The notes under the pieces were generated by a model, which made no database searches, had not been told where the DNA came from, and was given only the letters and a program-made list of their open reading frames with translations. Positions 1 to 13,864 of a DNA stretch of 13,864 bases are shown one piece after another. Origin of the DNA: Nitrososphaerota archaeon. Its GTDB lineage: Archaea; Thermoproteota; Nitrososphaeria; Nitrososphaerales; UBA57. Made by a program: the position numbers and the translations under genes. How positions within the stretch are numbered: the stretch's first letter is position 1; every line of letters starts with the position of its first letter. The stretch is from positions 1 through 13,864 of the forward strand of contig JACAFS010000027.1 of assembly GCA_013378385.1 (NCBI GenBank), given 5' to 3'.

Positions 1-369
1 CTTGAACAGATGAATTCACTTTATACTCATCCAAAAATGAAAGGCTTCGTCACTCTAACTCACGGCGAAGGGTATGGGCTCCCAATCTTTGAAGCGGCAT
101 ATCACGGGTTGCCCGTAGTCGCACCGTCTTGGAGTGGACAAAATGACTTCCTCTATGCCCCTACAAAAAGTGGAAAGCAAAAGAAAGAGAAGATACGCCC
201 ACTATTTGCAAAAGTTGACTACACCATAGGACAGGTTCCATCTCAATCAATTTGGGACGGAGTTATACACGCAGATGCATCATGGTGCTATCCAACGGAG
301 AACGGTGCTAAGTCTGCCATGAGAGACGTTTATTCTAACCACTCCAAGTATGTTGGCATGTCTCGCTAA
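1..369 (+). CDS. Glycosyltransferase, GT-B fold (GT4 / 'group 1'-like), C-terminal part. It is 5'-truncated by the window edge and ends at an in-frame TAA.
   Basis: Frame 1 is open from nt 1 (LEQMNSLY...), so the ATG at 10 is internal. It carries the retaining-GT4 E-x7-E signature in 'THGEGYGLPIFEAAYHGLPVVAPSWSG'. Confidence 0.8.
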   Translation, partial: LEQMNSLYTHPKMKGFVTLTHGEGYGLPIFEAAYHGLPVVAPSWSGQNDFLYAPTKSGKQKKEKIRPLFAKVDYTIGQVPSQSIWDGVIHADASWCYPTENGAKSAMRDVYSNHSKYVGMSR

Positions 370-504
370 ATCAAAAAGCATATTTTGAAAAACTTTACGG
401 AAGAGCAAATGACTACAAAGTTCGCAGATGCAATTTGTGAAAAAGAGGAGGCATTCGATGTTGAGGATTGGTTATCAACATTGGACATAGAGACACATGA
501 ATAA
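370..504 (+). other. Same-frame continuation of the upstream glycosyltransferase past the TAA at 367-369. It has 44 sense codons (IKKHILKNFTEEQMTTKFADAICEKEEAFDVEDWLSTLDIETHE) ending at TAA 502-504.
   Basis: The frame is the same as 1-369 and stays open to 502-504. That stop overlaps the next gene's ATG (497) in the way all other junctions here overlap. 'KKHILKNFTEEQM' resembles the usual GT4 C-terminal 'ar..v.e.fs.e.m' helix. This is otherwise the only sizeable 'non-coding' stretch in the window. Confidence 0.5.
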
Positions 505-1342
505 GGCAATCTTTGTGGCAGACTTTTTTGCCAACGAAGTACCAGGCGGCGGAGAACTAAACAACCAAGAGCTTATTGAAATACTGAGAGAACGGGATAC
601 TCATGTTTTAGAAGTAAAGAGTGGAAGACTGACGCCAGAATTCATCTCAGAATGTTCTAAAGAAGTAAAATTTATAGTAGCCAATTTTGCCATGCTTTCA
701 GAAGAAAATAAGACGATTCTTGAAAACGATAGGGAATATATTATTTATGAACATGATCACAAGTATGTGAGAAGTAGAAACCCAGCCGACTATAATAATT
801 TCATAGCTCCTAAATCAGAGATAATAAATTTTAACTTTTACAAGAATGCGAAAGCAGTGTTATGTCAAAGTCGATTTCACGCCGATATTGTAAAATCAAA
901 TCTGAAATTAGATAACATAATAAGCCTCGGAGGTAATTTATGGTCGGAAGATTCTTTAGAAACAATGTTGAGCATGTCCAAGGTTGACAAAAATCCAACA
1001 TGTGCTATAATGAATTCATCTAATTGGCATAAGAATACAAGTGACGCCATTAGGCTGTGCGAGGCAAAGCAGTGGGAGTACGACATTATACCTACTTGCG
1101 GCTATATGGAATTTTTATTAAGACTCGGAGAAAGTGAGAAGTTTGTATTTTTGCCAAAAACCCCAGAGACATTATCGAGAATAGTTGTAGAGGCGAGAAT
1201 GATGGGGCTGTCAGTTGTTACTAATAATTTAGTTGGGGCTACGGGGGAAGAGTGGTTCTCTTTAAAAGGAGAAGACTTGGTAGAAGTTATTAGGAATAAA
1301 AGAATAGAAATACCAGACATGGTAGTGGAATGTTTTAAATGA
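497..1342 (+). CDS. Compact GT-B-fold glycosyltransferase (GT4-like), 281 aa
   Basis: The N-terminus 'FVADFFANEVPGGGELNNQELIEILRERDTHV' resembles the GT4 'gGaE....la..L...GheV' pattern. The C-terminus has E-x7-E in 'PKTPETLSRIVVEARMMGLSVVTN'. Its stop is an ATGA overlap with the next gene. Confidence 0.65.
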   Translation: MNKAIFVADFFANEVPGGGELNNQELIEILRERDTHVLEVKSGRLTPEFISECSKEVKFIVANFAMLSEENKTILENDREYIIYEHDHKYVRSRNPADYNNFIAPKSEIINFNFYKNAKAVLCQSRFHADIVKSNLKLDNIISLGGNLWSEDSLETMLSMSKVDKNPTCAIMNSSNWHKNTSDAIRLCEAKQWEYDIIPTCGYMEFLLRLGESEKFVFLPKTPETLSRIVVEARMMGLSVVTNNLVGATGEEWFSLKGEDLVEVIRNKRIEIPDMVVECFK

Positions 1343-2241
1343 AGGTTTATATAAAAAATCATCCAACTCACGCTGGTAAATGGATTTATGAAGGTTATAA
1401 AAGAGCGTGGCTTGCTCTTGGATACGATGTTGAATATTTCAATAAATTGGACGACATAAATAATAAGGACGAGTATTACATTATGGCTACAGACTATGAT
1501 GTAAAAAATGACAGTTCTTATTCATCAATCTCCAATTCTGTCAAAAGTTTTATCTTCGCACAGCCAAATTCTTTTCCCTTTCCTTGGGGAAATCACCCTA
1601 ATTTTATTTCCAATGCGAGCGATCAGGCTATTGATTTAATAAATCAAACTGACAATGCTCTGTTGTGGACTTTCTCTGACGACACTCGATATCACAAAAA
1701 ATGGAAAACAGTACACACTGTTCCACTGGCATTTGATTCGATAGGATATGTCCCGAAGAAGGATGAAAAGTATTCTCAATACGATGTGTGTTTTGTTGGA
1801 GGTTGGGCCAATAACGGATTCGATGAGAAAAGAAAAATTATGATTGAGATATTCTCAAAGTTTATGGACTCAGGGCTAAAGTGTGGATTCTTTATCAACA
1901 AGGGATTGACACATGAACAAGAGTGCGATCTTTTATATAATAGCAAGACGGCATTAAATATACATGATGCATATCAGAGAACACTCGGCTATGACACTAA
2001 TGAAAGAACATTCAAATCTCTTGGGTTGAATGGTATATTAGTGTCCGACACTATAGCACAATTAAATAATCTATTTCCAAGCGTACCCACCTCTCTAAAC
2101 TCTAATGAATTGGTAGAAAGTGTCAAGGGAATATTATCCTTGACAAATGAAGAAATACGTGGTATAAAAGAAGATAACAAGAAAAACATAGCAGAAAATC
2201 ACACCTATATTAAGAGAGTGGAGCAGTTTCTAAAACTATGA
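1339..2241 (+). CDS. CgeB-like glycosyltransferase (Glyco_trans_1_2 / DUF3880-type), 300 aa
   Basis: 'VCFVGGWANNGFDEKRKIM', 'ALNIHDAYQRTLGYDTNERTFKSLGLNGILVSD' and 'IAENHTYIKRVEQFL' follow the CgeB-family pattern (F.G....R..., LN.h...., N.R.FE..a.G....sd, ..HT...R). It has ATGA overlaps at both ends. Confidence 0.65.
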   Translation: MKVYIKNHPTHAGKWIYEGYKRAWLALGYDVEYFNKLDDINNKDEYYIMATDYDVKNDSSYSSISNSVKSFIFAQPNSFPFPWGNHPNFISNASDQAIDLINQTDNALLWTFSDDTRYHKKWKTVHTVPLAFDSIGYVPKKDEKYSQYDVCFVGGWANNGFDEKRKIMIEIFSKFMDSGLKCGFFINKGLTHEQECDLLYNSKTALNIHDAYQRTLGYDTNERTFKSLGLNGILVSDTIAQLNNLFPSVPTSLNSNELVESVKGILSLTNEEIRGIKEDNKKNIAENHTYIKRVEQFLKL

Positions 2242-2978
2242 AACCAAAGATAACAATAATAATTCCATGTTATAACTCTGAAAAGTGGATAGAGCAATGC
2301 GCCACCAGTTGCCTAAAGCAAACTTATGAGAACGTGGAAGTAATAGCGGTAGACAACGAGAGTAAGGACAATACTGTCAAGATACTAAATGACATAAAGA
2401 AAGAGTATCCAGAACTAATACTGTCCAGTGCTGAAAATATATATCCAAACTGCTGGGATGAAGCGAGAGAAGAGGGCTTTCGCCTAATGACAGGAGACTA
2501 CGTTATGACGATAGGCTCTGATGATTATATCGACTTGGAGTATGTCGATAACTGTATGGAAATTATACTATCCGCTCCAGATAAAATAAAGGCACTCCAG
2601 ACGCCGATACAGGGCGTCCGACAATATGGAGACAAGTTCAGTTCTACTGGAACAATTCAACATTCATATAGTTCACGAGAGCAGTTTAAGGAACTGTGTT
2701 TAACGAAGTGTCCAGTCAATACACCTTCTGTTATCTATAATGCCGAACTCTATCACAATGGGTTATTAAATACAAAGCCAGAAAAGTATGGCGGCGCAGC
2801 AGACTATGATTTATACTGTAGTCTAATAGATAATGGTATTTTTATTTACCCTGTTCCCAAGTGGCTTGGTTTTTATTATCGATGGCACCCAGAACAAGCA
2901 ACTTGGAATGTCCACAAAGAAGAAAGAAACTACGACAGAGAAATACAGGAACATTGGAAGAAAAGATGGCAGATGTAA
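2238..2978 (+). CDS. Family 2 glycosyltransferase (GT-A fold), 246 aa
   Basis: Classic GT2 N-terminus 'KITIIIPCYNSEKWIEQCATSCLKQTYENVEVIAVDNESKDNT' and a DxD-like 'IGSDDYID'. Confidence 0.85.
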   Translation: MKPKITIIIPCYNSEKWIEQCATSCLKQTYENVEVIAVDNESKDNTVKILNDIKKEYPELILSSAENIYPNCWDEAREEGFRLMTGDYVMTIGSDDYIDLEYVDNCMEIILSAPDKIKALQTPIQGVRQYGDKFSSTGTIQHSYSSREQFKELCLTKCPVNTPSVIYNAELYHNGLLNTKPEKYGGAADYDLYCSLIDNGIFIYPVPKWLGFYYRWHPEQATWNVHKEERNYDREIQEHWKKRWQM

Positions 2979-3607
2979 ATTTACTGCATAGAATAATAGA
3001 CATTGCTTACAAGAACCGTTTGTCTCATCTTGGAAGCTATTTTTCCAGCGTTGATATTATCGACGATGTTTATAGCAAGATGAACAAAGAGGATATATTC
3101 ATTCTATCTTCAGGACACTGCGCTTTGGCTCTCTACGCTGTTGTAGAAAAATACAGAGGCATTGATGCTGAGTATTTATTTGCCACCCACGGAGGACACC
3201 CTCACCGCTGTGAAAATGACGGACTATATTGCTCCACTGGCAGCTTGGGGATGGGTATCACCGCCGCTGTCGGAAGAGCAATAGCTAAACCAGATAGGGT
3301 AGTTCATTGTCTTATCAGCGATGGAGAATGTGCCGAAGGTAGCGTCTGGGAAAGCCTGAAGTTCATCTACGAACACAATATAAAGAATATAAAGATTTAT
3401 GTAAATGTAAACGGATACGCTGCGTATGACGCAGTTGACACTTCCTATCTAATAAAAAGACTCAAAGCTTTCTTGCCAAGCATTAATATTATACATACAG
3501 ATGTCAATGCCTTTCCTTTCCTAAGAGGATTGAACGCCCATTATCACATAATGAAAGAGGAAGATTACAAATTGGCGAAGGAGGTTCTAAATGAGAAAAG
3601 AATTTAG
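2966..3607 (+). CDS. Transketolase-family ThDP enzyme, N-terminal (PP-domain) subunit, shortened to 213 aa
   Basis: 'RLSHLGSYFSSVDIIDDVY', 'ILSSGHCALALYAVVEKY' and 'HGGHPHR...CSTGSLGMGITAAVGRAIA' match the split-transketolase N subunit. So does the ThDP/Mg motif 'SDGECAEGSVWESLKFIYEHNIKNIKIYVNVNGY' (the GDG...N motif with G->S). I chose the ATG at 2966 (MADVNLLH) because a GGAAG lies upstream. The ORF-track start at 2861 would run 118 nt inside the GT2 gene. Confidence 0.8.
   Translation: MADVNLLHRIIDIAYKNRLSHLGSYFSSVDIIDDVYSKMNKEDIFILSSGHCALALYAVVEKYRGIDAEYLFATHGGHPHRCENDGLYCSTGSLGMGITAAVGRAIAKPDRVVHCLISDGECAEGSVWESLKFIYEHNIKNIKIYVNVNGYAAYDAVDTSYLIKRLKAFLPSINIIHTDVNAFPFLRGLNAHYHIMKEEDYKLAKEVLNEKRI
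3578..3584 (+). promoter_or_regulatory. Shine-Dalgarno site (AAGGAGG) for the transketolase C subunit
   Basis: A perfect AAGGAGG lies 6 nt upstream of ATG 3591, inside the 3' end of the upstream gene. Confidence 0.6.
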
Positions 3608-4067
3608 TGAAAGATTGCACAAAGAGATGGGAATAAATAAGGACATATATCTATTGACTGGCGATTTGGGATACGGACTCTGGGACAAAATTAGAATAGA
3701 TTATCCGAATCGTTTCTATAATGTAGGCTCTTCGGAACAATTGATGCTGGGAATGGCGTCTGGCTTGGCGATGGATGGAAAGATACCAGTTGTCTATTCC
3801 ATTACTCCCTTTTTACTTTACAGACCTTTCGAGACTATAAGAAATTACGTGGATCACGAGAAGCTACCAGTTAAACTGATTGGAGGAGGTAGGGATAGGG
3901 ACTATGGATACTTAGGATTTTCCCATTGGGCAGAAGAAGACAAGGAAGTTACAAAGGTGTTTAAGAATATTAAGACTATCCATCCAGAGAGTGTAGAGTC
4001 AATGAATAAGAATTTTGATTTTGTTATCGATAAGGAAACTCCTCTGTATATGAATTTGAAACGATGA
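3591..4067 (+). CDS. Transketolase-family ThDP enzyme, pyrimidine-binding (Pyr) subunit. At 158 aa it lacks the usual C-terminal domain.
   Basis: 'YLLTGDLGYG', 'YPNRFYNVGSSEQLMLGMASGLAMDGKIPVVYSITPFLLYRPFETIRNYV' and 'LPVKLIGGG' match the split-transketolase C subunit pattern (fPeRf.nvGIaEq.mvg.AaGlA..Gk.P). The ThDP-activating Glu is kept in 'SSEQ'. There is a strong SD upstream, and the gene overlaps the N subunit by 17 nt. Confidence 0.8.
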   Translation: MRKEFSERLHKEMGINKDIYLLTGDLGYGLWDKIRIDYPNRFYNVGSSEQLMLGMASGLAMDGKIPVVYSITPFLLYRPFETIRNYVDHEKLPVKLIGGGRDRDYGYLGFSHWAEEDKEVTKVFKNIKTIHPESVESMNKNFDFVIDKETPLYMNLKR

Positions 4068-4966
4068 GAATATTATTTACATCCAATAAAACATATCGTG
4101 GCTCAATAGACGGTGGTTGGTGGTATTTTTATTTACCGCTAATGGACATGGGACATGAGGTATATTTTTATGACACTGTTTCAGGGGATGATAAAACATA
4201 TTCAGAAATAATAGAGACGTTCAAACCAGATTTGATATTCTGCATCATGACTGGTGATGTAGGAATAGCTCCATTGGAGCCGTGGCAGGACATCTTGAAT
4301 GAGACTAAGACTGGCAGAACAAAAACATTCAACTGGTTCTGTGATGACACTTGGAGATATGATAATTTCTCCAAAAATGCGTGTCATTATTTTAATGTCT
4401 GCTCCACTCCTGAAAACCCAAGAGTTGCAGATTATAAGAAAGATGGATACGATAATATAATTGTTGCTAATTGGCACGCCAACTCAAAGTTTTATGAAGC
4501 AAAAGCATATGAAGATAAGAACACGGACATTTCTTTTATAGGCTATCTGACTGCAACGAGGAAATCGTTTTTCAACAGAGTTGACTTGCCAATCACTTTC
4601 CTAAGCGGAATAACTCAAGAAGAACTTTTTGCTGCCCATACTACGACTAAAATAGGCATAAACTTGTCCCACAACGACAATGACACTCAAGGCAAGACTC
4701 AAATGAAGCAGAGAATGTTCGAAGTTCCCGCTGGCGGAGGGATGCTATTGACTCAATATCACGAGGGAATCGAAGACTATTATAAAATTGACAGCGAGAT
4801 AGTTACTTTTAAAGATGCTGATGAGTTTTGCAAAAAGGCAAAGTTCCTAATGGACAATCCCAATGTCAGTAAAAATATAGCTGAGAGGGGATACAGAAGA
4901 TTTATTAGGGAACACGATTCGTCCGTTAGGTTGAACCAAGTATTGCAAGAGATTGGAAAACTGTGA
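4064..4966 (+). CDS. CgeB-like glycosyltransferase (Glyco_trans_1_2-type), 300 aa. It is the second member of this family in the window.
   Basis: 'ISFIGYLTATRKSFFNRV', 'GINLSHND...QRMFEVPAGGGMLLTQ' and 'IVTFKDADEFCKKAKFLMDNPNVSKNIAERGYRRFIREHDSSVRLNQVL' follow the CgeB C-terminal domain pattern. It starts with an ATGA overlap and ends with a GTGA overlap. Confidence 0.65.
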   Translation: MRILFTSNKTYRGSIDGGWWYFYLPLMDMGHEVYFYDTVSGDDKTYSEIIETFKPDLIFCIMTGDVGIAPLEPWQDILNETKTGRTKTFNWFCDDTWRYDNFSKNACHYFNVCSTPENPRVADYKKDGYDNIIVANWHANSKFYEAKAYEDKNTDISFIGYLTATRKSFFNRVDLPITFLSGITQEELFAAHTTTKIGINLSHNDNDTQGKTQMKQRMFEVPAGGGMLLTQYHEGIEDYYKIDSEIVTFKDADEFCKKAKFLMDNPNVSKNIAERGYRRFIREHDSSVRLNQVLQEIGKL

Positions 4967-5805
4967 ATATTCTCATTACAGGATCAAAAGGATTTATAGG
5001 CAAAGAATTGTCAAGATACTTTAGCGAAGAGCATAATGTAATCTCCACAGATAGGACAACTCTTGATCCAACTAAACGCGAAAGTGTAAAAAGCTTCTTC
5101 GACAATAACAAAATAGATGTTGTCATCCACGCCGCAGTGAAGGGCGGGAAAAGAGGGCATCAGGAAAGTATCGAAGACTTGTACGAAAATTTGCTTATGT
5201 TTGAAAACCTTAGTAATTTTTCAAATCACTATAAGGCTATGTTCAATTTTGGCTCTGGTGCAGAATTTGACAGAAGAATGGAAATAAAACTATCAATAGA
5301 AAGTGAAATAGAAAGTCGTCTTCCGTCGGACTACTATGGATTGGCTAAAAATCTTATAACTCGTAAAATAAATCACTTAGATTCCAATATCTATAATCTA
5401 AGGCTATTTGGATGCTTCGGAGAATATGAAGAACCTCAGAGACTACTAAGAGCAACATACGACAAGATAGTCAAAGGCGAAAGCCCTAATGTTCACAATG
5501 ATAAGTGGATGGACTACTTTTATGCACAGGATATCGGAAGAGTCATAGAGTATATTGTAAATAATATTGAGAAAGATATTCCCAAGGACATAAATCTGTG
5601 TTATAATGAGAAATACAGACTAAGCGACTTAGTTTATAAAATAAAAAACTTGACGGAATCCAATTGCGATGTTATAATATATAATAACCAAATTGGAAGT
5701 TTGTCTTATACGGGCGATTCTACAGAATTAGATAGCCTAAATATAGCCCTGATGGGCATTGACATTGGAGTTGAAAAGTGTCTGAAAAGTTGGAGCAAAT
5801 ACTAG
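4963..5805 (+). CDS. Extended-SDR NDP-sugar reductase or epimerase/reductase (RmlD / GDP-fucose-synthase-like), 280 aa, GTG start
   Basis: The Rossmann motif 'ILITGSKGFIGKEL' begins at residue 3. 'DRTTLDPTKRESVKSFFDNNKIDVVIHAAVKGG' resembles the RmlD/Fcl pattern 'r..lD..d...v.......pd.VihaAa.vgg'. The catalytic YxxxK is present in 'DYYGLAKN'. Confidence 0.75.
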   Translation: MNILITGSKGFIGKELSRYFSEEHNVISTDRTTLDPTKRESVKSFFDNNKIDVVIHAAVKGGKRGHQESIEDLYENLLMFENLSNFSNHYKAMFNFGSGAEFDRRMEIKLSIESEIESRLPSDYYGLAKNLITRKINHLDSNIYNLRLFGCFGEYEEPQRLLRATYDKIVKGESPNVHNDKWMDYFYAQDIGRVIEYIVNNIEKDIPKDINLCYNEKYRLSDLVYKIKNLTESNCDVIIYNNQIGSLSYTGDSTELDSLNIALMGIDIGVEKCLKSWSKY

Positions 5806-7106
5806 ACTTAGTATCTGAGTATGTTAGTGAAAAGGATGATGGATGGAAAGCTGGCGAAGATTGGGTTAGTTATTCTGGACCTCAATTTGATGATAAAGAG
5901 TACAGGGCAGCAATTGAAGTCCTACTGAGCGGCTGGTTAATCTTTGGAGAGAAGTCTAGAGAATTTGAAAAGACATTTTCGCCGCACTTAGGCAAAGCAC
6001 AGGGGTGCCTAACCAATTCGGGCTCTTCCGCCAATCTTCTTGCCGTAAGCGCTCTGCGCTCAAAGAATGGATTTAATCTCCCAGAAGGTTCAAAGATAAT
6101 TACGCCAGTTGTGTGTTTTCCTACGACAATAAATCCAATCATTCAAAATGGATTTGAACCAGTTTTCGTAGATGTGACTCTTCCTGATTTAAATTTAGAC
6201 TTAGATCAAGTAGAGGCTATACTTGAATCTGATCCAGATATCAGGGGGATAATGTTTGCTCATGTTCTTGGAAACCCTCCAGACATGGACAGATTGATGG
6301 GGTTGATTAAAAAACACGAACTCATCTTTGTTGAAGACGCTTGTGACGCTCTCGGTTCATTTTATGATGGCAGAAAGTTGGGCTCATTCGGAGATATTTC
6401 CACTTGCTCGTTCTTTCCAGCCCATCACATGACTATGGGCGAGGGTGGATTTGTAGCAACAGATAACGTTCGACTAAACAAGGCAGTTACGAGCATTAGA
6501 GACTGGGGTAGGGCTTGCTATTGTAACACTGCTAAACCTGGTAATGTAACTGGCGGGACAGCTTGTGGAAACAGGTTCAAGAATTGGTTGACTGGAATGC
6601 CAGAAGCCGTTTACGATCATCGATATGTTTTTGACGAGATAGGGTACAACCTAAAGCCACTAGATTTACAAGCAGCCATGGGGTTGAAGCAATTAGATAA
6701 ATTGCCAGATTTCGACGCCGCACGACGAAAAAACTTCTCAAGGCTGTACGAGATATTCAAACCATATGAGAAATATCTATACCTACCAGAAGCCAACGAA
6801 AAGGCAGATCCATGTTGGTTCGCCTTCCTAATGACGGTTAAAGAAGGTTCCCCGTTTAACAGAGGAAATATCGTTTCTCATTTCGAGAAAAACAAGATTC
6901 AAACTCGTTCTTATTTCGCTGGAAATATTTTAGCTCACCCTGGTTACAATCACTTAGCAGAGCCGTATGGTGACTTGGGAGATATGTTCCCAGTTGCCAA
7001 GATAGTCACGTTCAATTCATTCTTTTTAGGAACTTTCATAGGACTGACTGAAGAAAAATTAGATTACATACAAAGCGTTGCTGACTCCTTTTTCGGAGAA
7101 CTGTGA
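5778..7106 (+). CDS. rfbH: NDP-4-keto-6-deoxyhexose 3-dehydrase, RfbH/DdhC (E1) type. PMP-dependent, with a putative [2Fe-2S] site; 442 aa, GTG start.
   Basis: It is collinear with my recollection of RfbH/E1 along its whole length (LDLVSEY..., SGWLIFGEKSREFEKTF, NSGSSANLLAVSAL, CFPTTINPIIQNGFEPVFVDV, VEDACDALG, SFFPAHHMTMGEGG, IRDWGRACYC, YDHRY.F..IGYNLKP.DLQAA, LP.A.EKADPCWF.F, QTR..FAGN). His216 sits where aminotransferases have the Schiff-base Lys. The Cys pattern is C189-X57-C247-X1-C249-X13-C263. GGAG at 5767-5770 lies 7 nt before the GTG. Confidence 0.85.
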   Translation: MSEKLEQILDLVSEYVSEKDDGWKAGEDWVSYSGPQFDDKEYRAAIEVLLSGWLIFGEKSREFEKTFSPHLGKAQGCLTNSGSSANLLAVSALRSKNGFNLPEGSKIITPVVCFPTTINPIIQNGFEPVFVDVTLPDLNLDLDQVEAILESDPDIRGIMFAHVLGNPPDMDRLMGLIKKHELIFVEDACDALGSFYDGRKLGSFGDISTCSFFPAHHMTMGEGGFVATDNVRLNKAVTSIRDWGRACYCNTAKPGNVTGGTACGNRFKNWLTGMPEAVYDHRYVFDEIGYNLKPLDLQAAMGLKQLDKLPDFDAARRKNFSRLYEIFKPYEKYLYLPEANEKADPCWFAFLMTVKEGSPFNRGNIVSHFEKNKIQTRSYFAGNILAHPGYNHLAEPYGDLGDMFPVAKIVTFNSFFLGTFIGLTEEKLDYIQSVADSFFGEL

Positions 7107-8053
7107 TGAAAGTGGTATATGTAACGGGATGTCTTGGATTCATAGGCTCATACGTTACTAGGAAGTGTCTCGAACGTGGTTGGATGGTGTATGGCATCGA
7201 TAAATGTACCTACGCCGCCAACAGGAATCTCATAGAAGAGTTTTCGGAATACTCAAACTTCACCTTCTTAGAAGAAGATATCAAAGACTTGAAGCATCTT
7301 TATGACTGCGACTACGTTATAAACACCGCTGCCGAGTCTCATGTTGGAAATAGTATCATAGATAGCGGGGAATTCATCAGTAGTAATATTGTGGGAGTTA
7401 GAAATCTTCTGGACTTGATTCGCAACAGACCAGAGAACTGCAACCGACGCCCCATCCTATTCCACTTCAGCACCGATGAGGTTTATGGCGACATTGAGGA
7501 CGGAGAGCATACTGAGGAACACTTGCTCCACCCAAGCAATCCATACTCTGCGTCTAAAGCGTCCGCAGACATGCTCGTTTTGGCATGGGCGAGAACATAT
7601 AACGTAGAGTACATTATTTTACGCCCCACAAACAATTATGGCATTGGACAATATCCAGAAAAACTCATCCCTCTCTCGGTAAAGAACATGATTAGAGGAA
7701 GGAAGGTTAGATTACACAATGGCGGTACGCCTATTCGTAACTGGCTTCACGCCGATGATACGGCAGAATCAGTAATGACAATCATCGATTCTGGCAATGT
7801 TAATGAGATATACAATGTTGCAGGAGGATTCGAACAAACGAATGCAGAGACAGTCAAAAAGATAGTGTCCGTTCATCACAACACTGATGATTGGAAACAA
7901 TATGTAGATTTCTCATATTCCAGACAAGGGCAAGATGTACGTTACGCCCTAAATGACGAAAAGTTGAGAGCCCTCGGCTGGAGCCCTAAAAAGGTTTTTG
8001 ATGAAGAGATAAAATCAATCGTTGAATACTACAAGAACAATTTTATTTGGTAA
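7106..8053 (+). CDS. rfbB: NDP-glucose 4,6-dehydratase, dTDP-glucose 4,6-dehydratase (RmlB/RfbB) type
   Basis: 'VYVTGCLGFIGSYV', 'INTAAESHV', 'FHFSTDEVYGD', 'PYSASKASADMLV', 'RPTNNYGIGQYPEKLIPL' and 'GGTPIRNWLHADDTAESV' match the RmlB signature blocks (STDEVYG, YSASKA, NNYGP.Q.PEKLIP, G.G...R.WL.V.DH). GGAGA at 7095-7099 favours ATG 7106 (TGATG junction). GTG 7103 is an alternative start. Confidence 0.88.
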   Translation: MKVVYVTGCLGFIGSYVTRKCLERGWMVYGIDKCTYAANRNLIEEFSEYSNFTFLEEDIKDLKHLYDCDYVINTAAESHVGNSIIDSGEFISSNIVGVRNLLDLIRNRPENCNRRPILFHFSTDEVYGDIEDGEHTEEHLLHPSNPYSASKASADMLVLAWARTYNVEYIILRPTNNYGIGQYPEKLIPLSVKNMIRGRKVRLHNGGTPIRNWLHADDTAESVMTIIDSGNVNEIYNVAGGFEQTNAETVKKIVSVHHNTDDWKQYVDFSYSRQGQDVRYALNDEKLRALGWSPKKVFDEEIKSIVEYYKNNFIW

Positions 8054-8925
8054 TGCTTATGTGGTACAAAGGTTTAAAAAGAAAAATAATAGACATTCCT
8101 TTATCGGTAGACTCTCCTCCTTGGCTTTCATCAACCCCATTACCAGAGAATCAATTGGCAGATCTTGGAAGAAGAGGAGATTTTGTTAATAAGTTTGAAG
8201 ATTATCAAATAGATAATAATCTTTCAGAATTGGTTAGCGGCAAGAGAATAGCCTATGTGTGTCCGTCTCCTCACTTGAGAGGGATGAAAATGGGCGAATA
8301 CATTGATTCGTTTGATTTAGTAGTTCGTGTTAACCAAGCTTTCCATATGCAAGAAGAGGATTGGGAAGATTATGGAAAAAGAACAGATATTTTAATGAAT
8401 TGCCTGAATTGTAATAAAATTGCAGCACTTGAAAAAGATATGGATTTCGCAAGAGACATGAAGTTTATTGTTTGTCCTATGGTTTCTATGTGGGATATAC
8501 AGAGAGTAGATGACTTTCTTGATAAAATCGGCGTACCTTGGCATAATGTAAGCGATGGATATCTATTTAAGATATTCAAAGAAGTGGGAACAACTTGTAA
8601 TACTGGACTGACTGGCGTTATGACGCTTCTGAACTATGACATAAAAGAGCTATATCTAACTGGAATGACTTTCTTCAATATGAACAAGTTTGGGCAAATA
8701 TATTATGGCAAATACCATAATGAAGCAGTCGCTAATAATAATTTTAGAGAAGATTCTGGAAAAGTTCCTAACTTTGCTGATTTGAGAATCGACATACACC
8801 AGCAACAGCCACAGATTAATTATTTCCACAAGATGGTGTATTTCCACTATGGAAAGAAGTTGACTTTAGATGAATATCTTACTAAAAACTTTGACTCCAC
8901 TATACAGAAGGTTAAAAATAAATGA
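8053..8925 (+). CDS. Sialyltransferase-like transferase with GT29-type sialyl-motif L/S/III-like blocks. The likely donor is a CMP-activated ulosonic acid.
   Basis: 'KRIAYVCPSPHLRGMKMGEYIDSFDLVVRVNQAF....EDYGKRTDIL' parallels sialyl motif L (C.vVGN...L.....G..ID..D.V.R.N.AP......DVG.KTT). 'CNTGLTGVMTLLNYDIKELYLTGM' parallels motif S (PSTG......A...CD.V.vYGF). 'IYYGKYH' parallels motif III (HYY[DE]). I chose ATG 8053 (TAATG junction). TTG 8047 and ATG 8059 are alternatives. That it is a CDS is secure; the function is a motif-level guess. Confidence 0.5.
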   Translation: MLMWYKGLKRKIIDIPLSVDSPPWLSSTPLPENQLADLGRRGDFVNKFEDYQIDNNLSELVSGKRIAYVCPSPHLRGMKMGEYIDSFDLVVRVNQAFHMQEEDWEDYGKRTDILMNCLNCNKIAALEKDMDFARDMKFIVCPMVSMWDIQRVDDFLDKIGVPWHNVSDGYLFKIFKEVGTTCNTGLTGVMTLLNYDIKELYLTGMTFFNMNKFGQIYYGKYHNEAVANNNFREDSGKVPNFADLRIDIHQQQPQINYFHKMVYFHYGKKLTLDEYLTKNFDSTIQKVKNK

Positions 8926-10046
8926 AACTTGTAGCAATGATACCTGCTCGACTGGGCAGCAAAAGAATACCCAAGAAAAACATAAGACTGCTCAATGGCA
9001 TTCCTCTTATTTCTTACATTATTCGTGCCGTAAAAGAAAGCCAATGTTTTGATGAGATATATGTAAACACAGAGTCAGATATAATCGGAGAGATAGCCTT
9101 GTCCGAGGGTGTCAAGTTTTACAAAAGACCGTCTCACTTATCAACAGACTCCGCAACAAACGATGATTTTTCTTTAGACTTTATAAAGAATGTTGAGTGC
9201 GACGTCATGGTACAGGTTCTAGCCACTTCTCCTTTTCTATCTGTAAAAGATATCAAATCTTTTGCAAAGATGGCTATTGACGGAGATTACGACACTTTAG
9301 TTTCTCTGAACAAGCAACAGATTGAATGCGTCTACGACGGCAATCCTATCAATTTTGATAAGAAGAAGCCTTCGCCACCGTCACAGCACGTAACGCCAGT
9401 CGGAGCATATGCCTGTGGTTTGATGGCTTGGAGAAGCGAGAATTACAAAGACAATATGGAGAAGTATGGCTGCGGATATCACGGAGGCGACGGTAAAGTG
9501 GGATATTATACCCTAACTGGGCACTCTACTATTGACGTTGACGAGGAAGAAGACTTCCAGTTGGCAGAATTAGTCGCAAGACACTTGGCGTCCAGACAGA
9601 ATTATGAACCAAGGTATTACGGAGACGGACTGCATGTAGAAGTTGACGTGCCGAGTATATTAGCCAAGGATGGAGTAAACACTAATGATTTACATTCAGC
9701 GAATAGTGAAACCCCAGTAAGTGTGAAAGAGATTATAAGCAGTTTTGACGACTCAGTTTCTTGGAGCAAGAGAGTAGTTAATACTGAGAATAACAGCGCC
9801 ACATTGATACATCAGATGCCAGGAGAAGGCAATCGAGCGCACTATCATCCAGAATGGAATGAGTGGTGGTACATCATTGACGGACAATGGGAATGGAACA
9901 TCGAGGGCGAAAAAATAATAGTTAAAAAAGATGATATAGTTTTTATACCAAAAAATAGAGTACATCACATTACCGCTGTCGGAGACAAGCCTGCCATAAG
10001 GCTGGCGGTTAGCCGAGAAGATGTAGAACATGTGTATCCCGAGTAA
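8922..10046 (+). CDS. Fusion protein: an N-terminal acylneuraminate/ulosonate cytidylyltransferase domain (NeuA/CTP_transf_3 type, about 8922-9590) and a C-terminal cupin domain (about 9705-10043)
   Basis: The N-terminus 'KLVAMIPARLGSKRIPKKNIRLLNGIPLISYIIRAVKES.CFDEIYVNTESD', 'KRPSHLSTDSAT' and 'HSTIDVDEEEDFQLAELV' form the NeuA-family signature. The C-terminus has two-motif cupin signatures 'GEGNRAHYHPEWNEWWYIIDG' and 'DDIVFIPKNRVHHI'. It starts with an ATGA overlap. Confidence 0.8.
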   Translation: MKLVAMIPARLGSKRIPKKNIRLLNGIPLISYIIRAVKESQCFDEIYVNTESDIIGEIALSEGVKFYKRPSHLSTDSATNDDFSLDFIKNVECDVMVQVLATSPFLSVKDIKSFAKMAIDGDYDTLVSLNKQQIECVYDGNPINFDKKKPSPPSQHVTPVGAYACGLMAWRSENYKDNMEKYGCGYHGGDGKVGYYTLTGHSTIDVDEEEDFQLAELVARHLASRQNYEPRYYGDGLHVEVDVPSILAKDGVNTNDLHSANSETPVSVKEIISSFDDSVSWSKRVVNTENNSATLIHQMPGEGNRAHYHPEWNEWWYIIDGQWEWNIEGEKIIVKKDDIVFIPKNRVHHITAVGDKPAIRLAVSREDVEHVYPE

Positions 10047-10052
10047 AATAAA

Positions 10053-10934
10053 ATGAATAAATCTGAAATTAATGAAATATCTATGGAAGATACAATATTT
10101 TTAATAGGTTCTGGACCTTCTTTAAATAAAATAGACATGTCCTTGTTGAAAGATGTAAATACAATGTCACTGAATAGACAGTATATTGCTTATGAAGAGT
10201 GGGGATTTTTTCCAACATATTACACCATTATAGATAGAAAACTTGTAAAAGCAATATTCATGAAGGACTTGTGTCCGCTCCTAATAGAAAATCCAAAATG
10301 TACAATAGAGAAGTATTTTGTACTCCAACCACCTTTAGACGCCGCTGATGTGCCTCGCGATATGTTAGCGATGTCTTATTCAAGAAACAAATCAAATAAG
10401 TCCTTCGACATCACAGAAGAATTTATTCAAGGTGATGACGGTCCACTCTGGTATTCTCACGAAGATGTTTTGATAATGCCTGAAAGAGCGGGCTGCGATG
10501 TGCGAATATCAGATTATAATATTGAAAAACTAATTTCAAATCCGAAGATGTGTTCGACTCTAGAAAATTTCTCAGCCTCGACTCTCGATTTTTGTGGTAA
10601 CGGGGGAGCCTTTGCGACAACTCTTTGTGCCCATTTAGGCTTTAAAAGAGTGGTTCTTTTGGGAATCGATGCTTTTTATTCTGGTCGTGATTGTTCAGTA
10701 AAAGCGGGCATTGACTTGGAACATTTTCATCCTCAATATTTTGATCCAGAAACATTCCCAGAAGGCGAGACTCAAGGAAGTCCAGATAAATCCAATGGAA
10801 TACTGCCGTGGAAAAAACTATCTGAGATGCAACCAGATGTTTCTTATCAAATATTATCTTGCACGCCTGATTCTATTATAAACGATTATTTGGATTATGT
10901 GAATCTTGAGGATTTGTTGGGGAGTTATGCTTGA
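10053..10934 (+). CDS. Second sialyltransferase-like protein (CstII/GT42-like, or DUF115/Maf-like fold), 293 aa
   Basis: 'IFLIGSGPSLNKIDMSLLKDVNTMSLNRQY' resembles the CstII N-terminus as I recall it (VIIAGNGPSLKEIDYSRLPNDFDVFRCNQFY). 'GNGGAFATTLCAHLGFKRVVLLGIDAFY' resembles CstII 'ITSGVYMCAVAIALGYKEIYLSGIDFYQ'. 'YQILSCTPDSIINDYLDYV' resembles 'IKLYCLCPNSLLANFIELA'. An alternative ATG lies at 10083. Confidence 0.5.
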   Translation: MNKSEINEISMEDTIFLIGSGPSLNKIDMSLLKDVNTMSLNRQYIAYEEWGFFPTYYTIIDRKLVKAIFMKDLCPLLIENPKCTIEKYFVLQPPLDAADVPRDMLAMSYSRNKSNKSFDITEEFIQGDDGPLWYSHEDVLIMPERAGCDVRISDYNIEKLISNPKMCSTLENFSASTLDFCGNGGAFATTLCAHLGFKRVVLLGIDAFYSGRDCSVKAGIDLEHFHPQYFDPETFPEGETQGSPDKSNGILPWKKLSEMQPDVSYQILSCTPDSIINDYLDYVNLEDLLGSYA

Positions 10935-11614
10935 ATCTTGATTTCAAAAATAAGACAGTTTTAGTCACTGGAGCCACCAGAGGTATCGGAAAATGCATTT
11001 CTGATGATTTCAAGGCATTGGGAGCAGATGTCATATCTTTTCCAAGTTCGATTTATGATCTCACAGACAGAAAAGAACTGCATGATTTTATAGAACATAT
11101 AGAGACTCTTCAGGTAGATATTTGTATAAACAACGCAGGTATAAATAAAATTAATTATGTAGAAGATGTTCTCGAAGAGGATTACGACAAAATAATGCAC
11201 ATCAACGCCAAAGCGCCATTCATGATATCTCAGGCAGTGTCTAAGGCAATGAAGGCGAGAGAATACGGTAGAATAGTCAATATAGCATCCATATTTGGAC
11301 ATTGTACTAAAGAAAAAAGATCTTGTTATACAACTTCTAAATTTGCACTCGTCGGGATGACAAAGACTCTCGCAGTCGAAATGGCTCCTTATAACGTCCT
11401 CGTCAATTCTGTGTCACCTGGATTCACCGCAACTGAACTGACAACAAGGGTTTTAGGAACAGAGGGAATTGCTGAGATGTGCAAACAAGTTCCAATGAAG
11501 AGAATGGCGATGCCAGATGAGATATCAAAAGTAGTTTTATTTCTATCCAGCGAACACAACACGTATCTTACTGGACAAAATATAATTGTTGACGGAGGCT
11601 TCGTAAATGTTTAG
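10931..11614 (+). CDS. Classical short-chain dehydrogenase/reductase (FabG / PtmA-like), 227 aa, TTG start
   Basis: 'TVLVTGATRGIGKCI' (TGxxxGxG), 'NNAGI', the Ser...YxxxK set in 'NIASIFG...YTTSKFALVGM', and 'SVSPGF'. GGGGAG at 10919-10924 lies 6 nt before TTG 10931, and no in-frame ATG precedes the Rossmann motif. Confidence 0.85.
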   Translation: MNLDFKNKTVLVTGATRGIGKCISDDFKALGADVISFPSSIYDLTDRKELHDFIEHIETLQVDICINNAGINKINYVEDVLEEDYDKIMHINAKAPFMISQAVSKAMKAREYGRIVNIASIFGHCTKEKRSCYTTSKFALVGMTKTLAVEMAPYNVLVNSVSPGFTATELTTRVLGTEGIAEMCKQVPMKRMAMPDEISKVVLFLSSEHNTYLTGQNIIVDGGFVNV

Positions 11615-12683
11615 CGTCGATTCGCACAAGGGAAAATACCACGTCGTGTTCGGCACGCCTTTGGAAGAAGCTGTCAAGAGTTGTATTCAGGATACTGATT
11701 TTTTAGTAATAGACAAATGCGTATATGATAAGTATCCCATTTTCCACCGCCTAATTGATTCCGAAAGGATTTACATTCTTAGGGCGGGAGAAGAGACTAA
11801 GACTTTGCAAACATGTCAAGAGCTTATATCTATTTTGATATCCAGCGGATTCAAGCGAAATCACAAACTTGTAGCAGTTGGGGGAGGAATTACGCAAGAC
11901 ATAACGTCTTTTACGGCGTCTGTTCTTTTCCGAGGCATTGGGTGGAAGTTCTTTCCAACCACCTTGTTAGCGCAAGCAGACAGTTGTATCGGCAGCAAAA
12001 CATCAATCAATTTCTCAAACACTAAGAATCTATTAGGATCTTTCCACCCACCAGAGCAAATTATATGTTGCACCGAGTTCTTAAAAACACTTCCTCGCAA
12101 TGATATTAAATCTGGAATCGGCGAGATGCTGCATTATTATATTTATGCCGACAGCAGTCTTCTAGAGGACATGACGAGAGAATATAATAAACTTGTAGAA
12201 AATCCGTGCGAACTGATGGGGCGATACATCGAAGAGAGTTTGTCTATAAAAAGAGAGATGATACAGCGAGATGAGTTTGACAAAGGAGAACGAAGGGTTT
12301 TTAATTATGGGCATACGTTTGGACACGCTATCGAGGCTTTGAGTAACTACGAGGTAAGCCACGGACTGGCTGTCACTATAGGAATGGACATTGCCAACTA
12401 TGTTGCCTTAAAAAACAACATCATTGATGAAGAAACCTATCTCTATTTTCATAAGCACTTAAAGAATAACTTGACGCCATACTACATAGATAATGACAGA
12501 ATTGAGGATTATTACAATCTGTTAATGAAAGATAAAAAGAATACAGATAGTGATATTGTCTGCATCTTGCCGTATGGTATAAAAGATTTAAGAATAACTA
12601 AAGTTAGCGATAGTAACACAGATATATCAATTGATAAACTTAAGAGAGACTTGGTGGACTATATGGAGGATAAATGTCTTTAG
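11607..12683 (+). CDS. 3-dehydroquinate synthase-family enzyme (sugar-phosphate cyclase superfamily), 358 aa
   Basis: 'GEETKTLQTC...R..KLVAVGGGITQDITSFTASVLFRGIGWKFFPTTLLAQADSCIGSKTSINFSNTKNLLGSFHPP', 'SGIGEMLHY', 'IKREMIQRDEFDKGERRVFNYGHTFGHAIE' and 'SHGLAVTIGM' track the DHQS blocks (GGG..gD..GF.A....RGi....PTTLLaqvDSS.GGKt.iN....KN..G.F..P; LN.GHT.gHAiE; HGeAV.iGm). GGAGG at 11594-11598 lies 8 nt upstream of the ATG. Confidence 0.8.
   Translation: MFSVDSHKGKYHVVFGTPLEEAVKSCIQDTDFLVIDKCVYDKYPIFHRLIDSERIYILRAGEETKTLQTCQELISILISSGFKRNHKLVAVGGGITQDITSFTASVLFRGIGWKFFPTTLLAQADSCIGSKTSINFSNTKNLLGSFHPPEQIICCTEFLKTLPRNDIKSGIGEMLHYYIYADSSLLEDMTREYNKLVENPCELMGRYIEESLSIKREMIQRDEFDKGERRVFNYGHTFGHAIEALSNYEVSHGLAVTIGMDIANYVALKNNIIDEETYLYFHKHLKNNLTPYYIDNDRIEDYYNLLMKDKKNTDSDIVCILPYGIKDLRITKVSDSNTDISIDKLKRDLVDYMEDKCL
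12665..12670 (+). promoter_or_regulatory. Shine-Dalgarno-like GGAGGA for the class III aminotransferase gene
   Basis: GGAGGA ends 3 nt before ATG 12674, inside the end of the DHQS-like gene. The spacing is short but usable. Confidence 0.4.
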
Positions 12684-13852
12684 CAAGAAGCACTAAATTT
12701 GGAATCAATGTGGATTTTGAAAAGAGTCATGGACTGTATTTATATGATAAGAATGCCCATAGGGAACTTCTTGACTTCTTCGGAATGTATGCTTCGTTGC
12801 CGTTGGGTTATAATCATCCGATATTCAAAACCCCTGAATTCGTTGATGAGTATTTGAGAGCATCTTCTTTAAAAATAAATAACTGTGAATTTGTATCAGA
12901 TGAAACTCTTGAATTTGATAGAATGTTTACTGAATATGCGGGCGTCGGTATTTTTAAAAACATTCATTATAGTTGCACTGGAGCCCTCGCAGTAGAGGCG
13001 GCTATAAAAACATGCATTCAATACAAGGGCTTTCACGAACCGAAAATACTATCTTTCCATAATAGTTTCCATGGAATTAACAGTTACGGAGGATTTATAA
13101 CCTCAAGGTTTCCAGGTGTAGACAAGAGATTAAACGGATTTCCCGAGAATTTCTCTATGAAGATAGCTCCAGATTTACAAAAGGTTGAAGAGAGTTTAAG
13201 GAATAATGACATTACGTGCCTCTTAGTCGAACCGATACAGTGCAGTGCTGGCGACATTCATTATGATAAGATGTTTTTTAAGGAATTGAGAAGGTTGTGC
13301 GATAAATACGATGTACCTCTTGTGTTTGATGAGATACAGATTGGATTTGGAGGAACAGGAAAGCTATGGTTCTTTCAACATATCGATGTGACGCCAGATA
13401 TTGTCATTTTTGGAAAGAAAACTCAACTTTCTGGCATCATGGTAAAGGATGAATTTTCACAGATATTCTCACGAGAAAGCAGCGTAAGGCTTGAGGTAAC
13501 TTGGGACGGCGACATTTCCGACATGATAAGATGCAAATATGTGATCAAAGCTTATAATGAATACGACATATTAAGCAATGTAAATACAATGTCTAATCTA
13601 CTGTCGTCAAAACTATCAGAAATGCCAGAAATACTAAACTTGAGAAATTGTGGATTAATCTTCGGATTTGATTTGAAAAATAGCGAGTTTAGAGATATAA
13701 TGATAGGTGAACTATATGACAATGGGCTGATTTGCAACAAGACTGGCTCTAATTCAATTAGACTAAGACCAAGTTTAAATTTGACTGAGAGAAATATAGA
13801 ACAAGCAGTCGCGATATTTGAGAAGTCATTCGCAAAGAGGAAAGAAATATAA
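12674..13852 (+). CDS. Class III PLP aminotransferase, L-lysine 6-aminotransferase (LAT)-like, 392 aa
   Basis: 'DFEKSHGLYLYDKNAHRELLDFFGMYASLPLGYNHP', 'GALAVEAAIK', 'FHGINSYG', 'EPIQCSAGD', 'LVFDEIQIGFGGTGKLWFFQH', 'VTPDIVIFGKKTQLSGIM' and 'TWDGDISDM' parallel the mycobacterial LAT sequence as I recall it (...DIVAFGKKTQVCG..., STWGGNLTDM). The presumed PLP lysine lies in FGKK (13415-13420). Confidence 0.8.
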   Translation: MSLARSTKFGINVDFEKSHGLYLYDKNAHRELLDFFGMYASLPLGYNHPIFKTPEFVDEYLRASSLKINNCEFVSDETLEFDRMFTEYAGVGIFKNIHYSCTGALAVEAAIKTCIQYKGFHEPKILSFHNSFHGINSYGGFITSRFPGVDKRLNGFPENFSMKIAPDLQKVEESLRNNDITCLLVEPIQCSAGDIHYDKMFFKELRRLCDKYDVPLVFDEIQIGFGGTGKLWFFQHIDVTPDIVIFGKKTQLSGIMVKDEFSQIFSRESSVRLEVTWDGDISDMIRCKYVIKAYNEYDILSNVNTMSNLLSSKLSEMPEILNLRNCGLIFGFDLKNSEFRDIMIGELYDNGLICNKTGSNSIRLRPSLNLTERNIEQAVAIFEKSFAKRKEI

Positions 13853-13864
13853 TGAGTAAGGAAA
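13852..13864 (+). CDS. Start of a further co-directional gene (MSKE...), 3'-truncated by the window edge
   Basis: ATG 13852 shares its A with the preceding TAA (TAATG junction), the same coupling style used elsewhere in the window, and GAGGA lies upstream. Only 4 codons are visible. Confidence 0.35.

Follow-up and report, generated by a model that had tools for sequence, protein, structure and literature searches.

The gene block at 2238-8053 of the contig analysed here raises two questions: which sugar it makes, and why a two-subunit ThDP enzyme lies among genes for deoxysugar synthesis. The window (the whole stretch of DNA that was analysed, 13,864 nucleotides) is a 14 kb metagenome contig with the following features.

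10-2241, + strand: upstream part of a glycan island, with a glycosyltransferase fragment (10-369), a 281-aa protein without assignment (497-1342) and a Glyco_trans_1_2 glycosyltransferase (1339-2241).
2238-2978, + strand: GT2-family glycosyltransferase, 246 aa (Pfam Glycos_transf_2, 81.6 bits).
2966-3607, + strand: PP (diphosphate-binding) subunit of the ThDP enzyme, 213 aa, a miniature transketolase-type PP domain.
3591-4067, + strand: Pyr (pyrimidine-binding) subunit of the ThDP enzyme, 158 aa (Pfam Transket_pyr).
4064-4966, + strand: Glyco_trans_1_2 glycosyltransferase, 300 aa (Pfam PF13524, 76 bits).
4963-5805, + strand: short extended-SDR reductase, 280 aa, distantly RmlD/Fcl-like (Pfam Epimerase and RmlD_sub_bind).
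5778-7106, + strand: E1/RfbH-type PMP- and [2Fe-2S]-dependent NDP-4-keto-6-deoxyhexose 3-dehydrase, 442 aa (NCBIfam RfbH equivalog).
7106-8053, + strand: RmlB-type NDP-hexose 4,6-dehydratase, 315 aa (TIGR01181).
8047-13852, + strand: downstream variable module, with a GT29-like protein, a CMP-type cytidylyltransferase-cupin fusion, an MptE/Maf-like protein, a FabG-like SDR, an AroB-related cyclase (TIGR04425) and a class III aminotransferase.

The four products named in an earlier sequence-only reading (RmlB-type dehydratase, E1-type dehydrase, SDR and two-subunit ThDP enzyme) were confirmed, all on the + strand and with the coordinates it gave. The PP-subunit start at 2966, which is overlapped by the GT2 gene, was matched by an independent gene call for the source contig, and an in-frame GTG at 7103 precedes the dehydratase start at 7106. 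Of 83 viral loci, 24 have GT2 directly ahead of the PP gene, and each of these shows the window-type gene order. The Glyco_trans_1_2 gene at 4064-4966 separates the Pyr subunit from the SDR and thus interrupts the ThDP/SDR/E1/RmlB block; it occupies this position in some loci only (L010-L012, L016, L017), is found elsewhere in others and is outside the conserved core. The surrounding glycan island was not picked up in the earlier reading. Window-type viral loci keep its upstream part (10-2241) ahead of the cassette, and the downstream module (8047-13852) occurs in just 5-8 of 84 viral loci; others have NeuB/CMP-transferase or formyltransferase modules in its place. The cytidylyltransferase-cupin fusion (8922-10046) is part of a different module. 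As had been noted before, neither a sugar-1-phosphate nucleotidylyltransferase nor an E3 reductase was found in the window, and the same holds for ~10 kb on either side in related loci, a gap that counts against the explanation preferred below.

The E1 homologue scored 459 bits against NCBIfam NF011936 (RfbH), above the curated cut-off of 423, and aligned over its full length with Yersinia E1 (3BCX, 340 bits). His216-His217 occupies the position of the Schiff-base Lys, and the Fe-S ligands C189-X57-C247-X1-C249-X13-C263 are kept; neither the two His residues nor the four Cys ligands vary among 11 related phage cassettes. The replacement of Lys and the retained Cys pattern rule out a plain aminotransferase, and the protein is a dehydrase, as originally proposed. 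For the 4,6-dehydratase, TIGR01181 was by far the best-scoring family (301 bits, short of its cut-off of 365); CDP-glucose 4,6-dehydratase and Gmd reached only 73 and 53 bits, and the top PDB matches are the dTDP-glucose 4,6-dehydratases 2HUN and 6BI4 (E 1e-66 to 1e-63). Together with the catalytic motifs S-T-D-E-V-Y-G and Y-S-A-S-K, the family scores bear out its RmlB-type assignment. The combination of an RmlB-type with an E1-type enzyme had been called non-canonical, which holds only relative to the enterobacterial paradigm, since cultured Kyanoviridae cyanophages such as S-H68 pair both. The nucleotide cues point in different directions, with the E1 homologue in the CDP-type RfbH family and the dehydratase of dTDP type, which counts against the explanation that we prefer below. 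The short SDR has the motifs G-S-K-G-F-I-G and Y-Y-G-L-A-K, gave merely weak PDB matches (RmlD and GDP-fucose synthase) and is the fastest-evolving cassette gene (median 33% identity).

By sequence and fold, the ThDP pair is transketolase-like, in agreement with its initial description, and it is a miniature form. The PP subunit has weak Pfam matches to Transketolase_N, XFP_N and DXP_synthase_N, and among solved sequences the split transketolase 6YAK comes closest to it (E 1e-12). An AF2 model of this subunit (pLDDT 90.8) gave the 6YAK alpha chain as the top Foldseek match, with a TM score of 0.85 compared with ≤0.57 for E1-alpha chains. The ThDP motif S-D-G-E-x-A-E-G...N-G and His21, His51, His78, His80, His192 and His194 are invariant. 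The Pyr subunit matches positions 5-168 of the 174 in Pfam Transket_pyr and is closest to the 6YAJ split-transketolase beta chain (341 aa; E 3e-14), followed by DXS; its cofactor-activating Glu in V-G-S-S-E-Q-L and a G-x-S-H-W-A-E-E-D motif are invariant. The Pyr gene adjoins the PP gene in 84/84 viral and 31/31 cellular loci. Identity to true transketolases is only 20-25%, and the pair scores far below every transketolase equivalog cut-off (82 bits against 488 for the PP subunit on NF004559, and 43 against 488). The small size of the pair (371 aa in total vs ~620-660 aa for transketolases) had been overlooked before, as had the absence of the transketolase C-terminal domain; the Pyr subunit stops where this domain would start.

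The window is a contig of an uncultured large marine phage, which the sequence-only reading did not recognize. Its viral origin follows from related contigs of 50-269 kb that are listed in IMG/VR and encode a ClpP-type prohead protease, PhoH2 and an exonuclease; in all, 321 viral contigs of this database have a PP-subunit relative. The uncultured large marine phages that carry the sugar cassette number in the hundreds, and the block is best explained as the core that stays conserved within a glycan-biosynthesis island in an abundant lineage of such large-genome phages. Among 61 evaluable viral loci (at least 7 kb of flank on both sides), a His-type 3-dehydrase was near the ThDP pair in all 61, 58 had a short SDR (235-300 aa) no more than 2.6 kb behind the Pyr gene, and an RmlB-type (T-D-E type SDR) dehydratase lay ≤9 kb from the pair in 55; all three occurred together in 52. 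The five genes are kept together in two orders, GT2-PP-Pyr-SDR-E1-RmlB and E1-RmlB-PP-Pyr-SDR. Some 20 loci have, in place of the Fe-S E1, a 380-aa protein of the E1 clade that keeps the catalytic His and has no Cys segment, so the 3-dehydrase function is kept though the enzyme subtype changes. That the cassette genes co-occur in either order and with either dehydrase subtype argues strongly that they form one pathway, and it ties the ThDP pair to 3-deoxygenation on a far stronger basis than was first available. In cellular genomes, too, the pair is always among nucleotide-sugar genes (extended SDR, methyltransferase, PgfS/ArnC-like GT2).

We suggest, by the logic of yersiniose, that the ThDP pair adds a C-branch to an NDP-4-keto-3,6-dideoxyhexose before its reduction; the resulting sugar is the most likely product, with roughly even chances of being the right one. 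The phage would draw an NDP-hexose from its host, since it encodes no nucleotidylyltransferase. The RmlB-type enzyme, classed by its catalytic motifs, would form NDP-4-keto-6-deoxyhexose, from which the E1-type enzyme, with its His-for-Lys change and Fe-S cysteines, would strip the 3-hydroxyl to give NDP-4-keto-3,6-dideoxyhexose; ferredoxin or flavodoxin systems of the host presumably supply the electrons, as has been reported for SpnQ. The PP/Pyr heteromer and ThDP may then attach an activated acyl unit at the C-4 ketone, which would leave a tertiary-alcohol branch. This unit is most likely C2, and its donor could be pyruvate, hydroxypyruvate or a ketose; a dihydroxyethyl rather than a hydroxyethyl branch had been favoured, and the sequence gives no basis for choosing. 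The short SDR after the pair is proposed to reduce the side-chain ketone in a YerF-like role, and the adjacent glycosyltransferases would attach the sugar. The sugar probably goes onto an acceptor in the cytoplasm, for example virion proteins, since there was no sign of a flippase, a polymerase or an initiating phosphotransferase. There is chemical precedent: YerE/YerF work on CDP-4-keto-3,6-dideoxyglucose, and keto-sugar branching is established for two-subunit alpha-ketoacid-dehydrogenase-type enzymes and proposed for split transketolases (PMC9306805, PMC12247030). The ThDP enzyme of the cassette, then, probably adds a carbon branch to a 3,6-dideoxy sugar, and the cassette points to an unfamiliar sugar on these phages and to a novel type of enzyme for forming carbon-carbon bonds.

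Alternatively, the cassette might make an ordinary unbranched 3,6-dideoxyhexose, with the ThDP pair serving another step of the island: it could, for instance, supply a substituent derived from a keto-acid or an aldehyde, or act on a different sugar used by the adjacent GT2. We regard this alternative as unlikely, though it deserves serious weight. The RmlB-type enzyme, the E1-type enzyme and a ~280-aa SDR are enough by themselves to lead from NDP-hexose all the way to 3,6-dideoxyhexose, and cultured cyanophage S-H68 has both enzyme types and SDRs without the pair. Paratose and abequose synthases are C-4 ketoreductases close in size to the short SDR, which could equally be a plain enzyme of this kind acting on the ring C-4 ketone, a point against our proposal. 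In cells the pair adjoins GT2 and is mostly found without E1, and in one gammaproteobacterial locus (L034) RfbH and the pair are accompanied by a separate acetolactate-synthase-like (YerE-class) enzyme, so that there the pair may do something other than the YerE step, which likewise counts against our proposal. However, the position of the short SDR is tied to the Pyr gene (58/61) and not to E1 or RmlB in both gene orders, and the persistence of a 3-dehydrase at every pair locus (61/61) despite the change of subtype would be unexpected if the step of the pair were unrelated.

It is also conceivable, but in our view improbable, that the pair acts on a 4-keto sugar before or independently of 3-deoxygenation, with a C-3 or C-4 branch placed on NDP-4-keto-6-deoxyhexose or another keto-sugar and E1 an extra tailoring step specific to the viral lineage. 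Alpha-ketoacid-dehydrogenase-type enzymes do branch various keto-sugars at C-3/C-4 (PMC12247030). The modules in cellular genomes combine the pair with a Gmd/LegB-like SDR (S-S-S-E-Y-G) and a methyltransferase; most of these loci are without any E1, which weighs against the explanation preferred here and indicates that the pair is not intrinsically tied to 3-deoxy substrates. E1-type enzymes require a free 4-keto group and a C-3 hydroxyl, though, and prior C-4 branching would destroy this ketone; moreover, a 3-dehydrase accompanies the pair throughout the evaluable viral loci. That the pair is a pentose-phosphate transketolase, an auxiliary metabolic gene that redirects host carbon flux and is unrelated to the sugar genes, would fit the JGI label 'transketolase' on family members and the reading of viral tkt as a gene of this kind in marine virome studies (PMC4053976), but is very improbable given its size, the missing C-terminal domain, the scores far below the equivalog cut-offs, the low identity and its co-inheritance with the nucleotide-sugar genes that surround it in phages and bacteria alike.

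The preferred route, branching of a 3,6-dideoxy sugar, resembles that to yersiniose A (DdhA-D with YerE/YerF) and related acyl-branched LPS sugars (ErwE, MygE), where a 4,6-dehydratase and then an E1-type 3-dehydrase also give NDP-4-keto-3,6-dideoxyhexose, a ThDP enzyme gene lies beside a reductase gene and the product is destined for a surface glycan. YerE-class enzymes, however, are single-chain acetolactate-synthase-like decarboxylases, whereas the cassette has a two-subunit transketolase-type PP/Pyr pair; its dehydratase is RmlB-type rather than DdhB-type, and it is phage-borne, without DdhA or E3. The alpha-ketoacid dehydrogenase-2 type branching enzymes of actinomycete natural products (aldgamycin, kibdelomycin KbDH-alpha/beta, paulomycin, avilamycin) are heteromeric ThDP enzymes like the pair and add a pyruvate-derived C2 branch to NDP-keto-sugars at C-3/C-4, often with ketoreduction next, but they have the E1-alpha/beta fold and a C-terminal domain on their beta subunits, whereas the PP subunit is transketolase alpha-like.

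A transketolase in place of YerE had been inferred before, and the idea has precedent: split-gene transketolases have already been proposed for branching in miharamycin and amipurimycin, alongside 13 Streptomyces gene clusters (PMC12247030). They too are transketolase-superfamily enzymes of two polypeptides, PP then Pyr, with a proposed transfer of an activated C2 unit onto a keto-sugar (PMC12247030). Going by the review's description, the shortened PP subunit and the missing C-terminal domain would set the cassette pair apart, and the Streptomyces systems all belong to secondary metabolism, neither phage nor LPS-like glycan. The closest solved structure for both subunits, the split-chain transketolase of Carboxydothermus hydrogenoformans (6YAK/6YAJ), shares the PP-then-Pyr split and the ThDP-binding and Glu motifs. 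At 309 + 341 aa it is a genuine pentose-phosphate transketolase that, as an ordinary split enzyme, retains the C-terminal domain; the cassette pair is only ~23% identical to it and has T-G-D-L-G-Y-G-L-W where the split enzyme has the substrate-phosphate Ser motif D-A-D-L-S-K-S-T. Kyanoviridae cyanomyophages (e.g. Synechococcus phages S-H68 and S-B05), a cultured lineage different from the cassette-bearing phages, likewise carry clusters with many glycosyltransferases, an RmlB-type 4,6-dehydratase and an Fe-S type E1 3-dehydrase (40% identical to that of the window); these islands are without the ThDP pair and have a small cytidylyltransferase and a 3,5-epimerase.

The window holds 16 genes, packed tightly or overlapping and every one on the + strand, and makes up nearly all of a 14,049-bp metagenome contig (ENA ERZ27248688 k141_150584). 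Pfam and NCBIfam searches confirmed the set of deoxysugar genes that the sequence-only reading had placed at 2966-8053. The block is not contiguous as that reading had it: a glycosyltransferase gene interrupts it and a GT2 gene overlaps its start.

Cassette genes and accompanying glycosyltransferases, each assigned with Pfam and NCBIfam
2238-2978, + strand, GT2 glycosyltransferase
2966-3607, + strand, ThDP PP-domain protein, 213 aa
3591-4067, + strand, ThDP Pyr-domain protein, 158 aa
4064-4966, + strand, Glyco_trans_1_2 glycosyltransferase
4963-5805, + strand, extended SDR, 280 aa
5778-7106, + strand, RfbH/E1 homologue
7106-8053, + strand, RmlB-like dehydratase

Cassette genes overlap by 13 nt (GT2/PP), 17 nt (PP/Pyr, 3591-3607), 28 nt (SDR/E1, 5778-5805) and 1 nt (E1/RmlB), and several start with GTG or TTG, a pattern that agrees with translational coupling in a compact phage operon. 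Locus L009, with a PP subunit 91% identical, is the window's closest relative. There (L009:12000-12950) and in locus L015 an extra 316-aa ORF, which has no NCBIfam match, lies between the SDR and E1 genes, whereas the window has a glycosyltransferase gene between those for Pyr and SDR. Both SDR junctions therefore tolerate insertions.

The ThDP pair is nearest by sequence to the split-chain transketolase of Carboxydothermus (6YAK/6YAJ), human-type transketolase and DXS, and is a miniature of these enzymes. Its PP subunit has 213 residues against 309 in 6YAK/6YAJ, and its Pyr subunit 158 against 341; the PP domain of a full-length transketolase spans approximately 270-320 residues. The Pyr subunit stops at residue 158, where the Transket_pyr domain ends (positions 5-168 of 174), and has no C-terminal domain. 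The motifs S-D-G-E-C-A-E-G...N-V-N-G-Y (PP) and V-G-S-S-E-Q-L (Pyr, containing the activating Glu) are invariant, as are PP histidines 21, 51, 78, 80, 192 and 194 across the family. An AlphaFold model of the PP subunit (pLDDT 90.8) gave the 6YAK alpha chain as its top structural match in Foldseek (TM 0.85); next came human transketolase and AniP, a natural-product transketolase, while alpha chains of pyruvate and branched-chain dehydrogenase E1 reached a TM of 0.57 at most. The top PDB matches of the PP subunit, designer pentatricopeptide proteins, were discarded as repeat artefacts in which no single stretch exceeded the threshold. Members of the family are labelled 'transketolase' by JGI. 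On the curated transketolase model NF004559, which has a cut-off of 488 bits, the pair scored 81.9 and 42.8 bits at best. The PDH E1-alpha model scored 23 bits, and acetolactate synthase models cover only some 35 residues around the ThDP motif.

The dehydratase is an extended SDR with the motifs S-T-D-E-V-Y-G-D and Y-S-A-S-K, which supply the catalytic Thr-Asp-Glu and Tyr-x3-Lys. Its closest solved relatives are the dTDP-glucose 4,6-dehydratases 2HUN and 6BI4 (E ~1e-66), the former aligned over its full length. It scored 300.9 bits with TIGR01181, under the cut-off of 365.1 but four times its score with the CDP-glucose dehydratase model. From these matches it clearly belongs to the RmlB family. 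Membership does not fix the nucleotide, since 6VLO, a mimivirus enzyme with UDP-glucose as substrate, also matches (E 1e-42). The 280-aa SDR carries G-x-x-G-x-x-G and Y-x3-K motifs and resembles RmlD and GDP-fucose synthase distantly.

The E1 homologue passed the curated RfbH equivalog of NCBIfam (NF011936; score 459.3 bits, cut-off 423) and can be aligned over its whole length with Yersinia E1 (PDB 3BCX, 340 bits). Its F-F-P-A-H216-H217-M segment aligns with F-Y-P-A-H220-H of E1, and in 3BB8, the structure of the H220K mutant, Lys occupies that very position, which is that of the Schiff-base Lys in DegT aminotransferases. Four cysteines, C189-X57-C247-X1-C249-X13-C263, all align with the E1 ligands, whose canonical [2Fe-2S] motif is C-X57-C-X1-C-X7-C; the last spacer alone is longer. 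His216-His217 and the four cysteines are invariant across 11 related cassettes. Judged by these residues, with His replacing the PLP-binding Lys and the Fe-S cysteines kept, the protein is a 3-dehydrase, as the sequence-only reading had it, and of the Fe-S type; we rejected the reading as a plain aminotransferase. We rejected an SpnQ-like dTDP-2,6-dideoxy route as unsupported: neither a 2,3-dehydratase nor a 3-ketoreductase was recognized among the annotated genes of the window or those neighbouring the cassette in related loci. An RmlB-type dehydratase paired with an E1-type dehydrase had been called non-canonical, but cultured Kyanoviridae cyanophages, S-H68 among them, have the two together as well (in S-H68, dehydratase motifs S-T-D-E-V-F-G and Y-S-A-S-K; E1 homologue motifs P-A-H-H, D-N-C-D and C-Y-C...C).

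No gene resembling a dedicated E3 (AscD/DdhD) flavin/Fe-S reductase lies in the window, as had been noticed before, or in the flanks of related loci. In approximately 20 viral loci (e.g. L092, L116, L125 and L129) a 380-aa protein of the E1 clade stands in place of the Fe-S E1, adjoining the RmlB-type gene and the ThDP pair. This variant keeps the catalytic His and has lost the cysteine segment and the equivalent of C189. Its identification as ColD was rejected because it is closer to E1 (225 vs 141 bits for L125:7921-9063). We suggest that it may be a reductase-independent 3-dehydrase evolved from E1. Together with the missing E3, this Fe-S-less variant makes the question of how a phage powers 3-deoxygenation directly testable.

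Linkage of the ThDP pair to the deoxysugar genes was counted by motif in those viral loci that extend 7 kb or more to each side of the PP gene, 61 in number. All 61 have, within 9 kb, a DegT protein whose catalytic position is His; 58 have an SDR of 235-300 aa within 2.6 kb past the Pyr gene; and 55 have, again within 9 kb, an SDR bearing the T-D-E motif of dehydratases. All three were present in 52/61. These counts take the place of an earlier tblastn synteny count that used stricter identity thresholds (36/61). Two gene orders recur: that of the window, GT2-PP-Pyr-(GT)-SDR-E1-RmlB, and a second one, E1-RmlB-PP-Pyr-SDR. The SDR travels with the ThDP pair and not with the E1 and RmlB genes, an arrangement that fits a couple analogous to YerE and YerF, the branching ThDP enzyme and reductase of yersiniose A. 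For the viral lineage, comparative genomics strongly supports the functional tie between ThDP pair and deoxysugar genes that had been proposed from the window.

In the pathway that we propose, a host NDP-hexose would undergo 4,6-dehydration and then 3-deoxygenation, the ThDP pair would branch the C-4 ketone, the short SDR would reduce the resulting side-chain ketone, and the product would be used by the many neighbouring glycosyltransferases. We hold this branched-sugar model with roughly even confidence. The branched 3,6-dideoxyhexose route of the sequence-only reading is partly supported: the linkage and the class of the E1 dehydrase stand, and the non-canonical status of the RmlB/E1 pairing holds for the enterobacterial paradigm only. 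The best-surviving alternative, that the sugar is unbranched and the ThDP pair has a separate role, appears somewhat unlikely to us. If the genes form a single pathway, one would expect the same functions to be kept, as they are, when the gene order is rearranged and the dehydrase subtype switches.

The carrier is an uncultured, large-genome marine phage lineage. Relatives of the PP subunit number more than 4,000 at 90% clustering, are mostly 65-97% identical and come for the most part from marine metagenomes, Tara among them. Contigs of 50-127 kb have the cassette downstream of genes for adenylosuccinate synthase, a ClpP-type protein, a PIN-PhoH protein and a PD-(D/E)XK nuclease, of which the last three fall into the PHROGs classes head maturation protease, phage PhoH and exonuclease respectively. 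A PP relative is encoded by 321 viral contigs in IMG/VR, some of 170-269 kb. A PHROGs scan of 6.6 kb more of a 64 kb IMG/VR contig gave matches only to a phosphoesterase and a prohead protease, and none to terminase or capsid. Among the cultured phages of INPHARED the block had no blastn match. Searching the INPHARED proteins with the PP subunit returned ordinary transketolases only (approximately 30-37% identity) and no close cultured phage, so the lineage has no cultured relative in that collection. We found nothing specific in the literature on such a cassette in phages. Two contigs of 9-13 kb binned as 'Maricaulis sp.' (L016 and L017; NZMJ01000093.1 and NZMJ01000023.1) carry the full window-type cassette, with protein identities of 54-87% (core enzymes 80-87%, SDR 54%). 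Both are probably of phage origin and were assigned to a bacterial genome in error.

PP/Pyr pairs with 37-55% identity also occur in GTDB genomes of Patescibacteria, Omnitrophota, Gammaproteobacteria, Actinomarina, Flavobacteriaceae and others, where the contig is in some cases as long as 0.3-1.1 Mb. A recurrent cellular module consists of an extended SDR (S-S-S-E-Y-G motif, weak similarity to LegB/RmlB), a SAM methyltransferase, PP, Pyr and a GT2 protein resembling PgfS and ArnC, which are polyprenyl-phosphate glycosyltransferases. This composition suggests a lipid-linked modified-sugar pathway using the same miniature ThDP enzyme. The five-gene module was seen in L026, L029, L030, L034, L040-L042, L052 and others, often near GT-C-like membrane proteins. 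A DegT-family (E1-like) protein is nearby in few cellular loci (L020, L028, L034, L045 and L054), and only some of these proteins are RfbH-like. Because E1 is rare at cellular loci, the pair would be a general nucleotide-sugar tailoring enzyme with no intrinsic tie to 3-deoxy substrates. An alternative in which the phage enzyme branches another keto-sugar intermediate is, in our estimate, improbable for the viral cassette, where the His-type DegT protein is constant. Locus L034, from a gammaproteobacterial MAG, encodes a strong RfbH (590 bits), the PP/Pyr pair and an acetolactate-synthase-like ThDP protein of the YerE class (L034:1738-3543, minus strand; 601 aa; 359 bits, under the cut-off), the gene for which lies approximately 5 kb from the RfbH homologue and the pair. 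Two ThDP enzymes of different superfamilies thus share one sugar locus, which warns against taking the pair as a simple substitute for YerE.

In the window the cassette is followed by a second sugar module (8047-13852) that encodes a GT29-like protein, a fusion of a CMP-type cytidylyltransferase with a cupin, an MptE/Maf-like protein, a FabG-like SDR, a class III aminotransferase and an AroB-related putative sugar-phosphate cyclase (TIGR04425, 406 vs 400 bits). With a cyclase, a transaminase and a CMP-transferase side by side, the predicted product is an amino-carbocycle activated with CMP, or else some unusual derivative of an ulosonic acid. This module is present in only 5-8 of 84 viral loci; elsewhere NeuB-type or formyltransferase modules are found instead. 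In 12 viral loci a B12-binding radical-SAM protein of approximately 580 aa is encoded some 5 kb downstream of the cassette (L098:16887-18623); it may serve in C-methylation or some other radical tailoring. No flippase, polymerase or initiating phosphoglycosyl transferase is found among the Pfam annotations of the window and related loci. Since no such gene was seen and Maf/MptE-like proteins occur, the sugar could plausibly be placed on a cytoplasmic acceptor, for instance virion proteins.

Ocean virome work reads viral tkt as a reprogramming of pentose-phosphate metabolism (PMC4053976). For the PP/Pyr family itself, size, model scores and context make such a reading unlikely, and we consider a pentose-phosphate transketolase a very remote explanation of the cassette. 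Returning to the branched-sugar model, we tentatively extend it, at somewhat below even confidence, to a globally distributed marine lineage of large phages, in which a hitherto unrecognized class of minimal, two-subunit, transketolase-like carboligases would branch NDP-4-keto-3,6-dideoxyhexoses, the phage placing the new branched deoxysugar on its virion or on another cytoplasmic target; related chemistry would occur in Patescibacteria and other uncultured bacteria, and viral tkt AMGs would in part be misread glycan genes. The cassette predicts an undescribed branched dideoxysugar from abundant ocean viruses, a bacterial-virus counterpart to the glycan machinery of giant viruses and glycosylated mycobacteriophages.

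In yersiniose A biosynthesis, YerE transfers a pyruvate-derived acetyl unit onto CDP-4-keto-3,6-dideoxyglucose before reduction by YerF, and longer branches are added by YerE-related enzymes (PMC9306805). A 2025 review links three ThDP superfamilies to the branching of keto-sugars: YerE-like decarboxylases of LPS pathways; two-subunit alpha-ketoacid-dehydrogenase-2 enzymes of actinomycete natural products, of which KbDH was tested in vitro; and split-gene transketolases, proposed for miharamycin and amipurimycin and joined by 13 more candidates, all from Streptomyces and none tested (PMC12247030). Since split-gene transketolases have been proposed there, a transketolase in the place of YerE is a precedented, if unproven, idea. 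YerE-like enzymes are single chains of approximately 560-600 aa in the order Pyr-TH3-PP, whereas the window encodes two short chains, PP then Pyr. The alpha-ketoacid dehydrogenase-2 type combines an E1-alpha PP chain with an E1-beta chain that has a C-terminal domain, and the pair matches neither feature. With transketolase (EC 2.2.1.1) it has the ThDP/Mg motif of PP and the Glu of Pyr in common, but the third domain is absent. Ketone-accepting ThDP enzymes that form tertiary alcohols are sought-after biocatalysts, and the PP/Pyr family adds thousands of small two-domain candidates to the 13 from Streptomyces, from which, going by the review's description, it is set apart in size, domains, taxa and context. 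The pathway type, ThDP-dependent branching of a dideoxy-keto-sugar, is known; what is new is the miniature transketolase-like enzyme and its abundant viral carrier.

What the first reader, a model, noticed from the sequence alone, without database searches (positions are those of the whole stretch)
8053..10934. CMP-sugar synthetase sandwiched between two sialyltransferase-like genes, with no NeuB/KdsA-type condensing enzyme in view
A NeuA-family cytidylyltransferase (8922-10046) is flanked by two different proteins with sialyltransferase-like block structure (8053-8925 and 10053-10934). One junction is an ATGA overlap and the other a 6-nt spacer.

The NeuA/KdsB family activates 2-keto-3-deoxy ulosonic acids (sialic, legionaminic and pseudaminic acids, Kdo) as CMP-sugars. 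GT29, GT42 and Maf/DUF115-like enzymes use such donors. This arrangement therefore argues for synthesis and transfer of a CMP-activated acidic sugar, possibly at two positions or onto two acceptors.

The window has none of the canonical Neu/Pse/Leg enzymes: no NeuB-like synthase, no NeuC/LegG epimerase and no DegT aminotransferase with an intact lysine. The neighbours are instead an SDR, a DHQS-like enzyme and a LAT-like aminotransferase. Either the ulosonic acid is provided elsewhere (host genome or downstream genes), or the activated molecule is not a standard nonulosonic acid.
Basis: partly seen in the sequence, partly recalled or inferred. Interest (0 to 1): 0.7.

Follow-up and report, generated by a model that had tools for sequence, protein, structure and literature searches.

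The report
Phage CMP-sugar module lacking NeuB
An uncultured marine phage carries a conserved gene set that seems to build, CMP-activate and transfer a sialic-acid-like sugar. It does this without the usual condensing enzyme, using a dehydroquinate-synthase-like enzyme instead, so it may be an undescribed route to this class of sugars.

Summary
Genes at 8053-8925, 8922-10046 and 10053-10934 are real, with an ATGA overlap and a 6-nt spacer as described.

- **g11** has a GT29 sialyltransferase fold.
- **g13** has a Cst-I/Cst-II (GT42)/Maf-like fold.
- **g12** is a NeuA-type cytidylyltransferase with intact catalytic motifs.

No NeuB, NeuC or KdsA is found in the window, in the 3.4 kb downstream of a 95%-identical contig, or in 35 of 37 related viral loci.

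The trio belongs to a larger conserved module: GT29-like, CTP_transf_3+cupin, an optional GT42-like gene, SDR, AroB-related enzyme (TIGR04425), LAT-like aminotransferase, a second MptE-like gene, and a GmhA-like SIS. The core (SDR, AroB-like, CTP_transf_3, SIS) recurs in 22 bacterial loci, including Leptospira, SAR116 and Bacteroidota, and a partly sampled SAR86 contig carries it without SIS. In bacteria it usually adds GFO and PGDH-like dehydrogenases.

Natural gene fusions tie the parts to one pathway: GT29+CTP3, GFO+CTP3+SIS, CTP3+SIS and SIS+cupin.

My best reading is a NeuB-independent route to an aminated CMP-activated sugar acid. The sugar's identity remains unknown. I found no literature on this cassette.

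The parts
8053..8925 (+). g11: GT29-like, sialyltransferase-fold glycosyltransferase (290 aa). It is the transferase most often found with the module.
   Evidence: - PF00777 scores 24.9 bits, cut-off 23.
- The profile hits ST3Gal-I over sialylmotif L at E=3.2e-5.
- AF2 pLDDT is 96.2. The top 30 Foldseek PDB hits are all GT29, with E from 1.6e-7 and TM 0.40-0.52.
- Invariant His249 and other invariant residues are listed.
- It is present in 26 of 37 viral module loci and in none of the genomic loci sampled.
8922..10046 (+). g12: bifunctional NeuA/PseF-type CMP-sugar synthetase (about residues 1-225) fused to a metal-binding cupin (about residues 286-374).
   Evidence: - CTP_transf_3 scores 89.8 bits and Cupin_2 57.3 bits.
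- The best solved relative is mouse CMP-Neu5Ac synthetase, 1qwj, at 2.5e-22.
- The PseF and KdsB equivalog models score far below their cut-offs.
- Catalytic residues are conserved across 46 viral homologues.
- The cupin has the full GX5HXHX4EX6G motif (sequence).
- The two domains are separate adjacent genes in L017 and L018.
- A SAR86 single-cell genome carries a full-length homologue at 53% identity.
10053..10934 (+). g13: GT42 (Cst-I/Cst-II)/Maf-like sialyltransferase-fold protein (293 aa). It is a variable, optional slot in the module.
   Evidence: - PF01973 scores 27.1 bits, below the cut-off of 34.6. phrog_4603 hits at 4.7e-7.
- The profile hits Cst-II at 8.2e-7.
- AF2 pLDDT is 76, with a poorly predicted insert at residues 94-178.
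- Foldseek gives Cst-I 1.2e-6, Cst-II 8e-6 and Maf 1.9e-3.
- It is absent from L005 and L009.
- It is the least conserved gene against L001: 90.5% nucleotide identity, versus 93.5-98.4% for the other seven genes compared.
10931..11614 (+). g14: FabG-like SDR, translationally coupled to g15.
   Evidence: - adh_short_C2 scores 159 bits.
- It is 52% and 48% identical to the SDR immediately upstream of the AroB-related gene in Leptospira and in a Pseudomonadota MAG.
- An SDR is present near the AroB-like gene in 130 of 154 loci.
11607..12683 (+). g15: AroB-related sugar-phosphate phospholyase/cyclase (TIGR04425 family).
   Evidence: - TIGR04425 scores 406.4 bits, cut-off 400. aroB TIGR01357 scores 267.8, below its cut-off of 305.
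- It is closer to solved DHQS (162 bits) than to DOIS (129), ValA (90) or DDGS (73).
- All DHQS substrate and metal positions are conserved except Lys197, which is His.
12674..13852 (+). g16: LAT-like class III (omega) aminotransferase.
   Evidence: - Aminotran_3 scores 200.6 bits. LAT_fam scores 250, below its cut-off of 520.
- M. tuberculosis LAT 2cin scores 175 bits, and the catalytic-Lys motif FGKKTQ is conserved.
- It is present in 27 of 37 viral module loci.
5778..8053 (+). Context only: g09, an RfbH-like 3-dehydrase, and g10, a 4,6-dehydratase. They form a separate deoxyhexose branch of the same glycan locus.
   Evidence: RfbH NF011936 scores 459 bits, cut-off 423. The dTDP-glucose 4,6-dehydratase model scores 301, below its cut-off of 365.

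Best explanation
The three genes are the activation and transfer end of a conserved, self-contained phage glycosylation module.

**Shown:**
- g12 is an intact NeuA-type CTP-dependent synthetase fused to a metal cupin.
- g11 and g13 have the two known folds of CMP-sugar-using sialyltransferases, GT29 and GT42/Maf.
- The module has no NeuB, KdsA or NeuC.
- The same core (SDR, AroB-related enzyme, CTP_transf_3, GmhA-like SIS) recurs in distant bacteria, and natural fusions join its parts.

**Inferred, in pathway order:**
1. A sugar phosphate, probably a C7 sugar such as sedoheptulose-7-P, or a DAHP-like ulosonate phosphate, enters through the SIS isomerase encoded just past the window end.
2. The AroB-related enzyme g15 keeps the residues that bind carboxylate, phosphate, Zn and NAD in DHQS. 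It carries out NAD-dependent oxidation and phosphate elimination.
3. The coupled SDR g14 reduces the resulting ketone.
4. The LAT-like transaminase g16 installs an amino group.
5. The cupin of g12 isomerises or anomerises the product.
6. The N-terminal domain of g12 makes the CMP ester.
7. g11, g13 and a second MptE-like gene downstream transfer the sugar onto a glycan built by the neighbouring GT1, GT2 and GT4 enzymes.

The acceptor is unknown. It could be a virion protein or a host surface glycan.
For: **Fold and profile evidence**
- The transferases.
- The synthetase motifs.

**Absence of condensing enzymes**
- None in the window or in its near-identical relatives.
- None among the recurrent gene clusters of 37 viral module loci.

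**Module conservation across diverged loci.** Protein identity ranges from 52% to 99%, and L016 keeps the genes in a rearranged order.

**Census of 154 loci**
- In 37 viral loci, CTP3 and SDR co-occur with SIS in 34, the class III aminotransferase in 27, GT29-like in 26 and MptE-like in 18.
- In 22 genomic loci they co-occur with SIS in 15, GFO in 19 and 2-hydroxyacid dehydrogenase in 16.

**Independent bacterial contexts** with the same SDR/AroB-like pair next to CTP_transf_3.

**Fusion proteins**
- GT29+CTP_transf_3.
- GFO+CTP3+SIS, CTP3+SIS and SIS+cupin.

**Enzyme integrity**
- g15 active-site conservation.
- g16 catalytic Lys.
Against: - No enzyme was assayed and the sugar is not identified.
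- The phage module lacks the GFO and PGDH-like dehydrogenases that accompany the core in bacteria. It is unclear where a C1 carboxylate would come from unless the substrate is already an acid such as DAHP, or the host supplies those steps.
- If g15 cyclises as DHQS does, the product would be a carbocyclic acid. That would be a poor glycosyl donor.
- The SDR/AroB-like pair also occurs without any CTP_transf_3, in the type B cassette of 58 loci. Its product is therefore not always CMP-activated.
- The bacterial cassettes' cytidylyltransferases are only about 25% identical to g12, and about half are KdsB-like.
- The roles I assign to DHQS residues come from my memory of the A. nidulans structure papers. 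Those papers could not be read here.
Confidence: 0.55

Rival explanations
1. Salvage model. g12 activates a standard ulosonic acid made by the host (Kdo, or Neu/Leg/Pse). g11 and g13 transfer it. The adjacent SDR, AroB-like enzyme and aminotransferase form a separate pathway, for example to an aminocyclitol or a modified deoxy sugar.
For: - g12 is most like NeuA and PseF.
- The SDR/AroB-like pair also works without a cytidylyltransferase in the 58 type B loci.
- The phage lacks the oxidoreductases needed to make a carboxylate from a neutral sugar phosphate.
- Phage auxiliary genes often encode only part of a host pathway (general knowledge).
Against: - CTP3 and the SDR/AroB-like pair are linked across 59 loci in phages and distant bacterial phyla.
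- Fusions join CTP3 to SIS, GFO and cupin.
- g12 falls far below the PseF and KdsB equivalog cut-offs: 89 bits against 205.7, and 23 bits against 155.2.
- The order CTP3-cupin then aminotransferase is kept in SAR86.
Confidence: 0.25
2. Carba-sugar model. g15 is a true cyclase and makes a quinate-like carbocyclic hydroxy acid from a DAHP-like substrate. That acid is reduced or aminated and esterified to CMP at its tertiary hydroxyl. The transferases then act as pseudo-glycosyltransferases, or the CMP ester has some other role.
For: - g15 keeps every DHQS catalytic and substrate-binding position except Lys197, and is closest to true DHQS.
- NCBI names the family 'phospholyase (cyclizing)'.
- The bacterial cassettes carry GFO/IDH/MocA-family oxidoreductases, a family that includes inositol dehydrogenases and which is common in cyclitol pathways.
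- Quinate is the carba-analogue of a 3-deoxy-2-ulosonic acid (chemical reasoning).
Against: - A saturated carbocyclic tertiary CMP ester cannot form an oxocarbenium-like transition state. The known pseudo-glycosyltransferases use allylic GDP-valienol (established chemistry).
- Up to three sialyltransferase-fold genes per locus argues for a real glycosyl donor.
Confidence: 0.12
3. This is an ordinary nonulosonic-acid locus, and its neuB/neuC or pse/leg genes simply lie elsewhere in the phage genome.
For: - Only about 10 kb of flank on either side could be inspected. The related contigs reach 65-190 kb.
- Two of the 37 viral module loci do have a NeuB nearby.
Against: - None in the window, in L001 or L005 downstream, or in 35 of 37 viral loci within 7 kb.
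- None in the four bacterial contexts looked up directly, and NeuB is present in only 1 of the 22 genomic module loci.
- The upstream DegT-like and dehydratase genes are RfbH/RmlB-type, not LegB/LegC or PseB/PseC.
Confidence: 0.08

Closest known systems
Bacterial CMP-nonulosonic acid systems: Neu5Ac, legionaminic and pseudaminic acid clusters with NeuA/LegF/PseF, used by Cst-I/II (GT42) or Maf transferases
   Same: - A CTP_transf_3 synthetase with the same catalytic motifs.
- Transferases with the Cst/Maf fold.
- Clustering with sugar aminotransferases and dehydrogenases.
- Known Leg clusters also place an SDR (PtmA) and an oxidoreductase (PtmF) next to LegF (PMC4481668).
   Different: - No NeuB-type condensing enzyme, no NeuC/LegG, and no PseB/PseC or LegB/LegC.
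- Instead it has an AroB-related enzyme, a GmhA-like SIS, a class III (not DegT) aminotransferase and a cupin fused to the synthetase.
- g12 scores far below the PseF and KdsB equivalog cut-offs.
Eukaryotic and eukaryotic-virus GT29 sialyltransferases (ST3Gal, ST6Gal, ST8Sia; poxvirus and herpesvirus enzymes)
   Same: - The same fold: the top 30 PDB and the top BFVD hits.
- Sialylmotif L is recognisable.
- By eye there are motif-S-like NTG...TG(M)TFF and an invariant His.
   Different: - About 12-18% identity and TM only 0.4-0.5.
- Encoded by a prokaryote-style phage operon.
- No signal anchor or disulfide pattern was examined.
- The donor is probably not Neu5Ac.
- Other uncultured-phage proteins annotated as GT29 exist in UniProt, but I know of none that has been characterised.
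3-Dehydroquinate synthase and the sugar-phosphate cyclase superfamily (DOIS, EEVS, DDGS); NCBIfam TIGR04425
   Same: g15 passes the TIGR04425 cut-off. It keeps the DHQS positions Asp146, Lys152, Asn162, Glu194, Lys250, Arg264, Asn268, His271, His275, His287 and Lys356.
   Different: - It scores below the aroB equivalog cut-off.
- It has Lys197 replaced by His.
- It is always paired with an SDR and sits in glycan loci rather than aromatic amino acid genes.
- Product unknown. TIGR04425 is a 'hypothetical equivalog', and I found no paper on it.
Kdo8N pathway of Shewanella (KdnB oxidase and KdnA aminotransferase, then KdsB); from my own knowledge
   Same: The logic is the same: a ulosonic acid is modified by an oxidoreductase and an aminotransferase, CMP-activated, and used without a dedicated NeuB.
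   Different: - KdnB is an Fe-alcohol dehydrogenase rather than a DHQS-type enzyme with phosphate-binding residues.
- KdnA is not a LAT-like class III enzyme.
- Neither comparison was tested here.

Membership tests
GT29 sialyltransferase (Pfam PF00777 / CAZy GT29), for g11 | Score at or above the Pfam gathering threshold | tested here: met
   24.9 bits against a cut-off of 23. The margin is small and the match covers only residues 71-144. Most family members carry a precomputed PF00777 hit.
GT29 sialyltransferase, for g11 | GT-A variant 2 (sialyltransferase) fold | tested here: met
   pLDDT is 96.2. The top 30 Foldseek PDB hits are all GT29, with E from 1.6e-7 to 1.7e-4 and TM 0.40-0.52.
GT29 sialyltransferase, for g11 | Sialylmotifs L, S, III and VS, including the catalytic His | tested here: inconclusive
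   Motif L aligns with ST3Gal-I. A motif-S-like NTGLTG...LTGMTFF and the invariant His249 were seen by eye. They were not placed against a ligand-bound structure.
GT29 sialyltransferase, for g11 | Uses a CMP-activated ulosonic acid donor | not testable with these tools
   The only support is indirect: the gene is adjacent to and translationally coupled with g12, and a GT29+CTP_transf_3 fusion protein (P0116) exists.
GT42 (Cst-I/Cst-II) / Maf, MptE-like PF01973, for g13 | Score at or above the Pfam gathering threshold | tested here: not met
   27.1 bits against a cut-off of 34.6, covering residues 6-71 only.
GT42 / Maf, for g13 | Profile similarity to and shared fold with Cst-I/II or Maf | tested here: met
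   The profile hits Cst-II at 8.2e-7 over about 190 residues. Foldseek gives Cst-I 1.2e-6, Cst-II 8e-6 and Maf 1.9e-3, ahead of the MptE kinase at 3.3e-3. The model is of moderate quality, pLDDT 76.
NeuA/KdsB cytidylyltransferase (CTP_transf_3), for g12 | Pfam threshold and catalytic motifs (P-loop Arg/Lys, Mg-binding Asp pair) | tested here: met
   89.8 bits against a cut-off of 22.6. Lys19, Asn20, Arg69, Thr102-x-Pro104, Gln155, Asp205 and Asp207 are conserved in 42-46 of 46 viral homologues and match mouse CMP-Neu5Ac synthetase.
PseF, KdsB or other cytidylyltransferases of known specificity, for g12 | NCBIfam equivalog cut-off | tested here: not met
   PseF scores 89.3 against 205.7. kdsB scores 22.9 against 155.2. 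The KdsB subfamily models score 55 or less against 193-281.
Canonical NulO biosynthesis locus (neu/pse/leg) | A NeuB-family condensing enzyme in the locus | tested here: not met
   - No PF03102 or DAHP_synth hit in any window protein.
- None downstream in L001 or L005.
- NeuB is present in 2 of 37 viral and 1 of 22 genomic module loci.
3-dehydroquinate synthase AroB (TIGR01357), for g15 | Equivalog cut-off | tested here: not met
   267.8 bits against a cut-off of 305.
TIGR04425 AroB-related putative sugar phosphate phospholyase (cyclizing), for g15 | Model cut-off, plus an SDR encoded alongside it | tested here: met
   406.4 bits against a cut-off of 400. An SDR is present in 130 of 154 loci, and it sits immediately upstream in the window and in every locus I inspected by gene order. 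The function of this family is itself unknown.
L-lysine 6-transaminase (TIGR03251), for g16 | Equivalog cut-off | tested here: not met
   250.3 bits against a cut-off of 520.8. The class III fold and the catalytic Lys are present.

The most novel reading that the evidence does not exclude
Marine phages, and bacteria as distant as Leptospira, SAR86, SAR116 and Bacteroidota, share an undescribed route to a CMP-activated sugar acid that does not use NeuB or KdsA. A GmhA-like isomerase, an AroB-type NAD-dependent phosphate-eliminating enzyme and a coupled SDR build the backbone, probably a C7 or other non-nonulosonic ulosonic acid, aminated in the phage version. Phage-specific GT29-like enzymes then attach it. 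If so, this would be a new class of sialic-acid-like sugars and a first biochemical role for prokaryotic-virus GT29 proteins.
Probability: 0.4. Interest if true: 0.85.

Novelty: new variant of a known kind. Interest (0 to 1): 0.72.

Why it matters
All CMP-activated ulosonic acids with described biosynthetic routes come from PEP-dependent condensation by NeuB or KdsA. They are major determinants of cell-surface recognition, immune evasion and phage adsorption.

A widespread cassette that makes a CMP-sugar by a DHQS-type enzyme instead would:
- add a new branch to nucleotide-sugar biochemistry;
- give a function to NCBIfam TIGR04425 and its partner genes in O-antigen loci, Leptospira included;
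- help explain unassigned CMP-linked keto acids now being seen by mass spectrometry (bioRxiv 10.64898/2026.04.20.719630).

For phage biology, it would show that large uncultured marine phages carry complete machinery for a sialic-acid-like cap, with up to three sialyltransferase-fold enzymes. That implies remodelling of the virion or of the host surface.

The claim is directly testable, because the genes are small, soluble and clustered.

Tried and rejected
**Searches that found nothing**
- Near-identical DNA and g11 protein searches in 50,697 cultured phage records gave no match.
- g12 there hit only a Moritella NeuA at 35% identity.
- g15 there hit only ordinary aroB-like sequences at 36% identity or less.
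- The exact-protein look-up for g16 found nothing.
- The single-protein pattern scan of GTDB genomes for g11 found no relative.

**The Lys197-to-His idea**
- I first took it as the functional signature of the CMP cassette.
- I rejected that because Lys-type members sit in the same cassette in SAR86, SAR116 and Pelagibacter.

**The PtmA/PtmF idea**
- I considered the SIS+SDR pair as a PtmF/PtmA-like aminosugar-phosphate synthase.
- My memory of PtmF as an SIS protein was wrong. The Plesiomonas paper lists it as a 326-aa oxidoreductase, so I dropped the idea.

**'T4-like cyanophage'**
- The flanks of related contig L017 have DnaB-, UvsY-, gp32-, MazG- and UvsX-like genes.
- However, the recombinase is at most 31% identical to that of any cultured phage. 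I therefore claim only 'large uncultured marine phage'.

**Other checks**
- g02 (281 aa) was checked as a possible hidden KdsA-like enzyme. It has no Pfam or PDB similarity.
- Papers on DHQS and ValA active sites were not held.
- The AFDB Foldseek library was unavailable.
- Five literature searches for the cassette returned nothing relevant.
- Promoter-like and terminator-like site counts are at the level expected by chance.

Full report
**1. The observation**

The window is one tightly packed + strand array of 16 genes. Its only minus-strand ORF of 110 aa or more (10961-11302) lies inside g14.
- The g10 stop overlaps the g11 ATG at 8053.
- g11 and g12 share an ATGA overlap at 8922-8925.
- A 6-nt spacer precedes the g13 ATG at 10053.
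- g13 and g14 overlap as TTGA.

Promoter-like and terminator-like site counts are no higher than in shuffled sequence. This fits a single long transcription unit.

The window is itself a 13,864-bp NCBI metagenome contig: g15 has a 100% match whose only contig has that length. A Tara Oceans contig, L001, is 95% identical in DNA over the whole window and extends 3.4 kb further downstream.

**2. The three proteins**

*g12*
- It matches CTP_transf_3 strongly (89.8 bits).
- Its closest solved relative is mouse CMP-Neu5Ac synthetase (2.5e-22).
- The residues Lys19, Asn20, Arg69, Thr102-x-Pro104, Gln155, Asp205 and Asp207 are conserved across 46 viral homologues and match the mouse enzyme. The domain looks catalytically competent.
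- It falls far below the curated PseF and KdsB cut-offs, so no known specificity can be assigned.
- The cupin has the complete metal-binding motif GX5HXHX4EX6G (sequence).
- In the related loci L017 and L018 the synthetase and the cupin are separate adjacent genes.

*g11*
- It just passes the GT29 Pfam threshold: 24.9 bits against a cut-off of 23.
- A profile of 51 homologues aligns sialylmotif L with ST3Gal-I at E=3e-5.
- An AlphaFold model with pLDDT 96 has GT29 sialyltransferases as all of its top 30 PDB matches, followed by Cst-II.
- In the viral structure library it matches poxvirus, herpesvirus and mimivirid GT29 proteins. It also matches an uncultured-phage protein annotated as GT29.

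*g13*
- It is below the MptE-like threshold: 27.1 bits against 34.6.
- Its family profile aligns about 190 residues with Cst-II at 8e-7.
- Its model (pLDDT 76) matches Cst-I and Cst-II best, then Maf, then the MptE kinase.

The two transferases have no detectable sequence similarity to each other.

**3. Nothing canonical nearby**

- No window protein hits NeuB, DAHP/KDO8P synthase, NeuC, or PseB/PseC or LegB/LegC-type models above threshold.
- The upstream DegT-family protein is an RfbH-type 3-dehydrase, with His in place of the Schiff-base Lys.
- Downstream of the window, L001 and L005 encode a second MptE-like protein, a 194-aa GmhA-like SIS protein, two GDP-mannose-dehydratase/epimerase-type enzymes and small ORFs.
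- The unannotated 281-aa g02 has no Pfam or PDB similarity.

**4. The trio is part of a larger conserved module**

Ten IMG/VR contigs and several Tara contigs carry the same arrangement, with 52-99% protein identity to the window:
- GT29-like, CTP3(+cupin), an optional MptE-like gene, SDR, AroB-like, class III aminotransferase, MptE-like.
- L016 has the genes in a rearranged order. L005 and L009 lack g13.

Flanking genes in L017 are phage replication and recombination genes: a DnaB-like helicase, UvsY-like, gp32-like SSB, MazG and UvsX-like. However, the recombinase is at most 31% identical to that of any cultured phage. No cultured phage carries g11 or a g15-type gene. The source is therefore an uncultured marine phage group.

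**5. The AroB-related gene gives the link to bacteria**

- g15 passes NCBIfam TIGR04425, 'AroB-related putative sugar phosphate phospholyase (cyclizing)', at 406 bits against a cut-off of 400. It fails the aroB equivalog model.
- Its bacterial homologues, at 45-48% identity, sit in surface-polysaccharide loci of Leptospira alstonii, other Leptospira-type contigs and Pseudomonadota MAGs.
- In each case an SDR lies immediately upstream and is 48-52% identical to g14. Nearby are a CTP_transf_3, a GFO/IDH/MocA oxidoreductase, a PGDH-like 2-hydroxyacid dehydrogenase, usually a GmhA-like SIS, and a protein of about 600 aa of unknown family. None of these loci has a NeuB.

I then fetched 80 viral and 80 genomic loci with a profile of the family. 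I called ORFs, clustered the neighbours, and annotated the cluster representatives.

*Census results*
- An SDR is present in 130 of the 154 loci in which the AroB-like gene was found.
- Two mutually exclusive cassettes emerge.

| Cassette | Loci | Accompanying genes (loci with each) |
|---|---|---|
| Type A, viral (SDR, AroB-like, CTP_transf_3) | 37 | SIS 34, class III aminotransferase 27, GT29-like 26, MptE-like 18, NeuB 2 |
| Type A, genomic | 22 | SIS 15, GFO 19, 2-hydroxyacid dehydrogenase 16, NeuB 1, GT29-like 0 |
| Type B (SDR, AroB-like, 597-aa ThDP enzyme) | 58 | HpcH-like aldolase, FGGY kinase or HMGL-like enzymes; NeuB 10; CTP_transf_3 1 |

The closest cellular relative of g12 is a full-length CTP3-cupin fusion in a SAR86 single-cell genome, at 53% identity. 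It is followed by a class III aminotransferase 37% identical to g16.

**6. Fusion proteins link the parts**

- A distant g11 relative is a single 480-aa GT29+CTP_transf_3 protein.
- An exhaustive search with g12 found about 30-40 representative full-length CTP3-cupin fusions and many split versions.
- It also found GFO+CTP3+SIS (797 aa), GFO+CTP3, CTP3+SIS (two proteins) and SIS+cupin proteins.

These fusions place the synthetase, the cupin, the SIS isomerase and the GT29-like transferase in one pathway. They argue against the view that g12 merely salvages a host sugar.

**7. What the AroB-like enzyme suggests**

- g15 is closer to true DHQS than to DOIS, ValA or DDGS.
- In 122 homologues, every position I know as a DHQS substrate or metal ligand is invariant. 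These include Lys250 and Arg264, which bind the DAHP carboxylate. The numbering is that of A. nidulans and comes from memory, because the papers could not be read.
- The one exception is Lys197, which is His. That change marks a subclade only, because Lys-type members occur in the same cassette.
- This points to a substrate that, like DAHP, is a 2-ulosonate with a terminal phosphate.

For the bacterial cassette a coherent scheme follows. It is inference:
1. Sedoheptulose-7-P is isomerised by SIS to heptose-7-P.
2. GFO oxidises this to 7-phosphoheptonate.
3. The PGDH-like enzyme converts that to hept-2-ulosonate-7-P.
4. The AroB-like enzyme eliminates the phosphate and the SDR reduces the ketone.
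5. The product is CMP-activated.

The phage version lacks GFO and the 2-hydroxyacid dehydrogenase. It may start from host DAHP or rely on host enzymes. It adds a LAT-like transaminase with an intact catalytic Lys, which suits a terminal aldehyde or methyl ketone.

Whether the AroB-like enzyme cyclises cannot be decided from sequence. Cyclisation would give a carba-sugar acid, which would be a poor donor. Phosphate elimination alone would give a deoxy-keto ulosonate. The presence of up to three sialyltransferase-fold genes makes me favour the second.

One Bacteroidota cassette has two YhcH/DUF386 genes flanking its CTP3. From my own knowledge these are cupin-like proteins from sialic acid metabolism. 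This suggests the fused cupin may act as an isomerase or anomerase that feeds the synthetase.

**8. Comparison with what is known**

- The module works like a CMP-nonulosonate system in that it makes, activates and transfers a sugar. It fails the defining test of such loci, a NeuB-family synthase.
- g11 is a remote member of the GT29 fold family. g13 is a remote GT42/Maf-like protein.
- g12 is a CTP_transf_3 enzyme of unassigned specificity.
- g15 belongs to a curated family of unknown function.
- Five full-text searches found no paper on this cassette.
- A 2026 preprint reports unassigned CMP-linked higher-carbon keto acids in Magnetospirillum. It shows that the chemical space of such sugars is not exhausted. 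I found no evidence connecting those sugars to this cassette.

**9. Verdict**

- High confidence: the module exists, it is conserved, its folds are as stated, and it lacks a canonical condensing enzyme.
- Moderate confidence (0.55): it makes and transfers its own non-standard CMP-sugar.
- Low confidence: any specific structure for that sugar.

Noticed in passing
window 2966-8053 (g05-g10): An RfbH-type 3-dehydrase (459 bits, cut-off 423, His in place of Lys) sits with a 4,6-dehydratase, an RmlD-like reductase and a split transketolase (N-terminal part about 2966-3607, pyrimidine-binding part 3591-4067). This looks like a pathway to a 3,6-dideoxy sugar, or to a two-carbon-branched deoxyhexose of the yersiniose or aldgarose kind. 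No hexose-1-P nucleotidyltransferase is in the window.
   Followed up: partly
L001 13791-15186 (just beyond the window end): Immediately after g16 come a second MptE-like, sialyltransferase-fold gene (259 aa, 33.3 bits) and a GmhA-like SIS protein (194 aa). The full locus therefore has three sialyltransferase-fold genes, and the SIS belongs to the module in 34 of 37 viral loci.
   Followed up: yes
58 loci among L024-L183, e.g. L137, L139, L096: A second, CMP-free cassette shares the SDR/AroB-like pair. It pairs them with a 597-aa ThDP enzyme, an HpcH-like aldolase, an FGGY kinase or HMGL-like enzyme, and a DegT aminotransferase. NeuB is present in 10 of the 58. It occurs in both viral contigs and bacteria, including Lachnospiraceae and a cyanobacterial MAG. 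Its function is unknown.
   Followed up: partly
P0307, P0310, P0313, P0333, P0379, P0401, P0116: Natural fusion proteins were found: GFO+CTP_transf_3+SIS (797 aa), GFO+CTP3, CTP3+SIS, SIS+cupin, B12/radical-SAM+cupin and GT29+CTP_transf_3 (480 aa, next to a HAD hydrolase).
   Followed up: partly
L120 (SAR86 cluster SAG AG-920-D21) 355-8721: This is the closest cellular counterpart of the phage module. Its order is SDR, AroB-like, GFO, CTP3-cupin (53% identical to g12), class III aminotransferase (37% identical to g16), two proteins of unknown family (332 and 652 aa), and a 2-hydroxyacid dehydrogenase. It may point to the donor or host lineage.
   Followed up: partly
window 10053-10934 versus L001 10001-10873: g13 is the least conserved gene between the window and its near-identical relative. 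Nucleotide identity is 90.5%, against 93.5-98.4% for the other seven genes compared, and protein identity is 86% against 94-99.7%. It is missing altogether from L005 and L009. It looks like a variable transferase slot.
   Followed up: partly
window 11607-12683, residue His176 (GIGEMLHYY): Lys197 of DHQS is replaced by His in g15 and in all 122 closest homologues, while all the other active-site positions are invariant. Lys-type relatives occur in the same kind of cassette, so the meaning of the change is unclear.
   Followed up: yes
window 497-1342 (g02): A conserved 281-aa protein lies between glycosyltransferase genes. It is 45-98% identical in related loci but has no Pfam, PHROG or PDB sequence match.
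   Followed up: partly
L126 (Parafilimonas MAG) 8247-9858: Two DUF386/YhcH-family genes flank the CTP_transf_3 gene of a bacterial type A cassette. This may be a counterpart of the cupin fused to g12.
   Followed up: no
L017 6700-8821 and L023 6507-7295, 12789-13649: Related phage loci add GT25, GT11 and GT10 (fucosyltransferase-type) genes and a GDP-mannose 4,6-dehydratase. This suggests a fucosylated glycan capped by the CMP-sugar.
   Followed up: no

Follow-up and report, generated by a model that had tools for sequence, protein, structure and literature searches.

Dehydroquinate synthase (DHQS) oxidizes C5 with NAD+ and a metal, and phosphate is then lost by E1cB elimination. According to the established work of Bartlett and Knowles, the enol-pyranose from DHQS cyclizes spontaneously. 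Enzymes of the sialyltransferase fold require a donor able to form an oxocarbenium-like transition state. Relatives of both enzymes are encoded in the window, the whole 13,864-nucleotide stretch of DNA analyzed here, which most likely derives from the genome of a T4-like marine phage. They belong to an uncharacterized module that appears to make a new CMP-activated acidic sugar, or a mimic of one, for surface glycans. The module is common in T4-like phages from the sea and is also widespread in bacteria, Leptospira among them. The phage-borne nature of the whole island had been missed in a first-pass annotation of this DNA.

The gene trio and its upstream genes

Three translationally coupled genes at 10931-13852 code for a classical SDR, a DHQS-family enzyme and a class III aminotransferase. 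The first-pass annotation had named this trio, which Pfam matches confirm, and had given both gene overlaps exactly. The SDR (10931..11614, + strand, 227 aa, TTG start) has a TGATRGIG cofactor motif and a YTTSK catalytic motif. It matches adh_short_C2 (1.6e-46) and adh_short (6e-43) in Pfam but passes no specific NCBIfam model. Its gene overlaps by 8 nt (ATGTTTAG) that of the DHQS-like enzyme (11607..12683, + strand, 358 aa), a member of the TIGR04425 family, and the same 8-nt overlap is found in Leptospira. A 10-nt overlap (ATGTCTTTAG) follows with the gene for the LAT-like, class III (omega-type) PLP aminotransferase (12674..13852, + strand, 392 aa). This protein matches Aminotran_3 (Pfam, 4.5e-59), and M. 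tuberculosis LAT is its nearest solved structure (175 bits). It is not a lysine aminotransferase: its LAT_fam score, 250 bits, falls short of the 520.8 cutoff.

The trio starts are preceded, at a distance of 5-9 nt, by GGAGG-type ribosome-binding sites, and the SDR start shares 4 nt (TTGA) with the stop of the preceding gene. Another gene begins at 13852 (13852..13864, + strand; TAATG, MSKE...) and is cut by the contig end; the operon therefore extends past it. At this point a syntenic locus (L092, 80% identical) encodes a second MptE-like protein (MSKKK...), followed by SIS-like, fcl-like and gmd genes.

Two of the upstream genes had been called sialyltransferase-like. The name is fair for 8047..8925 (+ strand), which codes for a GT29-like, sialyltransferase-fold glycosyltransferase scoring 24.9 bits with Pfam Glyco_transf_29 (cutoff 23). 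The top 30 PDB matches of its AF2 model (pLDDT 93.4) are all GT29 sialyltransferases. Its 118 homologs found are all from marine metagenomes, and one of its relatives forms a fusion with a CMP-transferase. The name is weak for 10053..10934 (+ strand), coding for a putative CMP-sugar-dependent transferase of the MptE-like/DUF115 type that falls below the Pfam MptE-like cutoff (27.1 bits, cutoff 34.6). This protein matches the PHROG 'alpha-2,3-sialyltransferase' (4.7e-7), and its homologs vary in position among related islands. Between the two genes, a CMP-sugar synthetase (8922..10046, + strand) fuses a NeuA-like CTP_transf_3 domain (2.8e-25) to a metal-binding cupin (Cupin_2, 1.3e-15; both Pfam). 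Its top PDB match is mouse CMP-Neu5Ac synthetase, and the two domains are separate ORFs in L003, L103 and L105.

The DHQS-like enzyme is distinct from AroB

The DHQS-like protein matches Pfam DHQ_synthase (2.8e-36) and DHQS_C (1.4e-33). Among NCBIfam models it passes TIGR04425, 'AroB-related putative sugar phosphate phospholyase' (406.4 bits, cutoff 400), and fails the aroB model TIGR01357 (267.8 bits, cutoff 305). It is about 33% identical to AroB-like homologs, which lack the SDR partner. The first-pass annotation had set the protein apart from AroB, and on these sequence measures it is not a housekeeping AroB. The predicted structure also agrees with the earlier family assignment; the AF2 model (pLDDT 90.6) has a DHQS fold, with DHQS enzymes as top PDB matches (TM 0.83-0.86). 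A literature search on the TIGR04425 family found no publication.

Alignment with A. nidulans DHQS bore out the active-site residues listed earlier. R109, D125, K131, N141 and E173 correspond to A. nidulans R130, D146, K152, N162 and E194, while K215, R229, N233, H236, H240 and H252 correspond to K250, R264, N268, H271, H275 and H287. K310/K311 are equivalent to K355/356. His176, the His in 'GEMLH', stands at the position of DHQS Lys197. The catalytic, phosphate-binding and putative carboxylate-binding residues of DHQS are all kept, and the metal, phosphate and putative carboxylate ligands are also shared by about 160 homologs. The Lys-to-His change, confined to one clade, is not a pathway marker since the sister clade with Lys shares the CMP/SIS context.

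Retention of the K250/R264-equivalent pair had been taken to fit a carboxylate substrate. In EEVS and DDGS the pair is apparently Leu/Asp and Glu/Ala, respectively (PMC10666671), with their equivalents placed by a shared 14-residue spacing and alignment offsets. The best substrate guess is therefore an ulosonate phosphate that bears a carboxylate and resembles DAHP. We propose that the protein is a putative NAD+- and metal-dependent enzyme that would eliminate phosphate from a DAHP-like heptulosonate 7-phosphate. The kept pair argues against an EEVS/DDGS/EVS-like sedoheptulose 7-phosphate cyclase fed by transketolase and leading to a C7 aminocyclitol, as does PDB sequence similarity, which is highest to DHQS (162 bits), then DOIS (129), ValA (90) and DDGS (73). 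Such a route is very improbable, though the window does encode a split mini-transketolase (2861-4067) and related loci a GmhA-like SIS protein. About half of the islands lack the transketolase, which accompanies an RfbH/RmlB-like/RmlD-like block. The transketolase was rejected on those grounds as a core partner of the module.

The neighborhood is conserved in phages and bacteria

Dozens of independent contigs carry the same SDR/DHQS-like/aminotransferase arrangement, at 45-85% identity, which is more than chance. The SDR gene is directly upstream of the DHQS-like gene in 54 of 55 loci of the His clade. Within 6 kb of the DHQS-like gene, a CMP-transferase is encoded in 46 of 48 His-clade loci and a SIS-like protein in 45 of the 48. 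Most Lys/Val-clade loci likewise have a linked CMP-transferase. In the same comparison, SDR, CMP-transferase and SIS-like neighbors were all absent from AroB-like homologs. The order is shuffled to CMPt-AT3-SIS-SDR-DHQS in L101, L104, L121 and L133-138 with the gene set still together. Two CMP-transferase lineages are found near DHQS-like genes, NeuA-like in phages and KdsB-like in at least one bacterial example (L089), which passes the KdsB subfamily cutoffs. This points to a substrate of the 2-ulosonic acid type. The genes conserved in DHQS-like loci include no NeuB/KdsA-type synthase, so the CMP-transferase substrate must come from the module or the host. The tie to CMP activation drawn in the first-pass annotation is strongly supported by these neighborhoods.

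In the bacterial loci, a GFO-family dehydrogenase is encoded as well, along with a PGDH/PdxB-like 2-hydroxyacid dehydrogenase. By analogy with the Epd/PdxB steps of PLP biosynthesis, these dehydrogenases and the SIS isomerase could convert sedoheptulose 7-phosphate to hept-2-ulosonate 7-phosphate. The phage SIS-like protein appears to have a Tyr at the position of the catalytic His180 of GmhA, and its activity is uncertain.

The same neighborhoods bear on whether one island could house two branches. In one, the SIS-like protein, CMP-transferase and GT29-like enzyme, possibly with host KdsA/KdsC, would synthesize and transfer CMP-Kdo or a comparable ulosonic acid of the host type. In the other, the SDR and DHQS-like enzyme, possibly with the aminotransferase, would make a carbocyclic acid attached as an aglycone or amide substituent. 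GT29-like and CMP-transferase sets do occur without the DHQS-like gene (L171, L202, L213-217), the aminotransferase and SIS-like genes also persist without it, and KpsF/KpsU provide a precedent for a SIS isomerase and CMP-Kdo synthetase in capsule loci. However, the CMP-transferase linkage extends over phages, many bacterial phyla and both lineages, in bacteria genes for the SIS protein, the GFO enzyme and the 2-hydroxyacid dehydrogenase are intermingled with SDR-DHQS-like, and no conserved gene codes for a ligase that could attach a free carbocyclic acid. We consider two branches unlikely.

An aminoshikimate/AHBA-like route, in which an aminoDHQ synthase would feed an AHBA-type aromatic unit, had also been suggested. 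The rifamycin AHBA genes likewise combine a DHQS homolog with a split transketolase, an isomerase and an aminotransferase. Alternatively, the phage gene could be an auxiliary aroB boosting the host shikimate pathway; prasinovirus papers take a homologous gene as one of aromatic amino-acid biosynthesis (PMC6851583). We give almost no credence to either. Read by Pfam, the window and representative loci have no AHBA-pathway or shikimate genes, and among the recurrent families of the type I and II loci compared, aminoDAHP synthase, (amino)DHQ dehydratase, AHBA synthase and all other shikimate genes are missing. Failure of the aroB model argues the same way, and the DHQS-like gene is always inside glycan islands beside the SDR and CMP-transferase. 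Nor is the split transketolase a core partner here.

A phosphatase-like protein takes the slot of the SDR and DHQS-like enzyme in some islands

In the syntenic phage islands L173/L195 and L184, a protein of 126-128 aa replaces the SDR and DHQS-like enzyme between the CMP-transferase/cupin and the aminotransferase. Read by eye it shows the four HAD phosphatase motifs; Pfam, PDB and hhalign gave no significant match. In L213, L217, L229 and L238 the SIS-like protein carries this domain as a fusion, and the fused gene adjoins those for a CMP-transferase, a GT29-like enzyme and an HpcH-like aldolase. After de-duplication, 70 loci encode only the DHQS-like enzyme, seven only the phosphatase-like protein and none both, counts biased by most loci having been retrieved through the DHQS-like gene. 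GT29-like genes are 48-61% identical between the two island types. The same-slot swap suggests that both make an equivalent class of product.

In 24 of 31 viral His-clade loci the aminotransferase gene is no more than 6 kb from the DHQS-like gene, but it is also found in syntenic islands without that gene. The aminotransferase is therefore not simply acting on the cyclase product.

A possible route to a CMP-activated acidic sugar

We tentatively read the trio as a variant of the steps that dephosphorylate and tailor the sugar in a phage pathway, laid out like Kdo or sialic acid biosynthesis, to a CMP-activated acidic sugar. In our best reading, phosphate elimination of the DHQS type from a DAHP-like heptulosonate 7-phosphate would take the place of the phosphatase step and give a keto-deoxy or carbocyclic acid. 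In the order of steps we infer, the SIS-like isomerase would provide an aldose phosphate, which a host PEP-aldolase, or an HpcH-type pyruvate aldolase in some relatives, would extend to a 2-ulosonate omega-phosphate. The DHQS-like enzyme would act on a DAHP-type heptulosonate 7-phosphate, its bound NAD+ and metal oxidizing C5 and the C7 phosphate leaving by E1cB elimination. The coupled SDR would reduce the remaining keto group, and the aminotransferase would add an amino group. The NeuA-like CMP-transferase/cupin would then activate the acid at C2 for transfer to the glycan by the GT29-like and MptE-like enzymes. The product would most likely be a 7-deoxy (amino) heptulosonic acid, resembling the 9-deoxy legionaminic and pseudaminic acids, with phosphate elimination in the role that 4,6-dehydratases have for hexoses.

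Given an active site indistinguishable from that of DHQS and the spontaneous cyclization, ring closure is the default and counts against a non-cyclized product. The latter would need hydride return to C7 rather than C5, for which we know of no precedent in the DHQS superfamily. The favored pathway also leaves the substrate carbonyl of the aminotransferase unexplained, as this enzyme is found without the DHQS-like gene.

Ordinary DHQS chemistry on DAHP or aminoDAHP could instead yield a carbocycle whose ketone is reduced by the SDR and/or transaminated, following the cyclase, aminotransferase and dehydrogenase logic of 2-deoxystreptamine. This product, an aminocyclitol carboxylate or a 'carba-ulosonic acid' of the aminoquinate type, would be CMP-activated at the tertiary C1-OH or serve as an acceptor. 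The complete DHQS catalytic set and fold and the spontaneous cyclization are consistent with this outcome, raised in the first-pass annotation, and 3-dehydroquinate, a gamma-keto acid, would suit a GABA/LAT-type class III aminotransferase. Yet a saturated ring cannot form the oxocarbenium-like transition state, while related GT29-like genes serve both island types. If anything, the phosphatase swap and the sialyltransferase-like partners favor a genuine ulosonic acid as the product. A carbocyclic product is possible, if somewhat less probable than the pathway favored above.

Two gene contexts hint at cyclitol chemistry. The viral locus L117, alone among the loci, encodes a radical SAM/SPASM protein with the dehydrogenase BtrN as its sole significant PDB match (E 4e-10), together with a DegT aminotransferase, beside the DHQS-like gene. 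In bacterial loci, IolG-like GFO dehydrogenases are paired with aminotransferases and accompanied by methyltransferases.

Gene content of the window and the SDR–DHQS–aminotransferase trio

The window is a complete contig of 13,864 bases with a G+C content of about 38%. Its long ORFs all lie on the + strand and mostly overlap or abut. ORF and family searches found glycosyltransferases at 10-369, 1339-2241, 2238-2978, and 4064-4966, a split mini-transketolase at 2861-4067, an RmlD-like reductase at 4963-5805, RfbH at 5778-7106 (above its NCBIfam cutoff), and an RmlB-like dehydratase at 7103-8053. Further along are a GT29-like gene (8047-8925), a CTP_transf_3 and Cupin_2 fusion (8922-10046), and a weak match to an MptE-like protein (10053-10934).

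The trio comes next. The SDR (10931-11614; 227 aa from a TTG start; Pfam adh_short_C2 1.6e-46, adh_short 6e-43) is of the classical type, with the cofactor motif TGATRGIG (TGxxxGxG) and the catalytic motif YTTSK (YxxxK) read in its translation. The DHQS-like gene (11607-12683) codes for 358 aa with Pfam DHQ_synthase (2.8e-36) and DHQS_C (1.4e-33) domains. The third gene (12674-13852) encodes a class III aminotransferase of 392 aa, with Aminotran_3 matching residues 12-384 (4.5e-59). It has the PLP lysine, the C-terminal arginine, and the usual motifs of its class, read in the sequence as 'DEIQIGFGGTG', 'FGKK', and 'IRLRPSL'. We rejected its assignment as an L-lysine 6-transaminase, as it scored 250.3 bits against the TIGR03251 cutoff of 520.8 and the nearest solved structure, LAT, gave only 175 bits. 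The SDR and DHQS-like genes overlap by 8 nt (ATGTTTAG), and the DHQS-like and aminotransferase genes by 10 nt (ATGTCTTTAG). GGAGG-type ribosome-binding sites precede the starts of the trio. The next gene begins at 13852 and is cut off by the contig end. The translation of an antisense ORF within the SDR gene (10961-11302, - strand, 113 aa) is of low complexity and rich in Tyr and Ile, so that this ORF is most likely spurious.

Relatives of the DHQS-like gene are carried by at least 111 IMG/VR viral contigs, only part of which show the CMP-type module. Locus L092 is 80% identical to and syntenic with the window, and at 5-8 kb downstream it encodes both a baseplate hub and a late sigma factor of the T4 type. 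In three other loci (L003, L103, and L105) the island lies between gp32 and UvsX, and several viral contigs are 150-166 kb long, T4-like marine phages among them. We therefore consider the window most likely to be a piece of the genome of an uncultured T4-like marine myovirus. Searches of isolated phages in GenBank (blastn and tblastn, 50,697 phage records) returned no DHQS-like homologue above the AroB level and no CMP-transferase/cupin. Plasmids gave only AroB-level matches, and PHROGs has no family for the DHQS-like gene.

The DHQS-like enzyme retains the active site of DHQS

The DHQS-like protein scored above the cutoff of NCBIfam TIGR04425 (406.4 vs 400 bits, full length over 4-338), a hypothetical equivalog that NCBIfam names 'AroB-related putative sugar phosphate phospholyase (cyclizing)'; Leptospira homologues bear this name. 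Like other members of the sugar phosphate cyclase superfamily, it has both the N- and C-terminal DHQ_synthase domains and the DHQS fold. Its AF2 model (pLDDT 90.6) had its best Foldseek matches to bacterial DHQS (TM 0.83-0.86), with TM-scores of 0.78-0.80 for DOIS and 0.79 for ValA. Sequence similarity to solved structures was 162 bits for DHQS, 129 for DOIS, 90 for ValA, and 73 for DDGS.

Every active-site residue listed in the first-pass annotation was indeed present. In the numbering of Aspergillus nidulans DHQS, the metal ligands E194, H271, and H287 are matched by E173, H236, and H252, and the phosphate ligands R130, K152, N162, N268, H275, and K356 by R109, K131, N141, N233, H240, and K310/311. 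The NAD motif GGGxxxD reads 'GGGITQD'. None of these canonical DHQS residues, nor those of the K250/R264 type, varies across an alignment of about 160 homologues. Judged by these residues, the enzyme possesses all that DHQS needs for NAD+-dependent oxidation beside a CH2-O-phosphate and for phosphate elimination.

A housekeeping AroB would share this active site but is poorly supported. The protein scored 267.8 bits against the TIGR01357 equivalog cutoff of 305 and is about 33% identical to AroB-like homologues. It is also coupled to an SDR in glycan islands with a CMP-transferase and never found with shikimate genes. Cys127 and Trp113 mark all SDR-coupled clades, whereas AroB-like homologues have Ser and Phe/Tyr at these positions and no SDR. 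The window protein further differs from DHQS in having His176 in place of Lys197. This His is confined to one clade (the His clade), and a Lys-Val sister clade has the same gene context; His176 is therefore not the specificity switch of the pathway. Rooting of an NJ tree on the AroB-like set was unreliable, and so we took from it only the identities of the groups and the finding that the His clade is nearly monophyletic.

Key active-site residues are Leu267/Asp281/His360 in EEVS and Glu254/Ala268/Thr347 in DDGS (PMC10666671, a review). The EEVS 267/281 (ValA) and DDGS 254/268 pairs have the same 14-residue spacing as K250/R264, and alignment offsets, on which the mapping is based, put them opposite Lys215/Arg229 of the DHQS-like protein. 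By this offset mapping the fingerprint of an SH7P cyclase of the EEVS/DDGS type is lacking, and a cyclitol made from SH7P is poorly supported. The Lys215/Arg229 pair instead supports a carboxylate-bearing, DAHP-like substrate, as far as can be inferred from the alignment. In DOIS (BtrC), Glu243 stands where DHQS has Asn268. A DOIS-type residue was not found, with the conserved Asn233 lying opposite BtrC Glu243 by an offset of about 10 residues.

The DHQS-like gene is tied to a CMP-sugar route

The neighbourhood comparison covered first 88 and then 170+ loci, with the window proteins and their neighbours serving as phmmer queries against the ORFs of each. The SDR gene is directly upstream of the DHQS-like gene in 54 of 55 His-clade loci. 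A CMP-transferase is encoded within 6 kb of the DHQS-like gene in 46 of 48 His-clade loci, and a SIS-like protein in 45 of 48. At the same distance, a class III aminotransferase is encoded in 24 of the 31 viral His-clade loci and in none of the eight bacterial genome loci. The AroB-like homologues had none of the SDR, CMP-transferase, SIS-like, or aminotransferase partners in this neighbourhood scan. Gene order is shuffled in some loci (CMP-transferase, aminotransferase, SIS, SDR, DHQS-like) with the set still together. The DHQS-like gene is genetically tied to a CMP-sugar route.

The bacterial loci come from Leptospira, Sulfuritalea, Undibacterium, SAR116, SAR86, SAR11, Bacteroidota, Patescibacteria, and others. 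Their set comprises the SDR and DHQS-like genes with a GmhA-like SIS, a GFO-family dehydrogenase, a PGDH/PdxB-like 2-hydroxyacid dehydrogenase, and a CMP-transferase. Many also encode methyltransferases, a TIGR04326 protein, and an Aminotran_1_2 paired with a second GFO, and in 10 an HpcH/HpaI pyruvate aldolase gene adjoins that of the CMP-transferase. The CMP-transferase of the bacterial locus L089 is KdsB-like and above the KdsB subfamily cutoffs, while that of the phages is NeuA-like with mouse CMAS as the nearest structure, so two CMP-transferase lineages have been recruited. We found no PEP-dependent synthase of the NeuB/KdsA type in the window, and the genes conserved across 75 CMP-type loci included none. 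An AHBA-like or aminoshikimate pathway is poorly supported, with aminoDAHP synthase, aminoDHQ dehydratase, and AHBA synthase absent from the recurrent families of the related loci compared, from the window, and from the loci read with Pfam. The downstream 'epimerases' of relatives are gmd (above cutoff) and fcl-like, a GDP-fucose module rather than members of this one.

The TIGR04326 protein ('O_ant_LIC13510' surface carbohydrate biosynthesis protein, about 625 aa) is encoded at 11178-13049 of L089 and 12083-13963 of L001. In 10 bacterial loci its gene is 3' of those for the DHQS-like protein and the 2-hydroxyacid dehydrogenase. It has neither a Pfam domain nor a sequence-level PDB match, and may be the transferase of the product in bacteria.

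In the window, both a CMP-sugar synthetase and a CMP-dependent transferase were found, the former by its CTP_transf_3 domain (Pfam, 2.8e-25) and the latter by the GT29 fold of the 8047-8925 product. For the AF2 model of the GT29-like protein (pLDDT 93.4), each of the top 30 PDB matches was a GT29 sialyltransferase (E 4e-7), with modest TM-scores of 0.45-0.5; at the sequence level the protein had no PDB match. It has only 118 homologues, all from marine metagenomes, and one relative is fused to a CMP-transferase. The cupin fused to the window's CMP-transferase (8922-10046) is metal-binding, with HxH...E...H motifs, and the two are separate ORFs in L003 (8258-9341), L103, and L105. This cupin may act as a ketoisomerase, an epimerase, or an oxidase. 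The phage SIS-like proteins (L004 5367-5951, L092 13047-13631, and relatives) keep the GNGG and SxSGxS phosphate-binding motifs. They have Asp and Tyr where E. coli GmhA has the catalytic Glu65 and His180. In phage islands that encode a GFO and a 2-hydroxyacid dehydrogenase (L005, L106, and L189), the SIS is more of the bacterial type.

A phosphatase-like protein in the slot of the SDR and DHQS-like genes

An IMG/VR search that started with the GT29-like gene, and not with the DHQS-like one, recovered syntenic islands without the SDR and DHQS-like genes (L173/L195 and L184). In these, a protein of 126-128 aa is encoded in the same slot, between the CMP-transferase/cupin and the aminotransferase. 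All four motifs of HAD phosphatases (DFDGV, S/T, K, DD) were read in it by eye, in the right order; Pfam, PDB, and hhalign searches gave no confirmation of the HAD identity. In L213, L217, L229, and L238, the 128-aa domain forms the C-terminal part of a fusion with the SIS-like protein, and the neighbouring genes encode an HpcH-like aldolase, a CMP-transferase, and a GT29-like protein. We suspected an HpcH fusion in L218 but could not confirm it. By analogy, this combination of a SIS/phosphatase fusion, aldolase, CMP-transferase, and transferase reads as a Kdo pathway layout.

Among de-duplicated CMP-transferase loci, a sample biased towards DHQS-like loci, 70 encode only the DHQS-like protein, 7 only the 128-aa domain, none both, and 10 neither (e.g. 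L202). The complementary distribution and the positional replacement suggest that the SDR and DHQS-like enzyme displace a phosphatase step. The aminotransferase and SIS-like genes do not depend on the DHQS-like gene, being present without it.

Proposed pathway and comparison with known systems

The substrate would be a DAHP-type heptulosonate 7-phosphate, supplied by the host or by a pyruvate aldolase. In bacteria, it may be formed from SH7P via the SIS, GFO, and 2-hydroxyacid dehydrogenase, by analogy with Epd/PdxB. Elimination of the phosphate would leave a keto intermediate for the SDR to reduce. An amino group would then be added, and the acid would be CMP-activated and transferred. We tentatively favour a 7-deoxy ulosonic acid as the outcome, giving it somewhat less than an even chance, because the partner transferases have a sialyltransferase fold, CMP-transferases of two lineages are involved, and a phosphatase-like protein takes the same slot in other islands. 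This outcome requires hydride return to C7, for which we know of no precedent in the superfamily. If correct, it would be new for a DHQS-family enzyme to act as a phosphate-eliminating 'dehydratase equivalent' in making a 7-deoxy heptulosonic acid.

Carbocyclisation is the default chemistry of the DHQS family, and a carbocyclic product, though we think it rather unlikely, would be a new type of sugar mimic in a surface glycan. The products of the two chemistries, 5-keto-3,7-dideoxy-heptulosonate and DHQ, are isomers, each having the composition of the substrate less H3PO4. IolG-like dehydrogenases in bacterial loci hint at it, as do a BtrN-like radical SAM and a DegT aminotransferase encoded beside the DHQS-like gene in a single locus, L117. 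One form of cyclisation would have the DHQS-like enzyme act on a DAHP-type acid and the phage CMP-activate and install an amino-carbocyclic 'carba-ulosonic acid' on its glycan, a natural, glycosidase-resistant carbasugar mimic of sialic acid or Kdo. It would require a sialyltransferase-fold enzyme to carry out pseudo-glycosyl transfer at a tertiary carbon, and we consider it improbable. Two branches, one for a CMP-Kdo-type donor and one for a separate carbocyclic unit, are possible but less parsimonious. Whichever chemistry holds, a new sugar class is a realistic prospect, related to what is known of sugar phosphate cyclases as a superfamily and of CMP-ulosonate pathways.

The proposed 7-deoxy route resembles the Kdo (KdsD-KdsA-KdsC-KdsB-WaaA) and animal-type sialic acid (NANS-NANP-CMAS-GT29) pathways in its isomerase, aldolase (HpcH-type in some relatives), dephosphorylation, CMP activation, and sialyltransferase-fold transferase. 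The CMAS-like phage CMP-transferase and the GT29 fold add to the likeness. Unlike those pathways, there is no PEP-dependent synthase here, the isomerase is GmhA-like and not KdsD-like, and an omega-type aminotransferase and a cupin are added. In the window, the phosphatase step would be taken by the DHQS-like enzyme and SDR.

The 2-deoxystreptamine core (BtrC/BtrS/BtrN; NeoC/NeoS/NeoE) is likewise made by a triad of cyclase-family enzyme, aminotransferase, and dehydrogenase, with L117 encoding DegT and BtrN-like proteins. However, the enzyme here keeps DHQS-type residues, its aminotransferase is class III and not DegT, it is linked to a CMP-transferase, and the context is not of an aminoglycoside type. 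NDP-hexose 4,6-dehydratases with a 4-ketoreductase (RmlB-RmlD) or a 4-aminotransferase (AcbV, a class III example) and the Kdo8N pair KdnB/KdnA offer a functional analogy only, namely transient NAD+ oxidation, beta-elimination, and reduction or transamination of a keto sugar. The protein families of RmlB-RmlD and KdnB-KdnA are unlike those of the trio, in which the leaving group would be phosphate and not water. KdnB, whose partner is an aminotransferase, is likewise placed in the DHQS/Fe-ADH fold superfamily, but is Fe-ADH-type and has no DHQS phosphate site. We rejected a Kdo8N system, in which KdnB oxidizes free Kdo and KdnA is a DegT-type aminotransferase, given the DHQS-type enzyme with a full phosphate site and the class III aminotransferase of the trio.

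Distribution and other gene contexts

The module is present in T4-like marine phages and across many bacterial phyla, with SAR11, SAR86, SAR116, and Leptospira species that are pathogens among its carriers. As a defined glycan modification encoded by phages, it could influence how hosts are recognised, the exclusion of superinfecting phages, or the glycosylation of virions in the ocean. TIGR04425 is known only as a hypothetical equivalog. Our literature searches found no paper on either TIGR04425 or TIGR04326, none on genes for carbocyclic LPS sugars, and none on DHQS-like genes in clusters for O-antigens or phage glycans. Of two genes described in the prasinovirus OlV1, a '3-dehydroquinate synthase' was assigned to aromatic amino acids and an 'enoyl-ACP reductase' to fatty acids (PMC6851583). 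This algal-virus gene pair, so far annotated as aromatic amino-acid and fatty-acid metabolism, is probably an SDR and DHQS-like pair in a glycan context and likely misannotated.

A second, larger context class ('type II') was found in bacteria, phages, and giant-virus MAGs (loci L040-L078 and L114-L170; e.g. L040 7444-11041). Here, 65 of 70 loci encode an acetolactate-synthase-type ThDP enzyme (about 580 aa) with the SDR and DHQS-like protein. Neighbours include an FGGY kinase, HAD phosphatase, HMGL-like aldolase, NTP_transferase, RmlB-like protein, DegT, and NeuB, the gene for which occurs only in this context. No CMP-transferase was found in these loci. The viral locus L117 (8197-12431) codes for a CMP-transferase, DegT aminotransferase, DHQS-like protein, radical SAM/SPASM protein, and SIS-like protein, with no SDR. 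The sole significant PDB match of the radical SAM/SPASM protein is BtrN (E 4e-10); being limited to this locus, a BtrN-like dehydrogenase is not a general partner.

In some relatives the RmlB-like gene is separated from the GT29-like gene by one or two genes for B12-binding radical SAM proteins (L006 5355-7073; L090 3474-7204), which are absent from the window. The truncated split transketolase (about 214 + 158 aa, without the C-terminal domain; window 2861-4067) travels with the RmlD-like, RfbH, and RmlB-like genes (4963-8053) in many phage islands. Its presence is variable and linked to that block, and we rejected it as a core partner of the trio. By analogy, the block looks like a yersiniose-style branched-chain or dideoxy-hexose module separate from the trio. 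With the GTG start as listed, the gene for the transketolase N-subunit overlaps the preceding gene by 118 nt (2861-2978). As homologues are 203-216 aa long, the true start is probably the ATG near 2963 (MADVNLL...).
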